NCBI GenBank assembly: GCA_020425605.1
Contig: JAGQRH010000007.1
Location: 76,834 to 140,833 of the forward strand
Length of the DNA stretch: 64,000 nucleotides
Direction: 5' to 3'
DNA from: Planctomycetota bacterium
GTDB taxonomy: Bacteria > Planctomycetota > UBA8742 > UBA2392
The notes beneath the pieces were generated by a model. That model saw only the letters and a list, made by a program, of their open reading frames with translations, was not told where the DNA came from and did not search any database. The position numbers and the translations under genes were made by a program. Within the stretch, counting starts at the first letter, position 1, and each line of letters begins with the position of its first letter. Positions 1 through 64,000 of this stretch are shown here, in pieces.

Positions 1-485
1 TCCTCGAGGTGTCCGTAGTCCTTGTGCCTGTAAACAGCGCGCGTGGCCTTGGACAAACGACAGCCGTCAATAATGCTGGCGTGGTTCAGCTCATCGCTGA
101 TGATGTGGTCCCCGGCGACGCTGAGCGTGCTGACCACACCCACGTTGGCCGTGTAGCCGCTCTGGAACAGCAGCGCGCTTTCGACCTTCTTGAACTTCGC
201 GATCTTCTCTTCGCACTCGACGTGGATGTCCATCGTGCCGCTGATCGGCCGAACCGCGCCGGAGCCAACGCCGTACTTGTCGATCGCCTTCTTGGCCGCT
301 TCCACCACCTTGGGGTGCGTGCTGAGACCGAGGTACGAGTTGTTCGAAAGCTGGATGACCTGCTTGCCGTCAATCATCACCCGTGCGCCCACGGCCGACT
401 GGTGAACCTTCGGCATATGGAACAGGCTGCGTTCCTTGAGGCCCGCGATTTCGTTCGTGCACCATTCGATCAGGTTATTCGTCAC
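1..485 (-). CDS. N-terminal ~161 codons of a PLP-dependent alpha-oxoamine synthase (2-amino-3-ketobutyrate CoA ligase / 8-amino-7-oxononanoate synthase family); the rest lies outside the window
   Basis: Not in the ORF track because it is open at the window edge. My own minus-strand translation starts at GTG 485, with GGAG about 8 nt upstream. It reads VTNNLIEWCTNEIAGLKERSLFHMPKVHQSAVGARVMIDGKQVIQLSNNSYLGLSTHPKVVEAAKKAIDKYGVGSGAVRPISGTMDIHVECEEKIAKFKKVESALLFQSGYTANVGVVSTL...DHIISDELNHASIIDGCRLSKA. The NNYLGL, SG..AN and LNHASIIDG hallmarks of Kbl/BioF are present. The + strand ORF 9-503 is its shadow. Confidence 0.8.
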   Translation of the reverse strand, partial: MTNNLIEWCTNEIAGLKERSLFHMPKVHQSAVGARVMIDGKQVIQLSNNSYLGLSTHPKVVEAAKKAIDKYGVGSGAVRPISGTMDIHVECEEKIAKFKKVESALLFQSGYTANVGVVSTLSVAGDHIISDELNHASIIDGCRLSKATRAVYRHKDYGHLE

Positions 486-780
486 GTCAGCACTCCGGTA
501 TGAGCCGCGAATTCTTTCGCTGGGCGTTTTAGGGCGGAAGCGCCCAGGATGGCAAGGCGTAACTCGCACCCACCCGATCCGCATCGCGCGCAACTTCTCT
601 GCGTGAGCCCCGTCACCTAACGAGCTCGGACCAGCGCCCGCCGACTCGCCGGGCACTCGCCACAAGCCGGCCGAATCGCACCGCACGCACCCTGCAAGCC
701 CCCATGAATGCACGTTTGCGGCTGGATATCAAATCGCCAACACCCGGCGGCGCGGCCGGGTTGCACGCCTGACGCCGGGG

Positions 781-1350
781 CTAAATGTGGTACAGCCCGC
801 GGCGGTCCAGTCGCTCCCATGCCAGGCGCGACTTGTCCGAGTGCAGGTCCAGTTTCTGGTCCACGGTCAAAATGTTCTGCAACCCCGGGTGAGTACCGCC
901 GCCGATCTGGCGCAGCAGTCGCGACGCCTGCACACCCAGCCGCACCAGCATCAGCAGCGGGTGCACGCGCCCGCGAGGCTCTTTGCGGTGGTCGCGCTCG
1001 GGCCTTTTTGGCGCGGGCTTGTCAGCCTCAGCTGCGCTGATGGAAGTGTCCGGCGCGCGCCGACCGTCGCCGTCAATGCAGCCGTAGGAAAGCGGCAAGT
1101 CGTCCGCGCAGATGGCGCGCACATCGGCCGTGCGCACGGTCTCCAGCACGCCTGACGTCAGGGCCGCCACTTGCCACAGCAGGCGGCAGGCGGTGCCGAG
1201 CATGAAGCGCATTTCATCGTTCGCGACGACCGGCTCATGGGGAGGGGTAAAGCTCGCTCGCAGGTCGGCCGTTCGGCCGTCGCCGTCACGAAAGGGAAGC
1301 GGTTTGTCCTGCGCCGATTCGTCCAGGCGGGATTCGACAGGTTCTGGCAT
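781..1350 (-). CDS. hypothetical protein (189 aa), no recognisable domain
   Basis: ORF 781-1350 (-). Third-position G/C bias is clearly better than in the overlapping + strand ORFs. I recognise no motif. Confidence 0.45.
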   Translation of the reverse strand: MPEPVESRLDESAQDKPLPFRDGDGRTADLRASFTPPHEPVVANDEMRFMLGTACRLLWQVAALTSGVLETVRTADVRAICADDLPLSYGCIDGDGRRAPDTSISAAEADKPAPKRPERDHRKEPRGRVHPLLMLVRLGVQASRLLRQIGGGTHPGLQNILTVDQKLDLHSDKSRLAWERLDRRGLYHI

Positions 1351-1669
1351 CGCATCACTCCAGATTCCGGAAACGGGCCAACCCCGTCCCTATTAATCCC
1401 GGCGGAGCGAATGTGCTTTCACCCGAATACGGGACGAAAAATGGAAGAAACTTTGTGGCCGGCCGTATGGATGCGACCCCGGTCAGCACCCCAACCCTTG
1501 GCGCGTCCCGAAACCTTCACAAGTTTGCGGCGCGCATAGGCCTGCGGAGCAGGCCTTCAATGTTAGCCCTCAGCGCAAGCTCGGGGTTCGCGAGACAAAA
1601 GGGAAAACAGGCGCGGAGCGCCGACACAACCCGATCACTCCCCGCTGCGTCGGACGATGACTGATCCGG

Positions 1670-3268
1670 CTAGCCCAGGAACTTGATCGCGTTGTCGATG
1701 CGCTTGAGCGTCTCGTCTTTGCCGAGCACGAGCATGCTTTCCATCAGCGGCGGGCTGACTTTGCTGCCGGTGATGGCCATGCGGATCGGGCCGAGGAACG
1801 GGCCAAGCTTCATGCCGAGCTCTTCGGCCTTGGCGCGCGATGCCTCGTCCAGGTGTTTGATGGCGGCTTCCGGGTCGTTGAAATCAGCAACGTCGACGAT
1901 GGCGCGCACTTCGGCGAGTGCTCTCTCCGCGTCGTCCAGCGTGCACTTCTTCTGCACGAAATCGTCGGGCGTGTAGCTGAATTCGTCCGTGAAGAACATC
2001 GGCAGGTAGTCGGCCGCCTCGCTCAGCGTGTGCATGCGCTCGCGGATCAGCGGTATGATCGGCGCAAGCAGCTTCGGGTTGACTTCGTAGCTGGTCATCA
2101 GCTCGGGCGCGAGGCCGCCCAGCACGCGGCTGCGCTGACGGCGCTTGATTTCGAATTCCCGCAGGAACTGCTCGGTCGGCAGCTGGTCTTCCGGCAGGTC
2201 GGCGAATTCCTTTTCGCGGTGCATCAGCAGCTTCGCGTACTCAACGAGGCGCTTCTCCAGCTCATCGGGCGCCAGCGCCCGGATGTATTCGCCGTTCAGC
2301 CAATGCAGCTTCTGCAGGTCAAAGATCGGCGCGCCGGTGTTGACCTTCTCCAGTGCGAACTCGCGCAGGAATTCTTCGTAGGTGAAGATCTCCTGGTCGT
2401 TGGGCATGGAGAAACCCATCAACGACAGGAAGTTGCGCAGCGCCTCGGGCAGGAAGCCCGCGTCGCGATACCACAGCAGGCTGGTCGGGTTCTTGCGCTT
2501 GCTGATCTTGCTCTTGTCCTTGTTGCGCAGCAGCGGCATGTGCGCGAAGACCGGCAGCTCATAGCCCAGCGCTTCATACAACACAAAGTGCAGCGGCGTG
2601 CTCGGCAGCCACTCCTCGGCGCGGATCACGTGGGTGATCTTCATGGCGTTGTCGTCCACTGCCATCGCCAGGTGATAGGTCGGGAAGCCGTCTGACTTGA
2701 GCATCACGGCATCCTGCTGGTCGGCGGCCTCGAACTTCAGCACGCCGCGGAACAGGTCACGCGTCTCGATCTCGCCTTCACGCGGCATCTTCAGGCGCAC
2801 GACATATTCTTCGCCGGCCGCCTCCTTCGCCGCGACTTCTTCAGCGCTCAGTCCGCGGCACAGCCCGTCATAGCCGAAGCGGCTGGCCTTCTCGGCCTGC
2901 TGGATCTTGCGCAGCGTCGCGAGCCGCTCGGCCGTGCAGAAACACTTGTAGGCCTTGCCGGCGGCGCAAAGTTTGTTGGATGCTTCCTTATACAGGGGTA
3001 ACCGCTCGCTCTGGCGGTACGGGCCGTACTCGCCACCGACGCCGGGGCCTTCGTCGGGCGAAAGCCCGAGCCACGCCAGCGCCTCGAAAATCTTCTGCTC
3101 AGAATCAGCGACGTAGCGGGTTCGGTCCGTGTCCTCGATGCGCAGGACGAACTTGCCGCCGGTTTTGTCGGCAAGCGCGCGGTCGAAGAGCGACATATAG
3201 GCAGTCCCCACGTGCGGGTCGCCGGTCGGGCTGGGGGCTACGCGTACTCTGGCTGGCTTGTCAGTCAT
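1670..3268 (-). CDS. gltX: glutamate--tRNA ligase (glutamyl-tRNA synthetase)
   Basis: ORF 1670-3691 (-). The conserved region begins at MTDKPARVRVAPSPTGDPHVGTAYMSLF (HIGH-type motif) and includes KISKRK (KMSKS-type motif). I place the start at ATG 3268. The upstream 141 codons of the ORF are Arg/Pro-rich read-through, not GluRS-like. Confidence 0.93.
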   Translation of the reverse strand: MTDKPARVRVAPSPTGDPHVGTAYMSLFDRALADKTGGKFVLRIEDTDRTRYVADSEQKIFEALAWLGLSPDEGPGVGGEYGPYRQSERLPLYKEASNKLCAAGKAYKCFCTAERLATLRKIQQAEKASRFGYDGLCRGLSAEEVAAKEAAGEEYVVRLKMPREGEIETRDLFRGVLKFEAADQQDAVMLKSDGFPTYHLAMAVDDNAMKITHVIRAEEWLPSTPLHFVLYEALGYELPVFAHMPLLRNKDKSKISKRKNPTSLLWYRDAGFLPEALRNFLSLMGFSMPNDQEIFTYEEFLREFALEKVNTGAPIFDLQKLHWLNGEYIRALAPDELEKRLVEYAKLLMHREKEFADLPEDQLPTEQFLREFEIKRRQRSRVLGGLAPELMTSYEVNPKLLAPIIPLIRERMHTLSEAADYLPMFFTDEFSYTPDDFVQKKCTLDDAERALAEVRAIVDVADFNDPEAAIKHLDEASRAKAEELGMKLGPFLGPIRMAITGSKVSPPLMESMLVLGKDETLKRIDNAIKFLG

Positions 3269-3337
3269 GCTTGCTCCGGGGCATTTCGGGCCGCAAGGGT
3301 AACGAGCACACGTTTCGGTTGCCATCCCTTGTACACT

Positions 3338-4114
3338 ATGCCCATGAAGCCGAAGCCCAGGCACCTCGGGCCGGAGTACGGCTCGCAATGGCAAGACCGC
3401 AGCATGGCGGCTGCATACCAGCACAGGCCGCCGTACCCCGCCCTGGTGTTCGAGGTGCTGAAGCGTATCGCCAAGCCCGGGCCGGTGCTGGAGATCGGTG
3501 CAGGCAGCGGCGACGCGACTCTCGAGCTTGCCTGGCGCTTCGACCGCATCGACGCCATCGAGCCATCCGCTGCGATGCTCGCCATGGCGGCGCGACGTAC
3601 GGGCCGCAACATCCGCTGGATCCAGTCCAGCTTTGAGGATGCGGAGCTTTCGCCACCTTACGGGCTGGCCGTCGCGGCCGAGAGCCTGCATTGGACGAAC
3701 TGGAGTGTGAGCCTGCCCAAGATCGCGGATGCGCTCGCGCCCGGGGCAGTACTGGCGTTGATCGAGCGAATCACCGTCGAGACGCCGTGGACGGCCGAGC
3801 TGGCCAATGCACTAGAACGCTACTCGACGAACAAGCTGTACGAGCCGTACGACCTGGTGGAAGAGCTTCGGGCTCGCCGACTGTTTCGGGTCACGGGAGG
3901 TACCAGCACACTGCGCGAGAGGCGAGCGGTCACGATCGAGGATTACATCGAAGGCCTTCACTCGCGAAACGGCCTGTCACGTGACCGCATGCCTGCGGCC
4001 GACGCCGACGCGTTCGATGCCGCGATTCGCGCGACGGTCCAGCCGCACCTGAAGGACGAACTGGTACCCCTCGCCACGTACGCGCAGCTGACCTGGGGCA
4101 TCCCGATGCCATGA
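3338..4114 (+). CDS. class I SAM-dependent methyltransferase
   Basis: ORF 3212-4114. SAM-binding motif I is VLEIGAGSGDATLELA, followed by IDAIEPS (acidic loop). The likely start is ATG 3338 (MPMKPKPRHLG), which avoids overlap with the divergent gltX start. Confidence 0.75.
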   Translation: MPMKPKPRHLGPEYGSQWQDRSMAAAYQHRPPYPALVFEVLKRIAKPGPVLEIGAGSGDATLELAWRFDRIDAIEPSAAMLAMAARRTGRNIRWIQSSFEDAELSPPYGLAVAAESLHWTNWSVSLPKIADALAPGAVLALIERITVETPWTAELANALERYSTNKLYEPYDLVEELRARRLFRVTGGTSTLRERRAVTIEDYIEGLHSRNGLSRDRMPAADADAFDAAIRATVQPHLKDELVPLATYAQLTWGIPMP

Positions 4115-4163
4115 CAAATGGGCTAGGGCTTTACCCGGGCGAAAACCTCCACACAATGGCGCC

Positions 4164-7100
4164 ATGGCTCAGGACCGTAAGGCGCTGTTGGCAGTCATCC
4201 TCGCGGTGAAACGGGGTTTCGTTTCGCCGGAGGAAGGCATGAATCTGCTGGAGCAGGCAGAGAACGAGCCCGACGGCGCAGCTACCATTTATGAGCAGGT
4301 GCCGCACTCACAGGCCGAAGAGCTGCGCCAGGACGCCACTGTCCTCGCCGAAGACACGGTCGAGGCGGAGAAGCTGCTGGTCGAGGCCGGCGTCGCACCC
4401 GAGGTGCAGGAAACTCTGCTGAAGCTCGGTCTTGGCCAGGCCACACGTGAAGACGTGGAAGCTACGCTCCTGAGCCTCGCCCCTACGCGCGCGACCACCA
4501 TCATTGAGCGTCCGAAACTGAAGACCTCAACGGACGAACGCTACAAGATCCTGCGTGAGCACGCCCGCGGCGGCATGGGCCGAATCCTTGTGGCCGAAGA
4601 CAAAGTCGTCGGGCGCGAAGTGGCTCTGAAGGAGCTGCTGCCCTTCAAGGGCGCGTCGGGCACGTCGCCGATCACCGGCCCGTTGCAGGCCACACCCGCG
4701 AGCGCGACTTCGACGGCCGCGGCCGCGCGCTTTCTTCGAGAAGCGACGGTCACCGGCCAGCTTGAGCACCCGAACATCGTGCCGGTTTATGAAATCGGCC
4801 AGCGCGAAGACGGCAGCCTTTACTACACGATGAAATTCGTGAAGGGCCGCACTCTGGCGAGCCGCCTGCGCGCAATCCGGAACGACGTCGATCTCTCGGC
4901 CGCCGAAAAGCAGGCTGAGCGCATGAAGCTGCTGGACGGATTCGTGGACATCTGCAATGCGATCGCGTTTGCGCACTCACGCGGCGTCATCCACCGCGAC
5001 ATCAAGCCCGCGAACATCATGCTGGGCGACTTCGGCGAGGCGATGGTGCTCGACTGGGGCCTGGCGCGCGTGGTCGGCGGCGAAAACGTCGCGCTGAGCA
5101 ACAAGTCGGACCACGAAGTCAGCCCGGAGCTTACGCTCGAAGGCGAAGTCATGGGCACGCCGGCCTACATGCCGCCGGAACAGGCTGCCGGCAAGCTCGA
5201 CCAGGTTGACGAGCGAAGCGACGTGTACGCGCTGGGCGCGGTACTGTTCGAGATCGTCACCGGCGAAGCGCCCTACGTGGGCAAGACCGCAAAGCAGGTG
5301 CTGTCGAGCGTCCTGAGCGAAGACCCCCGGCGCGTCGAGGACATCAACGACGACACTCCGCCCGAATTGGCCGCACTGGTCATGCGCTGCCTGGAGCGAA
5401 GGCCGGAAGACCGTTTCCAGAGTGCCCGCGAACTGGCCGACGAAGTGCAGGCCTTCCGCGACGGCCGAATGGTCAGCACCTACCGGTACTCTGCAATCGA
5501 GCTGCTGAAGCGCTTTGTAGCCAAGAACCGCGGGGCGGTAGCCGTCAGTGCGCTTGCGCTGTTGCTCATGATCGCGGGCGGCGTCTACGCCTACACAAAG
5601 GTCAAAGGCGAGCGCGACTCTGCGCTGGCGGCCGAGACCGACGCGCGCACCCAGCGCACCATCGCAGAGAACCAGGCGAAAGAAGCAGAGAACCAGAAGA
5701 AGATCGCCGAGAACCAGGCCGCCGAAGCCGAGCGGCAGAAGGGCATCGCGAAGGACCAGGCCGAAGAGGCCGAACGCCAGAAAACAACCGCCGAACAGAA
5801 GGCAAAAGAAGCCGAGTTCGAGCGCAAGCGGGCCGACGACAAGGCGAACGAAGCCGCCCAGAAGGCAGAAGAAGCCCGCCAGAGCCAGGAGCGCGCCACC
5901 CGCGCGCTTGAAGACGCACAGCGAAACCTGGCGCAGGCCCACCTTGGCTACGCAGCGCTGGCGGAAGAGCGCGGCCAGCCGGGCGGACAGGTGCTGCACC
6001 TTGCCGCCGCACATGCAGCGGACCCGTCCACGGTCAGCAGCGACCAGCTGGTTGCGGCACTCAGCGAGACTGCGTTTCCCCTGTGGCGCTCTCGCAGCTA
6101 CGTGGACCTGCCGGCCGGGCCGGCCACCTTCAGCGCGGATCGGCGCCTCTGCGCCGCGCCCATGTACAAGCCGCCGAAGCTGATTGACGACATCTCGGCC
6201 AACGCCAACGCCACGGCGCTGCCAGACATCGGCGTCTGGGACGTCGGGAGTGCAACGCTGCTGCGCCGGATTTCGACCGAGACCGCCATCGATCGCCGAA
6301 TGGCGTTCAACGGCGACGGCACCCGCCTGGCGATGCTCGAGGCCAGCGGAACACTTCGCATTTGGGACATCACGACCGGCGACGAGATCGCCAGCCGATC
6401 GCTGTATCCATGGAGCAACACCCCGCTGATCGTGCCCGTCCCGGGCGGCGAAACGTTCGTTACCGCAGGCAACGACGGCAAAGTCTGGGAGTGGAGCTTT
6501 GCCGACGGCTCGGCCGTGCGCTCGCGTGAAGTAAAGGATACGGAGTACACCGCGCTCGCGGTGTCCCGAGACGGAGTTCGCATCGCCGCGGGCACTTCCG
6601 AAGGCGTTCTGCTCTGGAATCTGGATACGGATGAGCCGCCGCTTGAGCTGCCCATGGTCGGCGAAAGCGTCAATGCGCTGTGCTTTGCGCCCGATGGCCT
6701 GCTCGTCGGCCTGGCGGGCAGCGAAATTCAACTCTGGGACCCGGCGACGTCCACAAAACTGAGAAGCTTTCAGTCATGGAGCTGGACCATCGGCTCGCTC
6801 GAGGTCAGCCCGGACGCCAGGTATCTCGCGGTCGGCCTGTTTGACCAGGGCTGGAAGCTGTTCGACTACGCTTCCACGGAGATCGCACTTCAGCGCACAA
6901 GCGCCAGCGGCCGCGTCCAGGGAGTCACGTTCAGCCCGGATGGAAACGCATTGCTGCTCGCCCTCAAGGGCGAGGGATTTGACGTGCTCGGTGTGGACGG
7001 CACGCCGATGGTTGAGCGCGCTTTTGACCACCGGCTTGGCTCACTCGCCGTTGAGATCAGCCCTGACGGAAGCACCTTCGCGAGCGGCGATCACGCCGGC

Positions 7101-10034
7101 CGCCTGCTGCTCCGGCGGGTCGCCGACGGCTCCACCGTCTGGAGCCGTGACGCCAGCAAAAGCAGCCTGCTGCGCGTCACGTTCAGTCCCGACGGCTCGT
7201 TGCTGGCTGTGTTCAGCAGTGACGGGATGATCTCCTTCATTGACGCAGCCAACGGCAATCAGCTCCGGTTCACCAAGCAGAATGCCTATGCCTACTGCGT
7301 GAAGTTCAGCCCGGACGGGCGCTACCTGATTGCGCCCACCAGCGACGGGCCGATCCAGCTGATCGATACGAAGACGGCGACAATCCGACGAACGCTCAAG
7401 CTCAGCACGGGCAGCGCGGTGATCTCCGTCGGGTTTGATCCGTTGATGGACCGGGTGTGGCTGGCCGATCGCTCACTGGCGGTGTGGGATTGGCGGTTCG
7501 ATTCAGATGCGCCGCCCACGAAAGTCGGGCAGCTGACTGTCCAGGGGTCACGCTCGGTGTACACAACGACCATCAGCCCGGACGGCAAGATCGGTGTCAT
7601 CGCGCTCGACGATGGCAACGTCTGCGCGTGGCAAACGGAGCCGTTCGCGCCGCTGTATTACGCCCGCATGGGCGAGGGGCCTATCACCAATTGCTCGTTT
7701 GGGCCGGGCTCGGCCTTCTTTGCATGCGGCACCGGCGATGGGCTGCTCTGTTTCGCAAACGCACGGACGGGCGCGGTCGTCAAGCAGCAACGCGCACATC
7801 GGGCCGCTATCTCCGGCACTGCCGTGTCGCCGGACGGCCGGGACATCATCACCTCCGGCGTAGACGGCGAGTTCCTGGCGTGGGATGCGCCACCGCTGAT
7901 GTATCCCGAAGCTTACCGCATGGGCATCTCGGGCGCGCAGGAAGTGAAGATCGCGCCGGATGGCAGGACTGCGGCGGTCGTCACGGACAGCGGATTGATC
8001 AAGTTGTTCGACGTCGCATCGGGCAAGACCCTCCACGAGTTTGATGTGCTTCCCTGGTACGCGACGTCGCTGGCGTTCTCATCAGATGGCTCGTCGCTGG
8101 CGGCCGCGCATTCCGGTGGTCGAGTCCAGGTTTGGGACACCACAAGCGGTGGATCCCGACACAACATCGAGGTATGCGATTACCCGACTTGCGTGGCCTT
8201 TGACTCCGCAGGTCGAATGCTTGTCAGCGGGCAGTACTACGGTCTGCAGATCTATGATGTTGAAAGCGGCGAATTGCTTCTGAGGCACCGCAGCACCGAA
8301 GGCTACTACGATGTGCTGCCGTTCCCTGACGGCAAACGCGCGCTCCAGATCTCACAGTCCGGTGAGCCTCGGGCCATCGACATCGAGACCGGCAACGTGC
8401 TGGCGAAGTTTGAGCGCAGTGCCTACTTCTCACATGCGAATGCGGTTTCACCGGACGGAACGGTGGTAGCCCTGATGCGGGACAGGGGGCTGATCGCGAT
8501 TCATGATTCCGAAACCGGCGCGCGACTGCGGACCCTGAAGGTCCGGGCGAACTACATATGCGGACTGCAGTTCTTCGCAGACGGTCGACGGCTTTTCTAC
8601 GCGACTGAAACGGGCGGGGCGGCGGTAGTCGACATCAACTCCGGGCAGGAACTGGCCGGCACCTGGTTCGGCTACCCGTACATCAATCGTGCCGCGCTGT
8701 CGCCCGACGGCAGTTTTGCATTGATCGCCGCAAGCACCGGTGACGTCGAACGCTGGAGCCTCGGGCCTGTGCTCTTGCGCAATCGCGCGCTCGCGATGCT
8801 GGACGTGAAGATCGTGATTGCAATGGCCCAGGTCCTGTCCGGCATGATCCTCGACAACCTGGAAACGATCGCGCTTCCCAGGCGCACCGGGCGATTCAAC
8901 TGGACGACTACAGACGGCAAGGCGCCTGAATTCCTGCGCGGCACGTTGCCTGACTGGGTTCCCCGATTGCAGGGGATTGACGTAACAAGGGCCCGCGAAT
9001 TCCTGCGGGGCGGCACCTCCCAGCGAGTTGCACGCCTGCGCGACGCCGCGAAAGCCTGGGAAAACGGCTTCGAAGGCTATCGCTACAAGGAAGTGCTGGA
9101 AGCGGATCTATCGACCTCCCGCGTTGAAATCCCGCCCCGCGAAAAGGACGCCGATGGGAACTACATCGGTGAGCCCGAAGGCCGCGTCGACTACTCCAGA
9201 TGGCTGAAGGCGCAGCGCGACCTGGCAGCAAACGACATGCGGGCACGGGCAGGCTCCCTGCTGGCGCGGGGCGACGCCGCAACAGCCCGCGGAGACTGGC
9301 GTTCGGCGCAGACCTGTTTCAACAACGCGCTGCTGCTGGAACCCACGAACATAGACCTGCTGCTCAAGTACTGCCGCGCCAGCGCTGAGGTGCGCGAGAC
9401 CTGGAACGCAACGTGGCAGCTGTCGCAGCACTTCGACCAGGCAACCGAAGCCCAGCGCCCGGAGCTGCAGATGGTATGGGCCAGGCTTGTGGGCCTTGAA
9501 GGTGACTACGAAGGCATGCTGCAGCGCTACCAGGCAGCACGGGAGGCCGGCTACAAGTCCGACGACTGGTACCTGCGCAGGCTTGAGTCCATGGAGGGTG
9601 CGGGACACTACCAGGAGGTCATTGCAGAGGCTGAACTGGCGCTCGCGCAGGTCGCCGACAGCAAGTTGCGCGTCGAGATTGCCGGCGTGCAGAGCCGCTG
9701 CGTCGTATGGAACGAATTGCGCGGGCGGGCCGGTAACAGGCAATGTGTGCTCGTTGCGGCTGTACCGGAGGAATCGGCAGCTGCATCGGCGGGATTGAAG
9801 CCGGGCGACATCATCCTCACCGTCAGCATCGGCGAAGAAGAGCGACTGAACTACGACCCTGAGCCCGTAGATGAATCATCACTGCGCTGGACCTGGCAGC
9901 AATTCGTCAACACGGGCGACAGCGCCCTCGACCACGCGACATTCACCGTACGCCGCGCAGACGAGGAACTCGAAGTCCAGATGCCCCGCGGGCTGCTTGA
10001 TGCGAAGCTCTTCACCCTGCGGCCGGTGGAGTAG
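4164..10034 (+). CDS. giant transmembrane Ser/Thr protein kinase with an extracytoplasmic coiled coil, multiple WD40/beta-propeller repeats, a TPR-like region and a C-terminal PDZ-like domain
   Basis: 1956-aa ORF.
- Hanks kinase motifs: G-loop HARGGMGRILVA, VALKEL, HRDIKPANIML, DWG (a DFG variant), GTPAYMPPEQ.
- Single TM segment AVAVSALALLLMIAGGVYAYT (~5536-5598).
- Q/E/K/A-rich coiled coil AENQAKEAENQKKIAENQAAEAERQK... (~5640-5900).
- Many blades of the type DG..LA.....G.L.IWD.
- C-terminal GLKPGDIILTV PDZ-like segment (~9740-9990). Confidence 0.9.
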   Translation: MAQDRKALLAVILAVKRGFVSPEEGMNLLEQAENEPDGAATIYEQVPHSQAEELRQDATVLAEDTVEAEKLLVEAGVAPEVQETLLKLGLGQATREDVEATLLSLAPTRATTIIERPKLKTSTDERYKILREHARGGMGRILVAEDKVVGREVALKELLPFKGASGTSPITGPLQATPASATSTAAAARFLREATVTGQLEHPNIVPVYEIGQREDGSLYYTMKFVKGRTLASRLRAIRNDVDLSAAEKQAERMKLLDGFVDICNAIAFAHSRGVIHRDIKPANIMLGDFGEAMVLDWGLARVVGGENVALSNKSDHEVSPELTLEGEVMGTPAYMPPEQAAGKLDQVDERSDVYALGAVLFEIVTGEAPYVGKTAKQVLSSVLSEDPRRVEDINDDTPPELAALVMRCLERRPEDRFQSARELADEVQAFRDGRMVSTYRYSAIELLKRFVAKNRGAVAVSALALLLMIAGGVYAYTKVKGERDSALAAETDARTQRTIAENQAKEAENQKKIAENQAAEAERQKGIAKDQAEEAERQKTTAEQKAKEAEFERKRADDKANEAAQKAEEARQSQERATRALEDAQRNLAQAHLGYAALAEERGQPGGQVLHLAAAHAADPSTVSSDQLVAALSETAFPLWRSRSYVDLPAGPATFSADRRLCAAPMYKPPKLIDDISANANATALPDIGVWDVGSATLLRRISTETAIDRRMAFNGDGTRLAMLEASGTLRIWDITTGDEIASRSLYPWSNTPLIVPVPGGETFVTAGNDGKVWEWSFADGSAVRSREVKDTEYTALAVSRDGVRIAAGTSEGVLLWNLDTDEPPLELPMVGESVNALCFAPDGLLVGLAGSEIQLWDPATSTKLRSFQSWSWTIGSLEVSPDARYLAVGLFDQGWKLFDYASTEIALQRTSASGRVQGVTFSPDGNALLLALKGEGFDVLGVDGTPMVERAFDHRLGSLAVEISPDGSTFASGDHAGRLLLRRVADGSTVWSRDASKSSLLRVTFSPDGSLLAVFSSDGMISFIDAANGNQLRFTKQNAYAYCVKFSPDGRYLIAPTSDGPIQLIDTKTATIRRTLKLSTGSAVISVGFDPLMDRVWLADRSLAVWDWRFDSDAPPTKVGQLTVQGSRSVYTTTISPDGKIGVIALDDGNVCAWQTEPFAPLYYARMGEGPITNCSFGPGSAFFACGTGDGLLCFANARTGAVVKQQRAHRAAISGTAVSPDGRDIITSGVDGEFLAWDAPPLMYPEAYRMGISGAQEVKIAPDGRTAAVVTDSGLIKLFDVASGKTLHEFDVLPWYATSLAFSSDGSSLAAAHSGGRVQVWDTTSGGSRHNIEVCDYPTCVAFDSAGRMLVSGQYYGLQIYDVESGELLLRHRSTEGYYDVLPFPDGKRALQISQSGEPRAIDIETGNVLAKFERSAYFSHANAVSPDGTVVALMRDRGLIAIHDSETGARLRTLKVRANYICGLQFFADGRRLFYATETGGAAVVDINSGQELAGTWFGYPYINRAALSPDGSFALIAASTGDVERWSLGPVLLRNRALAMLDVKIVIAMAQVLSGMILDNLETIALPRRTGRFNWTTTDGKAPEFLRGTLPDWVPRLQGIDVTRAREFLRGGTSQRVARLRDAAKAWENGFEGYRYKEVLEADLSTSRVEIPPREKDADGNYIGEPEGRVDYSRWLKAQRDLAANDMRARAGSLLARGDAATARGDWRSAQTCFNNALLLEPTNIDLLLKYCRASAEVRETWNATWQLSQHFDQATEAQRPELQMVWARLVGLEGDYEGMLQRYQAAREAGYKSDDWYLRRLESMEGAGHYQEVIAEAELALAQVADSKLRVEIAGVQSRCVVWNELRGRAGNRQCVLVAAVPEESAAASAGLKPGDIILTVSIGEEERLNYDPEPVDESSLRWTWQQFVNTGDSALDHATFTVRRADEELEVQMPRGLLDAKLFTLRPVE

Positions 10035-10134
10035 CGCGGGATTTCATTCAATTTCTGTCGCCATGTACGTGTAAGATCATCAGCGTTTGCAGCCACCCAT
10101 TAGGGAGCGCCCGCGCCGCATCATTGGAGGGATC

Positions 10135-11130
10135 ATGAGATTTCTGTTAGTCACTGCGATCGGTTTCCTTGCATTCGCGCAAAGCCTGAGCGCCCAGAGG
10201 ATTGAGGGCAAAGATGCCCCGGCGTTCAGCATGGGCGGCGTCGTTAACCGGGATGGTGCAGTGGACCTGGCCGACATGGCCGGCGATGTCATCGTCATCA
10301 AGGTCTGGGGAATTACTTGAGGTCCCTGCCTGCGGCAGTTGCCGCACTTCGAAGAGTCCTACAAGAAGTACAGGGAAAAGGGTGTTCACTACTTTGCACT
10401 GGAAGGCGACGGGCTGACCATGCCCGAGAACCAAGCTTTCGCGGGCGAATGGGGCTACTCCTTCCCGATCGTGACCCTGGCCGACAGCAAACTGTCGGGC
10501 TATGACGTTGTCACCATGCCCTCGACATTCGTGATCAACGCTTTCGGCCGTGTCGTGTTCCAGGGCGACGGAGACTATGAGAAGTACATCGAGGCGTCAC
10601 TCAAGGACGCCCCATACCCGTACCTCGCAAAGAACAAGGTCGCATCCGAGTGCGAAAAGGCCGCGGAGGCCTTTGCCAAGGGCGACTACACAACGGCCCG
10701 AACCCTGGCAAACGAGTTGCTGGCCGGCGAGCCGGCTGAAGAGGTCGCCGCGGACGCATCCCACATCGTGGGTCGATGCGAGGCGTTTGCAAAGCTGTGG
10801 CGCGACGAGGCAGACGCGGCAAAGGCAGATGGCAGATATGAGGACGCCCTGTCGGCCGTCGAGAATCTCGCCACGCACTTCAAAGGCGAAGAGCTCGGGG
10901 ACAAAGCGGGCGACGAAGCCAAGGAACTCAAGAAAGACAAGGACGCCAAGGCCGAGATCAAGGCCAGAAAAGACCTCGCCAAGGTGCTTGCAGCAAACAA
11001 GAAGCTGAAGACGAAAGAAGACAAACTGTCCGCGCTCTACAAGTTCTACGAAAAGAACGAGGGCACGGCGGCCGCCAGCGATGCCAAGGCCATGGCCGAA
11101 GCGATCAAGGACAGCAAGCTCTTCAAGTGA
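10135..11130 (+). CDS. exported TlpA/ResA-like thioredoxin-fold protein, predicted selenoprotein (TGA 10318-10320 read as Sec; active site W-G-I-T-U-G-P-C), with a K/E/A-rich helical C-terminal domain
   Basis: Track ORFs 10087-10320 and 10339-11130 are in the same frame and are separated only by TGA. The joined product reads ...VIVIKVWGIT[TGA]GPCLRQLPHFEESYKKYREKGVHYFAL...VTMPSTFVINAFGRVVFQG. Start is ATG 10135 after GGAGGG, giving the signal peptide MRFLLVTAIGFLAFAQSLSAQ. A hairpin lies 10 nt after the TGA. Confidence 0.7.
10331..10346 (+). promoter_or_regulatory. SECIS-like stem-loop downstream of the in-frame UGA
   Basis: Perfect inverted repeat TGCGGCA-GT-TGCCGCA. Realistic fold is a 5-6 bp GC-rich stem with an AGUU/CAGUUG apical loop containing GU. 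The stem base lies 10 nt after the UGA, close to the ~11 nt spacing of the E. coli fdhF minimal SECIS. Confidence 0.5.
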
Positions 11131-11142
11131 GCCGGAGATGCC

Positions 11143-12645
11143 ATGCGCACCGCAATACGGATCATTGCCGTAGCTTTGCTGTTTGGACTGTTCGCAAATG
11201 GGCCCCAGGGGCAGAAAGCCACGGGCAGCCAGGCTGCGGTGTTCGACACGCCGGCCGGCAGGTTCACGGATCTCGGATTGAACTCGCAGGGCTACCGCGA
11301 AGTACGGCGCGAGAAAGACGGCGCCACGATGGTGGTTGTTCCGGCCGGCTGGTTTACCAAGCAAACCTATGTCGGCGACCCGACCGTGGACGCCGAAACG
11401 TTCCCCCTCTTCACTCCGGCATTCCTGATCGACAAGTACGAAGTCACCAATGCGCAGGTCGGCGCGTACTTCGCGCAGGCAAAGGACCTTAGATTTGATT
11501 CCGAACGGGTGTACGCCGGCAAGCAGCTGCTCGCACGGGATCACAAATGGGGCTTGTCAGTAGAAGACGGCAAAGTAGCGGTGCGGACGGGGCTTGAGAA
11601 GTATCCAAGCGTCGGCACGACCGGAGATCTCGCGCTGGCCTTCGCCCACTGGGTGGGCGGTGATCTTCCCTACGGCTACGAGTGGGAAAAGGCCGCTGCC
11701 GGACCGTCCGGGCTCCAGTTTCCCTGGGGAGACGCTGCCGCAGACAGCACGCGGGCGAACAGCTTCCTGAGTGGCCCCAGGCACCCGATGCCCGTTGGAA
11801 GCTACGCCGACGGCGTCTCGCCCTATGGCCTGTACGACATGGCCGGCAACGTTTACGACCGCTGCTACTGGTTCGAGTCCGACAAGGAGATCGATCCCAA
11901 GGCGGTACCAAGGATGATCCGGGGCGGCAGCTGGGTCTCGCCGCACTGGGCGAACTTGCGCACCGTGGATCGCTGTGCCCAGCCCATGGACGCCGCTGAG
12001 GGTTCCGTCGGCTTCCGCTGCCTGATCCGCGACGAGAAAGTGCTTGAGGCAATCGGAGAAGCAAGCAAGCCCGCGTTGCGCATCCACGACGACGTGGATG
12101 GCGCATTCAAGGAAGCCGCGGCCAGAAACGTGCCGATTTTCCTGTTTCTGGCCTACGAAACCTGCGGCCAGTGTGACCGCAGCCGCGCCCAGGTGTTCAC
12201 CGACCCCGAGTTCATCAAGTACATCAACGAGAACATCGTTCTACTCGTGGGTCACAACGCCGGCGATGGCGCGGCTGACCCCGTGGATCCGGACAGCGGG
12301 CCTAGCGTTCTGTATCCCGGCTGCCGCGCGGAGAAGCTGCACGCCACGTTCGACTACTTCTGCCGCATGGTGAACGTGCGGGTGGTGCCGAAGCAGATCA
12401 CGGAATTTACAGTCAGCCCGGGACTCTTTGCGCTGAACCCTCACCTGGACCTGCAGGAAGCGCCCGACCAGATGGTGCTGGTCGGCGAATCCGCATTCAG
12501 GAAGAGCGGTGATGACGCAAAAGGGCTCGTCGCGGCGCTGAAAAAGGCACAGGGCCGGCTCGGCACGGGGCTGACGTTCGCAGAGTTTGAAGCCGGCAAG
12601 GAAACACCCGTCACGACCTGGCAGCCACCGGCCGATGAAGACTGA
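11143..12645 (+). CDS. exported formylglycine-generating-enzyme (FGE-sulfatase/SUMF1) domain protein fused to a C-terminal thioredoxin-like domain (CGQC)
   Basis: 500-aa ORF with an N-terminal signal-like segment MRTAIRIIAVALLFGLFA. FGE-type motifs are YEVTNAQ, YGYEWEKAA, SPYGLYDMAGNVYD and RGGSW. The C-terminal part has PIFLFLAYETCGQCDRS, a thioredoxin-fold CxxC context. Confidence 0.8.
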   Translation: MRTAIRIIAVALLFGLFANGPQGQKATGSQAAVFDTPAGRFTDLGLNSQGYREVRREKDGATMVVVPAGWFTKQTYVGDPTVDAETFPLFTPAFLIDKYEVTNAQVGAYFAQAKDLRFDSERVYAGKQLLARDHKWGLSVEDGKVAVRTGLEKYPSVGTTGDLALAFAHWVGGDLPYGYEWEKAAAGPSGLQFPWGDAAADSTRANSFLSGPRHPMPVGSYADGVSPYGLYDMAGNVYDRCYWFESDKEIDPKAVPRMIRGGSWVSPHWANLRTVDRCAQPMDAAEGSVGFRCLIRDEKVLEAIGEASKPALRIHDDVDGAFKEAAARNVPIFLFLAYETCGQCDRSRAQVFTDPEFIKYINENIVLLVGHNAGDGAADPVDPDSGPSVLYPGCRAEKLHATFDYFCRMVNVRVVPKQITEFTVSPGLFALNPHLDLQEAPDQMVLVGESAFRKSGDDAKGLVAALKKAQGRLGTGLTFAEFEAGKETPVTTWQPPADED

Positions 12646-12720
12646 TTGGCCCTCGGCCCGTTGACGCTTTGACCTGCCAAGCCACTATGGTATGGCAACC
12701 AGGCTCGGAGCATCTGCTAC

Positions 12721-13833
12721 ATGCCCATTCGCCTTCAGGTTCGCGTCCCCCGTGGAGCCACGGTAGACGTGTCGGACCACACCTTCACCCGCTCCGTCAT
12801 CACGGTCGGGCGCTCGCCGGAGTGCGACCTGGTGTTGCCTGGCGACGAGGTGCGGGTATCGCGCCAGCACGTGCGTGTCGAGCGTCGCGAGGGAGGCTAC
12901 CTGCTGGTCGACCTCGGCAGCCGCAATGGGACGCTGCTGAATGACGTGCAGATACCGCCCAGCAGCACGCATCCCCTCAACGAAACCGATGTTGTAAAGA
13001 TGGGCTCCGTCGAGATGGTGATTGAAGCCGTCCTGCTCGATAACGACACCCGCGACAAGGTCCAGGCGATCCGCAAATCCGGTAACACGGAAGGGCGAAG
13101 GCAAAGCGAGGTCATCCGCAGCGACCCGCGTGAAGCCGCCGCCCTGCGCGCCATGCAGTCGATTTCCAAGAGCCTGCTCGGCGAGGATGATTTCCAGACC
13201 CCGGAGCAACTGACGCTGTTCGGTGAGATGATCCGCGTCAGCCTCGACGTCCTGCTGGAAGGCCTGTTCCAGACCCTTTCCGCACGCAAAGAGTTCGAGG
13301 GCGAGTTCGACGCCAGCGTGACCATGGCGTTCCAGCGAGACGCCAACCCGATCAAAATGATGGAAGAGCTTGAGCGCTTCAAACGCTTCCCGGTCGACTG
13401 GAAGGCGGGCTCTGACGTCATGGCCGTCAAGGACTCGCTGGAACGCGCGATCAAGGACGTCAGTCAGCACCAGATGGGCCTCCTCGCCGGAATGCAGCAG
13501 GTTCTTGATGCAATCATCAAGCGCCTCGACCCGATTGCGATCGAGAAGGCGGCCATGGGCAAGGCCAGCCTGCTCGGCCGCATGAGCAAGGCGCGCGTCG
13601 CATGGCAGGAATACCTCGACACGTACAGCGAGTTCCTGGCCGAGAGCAGCAAGCTGTTCAACGACATGATCTACCCGAACCTGCAGAAGGGCTACCTGCT
13701 GAGCCACAAGGAAAAGACGCGGATCATGCAGTCAGCACAGGACTTAACACGCAAAGCTGCAGAAGCCGCCGCCAAGGCTGCGGAGAACGCCGCGCAAGTC
13801 GTTGGTGAAGCGGATGAATCCGACAGTGCTTGA
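12721..13833 (+). CDS. tagH: T6SS-associated FHA-domain protein TagH (Fha), canonical FHA
   Basis: 370 aa. The N-terminal FHA domain has all phosphothreonine-binding signatures: ITVGRSPECDLVL, VSRQHVRV, LGSRNGTLLN. The C-terminal ~200 aa is paralogous to the next gene (HQMGLLAG...ESSKLFN..IYP...KGY). It sits at the head of the T6SS gene block. Confidence 0.85.
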   Translation: MPIRLQVRVPRGATVDVSDHTFTRSVITVGRSPECDLVLPGDEVRVSRQHVRVERREGGYLLVDLGSRNGTLLNDVQIPPSSTHPLNETDVVKMGSVEMVIEAVLLDNDTRDKVQAIRKSGNTEGRRQSEVIRSDPREAAALRAMQSISKSLLGEDDFQTPEQLTLFGEMIRVSLDVLLEGLFQTLSARKEFEGEFDASVTMAFQRDANPIKMMEELERFKRFPVDWKAGSDVMAVKDSLERAIKDVSQHQMGLLAGMQQVLDAIIKRLDPIAIEKAAMGKASLLGRMSKARVAWQEYLDTYSEFLAESSKLFNDMIYPNLQKGYLLSHKEKTRIMQSAQDLTRKAAEAAAKAAENAAQVVGEADESDSA

Positions 13834-13884
13834 CGCGCCGTAAGTCGTTGCCAATACTGCCTGCCCTTTCAATTCGGCGGGTGC

Positions 13885-14856
13885 ATGGCTCTAAAGGTCG
13901 TGGTCACGAAGGTTGGATCAACTGAGCCGGTCTCCGAACATACGTTCGGCAAAGAGGCCCGCGCCCGCGGCATATCCGTAGGTTCTTCACCTGACAACGA
14001 CATCGTGCTGGAGGGTGCGAAAGACAACGCCGGGCGCGTAGAGCGCCAGAAAGCCGGATACTACTACGTGGACCTTGGCGGCGGCGTCGGATTCACCGCA
14101 GACGGCGAGGTCCAGGAAACCGGCACTACCTTTCAGGTCACCGTCGGCACGAAGATCGGAGTCGGGAACTACACCCTGGAGTTCATCCGCGGCGAGACCC
14201 CGCGCCGCGAGCCGGTGGTCGAGGTCGCCCCGGACGACTCTGCTGCGACGGACATCCAGTCCGCCGCGTACAAGCTGGTGTCTCAGGTTTCGCGCTACTT
14301 CCTTGGTGAAGGCAACTTCCAGACCGTCCAGGAAATCGACCGTTTCGGTGAGCTTATCCAGCTGACGCTCGAAGTCGCCATGGAGTGGATGGGCCGCTCG
14401 CTGAAGGGGCGCGAAGAGTTCAAAGACCAGTTCAGCGCGCCACTTACGCAACTCTTTGCGCGCAGCCTGAACCCGGTAAAGAAGGGTACGGACATCAGCC
14501 AGATCGCCAACTTCCTGCTCGATTGGCGTGAAGAGCGGGACCTGAATGAGATCAAAGGCTCACTGCAGCACACGTTCAACGACATGGCGAAGCACCAGAT
14601 GGGCCTGTTGGCGGGCGTACAGCAGTTTGTCAGCGACCTGCAGCAGAAGCTGGACCCGCAGAAGATCGAAAAGGACGCCGGCGGCGGAATCTTCGGCGGC
14701 GCAAAGAAAGCATGGGAGAGATACGCCGACCTGTACGGTGAGACATTTGCCGAGAGCAGCAAACTCTTTAACGAGTTGATCTACCCAAGCATCCGGAAGG
14801 GCTATATTTTCTCGCACGAAGACATTCACAGTGATGACAAGCCGCAGGGCGGCTAG
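13885..14856 (+). CDS. TagH paralogue with a degenerate (pThr-binding residues lost) FHA-like N-terminus
   Basis: 323 aa. The C-terminal domain is clearly homologous to TagH (HQMGLLAGVQQFV...FAESSKLFNELIYPSIRKGYIFSHE). The N-terminus aligns to the FHA domain but reads ISVGSSPDNDIVL...AGRVER...LGGGVGFT. The G-R, S-x-x-H and N-G motifs are therefore all absent. Confidence 0.75.
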   Translation: MALKVVVTKVGSTEPVSEHTFGKEARARGISVGSSPDNDIVLEGAKDNAGRVERQKAGYYYVDLGGGVGFTADGEVQETGTTFQVTVGTKIGVGNYTLEFIRGETPRREPVVEVAPDDSAATDIQSAAYKLVSQVSRYFLGEGNFQTVQEIDRFGELIQLTLEVAMEWMGRSLKGREEFKDQFSAPLTQLFARSLNPVKKGTDISQIANFLLDWREERDLNEIKGSLQHTFNDMAKHQMGLLAGVQQFVSDLQQKLDPQKIEKDAGGGIFGGAKKAWERYADLYGETFAESSKLFNELIYPSIRKGYIFSHEDIHSDDKPQGG

Positions 14857-14871
14857 GAAGCGGGAGGCGCT

Positions 14872-15351
14872 ATGCGCAACAGGTTGATGTTGTTGGGCCT
14901 GGCACTGGCACTTGCAGTGCTTGCGGGATGCACCAGCACTACGGTCACCTTGGACCTGGTGGCCTTGAAGCCCGTGAATGAAGGCAAGGTCGGGGACGCC
15001 ACCGATGGCGAGAGCCGCGTCGTGGAAGTCCGCGTCTACCAGCTCAAGGACGACGCCAAGTTCAAGGCCGCCACGGTTGAAGACGTGTGGACCAACGCCG
15101 AAGAAGCCCTTGGCGACTCAATGATTGACGTAAAGCTCGGCGAATCTGTCTTTCCGGAGGACGCCAACGGTCAGGCCAACGGCAAACAGATCACGATCGA
15201 CCCGTTGGACGCCGGCACAAAGTTCATCGGCATCCTGGCCCTTTTCAGCAACAGTGACGATGGCGAGCGCAAGGTCGTGGTGCCGCTCGACCAGGCAGAT
15301 GATGTGCTGTTTGAGCTGACCGGCTACCACATCACCATCAAGCAACAGTAG
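14872..15351 (+). CDS. tssJ: T6SS outer-membrane lipoprotein TssJ
   Basis: 159 aa. Lipobox LAVLAGC. TssJ-like VEVRVYQLKDDAKFKAATVEDVW. Position between tagH and tssK. Confidence 0.8.
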   Translation: MRNRLMLLGLALALAVLAGCTSTTVTLDLVALKPVNEGKVGDATDGESRVVEVRVYQLKDDAKFKAATVEDVWTNAEEALGDSMIDVKLGESVFPEDANGQANGKQITIDPLDAGTKFIGILALFSNSDDGERKVVVPLDQADDVLFELTGYHITIKQQ

Positions 15352-15365
15352 CAGCGGGAGACTTC

Positions 15366-16721
15366 GTGGAGCAGCAGTTGAAAGTTCTGTGGACCGAGGG
15401 GATGTTCCTCACCCCTCACCATTTCCAGCAGTGGGACCGCTATTACGAGCACCTGCTGCAGCAGCGGCTGCGCAACATCTCTCCCTTGGCGTGGGGAGTT
15501 CGTGAGCTCGCCATTAATGAGGAAGCCCTCGCCAACGGACAGGTTGCGTTGTCTCGCATCTCGGCGATCATGCCCGACGGAATGGTGATCGATGCCCCCG
15601 GCTCAGACACCGCGCCGCCGGCCCGGGATGTCGGCGATCGCTTCCCCGCCGAGAAAGAACGACTGGGCGTCTTCCTGGCCTCGCCGATCGTTCCCGAGGG
15701 CGGCGTCGCTCAGGACCCGACCGGCAGCCACGACGGCCGCCCGACGCGGTACCGCGGCAAGACCATCAGCAGCCGCGACGAGAACGCGCAGGCCGCGAAC
15801 CGCGACATTCAGGTCGCCGCCAAGAACACACGCATCCTGTTTGAAGGCGAATCGCTCGACGACCATGTCTGGGTCAAGATCGCCGAGCTTGGCAAGGGCA
15901 GCACCGGCGGGTTCGCACTGGATGAGCACTACGTGCCGCCAAGCGTCAACATGGGCGCATCAGCCCATCTGATGGCGCGCCTGCGCAAGATCCTGGAAAT
16001 TCTGGCGGTCAAAAGCACCGAGTTTGCCCGCCAGCGGCGCAATCGCGGCGCCGGGCTTGCCAGCTTCAGCACCAGCGAAAGTGCGAGCTTCTGGCTGCTG
16101 CATACCGTGAACGGGTTCATCCCGCCGCTGCAGCACATGTACGGCTCAGGCCACCATCATCCGGAGCAGGTCTACCTCACGCTCGCCCAGATGACCGGCT
16201 ATCTGTACACCTTCGCGGGCGAAGGCCACCCGAAGGACGTGACGGCCTACCAGCACGAAGATCTCGCCGGCACCTTCGCTCGTCTTGAAGAGAAGCTGGT
16301 AGCGCTGCTGGGCACGATCATCCCGACCAAGTGCACCAATATCGAGCTGCAGCAGACCCGCGACAATATGTTCGTCGCAAAGATCCAGGACGACCGCGTA
16401 CTTCAGCCCGAGGGCGCAATCTACGTCGCGATCCAGGCCGACGTTCCGGCCGAGAAAGTTGTCCGCGAGGCGCCGCTCAAGTTCAAGATCAGCAGCCAGG
16501 ACCGTGTGGACCAGCTCATCACGGCCGCGTTGCGCGGGATAAGCGTAAGGCACATCCCGGCACCGCCGCCGGAGATCCCGGTACAGCCCGGCAGGAACTA
16601 CTTCCAGATAGACAAGGCCGGCGACCACTGGGAAGCCATTCGCAGCTCTCGGAGCATGGCGTTCTACCTGCCGCCGGAGTTCCAGGGGCTGAAGCTCGAG
16701 TTGATGGCAGTAAAGGAATAG
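15366..16721 (+). CDS. tssK: T6SS baseplate protein TssK
   Basis: 451 aa with a GTG start. N-terminal hallmark VLWTEGMFLTPHHFQQWDRYYEHLL. Synteny tssJ-K-L-M. Confidence 0.92.
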   Translation: MEQQLKVLWTEGMFLTPHHFQQWDRYYEHLLQQRLRNISPLAWGVRELAINEEALANGQVALSRISAIMPDGMVIDAPGSDTAPPARDVGDRFPAEKERLGVFLASPIVPEGGVAQDPTGSHDGRPTRYRGKTISSRDENAQAANRDIQVAAKNTRILFEGESLDDHVWVKIAELGKGSTGGFALDEHYVPPSVNMGASAHLMARLRKILEILAVKSTEFARQRRNRGAGLASFSTSESASFWLLHTVNGFIPPLQHMYGSGHHHPEQVYLTLAQMTGYLYTFAGEGHPKDVTAYQHEDLAGTFARLEEKLVALLGTIIPTKCTNIELQQTRDNMFVAKIQDDRVLQPEGAIYVAIQADVPAEKVVREAPLKFKISSQDRVDQLITAALRGISVRHIPAPPPEIPVQPGRNYFQIDKAGDHWEAIRSSRSMAFYLPPEFQGLKLELMAVKE

Positions 16722-17414
16722 ATGATGCCTCAGGAAGGTGAACAGCGGCCGCCACTAGCCGACCTGTGTTGTGAAGTCTTCGCATTCGCGTTCCAGCTCC
16801 GGGCCAGCAAGGACCCGGGCACTGCTGCGGATGTAAAGGCCAAGATCAGCACCCTGTTCAGCGACTTTGAGCAGAAGGCAAGGACCGCCGGATACAAGCC
16901 CGAGACCGCCCAGACGGCCAAGTACGCACTGGCCGCATTCATCGACGAAACCGTCCTTGCAAGCAAGTTTCAGATGAAGGATGAGTGGGCCGGCAGCCCG
17001 CTTCAGCTCGAGTACTTCAACGACTTCGCGGCCGGCGAGGAATTCTACAACAAGCTCAAGACCATCCGCGGCAGCAGCGACTCAGATCGCCGCGACCTCA
17101 CGCAAGTCTATTTCCTTGCACTGACGCACGGCTTCAAGGGGATGTACATCGACCTGAAGGGCATGGAAGAGCGCAAGAACCTGCTTGAGTTGCTGTCCCG
17201 TGAACTGAAGGAAGGCCAGACCGGTGACGTCGTCCAGATGTCACCCTCATGGCAGCCGCCGGACGAGTTGCCCGCGTTGGTTCGATCAACGCCCTCATGG
17301 CTCGTGCCCGCTGTGTGCGCGGTGTTGTTGATCGCGCTGTTGATTGCCCTCGCAGCGACCGCCGAGTTCATGTCAAAGGGCGCCATTGAAGCACTCACCG
17401 GGCAGGGGGGCTAA
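16722..17414 (+). CDS. tssL: T6SS membrane-complex protein TssL (DotU family), without a peptidoglycan-binding extension
   Basis: 230 aa. DotU-like AKYALAAFIDETVL...WAGSPLQLEYFN....GEEFY. C-terminal TM segment WLVPAVCAVLLIALLIALAA. No OmpA/PG-binding domain follows. Confidence 0.88.
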   Translation: MMPQEGEQRPPLADLCCEVFAFAFQLRASKDPGTAADVKAKISTLFSDFEQKARTAGYKPETAQTAKYALAAFIDETVLASKFQMKDEWAGSPLQLEYFNDFAAGEEFYNKLKTIRGSSDSDRRDLTQVYFLALTHGFKGMYIDLKGMEERKNLLELLSRELKEGQTGDVVQMSPSWQPPDELPALVRSTPSWLVPAVCAVLLIALLIALAATAEFMSKGAIEALTGQGG

Positions 17415-17417
17415 AGC

Positions 17418-20400
17418 ATGCGCCAGGTTCTGTCCGCACTCATGAAGGAAGGCGTGATCAGCGTGGTTGTGCTGATCCTGCTGTGCCTGCTGGTCTGGTT
17501 CGGGGGTATGTACCTCGAAACCGAGCCCAACGAATACCTGAAGACACGCATTGCGATCATCGCGGTTCTGATCGGCATTTTCCTGGTGCTCTTCCTGGTC
17601 CAGAAAGTGATGGCCGTCCGCAGCGCCGTGCGCATTGAGCAGCAGCTCAAGGCCCAGTCCGGAAGCCAGCTGGAAGGTGCCGACGCCGACAAGAAGGCCG
17701 AGATCGAGACGCTCTCCAAGAACTTCGCCGACTCGTTGGAAGCCCTGAAAAAGACCAAGGGCGGCAAGAGCGCGCTGTTCACCCTGCCCTGGTACATCAT
17801 CATCGGCCCGCCCGGCAGCGGCAAGACGACCGCGCTTCAGGAGTCCGGGCTGAACTTCCCGGCCGTACAGGGCGGCGCAAAAGTCCGCGGCATTGGCGGC
17901 ACGCGCAACTGCGACTGGTGGTTTACGGAAGACGGCATCCTGCTCGATACGGCCGGGCGCTACACCACGGTTGCAGAGGACCAGGAAGAATGGTTCGCCT
18001 TCCTCGAGATGATCCGCACCAGCCGCAAGGACAAGCCGATCAACGGCGCCATCGTCGCGATCGCGATCGATGAGCTGCACCGGGCGACAGCCTCTGAGCT
18101 TGACCAGATGGCCAAGGATGTGCGCAACCGGCTGGATGAGCTTGCCGCGCGCCTGCAGGCGGTCTTCCCGGTCTACATGATGTTCACGAAATGCGACCTG
18201 ATTCAGGGGTTCGTTGAGTTCTACGAAGACTTCAACAAAGAGCAGCGCGGCCAGGTCTGGGGCTTCACGTTCCCCTACCAGCTGCCTGACAAGCAGTACA
18301 CGGAAGTCTTCAGTGAGCAGATCGCGAAGATGTCCGGCAACATCAGCGCCCGCCAGCTTGAGTTGCTGGGTACAGAGCGCCCGCCTGCAAAGAAACAGAG
18401 CATCTACCTGTTCCCGCGTCAGTTCGCGCTGGCACAGGTCAAGATGAAAGAGTTCCTGGCTGCGTTGTTCCACGCAAACGCCTTCCAGGAAAGCGCCATG
18501 TTGCGCGGTATCTACTTCACGTCCGGCACTCAGAAGGGCACGCCGATCGACCAGATCCTGGCCCGGATGGGCGAAGCCATGGGGCTGGACGCCGGCGCAA
18601 ATCAATCCGAAGAGCGCGTCGAGAAGAAGAGCTACTTCATCCACAACCTCTTCACGAACGTAATCTTCCACGACAAGACACTCGCCCGCAGCAGCAGCCG
18701 CGTATTGCGAAAACGCCGCGCCGCCCGCCTGACACTTCAGATCACCTCGTTGCTGGCACTGGCGCTCATGAGCTGGGCCCTGTTGCAGTCGTTCTTCGGC
18801 AACCACGAGATCATTGAGAAAGTCGAGACCGCAGGCATCAGCGTGCGCGACATGGAGCTCGACAGCAGGCCGGACCTCGATGAGCTGAAGTCACTCGACG
18901 CCCTGCGGCGCGAACTCTCACACTTGGACGAGTTCAAGCGCGATGGCCGCCCGGTGCGCCTCAGCTTCGGCATGTACAAAGGCGACGCCATGTTTGATGC
19001 CGGCGCAAACGTCTACTTCCAGCGCCTCCGCCCGCTGTACATCGCCCCCTGTGGTACGCGCGTCGAGCGCGAACTCGACCGCCTGGTGGGCTCGCTGCAG
19101 CCCAACTCGCCATCCAACGAGTACCAGAAGCTGCTCGACCTGTGGCGCGTCTACCGCATGATTGGCGGCAAACTCCCGCCGCAGGCCGCACTCGTCAGCA
19201 ACATCCTCAAGAAGGAAAATCGCTGGAGCGGAATGCTGCCGGGGATGAACGCCGACGAAATCGAAGCGCTGTCCGGCGAACAGCTGGAATTCTACGCAGC
19301 GCAACTCGCAATCACTGACAAGGAAAACGACAAATACGGGCTGTATGTCTCGCTCGATCCCCAGCTCGACAAGCGCGCCGCGGACAAGCTGCAAAACGCG
19401 TTCTGGACCGTCTCGGCCTACGAGGCGATCATCCAGCACACCAGCGAGAATCGCAAACCACTCAGGCTCGAGGATATCGCGCCGACCAACACGGCCTATC
19501 TTGAGCTGCGTACAAACGACACGGCCGGCACGAACCTGAGCCGACTGAACGCGTTCACGCAAGAGGCCTGGGATACCGAGATCAAGTCGCTGATCGACGA
19601 GCGAAGCATTGACCTCGAGGCGCTCTACAACGAACTCGGAATCAAGAAGACACGTGGGGACATCCGCGACGACCTGTACAAGCGCCACAAGGCCGCGCAG
19701 ATCGATGTGTGGAACATCTTCCTCCAGCAGGTCTACCCGAAGCCCAGCCTGTTCAGCAACGTGAAGGACACGAATGAGGCGCTGAAGGTCCTGGTTGGCG
19801 ATCAGTCACCGTATCGGGACCTGATCCGGAACGTGTGGAACAAGCGCCAGCTGGCGCTCGCCGTGGACAACAAGATCGACGGCCCCAGCGAGGCAGACCT
19901 CAAGGCCCTGGATACGTCGTTCGCAGCACTGGACGCGTTCTCCAAGGCATACAACACGTTCTGGAGCACGGGCGGTCGCAAGGGCTCCCGCGTGATGAGC
20001 TATGTCGACAACAAGGTTCCGTTGCCGACGCTCGCCACTGCCTTTCTTTCGGCATCTCAGGACGTACCGCAGCCGTTCTCGACTCGCGACGAGTCGGTGA
20101 AAGTTGCACTGCTGAAGATCATCGACGTCAGCTTCGACGCACTGAAATCCGAGGCCGACGCTGAAGTCAAGGACTACTGGAATGACGGCCCGCAGAAACT
20201 GTGGAAGCTGAGCTTCGCAGGCAAGTATCCGTTCGATCCAAAGGGCAAAGACTCCGTCTCGATGGTCAACTTTTCTCGCATGTTCAGCCCGAAGTCAGGC
20301 CAGATCTGGAATGTCGACACGCGCGTGCGCGAAGTCCAGAAGATCGCCTTCCACGGCGGCCGCAGGCTCGTGACCCTGACCCAGGAGTACGAAAACACGA

Positions 20401-20915
20401 TCCGCCTCGCCACTGACATCCGCGAGGCGATGTACGACACCGAGAATGACGACAACGTGAAGGTGAAGTTCTCGGTCAAGCTGGTCCAGGCCGGCCTTCT
20501 GGTTGAGAGCCTGATCGAGATCGGTACGGATGAAAACGGCAACGTCGAGTCTCTGCCCTACAACAAGTACCCCGACCAGACCCGCGACTTCGTCTGGGCC
20601 CAGTACAGTACCGGTCGCTCCAAGATGGGCGCCCGCGTCACTGCCAAGTACACCGAGCGCAAGATTCCGTTGCCCGGCAAGGGCCAGATGGATGACGAGT
20701 GGGGCCTGCTGCGCCTGGTACACCGCCCGTATGCGCTCTCTTTCACCCAGGATGAGGCAAGCGAAGTACCGGTCTACCGTTGCCTCTGGGAGTTCAAGTC
20801 GGCCGACGGGCAGCTGTTTTACCTGCAGGCAGAGTTCGCACCCCGAAAGAAAGTGAACCCCTTCCAGGATGACCTGTTCCCCGGCTTCTCGCTCGCGGAG
20901 GCCGTGAGCAAGTGA
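17418..20915 (+). CDS. tssM: T6SS membrane-complex protein TssM (IcmF family)
   Basis: 1165 aa. N-terminal TM segments, Walker A GPPGSGKTTAL, and IcmF-like length and synteny after tssL. Confidence 0.92.
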   Translation: MRQVLSALMKEGVISVVVLILLCLLVWFGGMYLETEPNEYLKTRIAIIAVLIGIFLVLFLVQKVMAVRSAVRIEQQLKAQSGSQLEGADADKKAEIETLSKNFADSLEALKKTKGGKSALFTLPWYIIIGPPGSGKTTALQESGLNFPAVQGGAKVRGIGGTRNCDWWFTEDGILLDTAGRYTTVAEDQEEWFAFLEMIRTSRKDKPINGAIVAIAIDELHRATASELDQMAKDVRNRLDELAARLQAVFPVYMMFTKCDLIQGFVEFYEDFNKEQRGQVWGFTFPYQLPDKQYTEVFSEQIAKMSGNISARQLELLGTERPPAKKQSIYLFPRQFALAQVKMKEFLAALFHANAFQESAMLRGIYFTSGTQKGTPIDQILARMGEAMGLDAGANQSEERVEKKSYFIHNLFTNVIFHDKTLARSSSRVLRKRRAARLTLQITSLLALALMSWALLQSFFGNHEIIEKVETAGISVRDMELDSRPDLDELKSLDALRRELSHLDEFKRDGRPVRLSFGMYKGDAMFDAGANVYFQRLRPLYIAPCGTRVERELDRLVGSLQPNSPSNEYQKLLDLWRVYRMIGGKLPPQAALVSNILKKENRWSGMLPGMNADEIEALSGEQLEFYAAQLAITDKENDKYGLYVSLDPQLDKRAADKLQNAFWTVSAYEAIIQHTSENRKPLRLEDIAPTNTAYLELRTNDTAGTNLSRLNAFTQEAWDTEIKSLIDERSIDLEALYNELGIKKTRGDIRDDLYKRHKAAQIDVWNIFLQQVYPKPSLFSNVKDTNEALKVLVGDQSPYRDLIRNVWNKRQLALAVDNKIDGPSEADLKALDTSFAALDAFSKAYNTFWSTGGRKGSRVMSYVDNKVPLPTLATAFLSASQDVPQPFSTRDESVKVALLKIIDVSFDALKSEADAEVKDYWNDGPQKLWKLSFAGKYPFDPKGKDSVSMVNFSRMFSPKSGQIWNVDTRVREVQKIAFHGGRRLVTLTQEYENTIRLATDIREAMYDTENDDNVKVKFSVKLVQAGLLVESLIEIGTDENGNVESLPYNKYPDQTRDFVWAQYSTGRSKMGARVTAKYTERKIPLPGKGQMDDEWGLLRLVHRPYALSFTQDEASEVPVYRCLWEFKSADGQLFYLQAEFAPRKKVNPFQDDLFPGFSLAEAVSK

Positions 20916-21859
20916 CCGACTACCCCACCGGATGTCTGGGAAAGCTGCCGCTGCACGGCGATTTCATTCGCTTCAACGCGTCGTTGGCAGAAGTGCGCGA
21001 GTTCGACACCTGGGTTCAGGAAGGCATCTACGAGGGTTATCAGCAACTCGACAGCAACTGGGACAGCAGCTTCGACTCCGCACCGGTCTCACGTTTCATC
21101 TACTGCTCACCGAAATCCCGCAGGCTGCTGGCGGGTCTGTTCAAGCCGTCTGTAGACAAAGCCGGTCGACGCTACCCGTTCATGGTCTATACGGTCATTG
21201 AGCCGGGCGCTCTCGGAAATGACGCGGCCTACCTGCCATGGGCCATGGAGCCGTTCCTGCTGAAGGCAGTCGAGCTCGCGGCCTGGAGCGACACCGCCAT
21301 TGACCTGAGCACGTTTCTGAGAAGTTTCGAGACGTTCCGGTTCGAGCTCGACCTGACCGAAGCACGCAAGTCATTTGCCAAGTACGTCCTTAGCCACAGT
21401 TCCGGCGACTACTGGGCCGCGAACTTCGGACAGGCTGACGACCCGCGCAGGTATGCGGCAATTCAGTTGGCCGCCTGGGGCGCTGATCTGCGTCCGCCCG
21501 AAAGCGAGGCCCTGCGCCTGCCGGTGAGCGAGCCTGAGGCGGAAGCGGCCTTCTGGCTGGACCTCAGCCGACGCTTTTGCGCCGGGAACCAGCTCCCCAC
21601 GCTTGCCTTCTGGAATGAGCCCTCGGGCAGTGTTCCGACGCGCCTGCACCTGTGTTTCGGTGCGTTGCGGCCGTCGGCATTCCTGCCGTTCGTGCTTCCC
21701 GGCCGCGCGGACGGACAGGTAAAGGACATCACCCTGAACCAGGCGGTAGACGCGGCGCTGCTGGATCGCGCCCGTGCCCAGTTTGAAGAAGTTTTGAGTG
21801 AACCTTCACTCAAGTTGTCGGACCTGTTGCAAAGATTGCCCCGCTCCAAAGAGGTTTGA
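20912..21859 (+). CDS. tagF: T6SS-associated protein TagF (ImpM/DUF2094 family)
   Basis: 315 aa. The GTG start overlaps the tssM stop (GTGA). N-terminal hallmark GCLGKLPLHGDFIRFN. Position after tssM matches the Pseudomonas H1-type order. Confidence 0.8.
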   Translation: MTDYPTGCLGKLPLHGDFIRFNASLAEVREFDTWVQEGIYEGYQQLDSNWDSSFDSAPVSRFIYCSPKSRRLLAGLFKPSVDKAGRRYPFMVYTVIEPGALGNDAAYLPWAMEPFLLKAVELAAWSDTAIDLSTFLRSFETFRFELDLTEARKSFAKYVLSHSSGDYWAANFGQADDPRRYAAIQLAAWGADLRPPESEALRLPVSEPEAEAAFWLDLSRRFCAGNQLPTLAFWNEPSGSVPTRLHLCFGALRPSAFLPFVLPGRADGQVKDITLNQAVDAALLDRARAQFEEVLSEPSLKLSDLLQRLPRSKEV

Positions 21860-21935
21860 TTTGGGGCTTTTGGACGGCTATGTTGACCGGTCCTCAATAG
21901 ATTCCGGTCCCGGAACCCGCTAGAAAGGCGGCTAC

Positions 21936-22781
21936 GTGGCAGAAGGCACAACAACCCCGCTGGGCACCGATCCCATCCCGGGGGACAAACCCGCCGGCGC
22001 ATCCGCGCGCTATGAGCCGGAGTTTGAACAGCTTGAAGCCGAGATCAGCAAGCTTGGTAACCCAGCCGGCGGCGAAATCCGCTGGCCTGAAGTGGTCAGC
22101 CTCAGCAAGCAGATCCTTTCCGGAAAGTCCAAAGACCTGCTGGTAGCCGCCTACTTCTCGTATGCACTGCTCCAGCAGCAGGGCTACCAGGGGCTTCTTG
22201 AGGGGCTGGCAACGATCAACGGAATGTGCCAGGCGCACTGGGAGGGTCTGTTCCCGGAAGTTCGCCGAATGAAGGCGAGAGACTCGGCGCTGGACTGGCT
22301 GATTGATCGCGTTACGGCCTACCTCGAGAGCTCTCCCCCACCGGGAAGTGAAGAACTTGCCGTCCTGCAGCAGGCGGTCCAGGTTGTGGACACTGTAGCT
22401 GCATTCGTGAATCCGAAGCTGGAATCACCAAACCCGAAACTCGCCGCATTCAGCCGTGCATTGGCGGCCAAGGGCGCCGGCGCCCCGACAGATGCGGGCG
22501 AGGCCGCCCAGACAGGTGGAGCAATGGAAAGCACTGTCGCTCCGGCGGCGTCAGGTCCGGCCGGGCCGATCACCAACCGCAAGGTCGCGTTTGAGCGCTT
22601 GCGGGAAGTCGCTGACTTTCTCAAGCGCACTGAGCCGCACTCGCCGGTCGCCTACCTGATCGGCCGCGCCATCAAGTGGGGCGACATGAGCCTCGAAAAT
22701 GTCATTGGCGAGCTTGTCAAAAACAACGATGTCCGCCGTCAGGTTTACGAAACGCTGGGCATCAAGAACGAAGAGAGCTAA
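21936..22781 (+). CDS. tssA: T6SS protein TssA (short, ImpA_N-type)
   Basis: 281 aa with a GTG start. ImpA N-terminal signature PIPGDKPAGASARYEPEFEQLEAEISKL...W.EVV.L...IL...SKDLLVAAYF..AL. C-terminal EPHSPVAYLIGRAIKWGDMSL. Lies immediately upstream of tssB. Confidence 0.85.
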   Translation: MAEGTTTPLGTDPIPGDKPAGASARYEPEFEQLEAEISKLGNPAGGEIRWPEVVSLSKQILSGKSKDLLVAAYFSYALLQQQGYQGLLEGLATINGMCQAHWEGLFPEVRRMKARDSALDWLIDRVTAYLESSPPPGSEELAVLQQAVQVVDTVAAFVNPKLESPNPKLAAFSRALAAKGAGAPTDAGEAAQTGGAMESTVAPAASGPAGPITNRKVAFERLREVADFLKRTEPHSPVAYLIGRAIKWGDMSLENVIGELVKNNDVRRQVYETLGIKNEES

Positions 22782-22807
22782 GCCCACAGGGCACAAAGGA
22801 GTAAGTC

Positions 22808-23311
22808 ATGGCCAAAGAAGGTTCCGTAGCGCCGCGTGAGCGCGTGAATATCGTCTACAAACCCGCAACCGGGGGCGCCGCCGAAGAGAAGGAGTTGCCG
22901 CTCAAGCTGTTGGTAATGGGCGACTTCACGCTCGGGCAGGACGAAACGCCGCTCGAGGACCGCAAGCCGGTCAATATCGACAAGGACAACTTCAACGACG
23001 TGATGAAGAACCAGAACATCAACATCAACGTCAACGTGAAGAACACCCTGTCCGGCAAGGACGACGAAGAGCTTTCAGCGAACCTGAAGTTCAAGAATCT
23101 CAAGGACTTCGACCCGGACGCCGTCGCGCGCCAGGTGCCGGAGCTGAAGAAGATGCTTGAGCTGCGCGAGGCGCTGGCAGCATTAAAGGGGCCGATGGGC
23201 AACTTCCCGGCATTCCGCAAGAAGATCCAGTCCATCATCACCGACGAGGCGACACGCGAAAAAATCCTCGGCGAGATCCAGAAGGGCGGCTCAGGCGAAG
23301 GCGGCGAGTAA
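22808..23311 (+). CDS. tssB: T6SS contractile sheath small subunit TssB (VipA)
   Basis: 167 aa. SVAPRERVNIVYKPATGG..EEKELPLKLLVMGDFT is the classic TssB N-terminus. AAGGAG RBS. Confidence 0.95.
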   Translation: MAKEGSVAPRERVNIVYKPATGGAAEEKELPLKLLVMGDFTLGQDETPLEDRKPVNIDKDNFNDVMKNQNININVNVKNTLSGKDDEELSANLKFKNLKDFDPDAVARQVPELKKMLELREALAALKGPMGNFPAFRKKIQSIITDEATREKILGEIQKGGSGEGGE

Positions 23312-23384
23312 CGCGCTGACTTGAAGCTCACTTACGAATATGTCCCGGCCCCACGGGTCGGTATCGGAACGAAGGAGTAGTGCC

Positions 23385-24866
23385 ATGGCAGACGCTGAAC
23401 AGCAGAAGCAGCCCGGCGAAGCGCAAGCTGAAGAGGGTTCGCTGCTCGACGAGATCATGTCGCAGTCAAAAATGAAGCCGGCCGACGAGGGCTATGAGGT
23501 CGCCAAGCTCGGCGTCCAGGCCTTCCTGAAGGAAATCCTCGCCCCTGACAGCAAGTTCGCCAAGGCCGACAAGGCCGCAGTGGACCAGATGATCGGCGAG
23601 ATCGACAAAAAGCTCAGCGCGCAGGTCGACCAGATCCTGCACAACCCGGAAGTCCAGAAGCTGGAAAGTGCCTGGCGCGGGCTGAAGATGCTCGTTGACC
23701 GCACCGACTTCCGCGAAAACGTGAAGATCGAGATGCTCAACATCAGCAAGGAACAGCTGATGGAGGATTTCGAGGACGCGCCCGAGCTGCAGAAATCCGG
23801 GCTCTACAAGCACGTCTACACAGCCGAGTACGGTACGTTCGGCGGCGAGCCCTACGGTGCAATCATCGGCAACTACGACTTCGGGCCCGGCCCGCAGGAT
23901 GTCGCGCTGCTGAGCAAGGTCGCGGCAGTCGCCACCATGTCGCACGCGCCGTTCATCGCGGCGGCCGGCCCCAAGTTCTTCGGGCTGGACGACTACCAGG
24001 GCCTGCCGAACCTGAAGGACCTGAAGTCAATCATGGAAGGCCCGCAGTACACCAAGTGGCAGTCCTTCCGTGAGTCGGAAGACGCCCGCAGCGTCGGGCT
24101 TACCTGCCCGCGCTTCCTGCTGCGGCTGCCGTACGGCGAAAACACCAAGCCGGTCAAGGCGTTCAACTATGAAGAGAACGTGCGCGACAACCACGCTTCA
24201 TACCTGTGGGGCAACACGGCCTTTGCATTCGCCACACGTTTGACGGAAAGCTTTGCAAAGTTCCGTTGGTGCCCGAACATCATCGGCCCACAGTCGGGTG
24301 GCGCGGTCGAAGACCTGCCGCTTCACCAGTTCGACAGCATGGGCGAGATCGAGACCAAGATCCCGACCGAAGTGCTGATTTCTGAGCGGCGCGAGTACGA
24401 GCTGTCGGAGGAAGGCTTCATCGGGCTGACCATGCGCAAGGGCAGCGATAACGCCTGCTTCTTCAGCGCAAACAGCTGCCAGAAGGCCAAGAACTTCGGC
24501 CAGAGCGCCGAGGGCAAGGAAGCCGAGCTGAACTACCGCCTCGGCACACAGCTTCCATACCTGTTTATCGTGAACAGGCTGGCACACTACATCAAGGTGC
24601 TCCAGCGCGAGCAGATCGGCTCATGGAAGGAAAAGGACGACCTGTCACGTGAGCTCAACAAGTGGATCGGCCAGTACGTGGCCGACACCGACAATCCGTC
24701 ACCCGCGATCCGCAGCCGCTGCCCGCTTCGCAGCGCGAGCATCCTGGTTGACGACGTACCGGGTGAGGCAGGCTGGTACAAGGTCAGCATGCAGGTTCGC
24801 CCGCACTTCAAGTACATGGGCGCATTCTTCACGCTCGGCCTGGTTGGAAAGCTCGACAAGAAGTAG
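23385..24866 (+). CDS. tssC: T6SS contractile sheath large subunit TssC (VipB)
   Basis: ORF 23340-24866. I prefer ATG 23385 (MADAEQQK...), preceded by GAAGGAG. TssC-like LESAWRGLKMLVDRTD, VKIEMLNISKEQL and PRFLLRLPYG. Confidence 0.93.
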   Translation: MADAEQQKQPGEAQAEEGSLLDEIMSQSKMKPADEGYEVAKLGVQAFLKEILAPDSKFAKADKAAVDQMIGEIDKKLSAQVDQILHNPEVQKLESAWRGLKMLVDRTDFRENVKIEMLNISKEQLMEDFEDAPELQKSGLYKHVYTAEYGTFGGEPYGAIIGNYDFGPGPQDVALLSKVAAVATMSHAPFIAAAGPKFFGLDDYQGLPNLKDLKSIMEGPQYTKWQSFRESEDARSVGLTCPRFLLRLPYGENTKPVKAFNYEENVRDNHASYLWGNTAFAFATRLTESFAKFRWCPNIIGPQSGGAVEDLPLHQFDSMGEIETKIPTEVLISERREYELSEEGFIGLTMRKGSDNACFFSANSCQKAKNFGQSAEGKEAELNYRLGTQLPYLFIVNRLAHYIKVLQREQIGSWKEKDDLSRELNKWIGQYVADTDNPSPAIRSRCPLRSASILVDDVPGEAGWYKVSMQVRPHFKYMGAFFTLGLVGKLDKK

Positions 24867-25002
24867 GCGGCAGCGGGCGTGTCCAGTCGGATGGGGTTTG
24901 GTTGAGGCTTGAAACAGTCTGCAAACCTGACACGCCAAAAGCAGGGATCGACGGCGGAAGCACATCTCTGAAGGGTAGGCGCCTCGGAGTTTGCAGGACG
25001 CG

Positions 25003-25163
25003 TAAGATTGTTTTATAGTTTTTACGTTCTAACTAATTTTGTTTCATTCTTGGCGTTCTTTTTGACGCGGCGTATTGTTCTAGTGTCGCCGATGGGGCGC
25101 AAGAGACCAAAAAAACTAATCGAACTGTAAGATTTAGGCGCAGTATTCACCAGGAGATCAGCC
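25003..25163 (+). promoter_or_regulatory. AT-rich regulatory/promoter region upstream of hcp, including a near-consensus sigma-54-type -24/-12 element (TGGC-N7-TTGA at 25051-25065)
   Basis: This is the only conspicuously AT-rich stretch in the T6SS locus (GTAAGATTGTTTTATAGTTTTTACGTTCTAACTAATTTTGTTTCATTC...). TGGCGTTCTTTTTGAC matches TGGCAC-N5-TTGC except that the -12 C is replaced by A. AGGAG RBS at 25152-25156. Confidence 0.3.
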
Positions 25164-25649
25164 ATGGCCAGCATGAAAGTGTTCATGAAGATTGACGGGA
25201 TGCCGGGTAGCAGCCAGGACAAGGATCACTCGGATTGGTGTGACGTCCGCGGCTTCGAGCACGCGATGGAATACCCGTTCGACATGCGCGAAAACAAGGG
25301 TCGCGGCGAGCCCGTTCACGGCGCCTGCAGCGTCAGCAAGGAAATCGACAAGGCATCGCCCAAGATCTTCGAGGCGCTGGCCAAGAAGAAGAAGGTCAAG
25401 GAAGTCGACATCGAGTTCTGGCGCGACAACCCGACCGAGGGTGGCAGCGAGAAGTACTTCACCATCAAGCTCAAGGACTGCCGCGTTGTCCAGGCCAAGC
25501 CCTATATGCCGACGGCCGGCGGCGCAAGCGCCGAAGATGCCATGAGCCACATGGAGCAGGTCGGCTTCGCCTACCGCCAGATCGAATGGACCTGGTTGAG
25601 CGGTGGACAGGTTCCGACCACGTTCGACTTCAGCAACCCGGACGCCTAA
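25164..25649 (+). CDS. hcp: T6SS inner tube protein Hcp (TssD)
   Basis: 161 aa. Hcp hallmark MKIDGMPGSSQDKDHSDWCDV..FEHAM......, KEIDKASPKIFEAL and FTIKLKDCRVV. Confidence 0.93.
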   Translation: MASMKVFMKIDGMPGSSQDKDHSDWCDVRGFEHAMEYPFDMRENKGRGEPVHGACSVSKEIDKASPKIFEALAKKKKVKEVDIEFWRDNPTEGGSEKYFTIKLKDCRVVQAKPYMPTAGGASAEDAMSHMEQVGFAYRQIEWTWLSGGQVPTTFDFSNPDA

Positions 25650-25658
25650 TGATCTCTG

Positions 25659-25694
25659 CCGGGTGGGGCGGGCAGCAGCCCGCCCCATGCCCGG
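25659..25694 (+). terminator. GC-rich stem-loop immediately after hcp (attenuator or mRNA-stabilising hairpin; no U-tract)
   Basis: GGGGCGGGC-AGCA-GCCCGCCCC (25665-25686) forms a perfect 9-bp stem, extended by CCGGG/CCCGG. It lies 10 nt after the hcp stop and just before the tssE RBS AGGAG. Confidence 0.4.
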
Positions 25695-25709
25695 TAGGAG
25701 CCTTGCCCA

Positions 25710-26126
25710 ATGTTTCAGAAGCGAACGCTTTTCGAGAGGTTGAAGAACCCCGAAGGAACCACCGCACGCACGTTGGAAGAAGACACCAACGCGCAAGTGC
25801 GGTCGATCCTTCGAAACCTCGCGCGCATTCTGAACGCAAGGGTAGGCCAGGCGCCAGCTCAAATGGACTTCGGTATTCCCTCACCCAGTGAGATCGCCCA
25901 GGGTTATCCGGAATCCCTGACGACGATGCAGAAGACCATCCGCAAGAGCATTGAGCGCTACGAGCCAAGGCTGAAGGACGTACAGGTTTTGCAGATCGAG
26001 AGCGACGACATTCGATTGGCGGTGCGCTTCCAGGTATCAGCGCGTTTGGCAACGTCAAAGGAAGGGCGGCACGTCAGTTTCGATACACTGATGGACCCCT
26101 CCGGACACGTGAACCTCAACGCCTGA
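25710..26126 (+). CDS. tssE: T6SS baseplate protein TssE (gp25-like)
   Basis: 138 aa. TLFERL..........V..ILRNLARILNAR.G and DFGIPS are typical of TssE/GPW-gp25. Synteny before tssF. Confidence 0.88.
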   Translation: MFQKRTLFERLKNPEGTTARTLEEDTNAQVRSILRNLARILNARVGQAPAQMDFGIPSPSEIAQGYPESLTTMQKTIRKSIERYEPRLKDVQVLQIESDDIRLAVRFQVSARLATSKEGRHVSFDTLMDPSGHVNLNA

Positions 26127-26164
26127 TGCGCCAGCGCAACGCCCCGACAACGGGACGGTAGGGC

Positions 26165-27913
26165 GTGTTCAACAAGTACTATCAAGATGAGCTGGTCTTC
26201 CTGCGGGACATGGGGCGCGAATTCAGCGCAGCCAACCCCGAGGCCGCACGCTTCCTCGCCGAGCCCGGTAGCGACCCTGACGTCGAGCGCATGCTGGAAG
26301 GCTTTGCTTTCCTGACCGCAAAGCTGCGCCAGAAGCTCGACGACGAGCTACCCGAATTTACGCACTCGCTGGCCGAGATGTTCTGGCCGCACTATCTGCG
26401 CCCCATCCCCAGCACGACCATCATGCAGTTCGAGCACGCCAATAAGGACACAGCCGAGCTGAAGCAGTTGCAGGCGGGCATCGAAATCGACAGCGCGCCT
26501 GTGGACGGCACACGCTGCCGCTTCCGCACGACCGCCGGCTTTGACCTGCTTCCCCTGCAATTGACGGAGGTACAACTTCGCCGAGAAGCTCCAGCACGCC
26601 TGCGCTTGCGGCTTGCGGCGCCGCCCAAACTCGGGCTGGAAAAGGCCGGGCTGAAGTCGCTCCGCCTGCACCTTTCCGGCGAATCTGCCGTGACGCGCTC
26701 GCTTTACGTGGCGCTGCTGCGCCACGTTCGTCGGGTCGTCATTCGCAAGGGTGACGGCGCGGATGGATCCGAGAGCTATGAATTGCCTGCGTCCGCCATC
26801 AGGCCCGTTGGCCTGGGCGAGAATGAGGCGCTGCTCGGCGGCCCCGGCCCGAGCTTCCCGGGTTTCCGCCTGCTTCAGGAGTACTTCACCGCGCCGGCCA
26901 AGTTCATGTTCATAGATCTGGACCGACTCGACGGCACGGCCGCGTTTGGCGGCGAACATCAGTTCGTCGTGGACTTCGAGTTCTCGCGCCTGCCGGACAA
27001 CATGCCACCCGTCAGCAAGGCGAACCTGCAGCTCAATTGCGTGCCGGCCGTGAACCTCTTCAAGCACGATGCCGACCCGATCCGGCTTGAGCGGGGCCGT
27101 ACCGAATACGCTGTGCGCCCGGCGGGCGACGATCCGCGCCACTTTGAAGTGCATTCGATCGACCGCGTCTACGGCCTTGAAGTCGGAAGTGCCCAGGAGC
27201 GGGAGTACAGCGCCCAGTTCAAGCTTGCCCGCTCAGGCCGCCGCAACGAGCTGTTCTATCACGCACGTCGCAGGGAAGCCGTCACCGGCTCCGGCAGCGA
27301 AATGATGATGACGTTCCTGGATCCCGAAGATCCGGATGCACGACCGAACGTCGAGACTGTCACCATCGACCTGACCTGCACCAATGGGCATCTGCCCTCC
27401 CGACTGGACGCCGGAGACATCTCGGTGAAGACCGGCAATGCGCCGATCTTTGCTCGATACCAGAACATCACGCGCCCAACGCCAACCGTGCCTCCGCCCT
27501 TGAAGGATGACCTTCACTGGCGCCTGATCGGGCACCTGTCGCTCAACTACATGTCGCTCCTGAGTGTCGACGCGCTTCGAAGCGTGATCGGCCTCTACAA
27601 CTTCCGCGCCCGCGTCGACCGCCAGACGGAGCAGGCACATTCCCGGCTGCTTGAGGGCATCAAGGGCGCCAATGGCGCACCGACATCCATCCTGGTTGAC
27701 GGCATTCCCGTCCGCGGACTGGACGTCGAGTTGACGGTCGATGAGGACCTGCTGAACGGTGAGGGAGAGACCTACCTGTTCGGAACGATTCTCAATGAGT
27801 TTTTTGCCCAGTACGTATCGTTGAATTCTTTCAGCCGCCTGAGCGTAAAGGGCGCGAAACGTGGAGAGGTCTTCGAATGGCCGGCTCGGATTGGCAAACG
27901 CGCCATCCTCTAG
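26165..27913 (+). CDS. tssF: T6SS baseplate protein TssF
   Basis: 582 aa with a GTG start. N-terminal hallmark FNKYYQDELVFLRDMGREFSAANPEAARFL....DPDVERMLEGFAFLTAKL. Confidence 0.93.
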   Translation: MFNKYYQDELVFLRDMGREFSAANPEAARFLAEPGSDPDVERMLEGFAFLTAKLRQKLDDELPEFTHSLAEMFWPHYLRPIPSTTIMQFEHANKDTAELKQLQAGIEIDSAPVDGTRCRFRTTAGFDLLPLQLTEVQLRREAPARLRLRLAAPPKLGLEKAGLKSLRLHLSGESAVTRSLYVALLRHVRRVVIRKGDGADGSESYELPASAIRPVGLGENEALLGGPGPSFPGFRLLQEYFTAPAKFMFIDLDRLDGTAAFGGEHQFVVDFEFSRLPDNMPPVSKANLQLNCVPAVNLFKHDADPIRLERGRTEYAVRPAGDDPRHFEVHSIDRVYGLEVGSAQEREYSAQFKLARSGRRNELFYHARRREAVTGSGSEMMMTFLDPEDPDARPNVETVTIDLTCTNGHLPSRLDAGDISVKTGNAPIFARYQNITRPTPTVPPPLKDDLHWRLIGHLSLNYMSLLSVDALRSVIGLYNFRARVDRQTEQAHSRLLEGIKGANGAPTSILVDGIPVRGLDVELTVDEDLLNGEGETYLFGTILNEFFAQYVSLNSFSRLSVKGAKRGEVFEWPARIGKRAIL

Positions 27914-28908
27914 CTACGCAATTGCTTCAGAACGGGAATCACTTCTCGTTCTATGAAGCAGTGCGCCTGCTTCACGGTCTGCACCGTGATGCGCCCAAGC
28001 TTGGGCGACAGGGACCGCCGGAGCTCGAGCGCGTCCGTATCCGCCCGTTGCTGAGCATGAGTTTTCCGGCGGCCGACATCGCCCACGTAGAGTCGAAAGA
28101 GATGCCCGGCGGCACCGAGCGTTTCCAGCTCGACGTCACGTTCATGGGACTTTACGGCTCCAGCAGCCCGCTGCCGAGCTTTTACACCGAAGACCTCATC
28201 CGGCTCGAAAACGACGAAAGTCTGCTTCGCGGCTTTCTCGACCTGTTCCACCACCGCCTGTTCAGCCTGCTTTTCCGCACCTGGGAAAAGTATCGCCACA
28301 CGGTTCAGTACGACGCAGAAGGCAGCGACTACTACTCGCAGCGTCTGCTGACGCTGATCGGCGCGACCCTGGAGTACCTGCCACCGGATGAGTCGATGCG
28401 ACCCGGTCGCCTGCTCGCGTATGCCGGCCTTCTTACCCAGCAACCGCGAAGTGCAGCGTCATTGCGCGCCCTGCTTGCAGACCACTTCGAGGAAGTCCCG
28501 GTAGACGTCGACCAATGCCGCGGGCGCTGGTGCGACATTCCTCCGCGGCAGCGCAATCGCCTCGGACAAGCCAATTGTGCCCTGGGGCAGGACACCGCGC
28601 TCGGCTCGGCCGTGTTTGACCGCGCGGGGAACTTCGGTATCGACCTCGGCCCGATGGACTTCGACACCTGGCTCGAGTACCTGCCGGACGGCGCCAACAT
28701 TGCACAATTGCGCGAGTTGACGGACCTGTTCAACAGCGACTGCCTCGACTATGAAGTCACCATGATCCTGCGCGGTGAAACCATGAAACGGGCGCAGTTA
28801 TCGAGCAACCACACACGCCTCGGCTGGTCAAGCTGGCTGGGCGAGAAGTCCCCCCACGACGAGACTGTCACGTTCAAGTTCAAAGGATGGAAACATGGTC
28901 GAGGTTGA
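27877..28908 (+). CDS. tssG: T6SS baseplate protein TssG
   Basis: 343 aa. FSFYEAVRLL and FMGLYGSSSPLPSFYTE signatures. Overlaps the tssF end by 37 nt, suggesting coupling. Confidence 0.9.
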   Translation: MAGSDWQTRHPLATQLLQNGNHFSFYEAVRLLHGLHRDAPKLGRQGPPELERVRIRPLLSMSFPAADIAHVESKEMPGGTERFQLDVTFMGLYGSSSPLPSFYTEDLIRLENDESLLRGFLDLFHHRLFSLLFRTWEKYRHTVQYDAEGSDYYSQRLLTLIGATLEYLPPDESMRPGRLLAYAGLLTQQPRSAASLRALLADHFEEVPVDVDQCRGRWCDIPPRQRNRLGQANCALGQDTALGSAVFDRAGNFGIDLGPMDFDTWLEYLPDGANIAQLRELTDLFNSDCLDYEVTMILRGETMKRAQLSSNHTRLGWSSWLGEKSPHDETVTFKFKGWKHGRG

Positions 28909-31636
28909 TCTCAAGCGACTCGTTGGTCGGCTGAACCGCTTCTGCACGCGCGCACTTGAAGCGGCGGCGGGCAACTGCGTGTCGCGCACCAACTACGAGG
29001 TCACGGTTGAGCACATGCTGCAGGCGATGCTGGAAGATCCCAATGCGGACATCCAGCAGGCGCTGCAGAAGTTCGAAATCGATCCCGGCCGGGTGAGCAA
29101 GCAACTCACGCGTGACATTGACGGGCTCAAGACCGGCAACGCCGGTCGGCCGGTGTTCAGCCCGCTGCTGACGTCGTGGTTCCAGAACGCCTGGCTGATC
29201 GCGAGCATTGAGCACAATCAGGCCGAGATCCGCAGCGGGAACTTGCTTGAGGCGATGCTGTCCAATCCGGCACGCCTCGCCAGCGGGGACTACATCGACA
29301 TCCTTACGGAGATGCCGGTCGCGGAGCTGTCGAAGAACTTCGGCGACATCATGTCCACCTCGCAGGAAACGGCAGCGCAGGCCGGAGTCGCGCCAAGCAG
29401 CGGCGGGGCGCCAGGTGCCGAGCCAAGCCGCGACGGAACGGCCCTGCAGCGCTTCTGCCAGAATTTCACCGAACGCGCCCGCGCAGGCGAGCTTGACCCG
29501 GTTTTCGGCCGTGACGGCGAGATCCGCCAGATGATCGACATCCTCGCCCGTCGCCGAAAAAACAACCCGATCTGTGTAGGCGAGCCGGGCGTGGGCAAGA
29601 GCGCCGTGGTCGAGGGCCTGGCCATGCGCATTGTGGAAGGCGACGTGCCGGAAGTACTCCAGAACGTCGACATCATCGGCCTTGACGTCGGCCTGCTGCA
29701 GGCGGGCGCCAGCGTGAAGGGCGAGTTCGAAAAGCGCCTCAAGGGCGTGATCGACGAGATCAAGGCCAGCCCCAAGCCGCTGATTCTCTTCATCGACGAA
29801 GCCCACACCCTGATCGGCGCCGGCGGCGCGGCCGGGACGGGCGACGCGGGCCAGCTTCTCAAGCCGGCGCTCGCGCGTGGCGAGCTGCGCACGGTCGCGG
29901 CCACCACATGGTCCGAGTACAAGAAGTACTTCGAAAAGGACGCGGCTTTGGCCCGTCGCTTTCAACTCGTGAAGCTCGACGAGCCCGGGCCGGAACTGAC
30001 CGCAACCATGCTGCGCGGCCTGCGCGCGAACTACGAAAAGGCCCACAAGGTAGTCATTCGCGACGAGGCGCTGGTCGCCGCGGCCGAGCTTGGCTCGCGC
30101 TACATCGCCGGGCGCCAGCAGCCTGACAAGGGCATCGACCTGGTCGATACCGCGGCCGCGCGCGTGAAGGTGGCGTTCATCAGCAAGCCGGCCGAGCTGC
30201 AGGACCTCGAGCGCAGCATCGAGACGGATCAGCGCACGCTGAACGCCCTCAAGCGCGACGCCGACACCGGCGGCCAGAACGACGCCGAGCAGATGAAGGA
30301 AATTGAGGAGCGCATCGAGGCGACCAACAAGAAGGTCGAGGAGTTCAAAGGCCGCTGGATGAAAGAGCGCGAGGCCGCCCACAAGGTTGTCGCGGTCCGG
30401 AACAAGCTGAACGATGTGCTCGCGCCCAGGGACGCAAAGCCCGCGGACAAGGCCGAGCCAAAAAAGGACGAGCCAAAGGGCGACAAAAAAGAAGACGCAA
30501 AGACCGCCGAAGTCCCGGCCGAGCCGAAGCTGGACCTTCCCGATGACCCGGACGCGCTCAAGAAGATGTTTGAGCAGGCCTTGGCCGACTTGCGCAAGCT
30601 TCAGGGCAAGGATCCGCTGGTTCCAGTGGAAGTCACCAGCGAAGTCGTCGCCAAGGTCGTCGGCGACTGGACCGGCATTCCGGTCGGCAACATGGTCGCC
30701 GACCAGGCCGCGCGTTTGCTGACTATGGAGCAAGAGCTAACCAAGCGCGTAAAAGGCCAGGATCACGTGATGAAGGCCATCGCGACCACCATCCGCGCAA
30801 ACAAGGCCGGGCTCGGCAACCCGGACGCGCCGATCGGCGTCAGCCTGTTCGTTGGGCCGAGCGGCGTCGGCAAGACCGAGACCGCGCTGGCCGTCGCCGA
30901 CCTGCTTTTCGGCGGCGAGCGCTTCATGACGACGATCAACATGTCCGAGTACCAGGAAAAGCACACCGTCAGCCGCCTGATCGGCAGCCCCCCGGGCTAC
31001 GTCGGCTACGGCGAAGGCGGCCAGCTCACGGAAGCGGTCCGGCAGCGCCCCTACAGCGTCGTGTTGCTGGACGAAGTCGAGAAGGCCGACCTTGAGGTCA
31101 TGAACCTGTTCTACCAGGTGTTCGACAAGGGAATGCTCAATGACGGCGAAGGCCGTGAAATCGACTTCAAAAACACCGTCATATTCCTGACCAGCAACCT
31201 GGCGACAGACATCATCACAGAAGCCTGCAGCGATGGCGACAAGCCGGACATGGACGAGCTGGTCAGCATGATCCGACCGCAGCTCAGCGCCCACTTCAAG
31301 CCCGCACTGCTGGCACGCATGAGCATCCTGCCGTTCTTCACGATCGACCAGGGCGCGATGGTGATGATTACGAACCTGAAGCTGAACAAGATCGTGCGCC
31401 AGATGCACGCGACACACGGCATGACACTCGCCTTCGACGACAAGGTCACGGAGGCCATCGCCGCCCGCTGCAAGGAAGTCGAAACGGGTGCCCGCAACAT
31501 CGACCACATCATCCGCGGGAACCTGTTGCCGCAGATGAGTACACAGCTCCTTCAAAAAATGAGCGAGGGCGACCTTCCCGCGCAGATGAAGGTCGGAATC
31601 GGTGAGAGCGGCGACTTTTCGTTCGCATTCGCGTAG
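28895..31636 (+). CDS. clpV: T6SS AAA+ ATPase ClpV (TssH), with a K/E/D/P-rich insertion in the middle region
   Basis: 913 aa. ClpV-type N-domain LVGRLNRFCTRALEAAAGNCVSRTNYEVTVEHML. Two Walker A motifs, GEPGVGKSAV and GPSGVGKTE. Low-complexity segment RDAKPADKAEPKKDEPKGDKKEDAKTAEVPAEPK at ~30421-30545. Confidence 0.93.
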   Translation: MVEVDLKRLVGRLNRFCTRALEAAAGNCVSRTNYEVTVEHMLQAMLEDPNADIQQALQKFEIDPGRVSKQLTRDIDGLKTGNAGRPVFSPLLTSWFQNAWLIASIEHNQAEIRSGNLLEAMLSNPARLASGDYIDILTEMPVAELSKNFGDIMSTSQETAAQAGVAPSSGGAPGAEPSRDGTALQRFCQNFTERARAGELDPVFGRDGEIRQMIDILARRRKNNPICVGEPGVGKSAVVEGLAMRIVEGDVPEVLQNVDIIGLDVGLLQAGASVKGEFEKRLKGVIDEIKASPKPLILFIDEAHTLIGAGGAAGTGDAGQLLKPALARGELRTVAATTWSEYKKYFEKDAALARRFQLVKLDEPGPELTATMLRGLRANYEKAHKVVIRDEALVAAAELGSRYIAGRQQPDKGIDLVDTAAARVKVAFISKPAELQDLERSIETDQRTLNALKRDADTGGQNDAEQMKEIEERIEATNKKVEEFKGRWMKEREAAHKVVAVRNKLNDVLAPRDAKPADKAEPKKDEPKGDKKEDAKTAEVPAEPKLDLPDDPDALKKMFEQALADLRKLQGKDPLVPVEVTSEVVAKVVGDWTGIPVGNMVADQAARLLTMEQELTKRVKGQDHVMKAIATTIRANKAGLGNPDAPIGVSLFVGPSGVGKTETALAVADLLFGGERFMTTINMSEYQEKHTVSRLIGSPPGYVGYGEGGQLTEAVRQRPYSVVLLDEVEKADLEVMNLFYQVFDKGMLNDGEGREIDFKNTVIFLTSNLATDIITEACSDGDKPDMDELVSMIRPQLSAHFKPALLARMSILPFFTIDQGAMVMITNLKLNKIVRQMHATHGMTLAFDDKVTEAIAARCKEVETGARNIDHIIRGNLLPQMSTQLLQKMSEGDLPAQMKVGIGESGDFSFAFA

Positions 31637-31695
31637 AGCAAGTCAACGGACCCGAAGTGATCGCTCACAACGGGAACTGAGAAGAGGACCAAGCC

Positions 31696-34218
31696 ATGCC
31701 GGAGATCGCGACTACACAGGTGATGCAGTTTCATTCGGATGCCGTCGATGACGGCGACCTGCAGATCACCAAGCTGGAAGGCGAAGAATCGCTCAACAAG
31801 CCGTACGAGTTCCGACTCGAGCTGGCCTCGACGAAGACGGATATTGACCACGCGGAAGTCCTCAAAAAAGCCGCCTGGATCGGTATCAAGCAGGGCATCC
31901 AGCTCGCCGGCCAGGACACGCGCGCCGCGACGACGCTGAAGATCCACGGAGTGATCCAGAGCTTCGAGCAGGTGGGCAAAGAGCTCGAGCTTGTCAGGTA
32001 CCGCGCTGTGCTGGTTCCAAAGTTGCAACGTCTCGGGCTGCAGCACCAGAGCCGCATTTTCCAGAACAAGAAGATCCCCGACATCATCAAGACAATCTGC
32101 GACGAACACGGCGTAGAAGTCGACATGGGCAAGCTCGGCAGTTACGACGAGCGTGAGTACGTCGTCCAGTACGAGGAATCCGACCTCGACTTCATCCATC
32201 GCTGGATGGAGCACGAGGGCATCTTCTACTACTTCGTCCAGAGTGAAGACTTCGAGAAAGTCGTGTTCGCCGACGCCCCCGAGGGCTACGGCAGCATGCA
32301 GGGCAACTCGACGTTCAGCTACAAACCCGCGCCGGAAGAGGACAGCCGTGTCGAGGCCGGTGACTCTGAAGAGGCGGCCGAGGACTGGTTCAAGGAAGAA
32401 GTGATCACCTCAATCTCGGCCAGGACCAACCAGCTGCCCAAGAAAGTCGTTCTCAAGGACTACAACTGGCAGGACCCGGACACTGACCTGAAGTGCGAGT
32501 CCGAGATTCACAAGGAAGGCGTCGGCGTCGTCTACAAGTACAACAACCACTACCAGACCAAAGAACAGGGCAAGAAGCTCGCCGACATCCGCGCACAGGA
32601 AATCAACTGCCGCGAGACGATGTTCCACGGCACATCCGACTGCCGTGGCTACCGCGCAGGCATGGTCTTCAGCATGGAAGACCACTACCGCGGCAGCATG
32701 AACACCAACTACCTGCTGGTCGAGGTGAAGCACCGCGCCACGCAGGCCGTTGCACTCGGCACGGCATCCGGCGGCGGTGCAAGCTATTCCAACAGCTACA
32801 AGGCGATCCTGAAGGAAAAGACCTTCCGCCCGGAATTCAAGACCAAGTGGCCGCAGATCAAGGGCGTGATGCACGCAAAGGTCGACGGCGGCGACGCCGG
32901 CACGCCCTACGCCCAGATCGACGACAAGGGCCGTTACAAGATCAAGATGCCGATCGACATCGGCGACAGCAAAGACGGAAGCGCCAGCAAGTACATCCGC
33001 AAGGCCGAGCCCTACGCCGGCCCGAACCAGGGCATGCACTTCCCGCTGCTGAAGAACTCGGAAGTCATCCTGACGCACGTGGACGGCGACCCCGACCGCC
33101 CGGTGGTCGCGGCCGCGATGTTCAACGCCAACAACGGCTCGGTCGTCAGCCAGGCCAACTCGACGCAAAACGTGATCGCCACGCCGGGCGGCACCAAGTT
33201 CATCATGGATGACACGGTGGATTCGCAGTTCGCCTACCTGCACACGAAAGATGAAAAGGTGCTGATGAAGCTCGACGCCAAGAGCGGCGACGAGAACGTG
33301 AACATCAAGACCACAGACAAGAACGAGATCAAGCTGCACAGCGGCGACGAGAACCTGTTCATCAAGAGCGCCAAGGAAAACACCTACCTGCGGCTCGGCA
33401 AAGCCGCCAGTGAAGCCGGCCAGACCGAAGGCAGCGTCACGGTTACCGGCGGCGACGACGGGTTCTTCCTCACGACCGACGCGAAGTGGAACCAGTACGT
33501 CAAGAAAGACGCCAACATCATCATCAAGGGCAAGGAGAACAAGCAGGTCGGCGACGCGTCCGAGTGGACCATCAAGGGCACCAGCGCCTGCTATAACCAC
33601 GGCGACTGGTTCAAGCTGAACTTTGCGCTCACTTACGGCATTGAGATCGGCTTCACCGCCGACTTCAAGCTGAGCGGCGGTATTGCCATCGCCGTCGGCG
33701 CGAGCTTTGCCATCAAGGGCGGCGTCAGCGTAGCCTTCGAGGCCTCGGCCGCCCTCAAAGTCAGCAAGTCGAAGGAGAAGAATTACGTCTTCGACGGCCT
33801 GACCAACGTTGCCAAGAAAGATCGCGAAGACAGCGCGGAGAAGAACTTCACGCTTTCAACCAAACAGAATATGACCATCAAGGCCAAGCAGAAGGTGGTC
33901 ATCCAGGGCAACGCTGCATTCCCGCCTGCCGACCCGAGTCTCGCCGCGCGCATGGCTGCGTGGGCCGCCGGCGCCATGGCCTCGGTGAAGGGCAAGTCAG
34001 CCAGCAGCCCGCCGCCCCCGCCGCCGCCGCCCGTACCGGGGCCGCCGCCACTTCCAAGATCCAAGATCGAAGTGGAGGGACAAAAGATTCTGCTGCTGTT
34101 CAACACGACCACGATGATCCGTCTGGACTCCAGCGGCATCAAGTTGAAGTGCGGCGCGAGCGAACTCGTCATCGGGCCTTCCGGTATCACCGCCAAGCCG
34201 ATGGTCACAGGAGGCTAG
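31696..34218 (+). CDS. vgrG: T6SS spike protein VgrG (TssI), with an Ala-rich/poly-proline insert near the C-terminus
   Basis: 840 aa. gp27/gp5-type N-terminus (L.GEESLNKPYEFRLEL, RIFQNKKIPDII, REYVVQYEESDLDFIHRWMEHEGIFYYF). Beta-helical repeats. SSPPPPPPPPVPGPPPLP at ~34008-34055, followed by terminal beta strands. Confidence 0.92.
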   Translation: MPEIATTQVMQFHSDAVDDGDLQITKLEGEESLNKPYEFRLELASTKTDIDHAEVLKKAAWIGIKQGIQLAGQDTRAATTLKIHGVIQSFEQVGKELELVRYRAVLVPKLQRLGLQHQSRIFQNKKIPDIIKTICDEHGVEVDMGKLGSYDEREYVVQYEESDLDFIHRWMEHEGIFYYFVQSEDFEKVVFADAPEGYGSMQGNSTFSYKPAPEEDSRVEAGDSEEAAEDWFKEEVITSISARTNQLPKKVVLKDYNWQDPDTDLKCESEIHKEGVGVVYKYNNHYQTKEQGKKLADIRAQEINCRETMFHGTSDCRGYRAGMVFSMEDHYRGSMNTNYLLVEVKHRATQAVALGTASGGGASYSNSYKAILKEKTFRPEFKTKWPQIKGVMHAKVDGGDAGTPYAQIDDKGRYKIKMPIDIGDSKDGSASKYIRKAEPYAGPNQGMHFPLLKNSEVILTHVDGDPDRPVVAAAMFNANNGSVVSQANSTQNVIATPGGTKFIMDDTVDSQFAYLHTKDEKVLMKLDAKSGDENVNIKTTDKNEIKLHSGDENLFIKSAKENTYLRLGKAASEAGQTEGSVTVTGGDDGFFLTTDAKWNQYVKKDANIIIKGKENKQVGDASEWTIKGTSACYNHGDWFKLNFALTYGIEIGFTADFKLSGGIAIAVGASFAIKGGVSVAFEASAALKVSKSKEKNYVFDGLTNVAKKDREDSAEKNFTLSTKQNMTIKAKQKVVIQGNAAFPPADPSLAARMAAWAAGAMASVKGKSASSPPPPPPPPVPGPPPLPRSKIEVEGQKILLLFNTTTMIRLDSSGIKLKCGASELVIGPSGITAKPMVTGG

Positions 34219-34221
34219 ACC

Positions 34222-36498
34222 GTGAAAGTCCGCAACCGTACGGATTTCCCGTTCGCGCCTCTGCTCGGCCGCGTGAACTATCCCAACTACGCCGTGACGT
34301 GCACGGTGAAGGGGACGTTCGCGCTGAAGCCGGGTGGCGTGCTTGAGCCGCTGGACGAGCAGCCCCAGTTCGAAGGCGACGTGCCCAGCAAAGCCGAGCG
34401 GCCGGAGTGTCTCTACGCCGCCGACCTTGTGCCCTACAAGCCGAAGGCCGACCTGCTGCTGCGGGCCGAATGCCACACGCCCGGCGGGAAGGGCGTAACG
34501 GCGTGCCCGGTTATCTTCAGCGTCGGCCAGTGGTCGAAAGAGCTGGCGGTGATCGGCAACCGCAAGTGGGAGAAGAGCCTCGTATTCAGCAAGATGACCG
34601 AGCCGGATGTCTTCAACCGCGTCGAGCTGACCTGGGGCAATGCCTTCGGCGGCGAGAAGTTCGCACTGAACCCGGCCGGCAAGGGCCGCAAAGACGGTTT
34701 GCTGCCGAACGTTGAGTACCCCGACGAACTGGTCAAAAGCGCAGGCAATCAGCCAACGCCGGCGAGCTTCGGCCCGATCGACCGTACCTGGAAGCAGCGC
34801 GCAAGCAAGCTTGGCACATACGACAAGAAGTGGCAGAAAGAGCGCTGGCCTGCATACCCCAAGGACCTCGACTGGACACACTTCAACGCGGCTGCAGAGG
34901 ACCAGCAGGTTCCGTTCCTGCGCGGCGACGAGAGCTTCGCACTGACGAACATGCACGCGGAGCACGCAAGCCTGAAGGGCGAGTTGCCGTCACTGCGTGT
35001 GCGCTGCATCGCGCGCCTGAAGCCGGAACAGGGCGAAGACTTGCTCGTTCGCGACGTGGCGATGAACCTCGATACGCTCTACATCGACGTGCCGAAGATG
35101 CAGGTGACGCTGGTCTGGCGCGGCGTGTGTGACATTCGCGAGGAAGAAGGTGAAGACGTTGCCGATGTGCTCGTGTTCAGCGAGCCGCTGGCTGACTCGC
35201 CGGCCACAATCCAGCAAGTCATGCCCTGGTTTGAAGAAGAGCCAGATGACGCCGACGCCCTCCCGCCCGAGCCGCCGCTTGTCGTAGACACCGGCGTGAT
35301 GGAGGGCGACGCGCTCGCCGGCGCGATCGAAGCAATGGCGAAACAAACCGTCGGCCAACTCAACACCATGTCGCCGGTCGCTCTCAGCATGGCCCCGGCG
35401 GCGTTTGAAGGCTTCGGCCAGATGCGCTCGGCACTGGCGGGAATCGCCTCGCGCCTCAGGGCGGCCGGGCAGCCAGTCCCGCCGTCGCTCAGCCAGGTGA
35501 TGAGCGACTTTGAAAGCGACCCCGACCTGAAGGACGGCGAATCCGACCTTATGGTCGCGCAAGCGTTGGCGCTGCTGCCGGCGGCCGCGGCACTGACCGG
35601 CGCCCAGCTGGCGGGCAAGATCCGATCCGGCGAAGCCCCGCACCGCGATTTCGCGGGCGTGGACATGGCGGGCGAAGACCTGTCGGGCTCTGACCTGTCA
35701 CAAGCCGACTTCACCGGCGCCAACCTGGCGGACACCGTCTTCACGGGCTGCAAGCTCGACGGCGCGCTGTTCAGCAGTGCGAATCTGGCCGGCGCGAATC
35801 TGGCCGGCGTAAAGGCCGAGCGGGTCGATTTCACGGCAGCCAATCTGGAAGGCGCCGACCTTACGGGCGCGGGCTTCCCGCAGTGCAGTTTCGACCAAAT
35901 CAAGGCCACCGGCATCAAGCTCGACAAGGCGGAGCTGCCGGGCGCCACGTTCGCCGATGCCGACCTTGTCAATGCCGAGGCAGGCGAAGCGCAACTCAAG
36001 CAGGCCGACCTTTCACGGGCCGACCTGACGGGCGCGAACTTCGAGAAGGCCGACCTGTCCGAAGCCACGCTCAATTACGTGAAAGCCGACGGTGTGAACT
36101 TCAAGCACTGCAAAGGCGCGAGTCTGCGAGGCGCCGAAGCAAACTTCAAAGGCGCCGACTTCGAGGAAGCTGAACTGCCCGGCGCGATCTTCGAGAATGC
36201 GAACCTGGAAGATGCGAACTTCCGCTTTGCGATGCTCAAGCGTGCGCTGTTCGCGAACGCAAACCTGAGCAAGGCTGTACTGTTTGGTGCAGTCGTGCGC
36301 GGCGGCAGCCTGCGCAAGGCAAACATGGCCGGCGCCCAGGCCGGCAACGCAGACTTTTTCGAATGCGACTTTGAGAAGTCGAACCTCAAGGGCGCATCGC
36401 TGATCACCAGCAATTGCTACGGCGCCGCCTTTCGCGACGCAGACACAAGCGGCGCAGACCTGACCGAAACGAACCTCAAACAGACACTGCTGGCTTAA
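34222..36498 (+). CDS. DUF2169-domain protein fused to a C-terminal pentapeptide-repeat domain (~290 aa of A(D/N)LXX repeats)
   Basis: 758 aa with a GTG start 3 nt after the vgrG stop. The N-terminal ~330 aa are DUF2169-like (NRTDFPFAPLLGRV...VKGTFAL..GG....DEQP....D.........DLVPYKPKADLLL). From ~35640 onward there are continuous pentapeptide repeats (DLSGSDLSQADFTGANLADTVFTGCKLDGALF...). Confidence 0.8.
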   Translation: MKVRNRTDFPFAPLLGRVNYPNYAVTCTVKGTFALKPGGVLEPLDEQPQFEGDVPSKAERPECLYAADLVPYKPKADLLLRAECHTPGGKGVTACPVIFSVGQWSKELAVIGNRKWEKSLVFSKMTEPDVFNRVELTWGNAFGGEKFALNPAGKGRKDGLLPNVEYPDELVKSAGNQPTPASFGPIDRTWKQRASKLGTYDKKWQKERWPAYPKDLDWTHFNAAAEDQQVPFLRGDESFALTNMHAEHASLKGELPSLRVRCIARLKPEQGEDLLVRDVAMNLDTLYIDVPKMQVTLVWRGVCDIREEEGEDVADVLVFSEPLADSPATIQQVMPWFEEEPDDADALPPEPPLVVDTGVMEGDALAGAIEAMAKQTVGQLNTMSPVALSMAPAAFEGFGQMRSALAGIASRLRAAGQPVPPSLSQVMSDFESDPDLKDGESDLMVAQALALLPAAAALTGAQLAGKIRSGEAPHRDFAGVDMAGEDLSGSDLSQADFTGANLADTVFTGCKLDGALFSSANLAGANLAGVKAERVDFTAANLEGADLTGAGFPQCSFDQIKATGIKLDKAELPGATFADADLVNAEAGEAQLKQADLSRADLTGANFEKADLSEATLNYVKADGVNFKHCKGASLRGAEANFKGADFEEAELPGAIFENANLEDANFRFAMLKRALFANANLSKAVLFGAVVRGGSLRKANMAGAQAGNADFFECDFEKSNLKGASLITSNCYGAAFRDADTSGADLTETNLKQTLLA

Positions 36499-36499
36499 C

Positions 36500-38428
36500 A
36501 TGACGACTGGATCAAAACCGGAAAAGGCAGACGCGCTGGCGACCATCAAGGAAGCGGCCGGCGATGTATCGCGCGCACTGACCGGCGTCGATTTCTCGGG
36601 GCTTGACCTGTCGAGTGTCGACTTCAGTAGACTGAGGCTTGGCGGCGTCAACTTCGGCGCCTGCAACCTCGACGGCGCGAATTTTACCGATGCCGTCGTC
36701 ACACGCTGCAACTTTCGCGGCGCGCGTCTGCGAAAGGCCGTGGCCAGCCGCGCGGTGCTGACCGCCTGCGACTGGGGCAACGCCGATTTTGAATCCGCCG
36801 CGCTGGAAGAAGCCAACTTCATCGGTGGCACGGCCGGCGGCGCAAGGTTCAACAAGGCCAGCCTGTCCCGCGCGCGCTTCGCCAACATGGAACTGGCCAA
36901 GGTCGACTTCCAGCAGGTCACGGCCACCGACTGCGGCTTCGACGGCTGTGTGGTGGCGGGCGCCAATTTTGACGGCGCGAACCTCTCCGGTGCCGGCTTC
37001 ATCCGCGCAGACGTTCGGGGGGCCTCGCTGCGCGGCGTAACACTGGCGCAGACTTTGTTCTTGATGGCCGACCTGCGCGGCGCAGATTTCGAGAGCGCAA
37101 CCGTCAGCGAGACGCTGTTCGACGATGCCGATCTGCGCGAGGCACAGAACCTGCCGGTTCAACTGGACGGCTCCAGCTTCGGTGACGCGAACCTTGAGGG
37201 ACTGGATCTCAACGGCCGAAGCATGACGCAATGCGTGTTCACTGGCGCGAAGCTGGCGGGTACGAATCTCAGCGGCGCTGACGTGACTTCGTGCGACTTC
37301 GCACTCTCGGACCTGTCGGGTGCCAAACTCGACAATGCCATCGCCGGCGAAGCCAACTTTTCCGGCGCGACTGTTACAGGCGCCACGTTCGGCGGCACGC
37401 AACTGATTTACGCCGCCTTCGGCGAGTGCGTGCTCGACGGCCGCGACTTCAGCACCTGCGACCTGCGCGGCGCCGACTTCAACAAGTGCTCGCTGGCCGA
37501 AACCAACTTCATGGGCGCGGTGCTGCGCGGCGCAAACTTCACATCCGTGGACCTCAGGAAATACAGCTTCCGAGGCTGGCAACTCATGGAGGTCGACTTC
37601 AGCGGCTCTGACCTGCGCGAAGCGGATTTCTCGTACGCCGACCTTACCAGCGCCGTCTTCAACGATGCGCTGCTGGAGAGCGCCGACTTCCGCAACGCCG
37701 TCTGCAAGGACACCAGCTTCGCCGGCACGGAGCTCAAGGGTGCGCGCTTTGACGCCGCCAACGTGGACAAGGCGGACTTCACCAACGCGAAGCTGGCGGG
37801 CGTGGATTTCTCCGGCGCGACCCTTAAGGGCGTGATGTTCAACGGCGTCGACCTGACCACGATGCGCATCGACCAGGTACAGAGCTTCCAGTGCAGCTTC
37901 ATCGGCGCGGACCTGCATGGCCTGAAGCTGGCGGGCTCCAGCTTCGTGATGGGCGACTTCACCGATGCGAAGCTGGAGGGTGCGGACTTGACCGGCTGCG
38001 ACCTGTCGCAGGCGACCTTCACCAACGCCAACTGCAAGGCCGCGAAGTTCACCGGCGCGAAGCTGCAGGCGGCACTGTTCGACAAGACGAACCTCGCCGA
38101 GGCGCTGCTGAATGACATCACGGCACACATGGCAAACTTCCAGGAAGCGGAGATGGCCGGCGCGCGCCTCGACGGCGCGATGCTGAAGGAAACGGTGTTC
38201 AACGCCGCCAAGGCGAAGCAGGCAAGCTTCCGCAAGGCAAACCTGAACTACGCACTGCTTGAGAATGCCGAGATCGAGCTGGCTGATCTTTCCGGCGCAA
38301 ACCTGTCACACGCCAGCCTGCACTGCGCGCGCGAGACCGGCGCAAAGTTTGACGGCGCAAACCTGAAGAAGACCATCCGCACTGACGCGGACCGACTGGA
38401 GGCTGAAGCATGGAAACCCAAACGCTGA
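36500..38428 (+). CDS. pentapeptide-repeat protein (almost entirely repeats, 642 aa)
   Basis: Repeats run from ~residue 25 to ~620 (VDFSGLDLSSVDFSRLRLGGVNFGACNLDGANFTDAVV...). The start follows the upstream stop by 1 nt. The 3' end overlaps the next gene by 19 nt. Confidence 0.85.
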   Translation: MTTGSKPEKADALATIKEAAGDVSRALTGVDFSGLDLSSVDFSRLRLGGVNFGACNLDGANFTDAVVTRCNFRGARLRKAVASRAVLTACDWGNADFESAALEEANFIGGTAGGARFNKASLSRARFANMELAKVDFQQVTATDCGFDGCVVAGANFDGANLSGAGFIRADVRGASLRGVTLAQTLFLMADLRGADFESATVSETLFDDADLREAQNLPVQLDGSSFGDANLEGLDLNGRSMTQCVFTGAKLAGTNLSGADVTSCDFALSDLSGAKLDNAIAGEANFSGATVTGATFGGTQLIYAAFGECVLDGRDFSTCDLRGADFNKCSLAETNFMGAVLRGANFTSVDLRKYSFRGWQLMEVDFSGSDLREADFSYADLTSAVFNDALLESADFRNAVCKDTSFAGTELKGARFDAANVDKADFTNAKLAGVDFSGATLKGVMFNGVDLTTMRIDQVQSFQCSFIGADLHGLKLAGSSFVMGDFTDAKLEGADLTGCDLSQATFTNANCKAAKFTGAKLQAALFDKTNLAEALLNDITAHMANFQEAEMAGARLDGAMLKETVFNAAKAKQASFRKANLNYALLENAEIELADLSGANLSHASLHCARETGAKFDGANLKKTIRTDADRLEAEAWKPKR

Positions 38429-38949
38429 ACACGCTGCTGACCGGCACCGACGTCAAGCTCACGCCCGCAAGCGTGCTGCAGACCTCCGGCCGCATGCTGA
38501 CGGTCATGACGGCCGAAGGCGAAGTCGTCGCCGAGAACGCGCTGGCTTTCCCGTACCAGCCGGTGAAGGGCGACAGCCTGCTGGTGATCGGTCAGGGCGA
38601 GCACTGGTTCGCGATCGGCCTGCTGGCCGCGCAAGGTGACATGGCGATCGCGTTTCCCGCCAACGCGGTGTTTTCGGCCCCGCGCGGCGAGATCAAGTTC
38701 AAGTCCGGCAAGGCGATCGACATGCACAGCCCCAACGTGCGCATCCGCGCAGGCAAGCTGGAGCTGCTGGCCAAGACCATCAGTGAAAAGGTCGACAACG
38801 CCTACCGCAGCGTCCGCAAGCTGCTGAAGCTGGATGCCGGGCGTATCAGCACCACCGTCGAAGAAACCACGCACACGCGCGCCGGGCGCTTCGTGGTGAA
38901 TGCCAAGCAGGACGTGAAGATGGACGGCGAGAAGATTTACCTGGGCTAG
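38410..38949 (+). CDS. DUF3540-like protein (family call from synteny plus weak recall)
   Basis: 179 aa. It sits in the recurrent vgrG-DUF2169-pentapeptide-DUF3540-DUF4150 gene order. The sequence is rich in beta-strand-like segments (GEIKFKSGKAIDMHSPNVRIRAGKLELLAK...). Confidence 0.55.
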   Translation: METQTLNTLLTGTDVKLTPASVLQTSGRMLTVMTAEGEVVAENALAFPYQPVKGDSLLVIGQGEHWFAIGLLAAQGDMAIAFPANAVFSAPRGEIKFKSGKAIDMHSPNVRIRAGKLELLAKTISEKVDNAYRSVRKLLKLDAGRISTTVEETTHTRAGRFVVNAKQDVKMDGEKIYLG

Positions 38950-38985
38950 TAAACGCGCGCTCACGCAAGCTGACAGGAGGCTGAC

Positions 38986-39396
38986 ATGTTTCCAGCATCG
39001 AATAAAGCGGCCGGCCAATGCATGGGCATGCCCGATGTGTGCAACGTTCCCGCACCGCCGGCGCCGCCCGTCCCGACACCGTTTCCCAACATCGCCATGT
39101 GCGCACAGGCGCAGCCGGGGTCCTTTTCCTTGAAAGTTAAGGTCGGCGGTGCCAACGCACTCGTCCAGACCAGCAAGATCACCATGAGCAGCGGCGACGA
39201 GGCCGGCAGCCTTGGCGGCGTCATGTCCGGCATGATCAAGGGCCCCTGCGAATACAAGATGGGCAGCATGAAGGTGAAATTCGAGGGCAAGGGCGCTGCG
39301 CACCTTACCTCTATGGTTGCACAGAACGGCAGCAACCCCAACGTGCCCGCCGGGCAACAGATCGCGCCGAGCCAGGTCGTCGTGATGGTCAACTGA
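38986..39396 (+). CDS. PAAR-like DUF4150 protein, stand-alone with no C-terminal toxin domain
   Basis: 136 aa. DUF4150 hallmark GMPDVCNVPAPPAPPVPTPFPNIA, then V.VGG.....TSKI.MSSGDEAG..GGV.SG...G...Y..GS.KVKFEGK.AA.L. Confidence 0.8.
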   Translation: MFPASNKAAGQCMGMPDVCNVPAPPAPPVPTPFPNIAMCAQAQPGSFSLKVKVGGANALVQTSKITMSSGDEAGSLGGVMSGMIKGPCEYKMGSMKVKFEGKGAAHLTSMVAQNGSNPNVPAGQQIAPSQVVVMVN

Positions 39397-39429
39397 TAGA
39401 CGCAACCCCACGTTATGGTAGTGTTTCGC

Positions 39430-39454
39430 TCCCGGGCGGGTGATCCGCCCGGGA
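39430..39454 (+). terminator. strong GC hairpin between the last T6SS gene and sdaA (terminator-like, short U-tail)
   Basis: TCCCGGGCGG-GTGAT-CCGCCCGGGA forms a perfect 10-bp stem, followed by TTGCATCT and then the sdaA ATG at 39463. Confidence 0.45.
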
Positions 39455-39462
39455 TTGCATCT

Positions 39463-40698
39463 ATGGAATCGCTTCGCGAACTCTATCGCATCGGCGCAGG
39501 ACCCTCTGCCAGCCACACAATGGGGCCCAAGCGTGCCGCTGAGCTCTTTCTCCAACGCACACCTGACGCGGCAAGCTGGCGCGTGAGCTTGTTCGCCAGC
39601 CTCGCCGCAACCGGCCGTGGACACCTCACCGACGTCGCCATGCAACAGGTGTTTGCCGGCCGCAATTTCAGCATCGAATGGAAAGCCAGAGAGCGTTTGC
39701 CGCTGCATCCAAACGGGATGCGCTGGGAAGCGCTTGACGCAGCGGGGAACGCGACTGACACCTGGGAAGTCTACAGCATCGGTGGCGGCGCCCTGCGTGA
39801 GGAGAACAGTCCTCCCCCACCGGATCTCTACATTCGCCGCAGCATGAAAGAGATTCTGCAGTACGCGCGCGAGAGCAATCAGCCGCTCTGGAAGTTCGTG
39901 GAAGAGCGCGAAGGCAGAGACATCTGGGACTACTTCGCCGAGTGCTGGAAGGTCATGCAAGAGGCGATCGAGCGCGGCCTCGAAGCCCACGGAGTGCTCC
40001 CCGGCAGCCTGAAGCTTCGCCGCAAGGCCCACCGTCACTATGAACAGGCCAAGGGACGTCCAGGCCCGCTACAACGTACCGGACTGGTAACCGCATACGC
40101 ACTGGCAGTCAGCGAAGAGAACGCCAGCGCCGGCACCGTCGTGACCGCACCGACCTGCGGCGCTTGCGGCGTGCTGCCGGCCGTGCTGCGCTACCTGAAA
40201 GAGACGCTGAATGCCGACGACCGCAAAATCCTGCGCGCCATGGCTACGGCCGGCATTGTCGGCAACCTGGTCAAGACCAACGCCAGCATCAGCGGGGCGG
40301 CGGTCGGCTGCCAGGGTGAAGTCGGCACGGCCTGCGCAATGGCGGCGGCGGCGGCGGCACAGCTGATGGGCGGCGACCAGCGCCAGATCGAGTACGCCGC
40401 CGAGATGGGCATTGAGCATCACCTGGGGCTGACCTGCGACCCCGTGGCGGGCCTGGTGCAGATCCCGTGCATCGAGCGCAACGCCGTGGGCGCCATGCGA
40501 GCGGTCGATTGCGCCGACTACGCGCTGCTGAGCGACGGCGAGCACGAGATCCCGTTCGACACGGTCGTGGCCACCATGAAGGCCACCGGCGAAGACCTGC
40601 AGGAACGCTACCGCGAGACCAGTGAGGGCGGGCTGGCGCGTTTGCACGTCCCCCCCGGGGTGGACGTATCGGCGATTGAGGGCAACCACTGCGCCTGA
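39463..40698 (+). CDS. sdaA: L-serine ammonia-lyase (iron-sulfur-dependent L-serine dehydratase, single chain)
   Basis: ORF 39415-40698. The start is set at ATG 39463 because MESLRELYRIGAGPSASHTMGP aligns residue-for-residue with the E. coli SdaA N-terminus [22 protein letters not shown]. Also present are VVTAPTCGACGVLPAVL, SISGAAVGCQGEVGTACAMAAA, LGLTCDPVAGLVQIPCIERNA and YRETSEGGLA. Confidence 0.92.
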   Translation: MESLRELYRIGAGPSASHTMGPKRAAELFLQRTPDAASWRVSLFASLAATGRGHLTDVAMQQVFAGRNFSIEWKARERLPLHPNGMRWEALDAAGNATDTWEVYSIGGGALREENSPPPPDLYIRRSMKEILQYARESNQPLWKFVEEREGRDIWDYFAECWKVMQEAIERGLEAHGVLPGSLKLRRKAHRHYEQAKGRPGPLQRTGLVTAYALAVSEENASAGTVVTAPTCGACGVLPAVLRYLKETLNADDRKILRAMATAGIVGNLVKTNASISGAAVGCQGEVGTACAMAAAAAAQLMGGDQRQIEYAAEMGIEHHLGLTCDPVAGLVQIPCIERNAVGAMRAVDCADYALLSDGEHEIPFDTVVATMKATGEDLQERYRETSEGGLARLHVPPGVDVSAIEGNHCA

Positions 40699-40748
40699 AC
40701 ACCTATGTTTGGGCCGTTTCGCACTGGTCAAATTGGTCAATAAGTGAT

Positions 40749-40767
40749 TGTGATTTTTATTGTCACA
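40749..40767. promoter_or_regulatory. inverted repeat TGTGA-N9-TCACA in an AT-rich intergenic patch (candidate operator)
   Basis: GGTCAAATTGGTCAATAAGTGATTGTGATTTTTATTGTCACATCG. This holds direct GGTCAA x2 and GTGATT x2 repeats plus the TGTGA/TCACA arms, about 57 nt upstream of the GTG at 40824. Confidence 0.25.
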
Positions 40768-40823
40768 TCGGGCCCGTACACCTACTGTCTTACGCTTCGC
40801 GACGGGGCAGAGAGGTAAATGCA

Positions 40824-41246
40824 GTGAAGGGTTCATACGTTCACCTTCGACTGGGACTGCTGCTGGCAAGTGAGCGGCAGGCCAAACTGGTCGCCCAGCC
40901 ACTGGCCGAGCAGCACCAGGTTCGCCTCGAGCGTTTTGAGCACGCACATGAGGCGATGGATTTCGTGCGCGAGAAGCGTCCGCAGGTAGTAATCGCCGAC
41001 TTCGAGCGCTTCGGGGCGGCCGGCATCTACGGCCTCGCCGACCTGATGTCCGAGGCCGACGCGCCCGTCATCCTGATCGTGCGCGACGTAAGCGAGTGGG
41101 AGCAGGAGCAGTTCAAGACGCTCGGCGTCTTCCACGTGTTCCAGGGCAGCTTCAAGATCAGCGAACTCTGTGACAAGGTAGCCCTCGCACTCAAGCGGCG
41201 CTTCCGAATCGGCAGCAGCGACCGCCTGCCAACCGTGGGCGTCTAG
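40824..41246 (+). CDS. stand-alone receiver-like (CheY-fold) protein with a degenerate active site
   Basis: 140 aa with a GTG start. The pattern LGLLLASE....(beta1), PQVVIADFE (Asp at the phospho-acceptor position) and PVILIVRD fits a REC fold. However, the N-terminal acidic pair is A-S-E and the conserved Lys position reads FQGSF. Confidence 0.4.
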   Translation: MKGSYVHLRLGLLLASERQAKLVAQPLAEQHQVRLERFEHAHEAMDFVREKRPQVVIADFERFGAAGIYGLADLMSEADAPVILIVRDVSEWEQEQFKTLGVFHVFQGSFKISELCDKVALALKRRFRIGSSDRLPTVGV

Positions 41247-41262
41247 GCCAAACAGGCACGAG

Positions 41263-41300
41263 AAACGCGCGCGGCTTCGGTCGCGCGCGTTTTTGATTTG
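41263..41300. terminator. bidirectional Rho-independent terminator between convergent genes
   Basis: AAACGCGCGCG-GCTTCGGT-CGCGCGCGTTT (11-bp stem) followed by TTGATTTG. The reverse complement is also followed by a T-rich run (TTTCTCG). Confidence 0.8.
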
Positions 41301-41321
41301 TCCCGTCCGCGCTTTGGCAGC

Positions 41322-42068
41322 CTACTTCAGAAACCAGGCCGGGTTTCGCAGCACGATGTCGTCACGTTCGCGGAGGTGGTCGAGGAACCAATACTTGTGC
41401 CAGGCGCCGAACATGATGAGGAAGCGCTTCTCCTCACCCTTGTGCTGGTCCAGTGCCGCCGTGATCAAGGCGTAGTGCGCACCCGTGATGTTCTCCCAGC
41501 CGCCGGGGCCGAGGTCGTCATTGAACAGCCTGCTGTAGGGCTCCAGCCCCTGCCGAACCGCCTCATCGTATCGGTCCGAGTGTATCTCGAATGGGTCGTC
41601 GCTGGTGTGATCCGACAGCCAGGCGTAGCCCGCGTTCACCTCAGCCGTGTCATCTGGTCGCGTATGCTTCCAGATCTCAAGCTTGGTCGACCGGTCTCGC
41701 GACATCTCGGCCGTCCATGCGGAAACGGGGATCAGTTCAAAGTGCAATTGGTCACGCAACGGCAAAGCAACCTGAACGAACTCGGGATAGACCAGACTGC
41801 GCGGCTCCGTCACGACGCCGTTCTGCTCGTATTGCTCTATTGCGATCGGCAGACGATCCGGCGGGATCTCGACCATCACGTAGTCCGGCCGGATGGCCCG
41901 GACCCACTTTTCCACAACGTCTAGACCATAGCTCTCGCTTCGAAGGTGGCCTGAGTGGATCATCCCCATCACAACGACTTCATTGCGACCGTTCAGTGTC
42001 TCAATCGGACGCTTTGCCACGCATCCAGCGAGCAAAGGCACAACCAGAATCAGTGCGAGTCGTTTCAT
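41322..42068 (-). CDS. lipoprotein of unknown function (possibly TraB/GumN/ChaN-Tiki superfamily; weak)
   Basis: ORF 41322-42182 (-). The start is set at ATG 42068 (MKRLALILVVPLLAGC lipobox). MGMIHSGH and IMFGAWHKYW resemble the conserved His motifs of that superfamily, but I cannot verify this. Confidence 0.55.
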   Translation of the reverse strand: MKRLALILVVPLLAGCVAKRPIETLNGRNEVVVMGMIHSGHLRSESYGLDVVEKWVRAIRPDYVMVEIPPDRLPIAIEQYEQNGVVTEPRSLVYPEFVQVALPLRDQLHFELIPVSAWTAEMSRDRSTKLEIWKHTRPDDTAEVNAGYAWLSDHTSDDPFEIHSDRYDEAVRQGLEPYSRLFNDDLGPGGWENITGAHYALITAALDQHKGEEKRFLIMFGAWHKYWFLDHLRERDDIVLRNPAWFLK

Positions 42069-42306
42069 TCCTATACCCCGGATCGAAACAGTGGATTTGG
42101 AGCCAGCATTCCGGCATTGCGAGGCCCGTTCAAGGCCGGCCTGCTGGTTCGAACCTGCTGAGAATGAAGGGCTTGCGTACAAACGGTCGCTTCGTTAGGC
42201 TTTTCGCGTTCAAAACTAGCAGATTCGATTACGGGTGCTGATGTCACCCCGTGGAATGGCCGCGGGATGGATCGCCATGACGAACCGGGACGGGCGGAGG
42301 TAGATC

Positions 42307-44751
42307 ATGAGGTGGATTCAGACAACGCTAGTGCTTGGACTTCTGGCGGCCTGTGGCAGTCTGTTTGCTCAAACTGCGCCTTCATCATCTCTGCCGGGCT
42401 CTTCCACATTCTCCGGAACCCATCCGAACTACACCATTACCGTCGCGCCCGGCGGCGCGCTGTCGAACGCCGACATTACGATTGAAGACACCGCCGATAG
42501 CGACCAGGTCGAGATTCAGACCATCACCCCAACCACGACTACGCCTACTGGCGTCACCATCACGCCGTCTTCGCTTCCAACGGGCTTGGGTGCGACTCAG
42601 ACCATCAACTTCGCCGGCACCGTCGCGGCGTCAAATGCGCCCGGCAACTACGTCTTCACGGTGACATACCAGGATGACGAGCCCCTGTCGGGCACAGCGC
42701 TGACAATTACGTTGACGATTACAGACGCCGCACCAGTCGCTTCACAGGGCGCGCAGGCAACGGCAGGAGACGGCAGCGGCGGCAACCCGTTCGCGCCGGC
42801 CACCCAGCTTACGGGCTCTACGCCTGCGCTTGCGCTGGCGAGCGTTGCCGATGCGAACACCGGCCAGACACTGACTCGCGGAACTACCACCCAGGGCGGC
42901 GGTCCTACAACTGTATTCACGATCAGTGACAACTCGCCGGGCGCCGGTGCCGCGCTTGTTATTACCGCTACCGCCGGCTCTGCCCTGTCTGCTGCCGACA
43001 TTGGCACTCATACATTTACGGTGGACATCAGCGACGGTGGCGCAAACAACATCACCATCAACCTGTCCATCACTGTCACGACCAACAGTCCCGCACTCCA
43101 GACGCCGTCCGGACTTGCAGACATCTCACTCGGTGGCACAGACCCGAACTTTACCGGATCGTGCACCGTGGGCGATGACATCGCCATCAGCTTCCAAGCC
43201 ACGGACGCGGACGCGAGCGACACGCTCACTACCACCGTTTCCGTCACCAGCGGTACTCTTACCGGCGCCACGGCAGGTTTCGGTCAGAGCTTTCCGTTCG
43301 CGCCAGCCGGCGCCGTTTCGCCACACACAGTCTCCCTCACTGGCACAGCCGCCAATGCCGGCACCATTGAGCTGACCATTGACGTCAGTGACGGTAACGG
43401 CGGCACCGATCAGTACGTCATCACCATCACCATCGCGGCCGGTAACAGCAACCCGGTACTGCAGACACCGTCCGGACTTGCGGATATTTCACTCGGCGGC
43501 ACGGACCCGAACTTTACGGGGTCCTGCACCGTGGGTGACGACATTGCCATCAGCTTCCAGGCCACGGACGCAAATGCGACCGACACGCTGACGACCACAG
43601 TGTCTGTCACTAGCGGCACTCTTACCGGCGCAACAGCCGGTTTCGGTCAGAGCTTTCCGTTCGCGCCTGCCGGCGCAGTCTCACCTCATACCGTTTCCCT
43701 CACCGGCACGGCCGCCAATGCGGGTACGATTGAGCTGACCGTTGACGTCAGCGACGGCAACGGCGGCACGGATCAGTACGTCATCCTCATCACAATCGCC
43801 TCAGCAGGAACGCCGACGATCAATGTAACTGCAAGCCTCACGGCGTTTACTTCCACCGGTATCGGCACACCTTCAGCGCAACAGAGCTACACCGTCGCCG
43901 GCTCAAACCTGACGGCCGACATCACGATCACACCGCCGACGGATTTCCAGATCTCAACGACCTCCGGCAGCGGTTTCGCAACCACACCAATCGTATTGAC
44001 GCAAGCCGGTGGGACGGTTGGCAGTACCAGCATTTTTGTGCGCTACAACCCCACGACCGGCGGCCCGCACGCGGAAATGATCGCCCACACCAGCACTGGC
44101 GCGACTACCCAGAACCTGAACGTGAGCGGCAGCATCGCGGGACCGGCAGCAGTCGCGATCTCTGCATCGGGCAACCCTGGTGGACAGAATGCCAACCCGG
44201 GCAGCACCAAGACCGCGCTTGGCTTCCGACTGGCGGAGACGGGCGGCGGTAGCACCTTCACCGTCACGAGCGTCACCGTCCGTGTCACGACCATCAACAA
44301 CACCGGTGGCGTGGCAATTGCTGCAATCTCCTCCATTGCGCTTCGGCGCGGTGGAACCGTTCTGGGCACCATGACCAGCTCAAGTTGGTCAGTCGCCGGA
44401 GACGTCATCACACTGAACTTCACCGGCCTCAGCTCGGCGATTACAGCCAGCTCTGCGGCGGACTTCTCGCTCGCCATCACGTTTGCCGGTACGGCCGTTC
44501 CAACGCCGCGTCCCGCATTCGTCGCCAATATCACACCCGCAGACGTCAACGGCGGTACTTCCGTCTCGGGCGCAACGATCACGGGCGGCACAATCACACT
44601 GGTGGAAAGCCTTCCGGGCGACCCGCTTGACGAAGACAAGAAAGACGATTCATGCAACCTTGCGACCGAGGGCGGTCCGGCCTGGCCGGTGCTGTTCGGC
44701 GCATTGATTGTGGCGTTTGCAGCAGTCCGGCGTCGTCGCCGGACAGTTTGA
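42307..44751 (+). CDS. secreted repeat-rich surface protein (Ig/cadherin-like domains) with a C-terminal sorting-signal-like tail
   Basis: 814 aa. Signal peptide MRWIQTTLVLGLLAACGSLFAQ after a GGAGGT RBS. T/G/S/A-rich beta-domain repeats each end ...(I/V)D(V/I)SDG.G......I.I(T/S)(V/I). The C-terminus is GGPAWPVLFGALIVAFAAVRRRRRTV, a hydrophobic helix plus an Arg cluster. Confidence 0.8.
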   Translation: MRWIQTTLVLGLLAACGSLFAQTAPSSSLPGSSTFSGTHPNYTITVAPGGALSNADITIEDTADSDQVEIQTITPTTTTPTGVTITPSSLPTGLGATQTINFAGTVAASNAPGNYVFTVTYQDDEPLSGTALTITLTITDAAPVASQGAQATAGDGSGGNPFAPATQLTGSTPALALASVADANTGQTLTRGTTTQGGGPTTVFTISDNSPGAGAALVITATAGSALSAADIGTHTFTVDISDGGANNITINLSITVTTNSPALQTPSGLADISLGGTDPNFTGSCTVGDDIAISFQATDADASDTLTTTVSVTSGTLTGATAGFGQSFPFAPAGAVSPHTVSLTGTAANAGTIELTIDVSDGNGGTDQYVITITIAAGNSNPVLQTPSGLADISLGGTDPNFTGSCTVGDDIAISFQATDANATDTLTTTVSVTSGTLTGATAGFGQSFPFAPAGAVSPHTVSLTGTAANAGTIELTVDVSDGNGGTDQYVILITIASAGTPTINVTASLTAFTSTGIGTPSAQQSYTVAGSNLTADITITPPTDFQISTTSGSGFATTPIVLTQAGGTVGSTSIFVRYNPTTGGPHAEMIAHTSTGATTQNLNVSGSIAGPAAVAISASGNPGGQNANPGSTKTALGFRLAETGGGSTFTVTSVTVRVTTINNTGGVAIAAISSIALRRGGTVLGTMTSSSWSVAGDVITLNFTGLSSAITASSAADFSLAITFAGTAVPTPRPAFVANITPADVNGGTSVSGATITGGTITLVESLPGDPLDEDKKDDSCNLATEGGPAWPVLFGALIVAFAAVRRRRRTV
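43084..43809 (+). repeat. in-frame tandem duplication, 2 x 363 nt (121 aa), within the surface-protein gene
   Basis: Copy 1 reads NSPALQTPSGLADISLGGTDPNFTGSCTVGDDIAISFQATDADASDTLTTTVSVTSGTLTGATAGFGQSFPFAPAGAVSPHTVSLTGTAANAGTIELTIDVSDGNGGTDQYVITITIAAG. Copy 2 is nearly identical at the protein level, but many codons differ at third positions. Confidence 0.9.
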
Positions 44752-44893
44752 AAGAAAAGTCGGATTGATGTGCCGGGCCGGCTGTGTAGTTGACCCGGTT
44801 GAATTCAGCGGACTATCTTGTTGATTGCGCATCCTGTACCTAACCTCGTACAGGCAAAGCACGTAGACTGAGCAAGAAATCGGGGGGGGCGTA

Positions 44894-45715
44894 GTGAACG
44901 CGACAAAGAAACTGGCGACGGCTGTTTGCCTGCTGAGTGTGTTCGTTCTGATGACCGCATGCTCAAGCAGCATGTCGATCAAACAGGGCGGCGAAGAGTT
45001 CGGCATCAAGGCCGACAAGTACTATGAAGCCCTGAAGCTTCAGGATGACGCCGACTACTTCGAGTCGATTCGGGCCTGGTCCGAAGTGCTTGAAGATGAG
45101 CCCCGCTTCGCGCAGGGCCAGTTCAACATCGGGCTCATCTACGACATGCTGAACATGGTCCCCGAAGCCATCGAGCATTATGAGCTCGCAGTGCAGGTGG
45201 CCGAAGAGTCCCGGGACCTGATTGGCAACGGCAACGAGGCGCGTGAAAACAGCGCCGACACGAAGGCGTCGATTGCGCTCTACAACGCGCACCTCGGTGC
45301 GGCGTACCTCCGCGGCGGGCTGATTGATGAAGCCATCACTGCGCTGGTCAAGGCCGAGACAGATGACCAGTTCAACCCGGCCATCCATTACAATCTCGCC
45401 GCTGCGTTCATGGCCAAGGGCAACTACGAGGTCGCCCTGAAGCAAGCCGACATTGCGGTCGACCTGGTTGCCAAACCGGACTCGAAGACGACTTCCGGCC
45501 TGGCATCAGACGTCGACACGGACCGTCTTGCAGCTTACCTGCTGCGCCAGGGCAAGTGCCACATCGCCCGCGCCGAGTGGGAAAAGGCCAAGGCCTGCTT
45601 CGATCGAATCGTTGCGCAGTGCCACGGCACTGTCCCGGCAGAAACCATGGCCGAATTGAATGCCGGAATGAAGGCAGCCGAGCCCGCGAAAGGTGACGAA
45701 GGCTCGGAGGGATAG
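44894..45715 (+). CDS. TPR-repeat lipoprotein (PilF/PilW-like position upstream of the pilB-pilT-pilC block)
   Basis: 273 aa with a GTG start 4 nt after a G8 run. Lipobox VFVLMTAC. TPR-like helices (AQGQFNIGLIYDMLNMVPEAIEHYELAVQ, AIHYNLAAAFMAKGNYEVALKQADIAV). Confidence 0.7.
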   Translation: MNATKKLATAVCLLSVFVLMTACSSSMSIKQGGEEFGIKADKYYEALKLQDDADYFESIRAWSEVLEDEPRFAQGQFNIGLIYDMLNMVPEAIEHYELAVQVAEESRDLIGNGNEARENSADTKASIALYNAHLGAAYLRGGLIDEAITALVKAETDDQFNPAIHYNLAAAFMAKGNYEVALKQADIAVDLVAKPDSKTTSGLASDVDTDRLAAYLLRQGKCHIARAEWEKAKACFDRIVAQCHGTVPAETMAELNAGMKAAEPAKGDEGSEG

Positions 45716-45778
45716 GAAAGTGCAAGTGGCGGGCAGTCGTGCGCCCGAATGGGTGCACATCGCGAGGAGTGCAGCTGA

Positions 45779-47680
45779 ATGGCGGGAACGCCCCAAAATC
45801 CGGCCAATACGGGCCAGTCGCGCAAGCCCACAACCGGAGTCCGCTACGTTCGCAGCGTTGCTGTAGCCGGCCAGACTTCCCAGCCCGCAAGCGATCCTGC
45901 TGGCGTAGCCCCGTCTCGCCGCGGCCCGGCCGCGCGCCCACTGCCATCGCGAGTCGGTGCAGGTGGCAAGCGCAAGCGCCTCGGTGAGTTGCTGCTTGAA
46001 GCCAACGTAATCGATGAAGACCAGCTTGAGCACGCACTCAAGATCCACCGCCAGACCGGCAAGCAACTCGGACGGGTGCTGGTCGACACAAACCTGGTTG
46101 AAGAAAGCGAGTTGATCAAGTACCTCGCCATCAACTTGGGCGTCGATTATGTCGACCTGAATGATGAAAACCTGCAGATTCAGTCCGATGCCGTCCTGAT
46201 GGTCCAGGAGCGCCAGGCGCGCCGCTTCAACCTGATTGCTTATCAGCTTGATGACGACAAGGACGTCCTGCTGGTCGCGATGGCCAACCCGGCCGACGTG
46301 ATTGCCATCGACACGATCAAGTCGCTGACCGGCAAGAACGTGAAAGTGCTGATCGGCTCCCGCATCGCGATCGCCGACGCCATCGACAAGCACTACGCCC
46401 AGCAATACAGCCTCGACCAGATGGGCGAGGACCTGAAGAGCGTCGACGCCGAGTTGATTGAAGACGGCGACGACGACATGGGCATGGACCATGATGCCGT
46501 CGACGCAGCGAGCAACGCGCCGGTAGTGAAGTATGTGAACGCCACGCTGATGGAAGCTGTCAAGCAGCGCGCATCGGACATTCACTTCGAGCCGTTCGAA
46601 CGCGAGGTAGCTGTTCGGTTTCGCATCGACGGTGCGCTGCGCGAGGTGACTGCGCCACCCAAGCGACTGATGAACGCGGTAGTGTCGCGCATCAAGATCA
46701 TCAGCGGCCTCGACATTGCAGAGCGACGCCTGCCGCAGGACGGTCGCGCCAAGCTGAAACTCGGCGACCGCGTCGTCGACATGCGCGTTTCAACCCTGCC
46801 GGTTGTACACGGCGAAAAGGTCGTGATGCGAATCCTGGACAAGTCCGCCACGTCCATGGATATCGACAGCCTCGGCTTCGACCCGATGACGCTGAAGGAA
46901 ATGAAGCGCGTACTGCAGACGCCGCACGGCGTCATCGTGCTTACCGGGCCGACCGGCTCGGGCAAGACCACGACACTGTACAGCTTCCTGAAGCACGTTT
47001 ATTCGCCCGAGATCAACATCGTCACGGTCGAAGACCCGGTTGAGTACCAGCTGCCCGGCATCAACCAGGTGCAGGTGCGAGCAAACATCGGCATGACCTT
47101 CGCCGCCGCCCTGCGAAGCATCCTGCGTCAGGACCCGGACGTCGTGATGATCGGCGAGATGCGAGACCAGGAGACCCTTGAAATCGCCGTTCGTGCGGCC
47201 CTCACCGGTCACTTGGTATTCAGCACGATCCACACAAATACGGCCGTCGCCACTGTCACTCGTATGGCTGACATGGGGCTTGAGCGCTACATGATCACGA
47301 GCTCACTGATCTGCGCGATCAGTCAGCGACTGATCCGCATGATCTGCCCCAAGTGCAAGGAGCCATACACTCCAAGTCCCGCGCTGCAGCAGCAGCTCGC
47401 CAACAGCTTCCGCCAGCCCAGCGTCGAAATCGACTTGTGGCGAGGCAACGGCTGCGCCTTCTGTAACCAGACCGGCTACAAGGGCCGACTTGCGGTACAC
47501 GAGTACATGACCATGACGCCCAAACTGCGCGAAATGATCATCGCTCTGCGCCCTGAAACCGAGCTAGAGGAAGAGTGCCAGAAGAACGGCATGCGCACGC
47601 TGCGCCAGAGCTGTTTCATGAAACTGCTGGACGGGCTGACCACCGTGGAAGAAGCGGTCAGCTTGTTCTACGAAGACTAA
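45779..47680 (+). CDS. pilB: type IV pilus assembly ATPase PilB (GspE family)
   Basis: 633 aa. T2SSE N-domain LGELLLEANVIDEDQLEHALKIHRQTGKQLGRVLVD. Walker A GPTGSGKTTTLY. Asp box, Walker B VVMIGEMRD, His box, and tetra-Cys CPKC...CAFC. The exact start is uncertain because the N-terminal 75 aa are basic and low-complexity. Confidence 0.9.
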   Translation: MAGTPQNPANTGQSRKPTTGVRYVRSVAVAGQTSQPASDPAGVAPSRRGPAARPLPSRVGAGGKRKRLGELLLEANVIDEDQLEHALKIHRQTGKQLGRVLVDTNLVEESELIKYLAINLGVDYVDLNDENLQIQSDAVLMVQERQARRFNLIAYQLDDDKDVLLVAMANPADVIAIDTIKSLTGKNVKVLIGSRIAIADAIDKHYAQQYSLDQMGEDLKSVDAELIEDGDDDMGMDHDAVDAASNAPVVKYVNATLMEAVKQRASDIHFEPFEREVAVRFRIDGALREVTAPPKRLMNAVVSRIKIISGLDIAERRLPQDGRAKLKLGDRVVDMRVSTLPVVHGEKVVMRILDKSATSMDIDSLGFDPMTLKEMKRVLQTPHGVIVLTGPTGSGKTTTLYSFLKHVYSPEINIVTVEDPVEYQLPGINQVQVRANIGMTFAAALRSILRQDPDVVMIGEMRDQETLEIAVRAALTGHLVFSTIHTNTAVATVTRMADMGLERYMITSSLICAISQRLIRMICPKCKEPYTPSPALQQQLANSFRQPSVEIDLWRGNGCAFCNQTGYKGRLAVHEYMTMTPKLREMIIALRPETELEEECQKNGMRTLRQSCFMKLLDGLTTVEEAVSLFYED

Positions 47681-47746
47681 CGAAGTACGGTTCCTGCCTG
47701 CCTCCCGGGCATGCCGTCTGTTGCCACACCGAGTGAGAAGAGCTGT

Positions 47747-48889
47747 ATGTCCGGCCAATCCGCTGTCCGACTTGACGACCTGCTTGTCTTCACGCGCCGC
47801 GCGGAGGTGTCCGACCTTCACTTGACCGTGGGTGTTCCGCCCGTATTGCGCATTGACGGCCAATTGCGAGCGATTGAGGGCTTCAAGCCGCTCATGCCGG
47901 CGGATACGCGCAGCCTCGCCATGGAGTTGCTGGACGAAAAGCAGATGGCTGTTCTGGATGCCGAGCGCGAACTCGACCTCTCCTTCGGCCGTCGCGGCGC
48001 AGGCCGTTATCGTCTTAACGTGTACTGGCAGCGGGGATCCATCGGCCTCGCGATTCGCGTGATTCGCTCGACCATTCCCACCATCGACGAGCTTGGCCTG
48101 CCGCAGATCACCAAGCAGTTCGCCATGTCGGACAAGGGCCTGCTGCTGGTTACCGGCCCAACGGGCTCGGGCAAATCGACGACGCTGGCGGCGATGATCC
48201 AGTACATCAACCAGAATGACTCCTGCCACATCATCACGGTCGAAGACCCGATCGAATACCTGTACCGGCATGAGCGCAGCATCATCAACCAGCGCCAGAT
48301 CGGCGATGATACGATGGGCTTCGCGCCCGCTTTGCGCCACATTCTGCGCCAGGACCCGGACGTCATCCTGATCGGCGAAATGCGCGACCTCGAGACGATC
48401 GAAGCCGCCATGACCATGGCCGAAACCGGCCACTTGGTTTTCGCCACGCTGCACACCACCGACGCCGTCCAGACCATCAACCGTATTGTCGACGTTTTCC
48501 CCACCAACCAGCAGCAACAGGCCCGAGTGCAGCTTTCATTCGTCCTGCTGGGCGTGGTGGCGCAGCAGCTTCTGCCGCGCGTAAAAGGCGGCCGAGTGCT
48601 GGCGATGGAGATCCTTAAGATCAACGCCGCAGCCCGAAACCTGGTGCGCGAGAACGAGGTTCACCAGATCTACACGATCCTCGAAACCGGCAGCCGCGAG
48701 GGCATGATCACCATGAACCAGTGGCTGTTCAACCTGTACACGCACGGGGAAATCAGCCGCGAAATCGCGCTGAACCGGTCCACCAATATGGACCAGATGA
48801 AGCGCATGCTCCAGCAGGGTGGGCGCCGCGGTGGCGGCGGAACCCAGGCGACCGGCGGCGGCGCGGACGCAGCAATGCGACCCGCCTAG
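47747..48889 (+). CDS. pilT: twitching-motility / pilus retraction ATPase PilT
   Basis: ORF 47711-48889. ATG 47747 is preferred (MSGQSAVRLDDLL). SDLHLTVGVPPVLRIDGQL, GPTGSGKSTTLAAM, ILIGEMRDLETI and GHLVFATLHT are present. The Gly/Arg-rich C-terminal tail is atypical. Confidence 0.88.
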   Translation: MSGQSAVRLDDLLVFTRRAEVSDLHLTVGVPPVLRIDGQLRAIEGFKPLMPADTRSLAMELLDEKQMAVLDAERELDLSFGRRGAGRYRLNVYWQRGSIGLAIRVIRSTIPTIDELGLPQITKQFAMSDKGLLLVTGPTGSGKSTTLAAMIQYINQNDSCHIITVEDPIEYLYRHERSIINQRQIGDDTMGFAPALRHILRQDPDVILIGEMRDLETIEAAMTMAETGHLVFATLHTTDAVQTINRIVDVFPTNQQQQARVQLSFVLLGVVAQQLLPRVKGGRVLAMEILKINAAARNLVRENEVHQIYTILETGSREGMITMNQWLFNLYTHGEISREIALNRSTNMDQMKRMLQQGGRRGGGGTQATGGGADAAMRPA

Positions 48890-48977
48890 TCGCGGATCGT
48901 CACGATCAGGGTTTAGCTGGCTACGCAAACCCATAAGATGTAGGCTTTAACGCGAATTCATACCCGCGAGGCTACCT

Positions 48978-50246
48978 ATGCCGCTCTATACCGTCACGGC
49001 GCGTGATGCGTCCGGCCGCACGATCAATCAGGTGAAAGATGCGCCTTCCGTGGGCGACCTCGTTGCGGAACTGCGCCGTTCCGGCCTGACCGTAATTGGC
49101 GTCAAGTCTGAAGGCGGTGCGGGCCCGTCAGGACCGATGGCCGCGCCAACAGAGGCTCAGGCCGTTGCGAAATCACAGGGCAGCATTTTCGCGCGAAAGA
49201 TCAAAGTCAGCGACATGGCTGCCTTCTGCCGCCAGATGTCGACCATGCTTCGCGCCGGCCTGTCGCTGCTCGACTCGCTGGAAACCATTGCCGCCGAGAT
49301 GGAAAACCCGCTGTTCAAGACCGCCCTCGAGTCCGTCATGACTGACGTCGAGGCCGGTAGCAAGCTGTCGGACGGCATGCGCAAATACCCCGCGGTATTC
49401 AATGCGCTGATGTGCAGCATGGTTGAGGCGGGTGAAGTTTCTGGCTCGCTCGATACGATTCTCGAACAGCTGGGCCAGTTCTTCAAACGTCGCCATAAGC
49501 TGCAAAGCCAGATCAAGGCGGCCACCGCCTACCCGAAGTTCGTGGGTGGCTTCTTCGTGTTGATCGTGACCGGTATCTTCACTTTCCTCGTGCCGCAGTT
49601 CGCCGACCTGTTCAAGCAATTCGGCGCGGACCTGCCGTTCCTGACGAAGGTGCTGATCCTGATCTCGAACGCCATCGTTCACTACTACTGGATCACGCTT
49701 CCGGCCCTTGGCGGCGCGGTTGCGGCCTTCATTTTCTGGCGTCGAACGCCGGCGGGCGCAGCCAGTTGGGACCGCTTCATTCTCAAGACGCCGCTGTTCG
49801 GCCCGCTGGTGCTGAAGTCCGGCGTGTCGCGCTTCACCATGACGCTGTCTACCCTGATCCGCAACGGCATCACGCTGGACCAGTCGCTGGAAATCACCAG
49901 CAAGACGCTCGGCAACATCGTACTTGAGCAGACCGTGCTGGACGCCCGCCAGAAGCTGATCCAGGGCTATAGCCTTTACCAGGCGCTCAGCGAAAGCGGC
50001 GTGTTCCCCGGGCTGATGACCAAGATGGTTCGAGTCGGCGAAGACTCAGGTGCGTTGCCTGACATGCTCGGCGACGTGACCGAATACTACGAAGATGAAG
50101 TGTCCAGCCAGGTGCAGGCCATCACGTCGATGATTGAGCCTGCCCTGATCGTCGGCCTCGGCTGCGTTGTGCTGGTCGTGATTCTCGGTATCTATCTTCC
50201 GATCTTCGGCCTGTCACGTGCGGCGGCCAAAGCATCGGCCAAGTAG
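48978..50246 (+). CDS. pilC: type IV pilus platform protein PilC (GspF family)
   Basis: 422 aa. Two GspF repeats (FCRQMSTMLRAGLSL...; FTMTLSTLIRNGITL...) and three TM segments. Confidence 0.88.
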   Translation: MPLYTVTARDASGRTINQVKDAPSVGDLVAELRRSGLTVIGVKSEGGAGPSGPMAAPTEAQAVAKSQGSIFARKIKVSDMAAFCRQMSTMLRAGLSLLDSLETIAAEMENPLFKTALESVMTDVEAGSKLSDGMRKYPAVFNALMCSMVEAGEVSGSLDTILEQLGQFFKRRHKLQSQIKAATAYPKFVGGFFVLIVTGIFTFLVPQFADLFKQFGADLPFLTKVLILISNAIVHYYWITLPALGGAVAAFIFWRRTPAGAASWDRFILKTPLFGPLVLKSGVSRFTMTLSTLIRNGITLDQSLEITSKTLGNIVLEQTVLDARQKLIQGYSLYQALSESGVFPGLMTKMVRVGEDSGALPDMLGDVTEYYEDEVSSQVQAITSMIEPALIVGLGCVVLVVILGIYLPIFGLSRAAAKASAK

Positions 50247-50265
50247 CAGCCAATTGATTGAACGT

Positions 50266-50300
50266 CACGGGCCGGGACCTTCCCGGCCCGTGCTCATTTG
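50266..50300 (+). terminator. Rho-independent terminator after pilC
   Basis: CACGGGCCGGG-ACCTT-CCCGGCCCGTG (11-bp stem) followed by CTCATTTG. Confidence 0.7.
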
Positions 50301-50414
50301 AACGCCCGGTAATCATGGAATTGCTGAAGCCCCATCACCCTTGCGTCCGATAGGCCCGATGACGTGCGGTCTGCGCGCTATGCAGCCTGCACATATTTCG
50401 AGCCGGAGGACGAC

Positions 50415-51614
50415 ATGAACTTGCTTCGAACCCTCAGCCTGCTGCTGCTTGCCGCATTTGCGATTCCCATGCTGGCGCAGGACTCCTTCACACCCTACAT
50501 CGCCAAGGTCAAGGGCGACTCCGTGCGCCTGCGCAGCGGCTGCAGCCTGGCCCACCCGCCGGCCGCCGTGATGAACGAAGGTGATGAGTTGACGGTAGTC
50601 GGCGAAAAAGATGGCTGGGCTGTGGTCCAGTTGCCCGCCGAGGCGCCCTGCTGGATCTCCGCCGACTTCGTCAAGGCAACGGACGACGGCAAGGCCTGGT
50701 CCGTGACTGGCGACAAGGTCAACCTGCGCGTCAGCGCAGACACCAAGTACTTCCCGGTTGGGCAGGCCGAAAAGGGTGCTCAGCTGACGGCCGTGATGGA
50801 TGGCTCGACCGGCAAGCCAATGGCAGAGAACGGCTACGTCCGGATCGTGCCGCCAAGCAACGCACATGGTGGCATCGCCAAGGAATTGATCGAGAAGGTC
50901 AAGAACGTCGCGCCTGAGAAGATTGCCGACAGCAAGCCCGTCGAAGCCAAAGAGCCGGCGGCCAAGGAGCCTGGAAGCATCATCCCGAAGGCTGAAGACA
51001 AGCCGATCAAAGAGACCCTGGTCGAAACCCCCAAGCATGAGCCCACCAAGGCCGAGCTGGAGGATGAACAGAAGACTTTCCTTGAGCTGGAACGCCTGCT
51101 TGAGGACGAGCTGAAGAAGCCGGCTGCCGAAGTGAACCTGACCGACATCCGCAAGATGTTCGAGCAGTTCACCGAGTTCTCGCTCGACAAGAAGATCGGC
51201 GACAAGGCCAAAGGCTACATCGAGAAGATCGACGCAACCGTCAAGCTGATTGAGACCGAGAAGGCCCGCCTTGCCAAGCAGGAGGCCGACCGCAAGGCCG
51301 AGATCGAGCGCATCCACAAGGAAGCCACCGAGAAACCCGCTGAGCCCGAACAGCCTAAGGGCCCGGTCGAGTACCTGGTGACCGGCACGGTCGGCAGCAC
51401 CGGCAAGTCAGCCAAGACCCCCGCCAGCCACCGCCTGTTCGATGAGAACGGCAAGGTCCTCTACGACCTTCGCTGGGACAAGGGCGACCTGAGCAAGCTG
51501 ATGGGAAGCAATGTCGGCATCGTTGGTACCGTCAAGCAGTACGACGGCTGGCCGAACAAGGTGATTGTGATCGAGCGTGTCGACGTGATCGACGACGGCG
51601 GAGATAAGAAGTAG
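50415..51614 (+). CDS. secreted protein with two bacterial SH3-like domains and a K/E/P-rich central region
   Basis: ORF 50364-51614. The start is set at ATG 50415 after GGAGGA, giving the signal peptide MNLLRTLSLLLLAAFAIPMLAQ. SH3b-like segments VKGDSVRLRSG....P.....NEGDELTVVGEKDGWAVVQLP and GDKVNLRVSAD. Confidence 0.65.
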   Translation: MNLLRTLSLLLLAAFAIPMLAQDSFTPYIAKVKGDSVRLRSGCSLAHPPAAVMNEGDELTVVGEKDGWAVVQLPAEAPCWISADFVKATDDGKAWSVTGDKVNLRVSADTKYFPVGQAEKGAQLTAVMDGSTGKPMAENGYVRIVPPSNAHGGIAKELIEKVKNVAPEKIADSKPVEAKEPAAKEPGSIIPKAEDKPIKETLVETPKHEPTKAELEDEQKTFLELERLLEDELKKPAAEVNLTDIRKMFEQFTEFSLDKKIGDKAKGYIEKIDATVKLIETEKARLAKQEADRKAEIERIHKEATEKPAEPEQPKGPVEYLVTGTVGSTGKSAKTPASHRLFDENGKVLYDLRWDKGDLSKLMGSNVGIVGTVKQYDGWPNKVIVIERVDVIDDGGDKK

Positions 51615-51633
51615 CCGAACCAGTATACACAAG

Positions 51634-51669
51634 GACGCCCGGCAGATGCCGGGCGTCTTTCATTTTCCG
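51634..51669. terminator. bidirectional Rho-independent terminator between convergent genes
   Basis: GACGCCCGGC-AGAT-GCCGGGCGTC (10-bp stem) followed by TTTCATTTT. It lies between the stop at 51614 (+) and the stop at 51674 (-). Confidence 0.85.
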
Positions 51670-51673
51670 GGCG

Positions 51674-52324
51674 CTAGCGCTCGTACTCAACTTCCCAGGC
51701 CTGGGTCGTGCCAAGCGGAGTCTCTTTGGCCATCTGCAACTTGAACGGTGAGTCGTCTTTCACGGCAGCGTGGAAGTCAGCGGAGCATTGAATGCACCAA
51801 TGGCGCCCAAGATCTTCGCCCAGCTTGCAGGCAACGTTCACTTCACTGCCATAAACGTCCTGATCACCAAACTTCAGCACGTCGCCGTAGCCCAGCCCAA
51901 TGCTCAGCAACAGCTTCTCCGCGTCGTCCCGGTCCTTGTTGTACGCAGTGTTCGCCTGCTGCATCGCGACTGCGCATTTCAGCGCCAGTTGCGGTCGGCG
52001 GAACAGTACCATCATGCTGTCGCCCTCGACCTTCAGCAGCAGGCCGCTATGGGCCTCAATGATCGGAATCTGGATCCGGAATGACTCGTAAATCACCTGC
52101 AGAAAGTGTGTGACGCCGAAGCTCGCCACATGGCGAGAGAACCCGGCCAGGTCCGTGAACATCACGGCCCAACGCTCGCCGTAAAGATCCCATATCTGGG
52201 CGTCAATCGCGTCGCGATCTGAGCCCGCCGATGCACGCTGGCTAAGCAGCTTGTTGAGGCGCGACTGCATCGCCGGGTACGTAACACAATGAGTATCTGG
52301 CAACAGAACGTGAGTCAGCATCAA
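51674..52324 (-). CDS. class III nucleotide (adenylate/guanylate) cyclase catalytic domain protein, without a sensor domain
   Basis: 216 aa. WAVMFTDLAGFS (metal Asp), LKVEGDSMMVLF (second metal Asp), and LLLSIGLGYGDV...G.DVYGSEVNVACKLGE. Confidence 0.8.
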   Translation of the reverse strand: MMLTHVLLPDTHCVTYPAMQSRLNKLLSQRASAGSDRDAIDAQIWDLYGERWAVMFTDLAGFSRHVASFGVTHFLQVIYESFRIQIPIIEAHSGLLLKVEGDSMMVLFRRPQLALKCAVAMQQANTAYNKDRDDAEKLLLSIGLGYGDVLKFGDQDVYGSEVNVACKLGEDLGRHWCIQCSADFHAAVKDDSPFKLQMAKETPLGTTQAWEVEYER

Positions 52325-52380
52325 TTACCCCCAGACAGGCCACCTATACGGTGCCCTGAACGCTTTGTGCAGGCAAGCGG

Positions 52381-53118
52381 CTAACTGGCAGCGGATTGAG
52401 ACTTGGCGCGGTCCACCAGACCACCGAAGCGACGTTCGCGCCCGTTGTAGTCCTGGATGGCGGCCTGAAGATGCACTTCCCGGAAATCGGGCCAAAGCGT
52501 CTCGGTCACGTACAACTCGGCGTAGCTGATCTGCCAGAGCAGGAAGTTGCTGAGGCGCATTTCGCCGGCCGTGCGGATTACGAGGTCCGGGTCGGGCATA
52601 TTGGGCTGGTACAGCTCAGCGGCAATTGCGGCTTCGTCAATCTGATCCGGCTTCAGCTCACCTGCCTGTACTTTCTCGGCCAACACACGCATGGCATCTG
52701 ACAGTTCTGCTCGACCGCCGTAGCTGAGGGCAAGGCACAACAGTGTGCCCTTATTGCCGGCTGTCAGCTGAATGGTCTTGTCCAGTTCTTTGCGCACGTC
52801 CTTCGGCAGGCGATCAATACGCCCGATTGCCCCGAAACGCATGTCGTTGCGCATCAGGGTCTCGCGCTCTTTGACCAGAAAGCGCTTCAGCATGCGCATC
52901 AGGAACTCGATCTCGAGTCTGGGGCGGCGCCAGTTTTCTTCGGAAAACGCGTAAAGGGTCAGTTGCTCGACGCCAAGCCGGGCGCATTCCTCACTGATCG
53001 CGCGGACACTGTCGATCCCCGCCTCATGCCCCTTCACACGCCGCATGCCACGGGCCTCGGCCCAGCGGCCGTTGCCGTCCATGATGATGGCGATGTGTCT
53101 GGGGCACGCAGCGGTCAT
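52381..53118 (-). CDS. uppS: di-trans,poly-cis-undecaprenyl-diphosphate synthase
   Basis: 245 aa. PRHIAIIMDGNGRWA, LTLYAFSEENWRRP, IRTAGEMRLSNFLLWQ and AELYVT..LWPDF. Confidence 0.95.
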   Translation of the reverse strand: MTAACPRHIAIIMDGNGRWAEARGMRRVKGHEAGIDSVRAISEECARLGVEQLTLYAFSEENWRRPRLEIEFLMRMLKRFLVKERETLMRNDMRFGAIGRIDRLPKDVRKELDKTIQLTAGNKGTLLCLALSYGGRAELSDAMRVLAEKVQAGELKPDQIDEAAIAAELYQPNMPDPDLVIRTAGEMRLSNFLLWQISYAELYVTETLWPDFREVHLQAAIQDYNGRERRFGGLVDRAKSQSAAS

Positions 53119-53212
53119 CTTACTCTCTGAGACAAAGTGACTTCAAAGATGGTATTGGGCGGAGGGCGATCCCGCAAGCGATCCTCGGTCTACTGACGTG
53201 TATTTCGCGAAA

Positions 53213-53722
53213 TCACAGCAGCTTCTTCAGGCTGACCGAGCGCGGCTCGTAGCCCAGCTTGTCGTACAGACCCGCAGCATCCGCGTTGTGTGCCATCACC
53301 TGCAAGCCGAGGCGCTTGAACCCGGCATCCTGAAGGAATTGCACAGCTGTCGCGTGAAGCGCCTTGGCGACTCCGCGTCCCCGGAATTCCGGATAGACCG
53401 AAAGGTCGAAGATCCAGGGGTCGACGCGTCGAGTGAAGAAATCCGTCTGCTGGCCCAGCCAGCAGTGGCCGGCGTACTTCTCGTCGAACTCCGCCACAAA
53501 GACGGTGTTCTTGCGCGGATCGTGTGGAGCGAAGTGGCGCAGCAACCAGGCGTGGTGTTGCTTAAACTCAGCCTCGTCGACGAATTCGTCCTGCGGAATC
53601 GAGTCCCGGAACGTGGCGAAGTTCAATGCAGCGAACTTGCGCTGGTCGCGCAGATGGTCATAGCGGCGTATTCGGATACCCCCCATAGGACCCCAATCTA
53701 CCGGCGGTACGAATGGCAGCAA
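53213..53722 (-). CDS. GNAT-family N-acetyltransferase
   Basis: 169 aa. An alternative start is ATG 53686 (MGGIRIRRYD). The acetyl-CoA motif is VYPEFRGRGVAKAL, followed by GLQVMAHNADAAGLYDKLGY. Confidence 0.8.
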   Translation of the reverse strand: MLPFVPPVDWGPMGGIRIRRYDHLRDQRKFAALNFATFRDSIPQDEFVDEAEFKQHHAWLLRHFAPHDPRKNTVFVAEFDEKYAGHCWLGQQTDFFTRRVDPWIFDLSVYPEFRGRGVAKALHATAVQFLQDAGFKRLGLQVMAHNADAAGLYDKLGYEPRSVSLKKLL

Positions 53723-53729
53723 CTGGCGC

Positions 53730-55166
53730 CTAGCTGGCAGGCGGTCGGCTTGCGGGAGTCAGCGGGAACCAGACGGTGAAGCAGGTGCTTCCGGGCTCGG
53801 ACTCGACCTTGATGTCTCCGCCGTGCTGAACGGTCACGATGCGGTGCACGATATCGAGCCCAATGCCGGTACCCTCCCCCATGGGCTTGGTCGTGAAGAA
53901 CGGCTCAAAAATCCGGCTGACAACGTCTTTGGGTATGCCGGAGCCGGTATCGCAGATCCGCGCGCAGACGCAGCCGCCATCCTTGCCGGTCTTGATGGTC
54001 AGCGTGCCGCCCTCCTCCATGGCATCGACCGCGTTGTCGATCAAGTTGGTCCAGACCTGGTTCAATTCGCCGGGATAGGCCGGAACCAAAGGCATCTGTT
54101 CATCGTATTCGCGCTTCACGCGGATGGCCTTCCTGCGAAGCTTATGGGCGAGAATCGTCAGGGTACTCTCAATGCCCTCGCGGATGTCCATCGGCTGCTT
54201 GTCCGGATTGTTGTCCATGTGGGAATGGACCTTGATCGATTGGACCAGGTGCGATATCCGCTCGGCCGCCGAGATAATCTCCTCGACCATGCGCTGCATG
54301 CCGGCGCTGCCCTCAATCCAGCGAATGCCGAGCGGAAGAGCGCCCTTGATGTGGCCGACAGACTTCGCGAGTTCCTCGAGCTCGACTACGGTGGCACCCA
54401 TATCGGCGAGGTTTTCCGCCAGCACCCAGGGCTCCGGCACGTCGTGCGCCTCCAGCCAATCCGATATCTCGTCTTCTCGCTCCCCGCGTTCCACGGTCGT
54501 CAAGTCTTGGGGCTTCCTGGCAAGCAGGCTGTCACGAAACTTCGCCGCTGCCATGATGTCTTCGGCCGACACGTTGAGAGTCATCAGTGTCGAGCCGATC
54601 TGCAGCATTCCTGCAAGCCGGTCTTGCAGTGACTGTGCTGACCGCTTCAGCGCGCTCGCAGGGTTATTCAGTTCATGCGCCAGACCGGCGGCCATCTTGC
54701 CCAGCGCCGACATTTTCTCCCGGTGGTCTATGAACTGCGTGCTGCGCCGAACGCGATCGGACATGATCGACACCAGCCTCTGACCGAGGACGGGAATCTC
54801 GTGCAGCATCTCATGGAAGTGGTCCTTGTGAATCTGAAGTCCCACCGAATCGGTAATCGCCCTGGCTTCGCCGGTGTTCTTCGTAGCCCGTGAAAACGGC
54901 AGCATCCCGCCGACGGCACCCCGGCGCGCCTCGTTGAATACGGTGTTCTGCCCGCCCACCCCGAACTTCCATTGAAACGAGCCCGTCAGCAGGATGTACA
55001 TGTGGTCTGCGGGGTCGGCCGGGCGCGCGATGATCTCGTCCGCTGCGACTTCCATGCGCTCACTGTGCTTGCGAATCCAGTCGAGCTGCTTGTCGGTCAG
55101 GCCCTCGAACAATTCGAGCTGTCCAAGCACGTCGCTGGAAACGTCCGTTCCCGGTGTAATGCGCAT
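53730..55166 (-). CDS. sensor histidine kinase with an N-terminal cyclic-nucleotide-binding (cNMP/CAP-like) domain
   Basis: ORF 53730-55298 (-). The start is set at ATG 55166 (MRITPG...), 1 nt after the stop of the upstream gene. cNMP-like segment LELFEGLTDKQLDWI....E.....DEII.....PADHMYILLTGS. H-box MAAGLAHELNNP, N-box NLIDNAVDAM, G-box GTGIGLDIV. No TM segment. Confidence 0.85.
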   Translation of the reverse strand: MRITPGTDVSSDVLGQLELFEGLTDKQLDWIRKHSERMEVAADEIIARPADPADHMYILLTGSFQWKFGVGGQNTVFNEARRGAVGGMLPFSRATKNTGEARAITDSVGLQIHKDHFHEMLHEIPVLGQRLVSIMSDRVRRSTQFIDHREKMSALGKMAAGLAHELNNPASALKRSAQSLQDRLAGMLQIGSTLMTLNVSAEDIMAAAKFRDSLLARKPQDLTTVERGEREDEISDWLEAHDVPEPWVLAENLADMGATVVELEELAKSVGHIKGALPLGIRWIEGSAGMQRMVEEIISAAERISHLVQSIKVHSHMDNNPDKQPMDIREGIESTLTILAHKLRRKAIRVKREYDEQMPLVPAYPGELNQVWTNLIDNAVDAMEEGGTLTIKTGKDGGCVCARICDTGSGIPKDVVSRIFEPFFTTKPMGEGTGIGLDIVHRIVTVQHGGDIKVESEPGSTCFTVWFPLTPASRPPAS

Positions 55167-55167
55167 G

Positions 55168-56826
55168 CTAGAGCTCCGCGAGGTGACGGTGGATGAATGC
55201 AACGGAAACCGAGCCTTCGCCGACAGCTGAGGCGACGCGCTTGATCGACTCACTGCGCACGTCGCCCGCCGCGAACACGCCGGGCACGCTGCACTCAAGC
55301 AGGAACGGGTCGCGCTTCAGCGGCCACTGTTTCAGTTGCTCCGCGCTGAGCGACGGCCCCGTAAGAATGAACCCGCGCTTGTCACGCGCGACGCAATCGC
55401 TCAGCCATGCCGTTCCCGGCTCGGCTCCGATGAAAATGAAGACGTAGCTTGTGTCCACCTTCATGGTTTCGGCGTTGCGTCGGTTGCGGAGGGTCAGGGC
55501 CTCCAGGCCCTCTTCCCCGTGGCACTCGGCGATTTCGGTCTGCGTGAGAATCTCGATCTTCGGATGGGCTTCGAGCCTCTCGACAAGGTAATTCGACATC
55601 TTGGTGGCGAGCGAGTCGCCGCGCACAAGCACCGTGACCTTTCCCGCGTGCTCGGCAAAGAACATCGCAGCCTGACCGGCGGAATTGCCTGCGCCAACGA
55701 TATAGACCTGCTTGTCAGTGCAGCCCATCGCCTCGGTCATCGCGGCGCCGTAGAACAGGCCGCGCCCCGCGAGCCGCTCCGCACCCGGTGCAGGAAGCTG
55801 CTTCCAGGTCACACCCATAGACAGCATCAGGGCATGGCAGGCGACCTGCTTGCCGCTCTTTAGCGTGAGGCGTTTGTAGGGACCGTCCACGGCCATTGAG
55901 GCGACTTCGGCCGGGGCCAGGATCTCGACGCCGAAGCGCGTCGCCTGGGTAACGGCACGCCGGGCAAGGTCAGCGCCCGTGAGTCCCGACGGGAAGCCCA
56001 GATAGTTCTCGATCAGACTGCTGGTACCGGCTTGCCCACCGGGCGCCTGCCGCTCGATCAACACCGTCTTGAGGCCTTCGGATGCGCCATATACGGCCGC
56101 CGCCAGACCAGCCGGGCCGGCGCCTACGATGGCGAGGTCGTAGAATTCAGCCTTGGCCTCAGTGCGCATGCCGATCTCGGCTGCGAGCGAATCGGTGGTC
56201 GGGGCCTGGAGGCGCTTCCCGCCCGGCAGCAGCACGATAGGCAGGCGATCGCGCGCAGAACCGGAGTCTGGCCCCAGCACTGCCCGAGCCTCTTCAGAGG
56301 CTTCAATGTCCATGAACTGGTACGGGATCTGGTTGCGGGCGAGGAATTCCTTTACGTCGTGGGTTTGCGCGGACCAGCGATGCCCCACCACGCGCAGCCC
56401 GCCATAGCCGGGCCTGTAGCCTGCCCGCCAGTCCTCAAGGAGATCATCAGCCACCGGATACAGCCGCTCTTCAGGAGGGTCCCAGGGCTTCAGCAGGTAG
56501 TAGTCAATCTGGGACTCGTTGATGCTGGCAATGGCTGCATTCGTATCGGCATACGCAGTAAGGAGGGCGCGCTTGCTTCCGGGGTAGAGCCTGCGTGCCT
56601 CGGCGAGGAACTCCGTGCCGTCCATCTTGGGCATGCGCTGGTCCGACAGGATCAGCGCCACTGGCTCGCCGCGCTCGCGCAGCTCAACCAGGGCATCGAC
56701 TCCCTCGCGGCCTGAGGATGCCCGCAGGACGCGATAATCCTCGCCGTATCGCTTTCGCATGTCACGAGCGATGGCGCGCAGCACCTCGGGTTCATCGTCT
56801 ACAACTAGAATTGCCGGCTTGGCCAC
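55168..56826 (-). CDS. response-regulator receiver fused to a thioredoxin-reductase-like FAD/NAD(P)H flavoprotein domain (redox CxxC absent)
   Basis: 552 aa. REC domain: ILVVDDEPEVL...ALILSDQRMPKMDG...LLTAYAD...YLLKPW. A Grx-like linker follows (HDVKEFLARNQIPYQFMDIE...LPIVLLPGG). FAD motif DLAIVGAGPAGLAAAVY, second dinucleotide fold VYIVGAGNSAGQAAMF, and GVFAAGDVR. Confidence 0.85.
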   Translation of the reverse strand: MAKPAILVVDDEPEVLRAIARDMRKRYGEDYRVLRASSGREGVDALVELRERGEPVALILSDQRMPKMDGTEFLAEARRLYPGSKRALLTAYADTNAAIASINESQIDYYLLKPWDPPEERLYPVADDLLEDWRAGYRPGYGGLRVVGHRWSAQTHDVKEFLARNQIPYQFMDIEASEEARAVLGPDSGSARDRLPIVLLPGGKRLQAPTTDSLAAEIGMRTEAKAEFYDLAIVGAGPAGLAAAVYGASEGLKTVLIERQAPGGQAGTSSLIENYLGFPSGLTGADLARRAVTQATRFGVEILAPAEVASMAVDGPYKRLTLKSGKQVACHALMLSMGVTWKQLPAPGAERLAGRGLFYGAAMTEAMGCTDKQVYIVGAGNSAGQAAMFFAEHAGKVTVLVRGDSLATKMSNYLVERLEAHPKIEILTQTEIAECHGEEGLEALTLRNRRNAETMKVDTSYVFIFIGAEPGTAWLSDCVARDKRGFILTGPSLSAEQLKQWPLKRDPFLLECSVPGVFAAGDVRSESIKRVASAVGEGSVSVAFIHRHLAEL

Positions 56827-56883
56827 AACCGCCCCCTGACGGGCTCACAACGCCGGCAGCATGGCTTTTCATCCATGCCGGAG

Positions 56884-56922
56884 CAACAAGAACGCCCTGA
56901 GCAGCGCTCAGGGCGTTCTTGT

Positions 56923-56924
<2 letters not shown>
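56884..56924 (-). terminator. long perfect hairpin immediately 3' of tRNA-Ala (terminator-like)
   Basis: On the + strand, GCAACAAGAACGCCCTGAGC-AGC-GCTCAGGGCGTTCTTGTTG forms a stem of up to ~19 bp that reaches into the tRNA CCA end. There is no clean U-tract beyond the stem. Confidence 0.5.
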
Positions 56925-56998
<74 letters not shown>

Positions 56999-57100
56999 AC
57001 AAAGGCTGGCGCGAAAGGTACTTTCGCCCGCGCTTGAGCACAACAGGGAGGCCTCCGCTTTTCTGTCCAACGCTCCGGGGTTTCTGCTAACTTCCGCCCC

Positions 57101-58237
57101 ATGCGGCGCTTTGCCCCCTATCTGCTTTTGATTGCTGCGGCCGTGGTCGTCAGCGTGCTACTGCCGGCCCCTGACCGAACCGTTCAGGCCGATGCAGGCG
57201 AGGTAGCCCGCACCACCGGCATACGAGTGCTCGGCGCGACTCGCGGCTACGCTACCACCGCGCTCTGGTTGAGGGCAGGAGATGCGTACCAACGCGGTGA
57301 CCTGTATGAGACCCTTGCCACCTACCGACTGATCAGTGAGCTGCAGCCCCGCAACCCGGCCGTGTATAGCTACCTTGCCTGGAACCAGGCCTACAACATC
57401 TCGGCCCAGTTTCCGGAACACGACCGGCGCTCCTACTGGGTAGTTCTGGGCCTCCAGACGCTGATTGACGGCCAGAAGCGTCTGCCCGACGACGCCTCGC
57501 TGCGACTGGACGAGTGGAACTTCTTGCTGAACCGAACGATCAGCTACCCGGCTGCGGTGCTTGAGGCAGAGCGCAATCACCTCGGCGAAGTGGACAGCAC
57601 ATGGAACCAAGTGGTTGGCGTCGCGCTAAAGCTGCGCAAGGACCTAAATGGCAAGGACGTCGCGGCACTGGACGATTTTCTCGAGAACATTGGCTTGCAG
57701 ATTGGTCTGTTCGACACGGCCGATGACGTGGCGGCCCTGTCAGCATCTGACCGGGACCGGCTCCTGGCCCCGGCGTTTGAGGAGCAGACGCCGGAACAGC
57801 AGGGCGAGCTGGGTCAGGCCTTTACCGTCCTTGAGCGCGACCAGATGCGCGCCCTGTTTTCGCTGACGCCGGATGTGCTTGCATTTCTTGCGGTCGCGCA
57901 CTGGTGCCGCCTGCACGCAATGGTGCTTGCGATCACGCCCGCACTGGATGCCCAACCGCACGGGTTGGCCGTCGAATCAGCCTTGTTGAACGCTGTTCGG
58001 CTGGCCAGTTTGCGGATTCCACCGACACTGGCCCATGAGACCCGGCAAGAAATCGAACGCCGTTATAAGGAAGCAGTTGCACATGCGTTCGTCTCGGGTA
58101 TAGAGAACGCCCTTCGGATCGGCGGGCGGGAAGCCGCCGACGATTTTGTGGACGCAATGAAGTTCAACTTTGAGGGCCAGCCCGAATTACTGCCCCCCGA
58201 AGTGATCGAAAAGGCGCAGCAGGAGATTCACGAATGA
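57101..58237 (+). CDS. membrane-anchored hypothetical protein (378 aa), possibly TPR-like helical
   Basis: N-terminal TM/signal anchor FAPYLLLIAAAVVVSVLL. Helical-repeat-like LWLRAGDAYQRGDLYETLATYRLISELQPRNPAVYSYLAWNQAYN. The stop overlaps the hppA start (ATGA). Confidence 0.55.
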   Translation: MRRFAPYLLLIAAAVVVSVLLPAPDRTVQADAGEVARTTGIRVLGATRGYATTALWLRAGDAYQRGDLYETLATYRLISELQPRNPAVYSYLAWNQAYNISAQFPEHDRRSYWVVLGLQTLIDGQKRLPDDASLRLDEWNFLLNRTISYPAAVLEAERNHLGEVDSTWNQVVGVALKLRKDLNGKDVAALDDFLENIGLQIGLFDTADDVAALSASDRDRLLAPAFEEQTPEQQGELGQAFTVLERDQMRALFSLTPDVLAFLAVAHWCRLHAMVLAITPALDAQPHGLAVESALLNAVRLASLRIPPTLAHETRQEIERRYKEAVAHAFVSGIENALRIGGREAADDFVDAMKFNFEGQPELLPPEVIEKAQQEIHE

Positions 58238-61176
58238 TCGTTTCCCTCCGCGGCAGGACCCATTCCGTTTCGCCCCGCAAACTGCTGACGGCAGCAGGAT
58301 TTGTGCTGGCGGGACTTCTGCTTGCCGTAACGGCCATGACTCACGACGGCGGCCCGGCTGCCTTCTTCAACCTTGGCCCGGCGCTTGATCACGTGGCGCA
58401 TGCGGTCGGGCTCGAGACTTCCGCGACGCCGGTGCAGATCGCCACCGCACGCGACGGCATCGTCAATACCGGTGATGAAGTGTGGAAGGGCACCACCAAG
58501 GGCGAGACAACATTCTGGCAGAACTGGTACTACGGCGTATTCGCCGTCCTGCTGGGTCTGATTGGCTCGGCGGCGGCATTGGTTACCGCCCGCAAATTCT
58601 TCGGCGACGTCAAGAAGGCCGCGCCGGGCAACGAGCGCATGATCGAGATTTCTGATGCCGTCCGCGACGGCGCAATGGCCTACCTGGTGCGCCAGCGGCG
58701 AATCGTTCTGCCGGTGCTAGGCGGCGTGGCCATCATCATCATGGCGATCAATTTCTTCGGCGCGGTACCGTACCTCGCGATTTTCGCGCTGGTCGGATTG
58801 TTCACCGGCGGTCTGTGCAGTTTCGCCACCGGCTGGTTCGGAATGCGCACGGCAACAATGGCCAGCAACCGCACGGCCTGGGCCTGCAAAGAAGGCGGGC
58901 TGAATGCCGGTCTGCAGGTCGCGTTCAAGGCCGGCGCGGTAATGGGCCTCATGGTGGTGGGCGTCGGCATGGCGTTCATCACGTTCTGGCTGCTGGTGAT
59001 GGCCGGCATCGTGGATGCGATCGACACGAAGATCACGCTGAATGAGATCGCCAACATCATGATCACATTCGGACTCGGCGCCTCGCTCGTTGCGCTGTTC
59101 GCGCGTGTTGGCGGCGGTATCTTCACCAAGGCCGCGGACGTCGGCGCAGACCTGGTGGGCAAAGTTGAAGCCGGCATCCCGGAAGACGACCCGCGCAACC
59201 CGGCCACGATCGCTGACAACGTCGGCGACAACGTCGGCGACGTCGCAGGCATGGGTGCCGACCTTTACGAGTCCTATGTCGGATCGATTCTGGCGGCCAT
59301 CGCGCTGTCCTGGTCCGCGGCTGTAAGCCTCGGCAAGAACCCCTGGGGCTTTGTCTTTGCGGCTGTCGGCATTGCTGCAATCGGCATCCTGCTGTCTGTT
59401 GGATGCACCAAACTGGTGAAGACGAAGGATGGGGCGACTCTCCACGAGCTGCTGGCCGCGCTGCACAAGGGCGTCAATGTCGCATCGCTGGGAGTCGGCG
59501 TGTTGGCACTGCCGATCTGCTGGCTTGGCTTTGGATTCATCCTCGGTACTTCCATGTGGGCTGCGGTGGCCGTTGGCCTTACCGCTGGTCTCGTCATCGC
59601 CTGGGGCTCAGAGCGCTTTACTGCCTATGACTACGAACCCACTCAGAGCGTCGCAAAGCAGTCCGTGACCGGCCCGGCAACCGTCATCATCGGCGGTCTT
59701 GCGGTCGGCATGATGTCGACCTGGATCCCGATTGCCACGGTTGCCATTGCGACACTTCTGGCTTTCGGCTTCGGCGGCGGGTTCGCAAGCATGCCCGCAG
59801 GCCTTTACGCCGTGGCGCTCGCTGCTGTCGGCATGCTCAGCACGCTGGGCATCACGCTTGCAACGGACGCATACGGCCCGATCGCGGACAACGCGGGCGG
59901 CAATGCCGAAATGGCCGGCCTGCCGCCGGAAGTTCGTGAGCGCACGGACGCGCTGGACAGCCTCGGCAACACGACGGCCGCGATTGGCAAGGGTTTCGCG
60001 ATTGGCTCAGCAGCGCTGACCGCGCTGGCGCTGATTGCTTCCTACCAGGATTCGCTGATTGGGCTGCTGCGCTCGGGTGAAGACAAAGTCGCCAACGCAC
60101 AGGGCCTTCGCATGCTGATGGAAAGCATGAGTGTCTCGGCACCTCAGGTGATCATCGGCCTGTTCATCGGCGCCATGCTCGTGTTCGTGTTCGGCGCGTT
60201 GACCATGAGCGCTGTAGGCGATGCGGCCAAGGAAATGGTCGAAGAGGTTCGCCGCCAGTTCCGTGAAATCCCCGGCATCATGGAAGGCACGGGCAAACCG
60301 GACTACGCAAGCTGTGTGGACATCTCCACTACAGCAGCTCTCAAGCGCATGCTTGTGCCGTCGCTCCTTGCAGTGGCCGGCCCCATCGTTACCGGCGTGC
60401 TTTTCGGTGCCGGCGCCGTGTTTGGTCTGCTCGCGGGTGGTCTGGCTGCGGGCTTTGCAATGGCCGTAATGATGGCCAACGCGGGCGGCGCATGGGACAA
60501 CGCCAAGAAGTGGGTCGAAAAGGGCGGGCTTGCCGAGAAGTTCATTGAAGAGGGCATATACAACCCCGAGGTCGAAGATGCGGCGCTTGCTGCAATCGAC
60601 GGCGACCAGGGCGGCCCCGACGGCAAGAAAGACACGAAGAAAAAGTCCAGCAGCAAGAAGAAGTCGGCGGCCAGCAAGAAGAAGGGCACCAGCTCGCGCA
60701 AGACGAAAGCGACTGCCAAGCCTGCGGAGCCGGCTGAGATGGCCGACGCCGACGCGGACGCAACCGAAGACAACGAAGAGGCTTCGGCTGAAGAGCCGAC
60801 GCCCGGCAAGGCAGAGGATCAGACTGCTGACAGTCCGAAAGAAGCCGCACAAGAAGAAGCCAGGGAAGAAGCCAAGGCTGAGCCTGCCGCGCCGGTTGCT
60901 GCTGCCAAGCAGGAAGTGCCCGCTGCAGCGCCAGCCGCACCCACCGAGCCGGCGAAGAAGAAGTACAGAAAATACGTCAAGGGCTCGCCGGAGCATAAGG
61001 CAACGGTCGTGGGCGATACCGTGGGTGACCCGTTCAAGGACACGTCCGGCCCCTCGCTGAACATTCTCGTGAAGCTCATGAGCATGGTTGCGGTCGCTAC
61101 CGTCGCGCTGGTTCTGGCCGTCAACAAGGGCGGAGGCCTTCTGCCCTGGCTGTTCGAGTGGATCTATACCAAGTAA
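58234..61176 (+). CDS. hppA: membrane-bound ion-translocating pyrophosphatase (M-PPase, HppA family), with an N-terminal extension and a ~150-aa low-complexity insertion in the last cytoplasmic loop
   Basis: 980 aa. M-PPase motifs GGIFTKAADVGADLVGKVEAGIPEDDPRNPATIADNVGDNVGDVAGMGADLYESY, DAYGPIADNAGG, GNTTAAIGKGFAIGSAAL, NAGGAWDNAKKW and VGDTVGDPFKDTSGPSLNILVKLM. The insertion lies at ~60529-60978. Confidence 0.92.
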   Translation: MIVSLRGRTHSVSPRKLLTAAGFVLAGLLLAVTAMTHDGGPAAFFNLGPALDHVAHAVGLETSATPVQIATARDGIVNTGDEVWKGTTKGETTFWQNWYYGVFAVLLGLIGSAAALVTARKFFGDVKKAAPGNERMIEISDAVRDGAMAYLVRQRRIVLPVLGGVAIIIMAINFFGAVPYLAIFALVGLFTGGLCSFATGWFGMRTATMASNRTAWACKEGGLNAGLQVAFKAGAVMGLMVVGVGMAFITFWLLVMAGIVDAIDTKITLNEIANIMITFGLGASLVALFARVGGGIFTKAADVGADLVGKVEAGIPEDDPRNPATIADNVGDNVGDVAGMGADLYESYVGSILAAIALSWSAAVSLGKNPWGFVFAAVGIAAIGILLSVGCTKLVKTKDGATLHELLAALHKGVNVASLGVGVLALPICWLGFGFILGTSMWAAVAVGLTAGLVIAWGSERFTAYDYEPTQSVAKQSVTGPATVIIGGLAVGMMSTWIPIATVAIATLLAFGFGGGFASMPAGLYAVALAAVGMLSTLGITLATDAYGPIADNAGGNAEMAGLPPEVRERTDALDSLGNTTAAIGKGFAIGSAALTALALIASYQDSLIGLLRSGEDKVANAQGLRMLMESMSVSAPQVIIGLFIGAMLVFVFGALTMSAVGDAAKEMVEEVRRQFREIPGIMEGTGKPDYASCVDISTTAALKRMLVPSLLAVAGPIVTGVLFGAGAVFGLLAGGLAAGFAMAVMMANAGGAWDNAKKWVEKGGLAEKFIEEGIYNPEVEDAALAAIDGDQGGPDGKKDTKKKSSSKKKSAASKKKGTSSRKTKATAKPAEPAEMADADADATEDNEEASAEEPTPGKAEDQTADSPKEAAQEEAREEAKAEPAAPVAAAKQEVPAAAPAAPTEPAKKKYRKYVKGSPEHKATVVGDTVGDPFKDTSGPSLNILVKLMSMVAVATVALVLAVNKGGGLLPWLFEWIYTK

Positions 61177-61188
61177 GGTTCAAGCCAG

Positions 61189-61220
61189 ACCGGGCGCCTC
61201 AGGGCGCCCGGTTTGCTTTT
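61189..61220 (+). terminator. Rho-independent terminator after hppA
   Basis: ACCGGGCGCC-TCAG-GGCGCCCGGT (10-bp stem) followed by TTGCTTTT. Confidence 0.85.
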
Positions 61221-61252
61221 GCGGGTGTCGCACGGCCGTCTATGCTGTGTGG

Positions 61253-62329
61253 ATGCTCAGAATTGCCTTCTTCCTGTGTGTGATGTCTGCGCCTCTCTTC
61301 GCGGCTGACCAGCCGGCTTCGCTTTCGCTGGTCGCGGCAAGTGTTCAGGTCAAGTTGTCAGCCGCCAAAGGCACTGTGTCGGCTGAAGTCTCGTGCAACC
61401 TGACCGTCCAGAATGATGGCTCCGCCGGCGGGACGGACTTCGCAATCCGGTCCGAGCTGATCCCTGAGACAAAGGACGATCGGTTCTGCATCCAGATCGA
61501 TGGAAAGCGTCGTGCGTGGGAGTCGGATGCTGGAAACAGCTTTCACTGGACTCTGACTACTGAAGCCGGTCAGCTGGTCGGCATCTCGTGGTCCTACACG
61601 GGCGGCACGACCTTGCTTCCGCACCTTCACCCGCTCGGCCGCCGCCGTCTGCTTGTGCCCCTGGCCTACTTGCGGAGTTTCGAAACGCTGCCAGAAGCCA
61701 TTTCAGTGAGCATCAGCTTTGGCGACCTCCCACCTGAATTGTTCGGACTCAACGATGCCAGAACGATCGAGATTTCACACACCGTCGGCAAGAAACTCGA
61801 GGACTTCACGTTTGAGTGGTACGCCTCAAGCCTGGCCGACCGAACCTCGTCCGCAATCGGTCTGCGGGACACCTTCACCAACAAGCAACGGACAGGCGCG
61901 AATCGCGGCTACACGTCCACGCTTGCACTCCTGGCCGACCTGTATTCGCTGGCTGACAATCAGGCGGCACTGGCCGAGACTTGCGGCTTGCTGGCCGACC
62001 TCGAGGCTTCATCGGGCGTAGCACTAACGCTCTGCGGTCCGTCCACCGCATGGCGACACTACGTGCCCTGGCGCTTGCTGCAGATGGAAGCACTGGAGAA
62101 AGCCGGGCTCGATGCGAAGCCGGTTGCCGGCAAGACCCAGATGCAGGAACGCTGGCAGGCATATATCGCTGCCCGTGAGAGCGCGCGCCCCTTCGACCAA
62201 TTCGACAAGTCCAGTTACGGAAACTACTGGGACTACGACTGGAAACGAACGCAGGAATTGTACGCGCATGCGCTGGAGGTAATTGGCGACAATGAAGCGG
62301 CGAAGGCCGTTCGAGAAGTGGAAGGTTGA
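61253..62329 (+). CDS. secreted hypothetical protein (358 aa)
   Basis: ORF 61088-62329. The 5' part of that ORF overlaps hppA and its terminator, so the start is set at ATG 61253, giving the signal peptide MLRIAFFLCVMSAPLFAADQ. No recognisable domain. Confidence 0.55.
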   Translation: MLRIAFFLCVMSAPLFAADQPASLSLVAASVQVKLSAAKGTVSAEVSCNLTVQNDGSAGGTDFAIRSELIPETKDDRFCIQIDGKRRAWESDAGNSFHWTLTTEAGQLVGISWSYTGGTTLLPHLHPLGRRRLLVPLAYLRSFETLPEAISVSISFGDLPPELFGLNDARTIEISHTVGKKLEDFTFEWYASSLADRTSSAIGLRDTFTNKQRTGANRGYTSTLALLADLYSLADNQAALAETCGLLADLEASSGVALTLCGPSTAWRHYVPWRLLQMEALEKAGLDAKPVAGKTQMQERWQAYIAARESARPFDQFDKSSYGNYWDYDWKRTQELYAHALEVIGDNEAAKAVREVEG

Positions 62330-62331
62330 AG

Positions 62332-64000
62332 ATGCTCAAGTGCGCGCTGATTGTCGTCATGCTGTTTGCGGCTCCGCTCTGCGCGGACGTTGACGCCGAC
62401 TATCAGGCGCTGCTCGAGGCATTCAAGGCAAAGCAGTACACAAAGGCGCTCGATCAGGCTGAGAAATTCGTCGAGGCGAATCCAGACTACAAGTATGTCG
62501 ACGCAGCCCACTACATGGGTGGAAACGCGGGTCTGAACGCCGGCGAGTACTCGCGCGGCGAGGTGCTATATCGGGCGTTGCTCAAGAACCACCCCGCCAG
62601 CCGCCATGCCGAGAAGGCCAGAAATGAGCTGGTATCGCTGCTGGACAGCGACCGGCGGCTGCTCGACTGCATCAACCAGTGCGAAGCCAACCTGGCCGCC
62701 GAGCCGGACGACAAGAACCGCGACCGCTGGACCTACATGATCGGCCAATGCCGCTTCCGCCTATGGCAATTTGAGCAGGCCGAAAAGGACCTGAAGGCCT
62801 TCAAGAAGTCATTCCCGAAGTCCGAGTTCATCAATTCGGCGGACTACTACCTGGACAGGATCAATCCCGTCCTTGACGTCGATGCCGGCGGCATCGTCGC
62901 GGGCTACAAGGGCAAGTTCGCCAAGGATGTACGCTTTCTTGCGGCCTTGGAACATCTTCCGGGCTACGTCAAAGAGGCATGGAAGATCCTCAAGCGTACG
63001 CTCGGAGTCGACCTTAAGGGGGCGCAAGTGGTCTTTGAGTTCAAGGACAAAGGCTACAGCCGGGACAGCAACCGCGCGTACACCGAGACAGTCTGCGTCG
63101 ATTACAAGCCTTACACCCGCATGGTGTTCTACACAGAGCACATCGTCGTCAGCGAAGAGGAATTCCGCAGCCGTGTTACCCATGAGCTGAAGCACGCGGC
63201 ATTCCGCGACGTGATGGGTGTCGGCTATCTCGACCTGCCCAAGTGGGTTCGCGAAGGCTTGGCTGTCTACGGGGCGGAGCAGTTTGAAGATCGACTCGCC
63301 GCGCTGGTCGGCGGCGAAACATTCTCCGGGCGCGACCCTAGACAATTGTTGGATGGCATTGCCGATGCGGACCACAACACAAACGATTACCTTGAGGACG
63401 CCGCCGCGTTCATGTGGCTTGAAAGCGTTAGCAAGGGCGCCGTCTCCAGGTTCTGCAAGCGGCTGCTGAAGGGCGAAGATTGCAACAAGCTGTTTGCAGA
63501 GCTTTCCGGTATGTCGCTTAGCGACGCCTTCGAAGCCGCTGCGAGCTACGCCAGGAAGCTTGTTGACGATAGGCTCGGCGAGGGCGAGGCGGAATTCATC
63601 AAGATACGCAGCGCCGACTTCAAGAACACGAACAACCGCGCCTGGGCAGCAGAAGAAGGAGCGGCCCTGTACACGGACTGGTTGAAGGCGCATGTCGGGC
63701 ATCCGCTCACGGCCAACGCCCGCTACCGCCTGGGCAAGTTGCTGATTCGTTCCGGGAAGTACGAGGATGGTCGAGAGTGCATGCGCAAGGTGATCGAGCA
63801 AGAGCAGTTACGCAGCACCATCTGCGACGATGCCCAGTTCTGGATTGCCCAAAGCTATGAGGATGAAGGAGAGGCTGAACTGGCGGCGCGCGAATGGGGT
63901 GTTCTGCTGCGCGACTATTCCTGGTCGCGCCAGGCAATCGATCGCAAGGACCGCTTCAAGCCGGCCGGACCCGAGACCGGCCCAAAACCCGCCGAAGAAG
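62332..64000 (+). CDS. secreted TPR-repeat protein with a central HExxH (putative zinc-metallopeptidase-like) motif; 3' end outside the window
   Basis: Not in the ORF track because there is no stop in the window. My own translation from ATG 62332 reads MLKCALIVVMLFAAPLCADVDADYQALLEAFKAKQYTKALDQAEKFVEANPDYKYV... with TEHIVVSEEEFRSRVTHELKHAAFRDVMG...WVREGLAVYGAEQ. TPR-like helices lie at both ends. The antisense ORF 62809-63801 is a shadow. Confidence 0.7.
   Translation, partial: MLKCALIVVMLFAAPLCADVDADYQALLEAFKAKQYTKALDQAEKFVEANPDYKYVDAAHYMGGNAGLNAGEYSRGEVLYRALLKNHPASRHAEKARNELVSLLDSDRRLLDCINQCEANLAAEPDDKNRDRWTYMIGQCRFRLWQFEQAEKDLKAFKKSFPKSEFINSADYYLDRINPVLDVDAGGIVAGYKGKFAKDVRFLAALEHLPGYVKEAWKILKRTLGVDLKGAQVVFEFKDKGYSRDSNRAYTETVCVDYKPYTRMVFYTEHIVVSEEEFRSRVTHELKHAAFRDVMGVGYLDLPKWVREGLAVYGAEQFEDRLAALVGGETFSGRDPRQLLDGIADADHNTNDYLEDAAAFMWLESVSKGAVSRFCKRLLKGEDCNKLFAELSGMSLSDAFEAAASYARKLVDDRLGEGEAEFIKIRSADFKNTNNRAWAAEEGAALYTDWLKAHVGHPLTANARYRLGKLLIRSGKYEDGRECMRKVIEQEQLRSTICDDAQFWIAQSYEDEGEAELAAREWGVLLRDYSWSRQAIDRKDRFKPAGPETGPKPAEE

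Follow-up and report, generated by a model that had tools for sequence, protein, structure and literature searches.

The in-frame TGA at 10318–10320 almost certainly encodes selenocysteine (Sec) at the active site of a thiol-disulfide oxidoreductase that is predicted to be exported. In the window, by which we mean the whole 64-kb stretch of Planctomycetota DNA that was analysed, this codon lies within one gene (Table 1), whose product is very probably an exported two-domain thiol-disulfide oxidoreductase selenoprotein with Sec insertion at the UGA directed by a downstream hairpin. An earlier note on this DNA had proposed that a single gene is split here by nothing other than the TGA, and this is borne out: ATG 10135 and the open reading frame ending at 11130 share a frame. 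The two pieces that it delimited do lie in that frame, but the TTG codons at 10087 and 10339 with which they begin are mechanical open-reading-frame limits and the true start is ATG 10135; the true stop is the TGA at 11128–11130. Read-through of the internal codon gives ...VIVIKVWGIT-U-GPCLRQLPHFEE... as the product. Full-length homologues with Cys in place of Sec are 331–336 residues long, and one such intact Cys form, P0031, is 39% identical to the window protein over 318 residues (E = 2e-62). Read-through of the gene's own stop at 11128, which is in frame with the next gene, was also considered and was rejected, as orthologues terminate with TAA or TAG.

Table 1. Features of the redoxin selenoprotein gene and its surroundings, in window coordinates.
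Feature	Position	Strand	Details
Ser/Thr kinase	4164–10034	+	1956 residues; repeat-rich, PDZ-like C-terminal end; motifs and repeats judged from the ORF translation
Shine–Dalgarno-like GGAGGG	10126–10131	+	3 nt 5' of ATG 10135; read directly from the sequence
Selenoprotein coding sequence, complete	10135–11130	+	331 codons, predicted Sec at codon 62; single frame, sole internal stop TGA 10318–10320
Predicted Sec-type signal peptide	10135–10194	+	MRFLLVTAIGFLAFAQSLSA / Q; by inspection: basic n-region, hydrophobic core, small residues at -3/-1
ResA/TlpA-like thioredoxin-fold (Redoxin/AhpC-TSA) domain	10204–10575	+	Residues 24–147; Pfam match crosses the TGA
In-frame UGA, predicted Sec (U62) at the nucleophilic position	10318–10320	+	Within the U-G-P-C redox motif 10318–10329; aligns with the first Cys of CxxC
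bSECIS-type hairpin UGCGGC-AGUU-GCCGCA	10331–10346	+	Stem 10331–10336/10341–10346; apical loop AGUU 10337–10340 (G10338, U10339)
cis-Pro loop proline P129 in TMPSTF	10519–10521	+	Invariant in family alignment A1; aligns with the ResA 'PLPT' loop
C-terminal all-helical, TPR-like domain	10627–11127	+	About residues 165–331; conserved KELKKDKD motif
Exported FGE-sulfatase-domain protein with C-terminal Thioredoxin_7 domain (CGQC)	11143–12645	+	PF03781, E = 9.4e-27; PF13899, E = 2.4e-7
Type VI secretion cluster	12721–34218	+	Two TagH-like FHA proteins, TssJ, K, L, M, TagF, TssA, B, C, F, G, ClpV, VgrG

Matches to Pfam, to ResA in the PDB and of a homologue model agree in identifying the product as a ResA/TlpA-like thioredoxin-fold oxidoreductase, as had been recognized from its motifs. 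The window protein scores 45.9 bits against PF08534 and 46.6 bits against PF00578, above the respective Pfam cut-offs of 26.6 and 26, and in the alignment with ResA (PDB code 4nmu; E = 2.5e-18) the TGA column coincides with the first active-site Cys. This alignment, together with that of the Cys homologues, supports the earlier note in placing the stop codon precisely where CxxC has its first Cys; the W-C-G-P-C context that the note had drawn around it needs correction, the actual local sequence being W-G-I-T-U-G-P-C. The cis-Pro motif downstream is intact, as had been stated, and columns W58, G59, P64, C65, P70 and P129 around codon 62 are invariant in the family alignment. An N-terminus resembling a signal peptide, judged by inspection, is present in the window protein and has its equivalent in every family member, with A20 invariant across the alignment; from this feature the earlier note had suggested that the product works outside the cytoplasm.

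Structures were modelled for the alignment of the fragment following the TGA and for an intact Cys homologue, and the fold search of the thioredoxin domain was run on the Cys homologue P0031 in place of the window protein, to which it is related at the level of identity given above. All of the top 50 Foldseek hits for this model were ResA, CcmG, DsbE, DipZ or Etrx structures with a probability of 1.00, and the matches to ResA, CcmG, DsbE and DipZ had TM-scores of 0.66–0.75; the redox motif of the model is located at a strand-to-helix junction. The AF2 model of the C-terminal domain comprises eight helices (pLDDT 92). A fold search of the PDB with this domain gave no significant relative, the best of the weak hits being the YbgF TPR domain, BamD and 14-3-3.

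The TGA is kept at this column in 21 distinct DNA sequences of the family, which fall into four subgroups and range from 84% to about 25% in identity, and the protein sequence is strongly conserved on both flanks of the codon with no frame changes. Cys occupies the column in tandem paralogues (L006–L008 and L017) and in P0031, L030, L035–L037 and L039. The comparison of orthologues by which the earlier note had proposed to judge its reading yields either TGA or Cys in orthologues and paralogues, which are never truncated otherwise. On the note's concern with read support for the TGA, an independent ENA/metagenome assembly of the same organism (L041) matches the window without a difference along 125 nt that contain the codon. 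A profile search gave 589 representatives at E ≤ 1e-10; among the best 150 representatives clustered at 50% identity, 66 start just past the CxxC position (a truncated class) and 25 have an intact CxxC. Some family relatives have lost the CxxC motif. Public databases consistently carry the Sec forms as two pieces, of roughly 60 and roughly 263 residues, recorded as separate hypothetical proteins, the outcome that had been anticipated for automatic annotation. The family has no NCBIfam model, and the window protein scores below the cut-off of every NCBIfam selenoprotein model. A survey of the window and the related loci for other in-frame TGA candidates gave only off-frame artefacts of the kind typical of GC-rich DNA.

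The inverted repeat that had been noticed at 10331–10346 does begin 10 nt after the TGA, but a stem of 7 bp closed by a loop of only 2 nt, as first drawn, is sterically impossible, and the element folds instead with a 6-bp stem and an AGUU tetraloop (-10.0 to -10.7 kcal/mol). The published bacterial SECIS (bSECIS) model calls for a loop of 3–9 nt that has a G within its first two positions, a stem of 4–16 bp, a spacing of 16–37 nt from the UGA and a minimum free energy of -7.5 kcal/mol or lower (PMC13188914, Fig. 2A). The window hairpin lies within all four limits (loop AGUU, whose second base is the G and whose third is a U; 6 bp; spacing 16 nt; -10.0 kcal/mol), in keeping with the SECIS-like spacing and loop ascribed to it, as do the hairpins of 14 of the 17 Sec forms compared with none of the ten Cys forms. 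As a measure of chance, a hairpin of this kind occurs at 8.5% of the 9403 codon positions in the window genes, or at 2.5% if a stability of -10 kcal/mol or lower is also required (p about 0.025), and the fold of a 53-nt segment has a z-score of -1.39. Taken alone, the hairpin is only modestly unusual and constitutes weak evidence; it is the comparative data that carry the case far beyond chance. A scan of the window with Rfam at the gathering thresholds found no SECIS family, nor did a permissive scan of 10200–10500, in which the sole match was a sub-threshold hit to eiav_FSE (10410–10442) that is attributed to chance.

Across nine orthologues a single codon is used at four of the five hairpin codons, compared with six of 80 (7.5%) elsewhere. 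This freezing of synonymous sites is repeated in the paralogue group, at five of six hairpin codons versus eight of 75 elsewhere, and the stem of that group, UGAAGGC/GCCUUCA, is separated from the window-type stem by at least three double (compensatory) changes. The window hairpin is also more stable than synonymous recodings (z = -2.4), as are the real sequences of groups 1 and 2 (z from -1.7 to -3.9). In subgroups 3 and 4 the stability is not above that of synonymous recodings, and these subgroups apparently use a different hairpin, 29–30 nt downstream; in some members (L024, L010 and L008) the simple hairpin is less stable than -7.5 kcal/mol. As controls for the recoding, only the high-GC Cys paralogues are a fair comparison, whereas Cys forms from low-GC genomes were recoded with the codon usage of the window and their positive z-scores are not meaningful. 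A single consensus structure for all Sec forms was tried and abandoned, as the register of the hairpin shifts by 1–2 nt from one subgroup to another and subgroups 3 and 4 seem to rely on another element. The MAFFT alignment is codon-locked, and the tests on synonymous sites and on recodings took the place of a consensus fold.

These data bear on the ways in which the TGA might be explained with no selenium. The gene could be truly split, with the UGA terminating an exported peptide of roughly 61 residues and a protein of roughly 263 residues arising by re-initiation. We regard this as very improbable: gene callers do find a TTG, GTG or ATG a few codons past the TGA in all members, and the Sec machinery is still a prediction for the host, but these downstream 'starts' vary in codon and position by subgroup and are not accompanied by a Shine–Dalgarno motif, none being found before TTG 10339 in the window. 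The downstream piece would moreover be devoid of the signal peptide, of strand β1 and of both redox residues, intact Cys homologues of equal length exist, some of them in tandem, and the conserved hairpin matches the SelB-binding consensus.

Alternatively, the UGA might be read through with no Sec, either by hairpin-stimulated near-cognate insertion of Trp, Cys or Arg or as a reassigned sense codon, an explanation to which we give only a very slight chance. Downstream structures can generally stimulate read-through of stop codons, and selA, selB, selD and tRNA-Sec were all absent from the 389 kb searched, made up of the 64-kb window and 24 related loci of about 325 kb together, a result that is uninformative for genomes of at least 3 Mb. 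ARAGORN likewise gave no tRNA-Sec in the window and 16 loci, and tblastn gave no match to SelA, SelB or SelD in the 389 kb, a small share of each genome searched with E. coli queries. Reassignment is contradicted by the use of TGA as the ordinary terminator of nine of the 26 window genes, the redoxin gene included, so that the genetic code is standard. The codon furthermore falls in the column of the nucleophilic Cys, at which no residue other than Cys or Sec yields a functional CxxC motif, the interchange of Sec and Cys, the position of the hairpin and its G-U loop all fit a Sec system, and the full Sec machinery has been documented in several Planctomycetes (PMC4807772).

A pseudogene, or a sequencing or assembly error that struck the active-site Cys codon by chance, is effectively refuted, as the judgement against random nonsense mutation in the earlier note would lead one to expect: the sequence is MAG-derived, an IMPDH gene close by in the related locus L024 is called in three pieces and the pieces of the redoxin gene are deposited publicly as separate hypothetical proteins, but 21 distinct sequences, drawn from independent samples and assemblies, share the TGA, and so does the identical assembly of the same organism. 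Purifying selection is evident on either side of the codon, and the freezing of synonymous sites is confined to the hairpin next to it.

With Sec as the preferred reading of codon 62, the closest parallels are the UxxC redoxin selenoproteins, which as a predicted class have been established since 2005 (PMC1088965, PMC1794560, PMC13188914). The window protein shares with them the AhpC-TSA/Redoxin domain, Sec as the first residue of UxxC, the existence of Cys homologues and a bSECIS directly 3' of the UGA, and they are likewise predicted rather than biochemically characterized. It differs from them in carrying a further, helical domain of about 165 residues at its C-terminus and a predicted signal peptide, and in that the truncated class outnumbers the intact Cys class among its nearest relatives (66 to 25 in the best 150). 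The thioredoxin fold, the W-x-x-x-C-x-x-C context, the cis-Pro loop, a predicted N-terminal export or anchor sequence and the domain size are shared with ResA, CcmG (DsbE) and TlpA (PDB codes 4nmu, 1st9, 1kng and 3gl3; TM-score of the homologue about 0.7), from which the window protein is set apart by Sec as the predicted nucleophile, the GP dipeptide and the extra C-terminal helical domain. The score against the model for ResA proper (NF002854) is 79.6 bits, below the family cut-off of 170, and a cytochrome c maturation context, as for ResA, is absent, the neighbours being the kinase, FGE-thioredoxin and type VI secretion system (T6SS) genes.

A similar length (about 349 residues) and two-part layout are found in a further selenoprotein family, the 'VPGUxxT family thioredoxin-like (seleno)protein, type 1' (NF041382), which corresponds to OS_HP5 of the ocean-sampling selenoproteome (PMC13188914). 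The C-terminal helical regions are homologous (residues 171–321 against profile positions 193–347; E = 7.5e-10), whereas the N-terminal domain is unmatched, the motif of the window protein is WG-x-x-U-G-P-C with VPGUxxT absent, and the score of 38.6 bits lies below the cut-off of 350. The hairpin agrees with the bacterial SECIS consensus (bSECISearch; E. coli fdhF and fdnG) in being a stem-loop directly past the UGA within the coding region, with G followed by U in a small loop, a spacing of 16 nt and a free energy below -7.5 kcal/mol. It is very compact, at 16 nt and with the minimum allowed spacing, and is without a conserved lower stem or the bulged U of fdhF.

The kinase gene lies upstream of the redoxin gene in all five orthologous loci. 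The FGE/Thioredoxin_7 gene starts 12 nt past the redoxin stop and is adjacent in four of the five loci, and is probably its operon partner. The T6SS genes have NCBIfam equivalog matches, most of them above the cut-off, and their order is kept in L001–L005. The redoxin gene is located between the kinase and TagH in five related genomes and in unrelated contexts in the more distant L013, L017 and L024.

By analogy with the standard bacterial mechanism, translation would begin at ATG 10135 and, at the UGA, the hairpin would present its G-U apical loop 16 nt after the codon and recruit SelB–GTP–Sec-tRNA(Sec), so that selenocysteine is inserted instead of termination taking place. In the predicted product, a cleavable signal peptide would be followed by a thioredoxin domain of the ResA/TlpA/CcmG kind and by a helical, TPR-like C-terminal domain that probably docks a partner or substrate, with an active site of Sec62-Gly-Pro-Cys65 backed by the cis-Pro129 loop. 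After export, Sec62 may attack substrate disulfides or sulfenic or otherwise oxidized thiols and form a selenenylsulfide that Cys65 would resolve, and a CcdA/DsbD-type electron donor in the membrane could then re-reduce the enzyme. The gene would be a member of a large family in which Sec and Cys forms interchange.

The window gene adds nothing new on selenocysteine decoding itself. Its significance lies in the two-domain family, which is widely deposited as 'hypothetical proteins' of about 263 residues and orphan mini-ORFs because the Sec codon has been read as a stop; many records would be mended at once by a family model that makes an exception for Sec. The family also offers a natural experiment in Sec/Cys exchange, with tandem Sec and Cys paralogues within the same genomes and SECIS stems rebuilt in each subgroup. 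In this environmental Planctomycetota lineage, predicted selenium-dependent extracytoplasmic redox chemistry is placed beside a type VI secretion system. More speculatively, and we consider it rather unlikely, the proteins might form an uncurated, mostly Sec-using clade of exported two-domain redoxins whose member here is a dedicated periplasmic selenoenzyme of the T6SS locus, which with its FGE/thioredoxin-like neighbour would hold cysteines of T6SS envelope components or effectors in their proper redox state or feed a redox signal to the kinase/FHA switch. If this were true, it would be the first selenoprotein linked to a secretion machine.

The gene is a single reading frame that only one in-frame TGA interrupts, exactly as the earlier note had described it, and read-through gives a product of 331 residues (...VIVIKVWGIT-U-GPCLRQLPHFEE...). 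Its ATG is preceded by a Shine–Dalgarno-like sequence; no GGAGGG-like motif lies 5' of TTG 10339, where the ORF caller starts the second piece. Both the observation and the selenoprotein reading drawn from it are supported, and we regard it as very probable that the gene truly encodes a selenoprotein. The gene's own stop is in frame with the ATG of the following gene, four codons on; a read-through fusion of the two is nevertheless unlikely, because the orthologues stop with TAA or TAG. A general reassignment of UGA is excluded, since TGA terminates nine of the 26 genes in the window, this one included. The note had also asked for the base call to be checked: the same 125 nt, TGA included, recur without a difference in another metagenome assembly, made independently (ENA ERZ28655751), and this excludes a sequencing or assembly error.

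The N-terminus (MRFLLVTAIGFLAFAQSLSA, then Q) looks by inspection like a Sec-type signal peptide, as it does in all family members, in keeping with the export signal predicted earlier. Pfam AhpC-TSA and Redoxin match residues 24–147 above their gathering scores and therefore span the TGA. Among solved structures the closest are ResA proteins (PDB code 4nmu, E = 2.5e-18), and in ResA alignments the TGA column falls on the first Cys of WGTWCKPC, confirming the placement of UGA at the first Cys of a CxxC motif. The predicted model (AF2, pLDDT 90.9) of P0031, an intact Cys homologue (39% identity to the window protein, E = 2e-62), finds ResA, DsbE/CcmG, DipZ-C and Etrx as its best PDB matches, all with probability 1.00. 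Residues 24–147 are a thioredoxin domain of the ResA/TlpA/CcmG type. The C-terminal domain (residues ~165–331) comprises eight helices in the predicted model (pLDDT 92); the search against solved structures gave no significant hit, and such TPR-like resemblance as it showed is weak. In NCBIfam the same region has a weak match to the C-terminal part of NF041382, the family named 'VPGUxxT thioredoxin-like (seleno)protein' (E = 7.5e-10; 38.6 bits, where the cut-off is 350), and it is there that the likeness to that family lies. The ResA NCBIfam model scores 79.6 bits against a cut-off of 170. With both scores below their cut-offs, no curated model claims the family.

Nearly all of the 27 clusters from the protein search are 263 aa long, the size of the post-TGA fragment of the window gene. 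At the DNA level, in related loci from genomes and metagenomes, TGA occupies exactly the Sec62 column in 21 distinct sequences and Cys replaces it in other relatives, which answers the earlier question of what the relatives carry there. The 21 sort into four subgroups: orthologues L001–L005 (67–84% identity) with L013, L024 and L025 (47–49%); a paralogue group, L006–L008, L017, L021 and L026–L029 (36–42%); L009 and L010 (25%); and L031–L033 with L038 (22–25%). On both sides of the TGA, W58, G59, P64, C65, P70, P129 and G138 are invariant in the family alignment. Intact Cys forms of 331–336 aa lie directly 3' of a Sec paralogue (L006–L008, L017–L020), and farther Cys forms occur in L030, L035–L037, L039, L011 and L012. 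The tandem Sec and Cys genes are ~1.1 kb apart (L006, 10112/11211; L007, 10112/11208; L008, 9079/10193; L017, 2499/3409–4404). Three genomes with such pairs also encode, far from the pair, an orthologue of the window gene, and therefore hold at least two TGA members and one Cys member. In L024 the IMPDH gene (14443–15967) is called as three consecutive pieces, reflecting either assembly frameshift errors or a pseudogene; the TGA call is unaffected, as the TGA is common to many other assemblies.

An exhaustive profile search returned 5024 representatives at E ≤ 0.001 (589 at ≤ 1e-10, 77 at ≤ 1e-30). Among the best 150 of these, 66 are 250–299 aa long and start just past the CxxC position, 25 have CxxC intact, 28 are fragments of <250 aa and 31 are long with no CxxC within residues 41–110. 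The motif is clearly gone in many of the 31; P0104, P0151 and P0174 keep CxxC in a different upstream context. Full-length proteins that retain both domains and have lost CxxC entirely (e.g. ...EWHVRDVQS..., ...EWNIRDGS...) include P0030, P0046, P0050 and P0051, as well as P0077, P0083, P0086, P0093 and P0101; these relatives are probably redox-inactive.

The inverted repeat reported downstream of the UGA is where the earlier note placed it, but it folds as 6 bp closed by AGUU rather than as 7 bp around a loop of 2 nt. Family sequences and the window background were compared with the bacterial SECIS model (PMC13188914, Fig. 2A), which specifies an apical loop of 3–9 nt on an upper stem of 4–16 bp, a G at loop position 1 or 2 with, as a rule, G or U after it, a UGA-to-loop distance of 16–37 nt and an MFE of ≤ −7.5 kcal/mol. 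The window hairpin conforms on every count (loop and stem within range, G second in the loop with U after it, 16 nt, −10.0 kcal/mol), which bears out the proposed SECIS-like element. The 53-nt fold around it has z = −1.39, 8.5% of 9403 codon positions in the window's own genes also satisfy the model (2.5% at ≤ −10 kcal/mol), and taken alone the hairpin is not compelling. Whether it exceeds chance is decided by the comparative data, not by the hairpin.

The model is satisfied by 14 of 17 Sec forms and by none of ten Cys forms. In nine orthologous sequences a single codon is used at 6/80 invariant-amino-acid codons outside the hairpin; within it R, Q, L and P each have one codon and H has one in 8/9. 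The same synonymous test in the paralogue group gives 5/6 hairpin codons fixed versus 8/75 elsewhere. The orthologue stem, UGCGGC-AGUU-GCCGCA (encoding L-R-Q-L-P-H), and the paralogue stem, UGAAGGC-GUU-GCCUUCA (V-K-A-L-P-S), are separated by three or more double changes that keep the pairing, and in both the G-U of the loop is equally far from the UGA; L021 has a single change, U-A to U-G. L024 excepted, the native sequences of the first two subgroups fold more stably than do synonymous recodings of their peptides (z −1.7 to −3.9), and the GC-rich Cys paralogues show no stability gain over theirs. Selection at the RNA level on the hairpin region is thus directly visible in the orthologues and the paralogue group. 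Energies in the other two subgroups were not significant in this test; their members (L009, L010, L031–L033, L038) contain a further hairpin, GCACCU-(loop with GU)-AGGUGC, 29–30 nt past the TGA, which satisfies the model where the proximal one fails and which in L038 shows a compensatory A-U to G-C change. These subgroups appear to use this hairpin, which suggests that the SECIS relocated in the course of the family's evolution.

The direct evidence consists of the single frame, the Sec/Cys pair where a ResA-like CxxC has its nucleophile and the conserved, selected, bSECIS-fitting hairpin. By the established bacterial pathway, SelB–GTP–Sec-tRNA(Sec) on the hairpin loop would insert Sec as the ribosome meets the UGA. 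In the exported enzyme, Sec62 would attack substrate disulfides to give a selenenylsulfide resolved by Cys65, and a CcdA/DsbD-type donor would re-reduce it.

Features of the window gene and its neighbourhood
Feature	Position	Strand	Remarks
GltX	1670-3691	-	Glutamate-tRNA ligase match from residue 148; ~145-aa N-terminal extension
Ser/Thr kinase, 1956 aa	4164-10034	+	Directly 5' of window gene; likewise placed in each of the five orthologous loci (41-81% identity)
Shine-Dalgarno-like GGAGGG	10126-10131	+	3 nt 5' of ATG 10135
Window gene CDS	10135-11130	+	ATG 10135 to TGA 11128-11130; sole internal stop TGA 10318-10320
bSECIS-type hairpin	10331-10346	+	6-bp stem, tetraloop AGUU
Exported FGE-sulfatase + Thioredoxin_7 (DUF255-like) fusion	11143-12645	+	FGE, formylglycine-generating-enzyme-like; CGQC; starts 12 nt past window gene
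Type VI secretion (T6SS) cluster	12721-34218	+	3' of FGE-Trx gene
TssM	17418-20915
TssB	22808
TssC	23340
ClpV	28895
VgrG	31696
Two large pentapeptide-repeat proteins	34222-36498 and 36500-38428		3' of T6SS cluster
tRNA-Ala (GGC)	56923-56998	-	Sole RNA gene detected in window

All five orthologous loci share the order GltX / kinase / Sec-redoxin / TagH / TssJKL, and TssM follows in the four where the fetched locus reaches far enough. The kinase, which by eye has an N-terminal Ser/Thr kinase domain, repeat-rich WD40-/TPR-like regions and a PDZ-like C-terminal end, may be a PpkA-like T6SS regulator. Four of the five loci have the FGE-Trx gene; in L002 it is replaced by a reverse-strand gene for a protein of 1187 aa that by eye combines a PP2C-type phosphatase-like region, an NTPase and TPR repeats. 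The GltX orthologues in L002–L004 align only from about residue 132–140 on. The T6SS cluster, which appears complete, encodes TssJ, K, L and M, TssA, B, C, F and G, TagF, ClpV and VgrG along with two FHA proteins like TagH, and has a gap at 24.9–26.2 kb. The pentapeptide-repeat proteins could be T6SS cargo or adaptors. Since farther family members lie in unrelated neighbourhoods, the T6SS association may reflect lineage-specific synteny and not function; by analogy, a periplasmic redox link is plausible, because DsbA is required for T6SS activity and effector function in Serratia (PMC5792426).

No Sec-decoding genes were found within the 389 kb examined (window and related loci), which are only a part of these genomes; full sets are documented for other Planctomycetes (PMC4807772). 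Predictions of UxxC selenoproteins date back to 2005 and include Prx-like, Redoxin and thiol-disulfide isomerase-like (TlpA-like) proteins (PMC1088965, PMC1794560, PMC13188914), all of which a 2026 review lists (PMC13188914). The window gene belongs to this established kind, as it operates alike and fits the defining features. Specific to it are the fused C-terminal domain, which the VPGUxxT selenoproteins also have, the seeming preponderance of Sec over Cys forms in its nearest relatives and the conserved site in a Planctomycetota T6SS locus. A further feature of its own is that the family is without a curated model and is hence systematically mis-annotated, as in MCA8914863.1, a 'hypothetical protein' of 263 aa.

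Follow-up and report, generated by a model that had tools for sequence, protein, structure and literature searches.

The T6SS locus of an uncultured Planctomycetota MAG encodes two TagH paralogues in tandem, a predicted phosphothreonine reader and a pseudo-FHA protein. By its sequence, TagH1 reads phosphothreonine in the standard way. Its neighbour TagH2 is conserved as a pseudo-FHA protein: according to alignments and a predicted structure, the FHA beta-sandwich is kept and the phosphate-holding Arg, Ser and Asn are absent. Judged from the orthologues, the constraint on the TagH2 N-domain has moved from the phosphothreonine-binding apex to a different place, the FGKEARARG element. The two proteins are ancient paralogues, restricted among the sampled Planctomycetota genomes to one family.

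Results

The tagH pair in the T6SS locus

Both tagH genes lie on the + strand of the window, i.e. the whole 64,000-nucleotide stretch of DNA that was analysed, within a complete T6SS locus, and the coordinates of their open reading frames in the initial annotation were confirmed, Table 1. According to Pfam and NCBIfam, the gene order is tagH1-tagH2-tssJ-tssK-tssL-tssM-tagF-tssA-tssBC-hcp-tssFG-clpV-vgrG. The pair is located inside the T6SS core cluster, directly 5' of tssJKLM-tagF and co-oriented with it. The gap between tagH1 and tagH2 is 51 bp, and the one between tagH2 and tssJ is 15 bp. A scan of positions 10000-15500 for promoters and terminators returned none above chance, and it gave no terminator in the interval between tagH1 and tagH2.

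Table 1. Annotated features of the tagH pair and its surroundings, with positions in the window, strand and the basis of each assignment.
Feature	Position	Strand	Basis
Giant Ser/Thr kinase, 1956 aa	4164..10034	+	Pkinase 3.8e-32 and many WD40 families
FGE-sulfatase and thioredoxin-like protein, encoded 5' of tagH1	11143..12645	+	PF03781 9.4e-27
tagH1, canonical TagH, 370 aa	12721..13833	+	Pfam, TIGR03354, AF2 model
TagH1 FHA domain, residues 1-104, intact phosphothreonine-binding apex	12721..13032	+	Pfam, orthologue alignment, AF2
TagH1 C-terminal TagH domain, residues 141-331	13141..13713	+	PF20232 match 168-323; helical in AF2 model
tagH2, pseudo-FHA TagH paralogue, 323 aa	13885..14856	+	PF20232 1.6e-18, without PF00498
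TagH2 FHA-fold N-domain, residues 1-103	13885..14193	+	AF2, Foldseek, profile alignments
TagH2 FGKEARARG element, F21-G-K-E-A-R-A-R-G-I30	13945..13974	+	49-sequence alignment, AF2 model
TagH2 C-terminal TagH domain, residues 125-313	14257..14823	+	PF20232 match 161-299
tssJ, membrane complex	14872-15351	+	Pfam, NCBIfam
tssK, baseplate subunit	15366-16721	+	Pfam, NCBIfam
tssL, membrane complex	16722-17414	+	Pfam, NCBIfam
tssM, membrane complex	17418-20915	+	Pfam, NCBIfam
tagF, TagF repressor	20912-21859	+	Pfam, NCBIfam
tssA, tssB, tssC, hcp, tssF, tssG, clpV, vgrG, DUF2169 protein, pentapeptide-repeat proteins	21936..38428	+	Pfam

TagH1 and TagH2 are members of one family

The two proteins align over their full length, with 36% identity over 332 columns (BLASTP, E=4e-65). 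Both match T6SS_FHA_C (PF20232, cut-off 23.7), TagH1 with 85.3 bits (E=5.7e-24) and TagH2 with 67.6 bits (E=1.6e-18), which bears out the original description of tandem TagH paralogues with a common C-domain. An alignment of 75 TagH sequences has invariant columns, and the C-domains of both proteins keep them. In the PDB, no solved structure of a TagH C-domain was matched by sequence.

TagH1 matches the Pfam FHA domain (PF00498, E=1.7e-18, 67.3 bits), and with 125.6 bits it passes the NCBIfam TagH model (TIGR03354, cut-off 120.25 bits). TagH2 fails the latter with 69.3 bits, and PF00498 has no match in it at E<=0.1. Because it falls below both thresholds, we class TagH2 on its sequence as a divergent paralogue in the TagH family rather than a standard member. 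Its N-domain also has a sub-threshold match to Yop-YscD_cpl (E=0.017, 15.8 bits where 33.2 are needed). The linker of TagH1 bears the conserved motif AIRK...[T/S]-x-[G/A]-R, and its long C-terminal helix carries an acidic tail. TagH2 consists of the FHA fold, a linker and the helical TagH C-domain, and contains no TM segment; it has an E-T-P-R-R site. We identified approximately 49 full-length TagH2 orthologues, all of them in Planctomycetota MAGs, and the starting M-A-L is invariant in the clade.

The phosphothreonine-binding residues of TagH2

The apex of TagH1 is formed by G30 R31, S47 R48 Q49 H50 and N69 G70 T71. All 17 orthologues share GR, SRQH and NGT without exception, and the initial annotation was right to call this copy a canonical FHA protein with GR, SxxH and NG present. 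In TagH2, the residues that correspond to G30, R31, S47, H50, N69, G70 and T71 are G, S, a gap, A, V, G and F. The FHA cores had at first been aligned by hand; the same alignment is obtained by BLASTP and by three profile methods, i.e. hhalign of the 49-sequence TagH2 profile against the 17-sequence TagH1 profile (probability 100), an HMM alignment of the TagH2 profile to the solved FHA domain of Rv1747 (6cah), and hmmalign to a model of the canonical TagH N-domain.

All three signatures were claimed to be lost in the second copy. This is correct for the protein itself, and for the clade it must be narrowed to the Arg, Ser and Asn. These three residues are gone from the whole TagH2 clade, and its apex loops contain no conserved Arg, Ser/Thr or Asn at any position. 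The His of S-x-x-H is absent in this TagH2, yet it is the consensus residue across the wider clade.

Two outcomes had been set in advance as refutations of the pseudo-FHA assignment, and it survived both. That the binding residues are kept at shifted positions is ruled out by hhalign, the HMM alignment to 6cah and the motif scoring with hmmalign, none of which places the Arg, Ser or Asn elsewhere. That the N-terminus is not of the FHA fold is ruled out by the predicted structure and its matches. AF2 models residues 1-103 with a pLDDT of 87-95, and the ten strands correspond one-to-one with those of the TagH1 model. In Foldseek, FHA domains or proteins with such a domain make up essentially all of the top 50 PDB matches of the N-domain; the best have TM-scores of 0.73-0.82 (E ~2e-6) and include OdhI, GarA and Ki67, and PscD (6uid) and CT664 (3gqs) are also among the matches.

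A conserved element between strands 2 and 3

To compare the paralogues, conservation was calculated from the same nine genomes. The apex loops reach 0.97-0.98 in TagH1 and 0.44-0.68 in TagH2. Between strands 2 and 3 the TagH1 turn has a conservation of 0.80 versus 0.96 for the TagH2 element, FGKEARARG, which is the best-conserved stretch of the TagH2 N-domain. The conservation of the C-domain is 0.85 in TagH1 and 0.85 in TagH2.

Compared with TagH1, the FGKEARARG element contains a 4-residue insertion, and in the model it forms a short helix (residues 23-28). Among 49 sequences R26 and G29 are invariant, and conservation is 90% or higher at F21, G22, K23, E24 and A25. According to the order of the strands in the model, rather than to coordinates, this helix would be located at the pole that faces away from the former binding apex. 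In one genus (g3), TagH2 has a 13-residue deletion that erodes the apex further, and FGKEARARG is retained.

Most genome pairs are near dS saturation, and dN/dS is reliable from the closest comparisons only. Among these close relatives it is 0.11-0.2 for the TagH2 N-domain, 0.03-0.10 for the TagH1 FHA domain, and 0.04-0.13 for the TagH2 C-domain, similar to TssK (0.05-0.14). The N-domain of TagH2 evolves 2-4 times faster (dN) than the N-domain of TagH1, a difference that partial relaxation of selection would also produce.

Distribution and phylogeny

Among 401 Planctomycetota genomes, two to three strong TagH C-domain matches per genome are found only in a single family, f1 (genera g1, g2, g3 and g6). 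TagH is multi-copy in 15 of the 19 sampled relatives from this family, plus the present genome. TagH2 never occurs without TagH1 in the same genome in this set of 401. The tagH1-tagH2-tssJKLM arrangement is seen in at least 12 related loci, and the tssJKLM-tagF order in more than 12. The related MAGs come from activated-sludge and wastewater samples. In g3 and in one g2 genome, tagH2 alone adjoins tssJ and tagH1 is unlinked. Some relatives have a third copy, TagH3, which is also a pseudo-FHA protein and whose presence varies between close relatives; the number of pseudo-FHA paralogues is one or two per locus.

In a tree of the C-domains, TagH1 forms a clade (100/99) with the single TagHs of the family as its sister (99/95), and TagH2 and TagH3 form another clade (100/100). 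The stems of the TagH1 and the TagH2+H3 clades are each approximately 1.0 substitutions per site. With two long stems and no root, the tree does not fix the order of events (duplication or acquisition). A recent tandem duplication is ruled out by the length of the stems and by the grouping of TagH1 with the single-copy TagHs of the family, which excludes TagH2.

We also examined the best 150 of 2815 representatives (50% identity, 1.84 billion proteins), and among these only members of the TagH2 clade retain none of the three motifs. A single scan of genome contigs returned Planctomycetota-type loci only, and a tblastn search of plasmids with the TagH2 C-domain gave no match. The rarity of the pair is based on the 401 Planctomycetota genomes and the best 150 of the 2815 representatives, not on all phyla.

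Genes upstream of the pair

The giant kinase, which may be a PpkA-like input kinase, comprises a Hanks-type kinase domain, one TM segment (AVAVSALALLLMIAGGVYAY, from the translation) and then WD40 propellers. In P. aeruginosa, PpkA is bound by TagR, a protein of the FGE-sulfatase superfamily (PMC13713981), and by analogy the FGE-sulfatase and thioredoxin-like protein encoded just before tagH1 may co-activate the kinase as a TagR-like protein. The kinase gene is syntenic only in genus-level relatives, and the more distant loci that bear the pair are without it. No PP2C phosphatase was found in the T6SS locus. Since the synteny of the kinase is limited to the genus and the locus has no such phosphatase, a phospho-input to TagH1 is assumed here.

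Comparison with known systems

The TagH/Fha1 proteins of Proteobacteria (ImpI, VCA0112, PA0081) are built in the same way, from an FHA fold, a linker and a PF20232 C-domain. Their genes, for example in the E. coli locus, likewise lie just 5' of tssJ-tssK-tssL, and the same partners are encoded nearby: TagF, a kinase of the Hanks type and an FGE-domain protein resembling TagR. In every respect tested, TagH1 agrees with this family. However, in characterised loci one TagH combines the phospho-dependent role with the phospho-independent one (PMC6082577), whereas the present lineage has two or three diverged paralogues. Those proximal to tssJ lack all residues that contact the phosphate, and they do not reach the thresholds of Pfam FHA and NCBIfam TagH.

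An FHA fold minus the phosphothreonine-binding residues, as in TagH2, is also present in MxiG/PrgH/YscD/PscD of the T3SS and in EssC of the T7SSb. There the domain is part of a membrane-ring or ATPase subunit, and no canonical sister copy adjoins it, whereas TagH2 is a soluble TagH paralogue with a T6SS-specific C-domain, whose origin is within the TagH family and not in those lineages. The degenerate FHA folds of MxiG and EssC are phospho-independent protein-protein modules in secretion machines (PMC3162421, PMC10765036). By analogy, and in view of its conserved FGKEARARG surface, the TagH2 N-domain may serve as an assembly interface like them, without membership in their families.

Two tagH genes for one T6SS have been reported in Campylobacter cuniculorum, where the copies are 99.67% identical at the nucleotide level (PMC9676060). 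These are recent copies with an undiverged FHA, unlike the Planctomycetota pair, which is old, conserved across genera and probably diverged in function. We found no description in the literature of a diverged canonical and pseudo-FHA TagH pair for a T6SS, and a 2026 review of T6SS accessory factors gives TagH as a single factor, with paired copies unmentioned. The arrangement had been put forward as undescribed, and this stands, as the near-identical duplicate of C. cuniculorum is the sole double tagH reported. Nor did we find an experimentally studied T6SS from Planctomycetota in the literature.

Discussion

A single Fha multimerises in a phosphorylation-dependent manner and thereby overcomes TagF, and Ostrowski et al. 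(2018, PMC6082577) also ascribe to it "a second, phosphorylation-independent function". Fha is a direct binding partner of TagF, which sequesters TagH in its unphosphorylated form (PMC5995506; review PMC13584744). Many T6SSs need Fha/TagH for assembly (PMC6082577; review PMC13584744).

The best explanation of our observations, to which we give roughly an even chance, is that the two known roles of Fha are split between TagH1 and TagH2. The duplication would have separated tasks that in Serratia and Pseudomonas fall to one Fha. TagH2, encoded beside tssJKLM, would have the phosphorylation-independent structural role, through its C-domain and the new surface of its N-domain. TagH1 would be responsible for the kinase-dependent step that leads to multimerisation of Fha and overcomes the repression by TagF, and its likely input would be the upstream PpkA-like kinase together with the TagR-like protein. 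Both would belong to one complex, plausibly a hetero-oligomer joined by the common C-domain. We think that they probably act together in it because TagH2 is never found without TagH1 in the sampled genomes and because both C-domains diverged markedly after the split.

A more specific model can be proposed tentatively, and we consider it less likely than not. Here TagH2, and TagH3 where present, would be an obligate phosphorylation-blind structural subunit that docks to the T6SS basal complex via a newly evolved surface, the FGKEARARG helix at the far pole of the FHA fold, and TagH1 would be a dedicated phospho-switch that hetero-oligomerises with TagH2 and releases the repression by TagF.

TagH2 could instead be a regulator or decoy, either competing with TagH1 for its docking site and damping the firing, or soaking up TagF and thereby setting a threshold or causing de-repression. 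As the family-invariant residues of its C-domain are all kept, TagH2 should bind the usual partners of a TagH C-domain. Further, tagF is present at the locus, with the binding and sequestering activity described above, and a copy number that varies between one and two is as for a dosage-type modulator. However, in g3 the pseudo-FHA copy holds the tagH slot of the tssJKLM operon and the canonical copy is elsewhere. This arrangement would give stoichiometric co-expression with the core and is a better match to a subunit than to a decoy; because one genus keeps the pseudo-FHA copy in the conserved tagH position next to tssJ, we favour the structural role over a pure decoy. The conserved new element in the N-domain would also imply a specific gained interaction, beyond a loss of function. 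Finally, the C-domains of both paralogues are far diverged from those of the single-copy TagHs, which speaks against a mere contest for a single ancestral site. We consider a regulator or decoy rather unlikely.

It is improbable that TagH2 reads a phosphorylated or acidic ligand via a new pocket, where the invariant or near-invariant basic residues K23, R26 and R28 of FGKEARARG would replace the lost apex. This would agree with a basic motif as the top-conserved feature of the N-domain, with the otherwise intact FHA fold and with the presence of a kinase at the locus in this genus. However, the geometry of the strands puts the motif at the far end of the sandwich from the canonical site, and we know of no FHA domain that binds phosphothreonine at that pole. 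The precedents for degenerate FHA domains, MxiG and EssC, are phospho-independent as well.

The faster evolution of the TagH2 N-domain (dN), its variable apex loops, the partial deletion of the domain in one genus, and a third copy that comes and goes between close relatives are what one would see in a redundant duplicate that drifts to loss, with the missing residues due to relaxed selection and no new role. Even so, the reading frame is intact in the approximately 49 orthologues from four genera, dN/dS is low in both domains, and the C-domain is as conserved as that of TagH1. The clade-specific FGKEARARG is near-invariant, and tagH2 stays at tssJ even where tagH1 has relocated. A decaying duplicate is largely ruled out by dN/dS, the distribution and the conserved FGKEARARG, and we regard it as very improbable.

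If the roles of Fha are indeed split between TagH1 and TagH2, the pair would provide a direct handle on the phosphorylation-independent function of Fha and on its binding partner. A phospho-competent and a phospho-blind TagH, kept side by side by selection, would be a natural separation-of-function experiment. A comparison of the partners of the N- and C-domains of both TagHs could locate Fha on the basal complex, and could sort the regulatory contacts from the structural ones. With the assembly role that we infer for TagH2, the T6SS would join the T3SS and T7SSb as systems that recruit FHA folds for phospho-independent assembly. The known diversity of T6SS accessory genes is now extended to Planctomycetota.

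The T6SS locus and its two TagH proteins

The window covers positions 76834-140833 of contig C142. The metagenome-assembled genome is 4.24 Mb and 86% complete, and the tagH pair, spaced by 51 bp, stands at the start of a complete, co-oriented T6SS cluster. The co-activator TagR of the P. aeruginosa kinase PpkA is an FGE-sulfatase-superfamily protein (PMC13713981), so by analogy the kinase and the FGE protein 5' of tagH1 look like a PpkA/TagR-type input module, one whose sensor domain is unusual. A PP2C phosphatase is absent from the locus, the sole PP2C_2-family match of the genome being on another contig (C83). The DUF2169 and pentapeptide-repeat proteins 3' of vgrG are presumably adaptors or cargo associated with VgrG.

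Features of the window and of related loci (L numbers; g, genus; f1, the family of the window)
Feature	Coordinates	Strand	Description
Hanks-type Ser/Thr kinase	4164-10034		1956 aa; one transmembrane segment, multiple WD40 propellers; 5' of tagH1
thioredoxin-like ORF			between the kinase and FGE-sulfatase/thioredoxin genes, 5' of tagH1
FGE-sulfatase/thioredoxin fusion	11143-12645		5' of tagH1
tagH1	12721-13833	+	370 aa ORF
tagH2	13885-14856	+	323 aa ORF
tssJ	14872		co-oriented with the tagH pair
tssK, tssL, tssM, tagF			co-oriented with the tagH pair
tssA, tssB, tssC, hcp			same cluster, co-oriented
tssF, tssG, clpV, vgrG			same cluster, co-oriented
DUF2169 protein, pentapeptide-repeat proteins			same cluster
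DUF2169-pentapeptide-repeat fusion; pentapeptide/decapeptide-repeat protein	34222-38428		758 aa; 642 aa; 3' of vgrG
tagH3	L003:9052-10038		GCA_020638675.1; pseudo-FHA, ~48% identical to TagH2
tagH3	L013/L041 (about 7380-8390 in L013)		g6; pseudo-FHA, ~48% identical to TagH2
single tagH	L039:1963-3546		G234, g5, f1; G-R kept, Ser to Ala, Asn to Ile
VipA/VipB ORF	L034:1149-2942		G366, g3; single ORF with T6SS_VipA and VipB domains; similar ORFs in L035, L037 (all 575-597 aa)

TagH1 and TagH2 align over their whole lengths (36% identity, E=4e-65) and both carry PF20232 (T6SS_FHA_C), in agreement with the initial annotation, which had proposed tandem TagH paralogues with a canonical FHA domain in the first. 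TagH1 has a Pfam FHA match (1.7e-18), scores above the NCBIfam TagH cut-off and, judged by its sequence, is an ordinary and phospho-competent TagH. TagH2 fails the sequence definitions of both FHA and the NCBIfam TagH equivalog: a Pfam search gives no PF00498 match and a sub-threshold Yop-YscD_cpl match (E=0.017), and the NCBIfam TagH model gives 69 bits, where the cut-off is 120. What places TagH2 in the TagH family is its C-domain, the gene context and profile-profile homology, the profiles of the TagH2 clade (49 sequences) and the TagH1 clade (17 sequences) aligning with probability 100 in hhalign.

In this alignment the three apex loops, which contact phosphothreonine in canonical FHA domains, are replaced. 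G30-R31 of TagH1 stands opposite G-S, the S-R-Q-H position reads K-D-N-A just after a four-residue deletion in TagH2, and G-S-R-N-G-T stands opposite G-G-g-V-G-F. The only solved structure matched by the TagH2 profile by sequence, the Rv1747 FHA domain (6cah, E=0.1), gives the same substitutions, and hmmalign to a canonical planctomycete TagH N-domain model pairs G S - A V G F with G R S H N G T. No alternative conserved Arg, Ser/Thr or Asn is found in these loops anywhere in the TagH2 clade, and none of the three alignments places the residues at shifted positions. The earlier claim that copy 2 has lost all three signatures holds for G-R, Ser and N-G, but the His, absent from this protein, is the clade consensus.

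Predicted fold of the TagH2 N-domain

According to an AlphaFold2 model from 75 aligned sequences, TagH2 residues 1-103 (pLDDT 87-95) form a sandwich of ten strands plus a short additional helix (residues 23-28). In the TagH1 model the ten strands recur in identical order, and this helix is missing. Essentially all of the top 50 Foldseek matches in the PDB are FHA domains or proteins that contain one, including OdhI, GarA, Ki67, DgcB, Rv0020c and Rad53, and the T3SS PscD domain and the chlamydial CT664 domain are also among them; the best reach a target-normalised TM of 0.73-0.82 (E ~2e-6). The predicted N-domain of TagH2 is therefore an FHA fold.

Selection and relocated constraint

About 49 full-length TagH2 orthologues (47-90% identity) were found, all from Planctomycetota metagenome bins and nearly all lacking a precomputed PF00498 match. 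In the least saturated Nei-Gojobori comparison, window against L003 (dS ~0.6), dN/dS is 0.114 and 0.037 for the N- and C-domains of TagH2, 0.055 and 0.029 for those of TagH1, and 0.048 for TssK. The TagH2 N-domain has 0.11-0.22 in other within-genus pairs and a dN 2-4 times that of TagH1; in most other genome pairs dS is near saturation and dN/dS should be read with care.

TagH2 is conserved and under selection, with a shift in where the constraint falls. Across one set of nine genomes used for both proteins, column conservation in the apex loops is 0.97-0.98 for TagH1 and 0.44-0.68 for TagH2, the connection between strands 2 and 3 has 0.80 and 0.96, and the C-domain 0.85 in both. In TagH2 this connection is the clade-specific element F-G-K-E-A-R-A-R-G-I, which contains a four-residue insertion relative to TagH1 and makes the extra helix. 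Since any one strand runs from one end of the sandwich to the other and strand 3 leads into the G-R loop, the modelled element would lie at the far pole from the former phosphothreonine site. TagH2 of genus g3 (L014, L018, L019; proteins P0026-P0030) has lost 13 residues, and with them two short FHA strands and the former N-G loop, and keeps FGKEARARG; this is also the genus where tagH1 has left the T6SS locus.

Two motifs are speculative leads. Within the otherwise variable TagH1 linker, A-I-R-K-x3-[T/S]-x-[G/A]-R is conserved and might accept a phosphate, and E-T-P-R-R directly after the last strand of TagH2 is frequent but not universal.

Distribution and history

PF20232 was found in 36 of 401 Planctomycetota genomes, and two to three strong TagH C-domain matches per genome only in family f1 (genera g1, g2, g3 and g6; 15 of 19 sampled relatives and the window's genome). 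In a single genome from a different family there is a second match, below threshold and distant from the first. A TagH2-type match is always accompanied by a TagH1-type match in the same genome. The order tagH1-tagH2-tssJKLM is kept in at least 12 loci. Two genomes, G310 and GCA_020638675.1 (90-94% identity to the window in its remaining T6SS proteins), carry a third tagH, also pseudo-FHA, in the interval from tagH2 to tssJ. Genus g3 and one g2 genome have only tagH2 in front of tssJ; their tagH1 is found amid unrelated genes, either at a distance of 75-600 kb or on a different contig. About 6 kb from the orphan tagH1 of g3, amid housekeeping-type genes and off the main T6SS locus, the VipA/VipB ORF looks like a fused TssB-TssC-like sheath protein.

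In a maximum-likelihood C-domain tree, the TagH1 clade (100/99) is sister to the single TagHs of the in-family genera g4 and g5 (99/95), and TagH2 and H3 form another clade (100/100), with stems of ~1.0 substitutions per site under both. With an unrooted tree and such long stems, our conclusion is limited to an old split followed by marked change in both paralogues. The H3 copies form one clade nested in TagH2, beside the g2-type TagH2, a pattern that suggests a second duplication, also old, and differential loss.

A profile search over 1.84 billion 50%-identity representatives gave 2815 TagH-like proteins. The TagH2 clade is one full-length representative (E=1.3e-149), the next match dropping to 3e-68. 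Among the best 150 of the 2815, all three phosphate-contacting positions are retained in 93, two in 34 (mostly Asn to Ser, Gly or Ala), one in 2, and none only in TagH2-clade members; our statement of rarity covers these 150 and the 401 genomes. One of the two proteins with a single retained position seems to match in type the single TagH of g5 (L039), whose partly degenerate FHA core shows that erosion of the site is not limited to duplicated copies. A 2026 review treats TagH as a single accessory factor, and neither it nor a context survey of 741 tagF loci mentions paired copies. The one reported double tagH, in Campylobacter cuniculorum, has copies 99.67% identical (PMC9676060). This agrees with the initial view that a pair of one canonical and one pseudo-FHA copy is not known to have been described.

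Functional interpretation

The locus holds two diverged TagH paralogues. By sequence one is phospho-competent; the other is a pseudo-FHA maintained by selection, in which the TagH C-domain is intact and a conserved surface is new. The two co-occur, and the pseudo-FHA copy is tightly linked to tssJKLM. In Serratia, PpkA-dependent phosphorylation drives multimerisation of Fha on the machine, by which TagF is overcome, and Fha has a further role that does not depend on phosphorylation (PMC6082577); Fha is bound directly by TagF (PMC5995506). That TagH2 is a decoy, or a protein that titrates TagF through this contact, we find unlikely for a copy so closely tied to the tssJKLM genes. Its basic helix serving as a new ligand pocket is still more doubtful, the conserved element notwithstanding. 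That TagH2 is a drifting duplicate we consider very improbable given its dN/dS, even with its faster N-domain.

We give even chances to a partition of the Fha roles, in which TagH2, and H3 where present, would have taken a phosphorylation-independent structural role and TagH1 would have retained the phospho-switch, both probably joined in one complex via the shared C-domain. By analogy, the closest functional parallels of TagH2 may be the phospho-independent FHA folds of MxiG (T3SS) and EssC (T7SSb) (PMC3162421, PMC10765036), although it is a member of neither family. For Fha, which is poorly understood, TagH1 and TagH2 would offer a natural case of separated functions.

Follow-up and report, generated by a model that had tools for sequence, protein, structure and literature searches.

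A probable Class III Tvp gene set for T6SS spike-tip assembly in an uncultured planctomycete

Five genes that close a complete T6SS operon of a Planctomycetota genome at its 3' end very likely represent a Class III Tvp accessory set, which would serve the assembly and capping of the T6SS spike tip in their planctomycete host. The window in which they lie is the whole stretch of 64,000 nucleotides that was analysed, and all coordinates refer to it (Table 1). The Class III Tvp system, whose components were formerly named TagAB, TagB, TagC and TagD, was elucidated in Serratia marcescens (Monlezun, Earl and Coulthurst, EMBO J 2026, PMC13373197). The gene set itself is ordinary and already described, its only unusual trait being the uncultured planctomycete host, in which the full set accompanies a VgrG that is the only one seen in its complete T6SS cluster. 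As Planctomycetota are already among the phyla listed with TvpA (PMC13373197), the window adds an example and no new concept. The initial annotation of this DNA had identified the module from the sequence, and its elements, coordinates and domain calls were all confirmed by profile searches; its statement that the function of the gene set is not experimentally described is outdated, as experiments in Burkholderia, B. glumae and S. marcescens have been published.

Table 1. Features of the T6SS locus and of the five-gene module, with coordinates in the window
Feature	Position	Strand	Evidence or context
PpkA-like kinase	4164-10034		upstream of the T6SS cluster
TagR-like FGE-sulfatase protein	11143-12645		upstream of the T6SS cluster
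Remaining T6SS cluster genes	12721..31636	+	Pfam matches
vgrG (tssI), 840 aa	31696..34218	+	Pfam Phage_GPD E 1.4e-72, Phage_base_V; TIGR03361 E 1.9e-97
tvpAB (tagAB), 758 aa	34222..36498	+	DUF2169 E 1.8e-81; Pentapeptide E 1.6e-49
tvpB (tagB), 642 aa	36500..38428	+	Pentapeptide E 3.3e-94
tvpC (tagC), 179 aa, DUF3540	38410..38949	+	PF12059 E 1.9e-21
paar (tagD / Paar1-like), 136 aa	38986..39396	+	Tox-PAAR-like/DUF4150 E 8e-33
GC-rich hairpin, 10-bp stem, 5-nt loop	39430..39454	+	between paar stop and sdaA start (39463)

According to Pfam, the genes preceding the module comprise two FHA/TagH genes, tssJ, tssK, tssL, tssM, tagF and tssA, together with tssB, tssC, hcp, tssE, tssF, tssG and clpV, and the vgrG at 31696 is the sole one seen in this otherwise complete 13-gene T6SS cluster. 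All five ORFs of the module are intact and tightly coupled: tvpAB starts with GTG 3 nt past the vgrG stop, tvpB starts with ATG 1 nt past the tvpAB stop, tvpB and tvpC overlap by 19 nt, and 36 nt separate tvpC from paar, with AGGAGG-like ribosome-binding sites located 5' of tvpAB, tvpC and paar. Profile searches against Pfam and NCBIfam detected no toxin domain in any of the five proteins, a canonical domain of this kind being what the initial annotation had named as evidence against its own reading. In addition, no immunity-like small ORF was found 3' of paar, as had been noted before, the next gene being that of L-serine ammonia-lyase (sdaA), which has a conserved start.

The same five protein types occur in the same order in S. 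marcescens Db10 (VgrG1, TvpAB, TvpB, TvpC, Paar1), and common to both are a DUF2169-repeat fusion followed by a separate repeat-only protein, an OB-fold DUF3540 protein and a small toxin-less DUF4150 PAAR. The VgrG is long in both cases, with 840 aa in the window and 786 aa in Serratia, and its extension lacks a recognisable toxin domain. Apart from the host, which is a planctomycete here and an enterobacterium in the case of Serratia, the two loci differ in several respects. The window has no equivalents of vai1 (DUF3192) or SMDB11_2246 between vgrG and tvpAB, its module follows clpV and forms the 3' end of the cluster, its TvpC has 179 aa compared with at least 210 residues in Serratia, and one VgrG is seen in its cluster whereas the characterised examples have at least two.

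[quoted passage not shown] The local gene order of the Burkholderia T6SS-5 cluster, tssB-C-hcp-E-F-G-clpV-vgrG-tagAB-tagB-tagC-tagD (PMC6335564), is identical to that of the window, and its TagC is likewise a DUF3540 protein, and its PAAR-like TagD, about 130 aa long, carries no effector domain. However, Burkholderia VgrG-5 differs from the VgrG of the window in its C-terminal fusogenic domain, which has been characterised, and tssJ-K-L-M are found after tagD in Burkholderia but before the sheath genes in the window. Virulence of B. glumae depends on each of three parts, namely DUF2169, the repeat domain fused to it and the stand-alone repeat protein (PMC8747328). In this species TagAB has 878 aa and the repeat protein 356 aa (group_5), compared with 758 and 642 aa in the window, where TvpB is about 1.8 times the length of its B. 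glumae counterpart. As TvpB is longer and TvpAB shorter than in B. glumae, the geometry of the cap may differ from that of the Serratia model. With the DUF2169 'synteny type C' the window also shares a multidomain DUF2169-PRP protein, a pentapeptide gene downstream of it, DUF3540, VgrG and a DUF4150/PIPY protein; this type takes in about 37% of the DUF2169 genes (Sachar et al., J Biol Chem 2025, PMC11883445).

A DUF2169 chaperone for a DUF4150 tip on a cognate VgrG is a feature shared with the Class I pair Tap2 (Atu3641)-Tde2 of Agrobacterium tumefaciens; however, Class I systems have a single-domain DUF2169 protein and a PAAR-toxin fusion accompanied by an immunity gene, and possess neither TvpB nor TvpC. 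The three contrasts previously drawn with the Tap2/Tde2 arrangement are real, and membership of Class I was rejected on the same grounds, namely the fusion of DUF2169 to repeats, the toxin-less PAAR and the absence of an immunity ORF.

The VgrG carries a C-terminal extension of roughly 310 aa past the canonical gp27/gp5 core. Profile matches to solved VgrG structures cover residues 20-530, reaching about residue 613 for 8gra, and residues 614-840 have a beta-rich sequence pattern, interrupted by an insert with a hydrophobic helix (AARMAAWAAGAMAS, residues about 749-762) and a poly-proline tract (residues 772-785), and ending in a beta-rich segment of about 50 aa. No Pfam domain and no toxin domain were found when the last 322 aa were scanned alone. 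The C-terminal features are common to loci L001-L004, and in comparison with Serratia the hydrophobic helix and poly-proline insert are specific to the window's clade.

TvpC is predicted to be a mimic of the VgrG tip, composed of an OB-fold and a short beta-prism and devoid of the gp27 domain. It scored 77.3 bits against the DUF3540 model (cut-off 27.9) and belongs to a family with 1700 representatives at 50% identity, most of them 170-215 aa long. Residues 14-75 of the AF2 monomer form a beta-barrel (pLDDT 70-87) that matched the OB domains of IF1, RsgA and eIF5A in Foldseek (E about 3e-3). The best PDB matches of the family profile, weak as they are (E 0.003-0.2), are all spike or tail-tip proteins, namely VgrG 8gra (E 0.0028), the tail tip gp86, All3320, Afp8 and gp5, and they take in both the gp5-type 'PxxGDxVLV...YVxG' OB motif and the beta-helix region. 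Comparison of TvpC with the window's own VgrG was non-significant in both BLASTP and hhalign. The C-terminal half of the monomer model is partly helical and of low confidence, as would be expected of a trimeric prism, but this is in itself no proof of one.

The paar product consists of a Tox-PAAR-like domain over residues 11-118 with no further domain in Pfam, and the earlier description of a DUF4150 protein of 136 aa without a toxin domain agrees with the Pfam and NCBIfam results. Its AF2 model has a pLDDT of 65, and the six best PDB fold matches of this model are PAAR-repeat tip proteins (4ku0, 9f4b, 4jiw, 9vyi, 4jiv, 6p1z). The motif that reads PIPY in close relatives is PTPF here (P30-T31-P32-F33), and residues P30, P32, P34 and N35 are invariant among relatives. 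Homologues form 568 clusters, and all 120 of those listed are 125-153 aa long. Occasional fusions of PAAR with peptidase S41 were observed in the same gene context.

In TvpAB, the DUF2169 domain (residues 25-300, 276 residues) is followed by an acidic linker (residues 301-475, pI 4.05) and by the pentapeptide repeats. The domain matches the DUF2169 crystal structure PDB 8VTH (E 1.3e-13) and keeps the loop motif GT(Y/F)DxxW, its Tyr200 and Trp204 aligning with the Phe and Trp that were found by mutagenesis to bind PIPY (Sachar 2025, PMC11883445). Judging from the retained domain and aromatics, the DUF2169 domain of TvpAB is predicted to grip the DUF4150/PIPY cone.

Pentapeptide repeats fold into a right-handed quadrilateral beta-helix. 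The repeat domain of TvpAB contains roughly 56 units in 283 residues (about 476-756), and TvpB, as described before, is almost all repeats, with about 120 units in a single uninterrupted 5-residue phase over residues 26-625. At 4.8 A per four-unit coil the nominal lengths are 67 A and 144 A, respectively, and the earlier estimate of about 900 repeat residues (283 + 600) and of putative rods of about 7 and 14 nm was arithmetically correct. Both proteins are acidic in the window, with pI of about 4.7 (4.77 for TvpB). The suggestion that they occupy the usual place of an effector coincides essentially with the published Class III hypothesis, according to which the repeat proteins fill the baseplate cavity where the PAAR protein is small (PMC13373197).

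In S. marcescens, TvpC acts as a VgrG mimic that nucleates the TvpAB-TvpB-PAAR cap and is then replaced by VgrG, and TvpAB, TvpB, TvpC and Paar1, which form defined complexes, are each essential for VgrG1-dependent firing (PMC13373197). We infer the complexes, the exchange of TvpC for VgrG, the requirement for firing and the non-secretion of the planctomycete proteins from this system. By homology to Db10, a trimer of TvpC, with its predicted OB-fold and short beta-prism and without a gp27 hub, would take up the hydrophobic DUF4150 cone, the PIPY surface of which would be gripped by the DUF2169 domain of TvpAB. The helical linker of this protein and its pentapeptide beta-helix would then wrap the prism, and TvpB would close the wrap like a seat belt, giving a pre-complex. 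Within this preformed cap, TvpC would be displaced by the VgrG with its predicted long C-terminal prism, and the cap would shield the tip and probably fill the baseplate cavity otherwise taken by an effector domain. The Hcp tube and sheath would assemble and fire only after this exchange, with the Tvp proteins remaining inside the cell.

All related loci with sufficient flanking sequence, which come from Planctomycetota, Myxococcota and Gammaproteobacteria, keep the order TvpAB-TvpB-TvpC-PAAR, the sole exception being L039, in which tvpAB lies on the opposite strand. The five-gene set recurs with the same sizes in distant lineages where TvpC identity is down to 25-40%, and these lineages also keep a toxin-less PAAR of about 136 aa. 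As the set is conserved in Planctomycetota, Myxococcota and some Gammaproteobacteria, the two-step pathway of spike assembly is probably ancient and widely distributed, and not a peculiarity of proteobacteria.

Net charges were compared across 13 modules of 9 lineages, which are few and partly related. In this sample, the charge of TvpC follows that of the last 250 aa of VgrG, both by module (rho 0.79, 13 modules) and by lineage (rho 0.80, permutation p 0.013, n = 9), and does not track the charge of the VgrG N-terminal part (rho 0.05). The charge of the VgrG tip is opposed to that of the TvpAB linker and repeats (rho -0.71), and TvpB agrees in charge with the C-terminal part of TvpAB (rho 0.90). 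Such co-variation would be expected of a VgrG-tip mimic and of wrappers that bind both cores. This matching of VgrG tip and TvpC with an opposite charge on the repeat proteins, together with the existence of two TvpB size classes unrelated to VgrG length and with the occasional PAAR-peptidase S41 fusions, represents a small addition to the published model. A joint reading, tentative and on balance rather unlikely, combines an electrostatic code that matches the cap to the tip with a masked VgrG insert serving as payload. In each lineage TvpC may match its own VgrG tip in net charge, with the two repeat proteins carrying the opposite charge, and this code could be the source of both the specificity of a Tvp set for one VgrG paralogue and the displacement of TvpC by VgrG. 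In the window's clade the VgrG tip is basic and bears the conserved hydrophobic helix and poly-proline insert, which the acidic cap could mask until firing; if this were true, the insert would become a candidate for a cryptic payload acting on membranes, such as has been proposed for Serratia VgrG1.

It is improbable that the repeat beta-helices act instead as a molecular ruler or as a structural extension that is fired with the spike. A ruler would suit the tendency of Class III VgrGs towards long prisms (PMC13373197), the long, unbroken repeat runs with the nominal lengths given above, and the case of L005/L023, where a shorter VgrG (739 aa) is accompanied by a shorter TvpAB and TvpB (666 and 394 aa). 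However, across the 13 modules TvpB length does not correlate with VgrG length (rho -0.34, p 0.26), and the two size classes of TvpB orthologues (614-645 aa or 317-394 aa), which related loci carry at this same position, cut across VgrG lengths, the long form being found with VgrGs of 717-954 aa and the short form with one of 739 aa and one of 1139 aa. The simple ruler considered in the initial annotation is therefore unsupported, and in the Serratia model the repeat domains, which go unsecreted, wrap the tip and do not extend it (PMC13373197).

Still less probable is the proposal that the two repeat proteins are secreted DNA-mimic effectors directed against gyrase or topoisomerase and loaded through DUF2169. 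The pentapeptide family does include the DNA mimics Qnr and MfpA as well as the T3SS effectors PipB and PipB2, to all of which partial NCBIfam matches were obtained; both window proteins are acidic, and no other effector is encoded beside paar. Nevertheless, the Qnr, MfpA and PipB models all scored far under their family cut-offs (149.7 bits at best vs 240 for Qnr, 112.5 vs 360 for MfpA), and HetL likewise stayed below its own against TvpB; repeat similarity alone would be expected to produce such scores. The window proteins have the same type of repeat as Qnr and MfpA and are acidic in this module, but they are 3-4 times longer and, unlike Qnr and MfpA, are genetically tied to the T6SS spike, a tie that is physical in Serratia. 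Their charge is not conserved across TvpB and TvpAB orthologues, which range in net charge from -36 to +5 and include near-neutral or basic proteins (pI 8.5 in L020; net -5 to +5 in L037, L033 and L023); this is incompatible with conserved mimicry, and the charge of the repeat proteins instead mirrors that of the VgrG tip. Secretion as cargo is contradicted by the S. marcescens secretomes, in which TvpAB and TvpB were never detected although both are required for Hcp secretion itself (PMC13373197), and by Burkholderia TagA/B-5, which is needed for Hcp-5 secretion 'but not as an effector' (PMC6335564).

A degenerate, non-functional adaptor locus of Class I or II, bereft of its former toxin and immunity genes, would account for the toxin-less PAAR and for the missing immunity gene 3' of paar, but this explanation is scarcely credible for five intact and tightly coupled ORFs that include the sole vgrG of the cluster and recur at the same sizes in distant lineages, a toxin-less PAAR being the published norm of Class III (PMC13373197).

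The Class III Tvp module, as we interpret the five genes, is followed by a GC-rich hairpin, which is exactly as first described and is a probable operon-end stem-loop. Its arms (39430-39439 and 39445-39454) are 10 nt each and 100% complementary, and the hairpin was missed by a terminator scan because it is not followed by a U-tract. The 74-nt intergenic region after paar has a folding energy of -31.2 kcal/mol (z = -2.8), and in L002, L003 and L004 the PAAR stop likewise has GC-rich inverted repeats no more than about 100 nt away, L001 having a weaker one.

The VgrG-linked region very likely represents a Class III Tvp module, the published helper set for spike assembly in type VI secretion systems (T6SS), and by analogy its proteins would act by the mechanism described in Serratia marcescens Db10. 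The five ORFs are tightly packed: gaps of 3 nt (vgrG/tvpAB), 1 nt (tvpAB/tvpB) and 36 nt (tvpC/paar) separate them, tvpB and tvpC overlap by 19 nt, and three genes have an AGGAGG-like ribosome-binding site ahead of them. Domain identification with Pfam and NCBIfam assigned them to VgrG, TvpAB (a DUF2169::pentapeptide fusion), TvpB (pentapeptide only), TvpC (DUF3540) and a small DUF4150 PAAR protein, and detected no toxin domain in any of the five; a separate scan of the 322 C-terminal residues of VgrG was likewise negative. Register analysis counted approximately 56 repeat units in TvpAB (residues 476-756) and approximately 120 in TvpB (residues 26-625), the latter in a single unbroken 5-residue phase. 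The TvpC and PAAR proteins are each 100% identical to NCBI entries. As ORFs, domain matches, repeat register, junctions and hairpin arms were all found, the gene content and hairpin described in the initial annotation are confirmed in full.

Features of the VgrG-linked module, with positions in the window
Feature	Position	Strand	Description
VgrG	31696-34218	+	840 aa; Phage_GPD E 1.4e-72; TIGR03361 E 1.9e-97
TvpAB	34222-36498	+	758 aa; DUF2169 at residues 25-300, E 1.8e-81, fused to pentapeptide repeats
TvpB	36500-38428	+	642 aa; nearly all pentapeptide repeats, E 3.3e-94
TvpC	38410-38949	+	179 aa; DUF3540 E 1.9e-21
PAAR	38986-39396	+	136 aa; Tox-PAAR-like/DUF4150 E 8e-33
Hairpin	arms 39430-39439 and 39445-39454		between PAAR stop and sdaA start; perfect complementarity, 5-nt loop, no U-tract

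The initial annotation regarded the function of this gene set as experimentally undescribed, which is incorrect, although its structural intuition was right. The set has been named three times, as tagAB/tagB/tagC/tagD in Burkholderia (Shalom 2007), as "synteny type C" of DUF2169, a type to which approximately 37% of DUF2169 genes belong (Sachar et al. 2025, PMC11883445), and as the "Class III Tvp system" (Monlezun, Earl and Coulthurst, EMBO J 2026, PMC13373197), and experiments are available from both Serratia and Burkholderia. In S. marcescens Db10, VgrG1-dependent Hcp secretion and killing require each of TvpAB, TvpB, TvpC and Paar1; with either TvpC or VgrG1 as bait, TvpAB, TvpB and Paar1 are recovered, but neither bait ever recovers the other (PMC13373197). 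Serratia TvpC is modeled as a trimeric OB-fold plus beta-prism lacking gp27; in the model TvpAB is wound around the tip, with TvpB closing the wrap in the manner of a seat belt, and mutations in the TvpC interface abolish function (PMC13373197). The authors propose that, with a PAAR protein devoid of an effector domain, the baseplate cavity is filled by this cap (PMC13373197). In Burkholderia, TagA/B-5 is required for Hcp-5 secretion, "not as an effector" (PMC6335564), and virulence of B. glumae needs each of the two parts of the fusion, DUF2169 and repeats, and also the stand-alone repeat protein (PMC8747328).

A complete T6SS cluster is located upstream of the module (TssJ/K/L/M, TagF, TssA/B/C, Hcp, TssE/F/G and ClpV, with two FHA/TagH genes, a PpkA-like kinase with WD40 repeats and a TagR-like FGE-sulfatase protein), and the stretch tssB-C-hcp-E-F-G-clpV-vgrG-tagAB-tagB-tagC-tagD has the gene order of Burkholderia T6SS-5. 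Several features nevertheless distinguish the window from characterized examples. The vai1/DUF3192 gene found between vgrG and tvpAB in Serratia is missing, and TvpC is shorter than in Serratia; compared with B. glumae, TvpB is approximately 1.8 times as large and TvpAB is shorter. In addition, the VgrG is the sole one seen in the cluster, and in the window's clade it differs by a hydrophobic helix and a poly-proline insert near the C-terminus. These differences are variations within the kind.

All related loci whose flanks were long enough share the order TvpAB-TvpB-TvpC-PAAR. The set comprised 9 contigs from genomes, 18 from metagenomes and 11 looked-up ones, and covers Planctomycetota, Myxococcota and Ectothiorhodospiraceae; in one locus (L039) tvpAB is on the opposite strand. 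The loci obtained with a closer TvpC alignment were mostly short metagenome contigs. Lengths and charges were compared in 13 modules, namely the window and loci L001-L004, L020, L023, L031, L033, L035, L037, L038 and L040. The second reading of the initial annotation, in which the repeat helices serve as a ruler or as a fired extension of the spike, is very improbable, since the length data lend it no support: TvpB lengths are bimodal (317-394 aa versus 614-645 aa) and do not correlate with the length of VgrG, which ranges over 717-1139 aa (rho -0.34, n = 13), and as the size classes do not follow VgrG, a simple ruler was rejected. Still less probable is that the repeat proteins are secreted DNA-mimic cargo, the other proposal of the same annotation, which proved wrong. 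Tvp proteins were never seen in Serratia secretomes (PMC13373197), the genetic data also contradict such a role, Qnr/MfpA scores fall below threshold, and the charge of the repeat proteins varies among lineages; their being neutral or basic in four lineages argues against DNA mimicry. A decayed locus is very improbable given the conservation and the intact, coupled ORFs.

Charge also bears on the Class III reading. The net charge of the VgrG tip (last 250 aa) is correlated with that of TvpC (Spearman rho 0.79, n = 13; rho 0.80 and permutation p 0.013 over 9 lineages), whereas for the first 500 aa of VgrG rho is 0.05. The tip is inversely correlated with the linker plus repeats of TvpAB (rho -0.71) and with TvpB (rho -0.65, not significant at n = 9), and the latter two parts are correlated with each other (rho 0.90). 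For instance, the window has net charges of +12 for the VgrG tip, +3 for TvpC, +4 for PAAR, -36 for the C-terminal part of TvpAB and -22 for TvpB. The pattern fits a mimic of the VgrG tip and wrappers that bind either core, and it is supporting evidence rather than proof, because the sample is small and relatedness was only crudely corrected.

A spike-tip mimic is also suggested by weak but coherent similarities of TvpC, which belongs to a large family (1700 representatives at 50% identity) whose members stand alone and measure 170-215 aa. When a 75-sequence TvpC profile was compared with all PDB sequences, the five best matches were spike or tail-tip proteins (VgrG 8gra, E 0.0028; gp86; All3320; Afp8; gp5), spanning the gp5-type OB motif and the beta-helix after it. 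In the AF2 monomer, residues 14-75 form a beta-barrel (pLDDT 70-87) and only this OB half is usable, the putative prism half not being resolved in a monomer; the Foldseek matches were generic OB-folds (IF1, RsgA, eIF5A; E ~3e-3), VgrG not being among them. BLASTP of TvpC against the window's VgrG gave a best alignment in the expected register, yet it was not significant (E 5-22), and neither was hhalign of the 75-sequence family against a shallow 5-sequence VgrG alignment (probability 0.3%). Diverse TvpC alignments contained no conserved stretch of 7-10 residues, and tblastn of TvpC against a plasmid collection returned no match; with the DUF2169 domain, the two plasmid records inspected had Class I and II contexts only.

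The DUF2169 domain of TvpAB aligns to the crystal structure 8VTH (E 1.3e-13) and retains the aromatic pair of the protruding loop (Tyr200 and Trp204), which in V. parahaemolyticus touches the prolines of a PIPY motif (PMC11883445). The corresponding proline-rich motif of the PAAR protein is PTPF in the window and PIPY in relatives. The six best PDB fold matches of the PAAR AF2 model (pLDDT 65) are PAAR-repeat cones, while by sequence the PDB yielded only a weak match to an Rhs N-terminus (E 0.011) and spurious repeat matches. The best 120 of 568 homologous PAAR clusters all measure 125-153 aa and are therefore toxin-less.

Homology of the window's VgrG to solved spikes ends near residue 613, beyond which its sequence pattern is beta-rich with one helix and a poly-proline insert. 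Residues ~749-840 (window 33940-34215) consist of a hydrophobic helix, AARMAAWAAGAMAS, a poly-proline tract, PPPPPPPPVPGPPP, and approximately 50 beta-rich residues; this segment is conserved in L001-L004, and the helix and proline insert are confined to the window's clade. The segment may be linked to a feature proposed for Serratia VgrG1, a cryptic C-terminus active on membranes. A homologue search with the C-terminal 320 aa found no match, poly-proline words having probably swamped the candidates. Another hydrophobic helix occupies the same position in the L035 VgrG, and a motif near the VgrG end, GI.(I/L).CG.SE(L/I).(I/M).P.GI, is common to several Class III VgrGs.

Just upstream of the two FHA/TagH genes, the window encodes a Ser/Thr kinase of 1956 aa that has several WD40 propellers (4164-10034) and a 500-aa FGE-sulfatase/thioredoxin-like protein (11143-12645); together with the FHA genes they resemble a PpkA-TagR-Fha module, which controls the T6SS through threonine phosphorylation. 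L040 has the kinase and FGE-sulfatase domains in a single protein. Genes downstream of the module have no relation to it; they include sdaA, genes for a receiver-domain protein and a surface repeat protein, and pilB/T/C-like genes. The L-serine ammonia-lyase gene sdaA, with a conserved start at 39463, was rejected as a module member: only the window and L001 have it 3' of the PAAR gene, the L004 copy is ~3 kb away on the other strand, and L002 and L003 lack it. An 814-aa secreted repeat protein (42307-44751) has two near-identical internal segments of ~120 aa each and, at its C-terminus, a hydrophobic helix with RRRRR after it, reminiscent of a sorting signal, but no Pfam match; TPR and PilB/PilT/PilC-like genes come after it.

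No effector-immunity pair adjoins the module in the window, which also has no candidate effector gene 3' of PAAR, unlike L038 (10492-10941; 149 aa, weak Ntox46 match) and L035 (10417-11223; 268-aa transglutaminase-core protein). In a freshwater metagenome contig (L029, 7243-8364) and a Polyangiaceae MAG (L008, 725-1921), a DUF4150 PAAR domain is fused to Peptidase_S41 (E 1.8e-37 and 6.8e-35, respectively) directly 3' of a DUF3540 gene, two such genes being present in L029; these PAAR-effector fusions in a Class III-type context counter the published rule that Class III has a small PAAR. The vgrG-tvp-paar genes of L031 form an orphan island, T6SS core genes being absent from the 10 kb around it. 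In the L006/L027 lineage additional copies of vgrG (749 aa) and of a DUF2169 gene lie directly 3' of PAAR (L006 2368-4617 and 5067-5777), so that vgrG-tvp modules are arranged in tandem.
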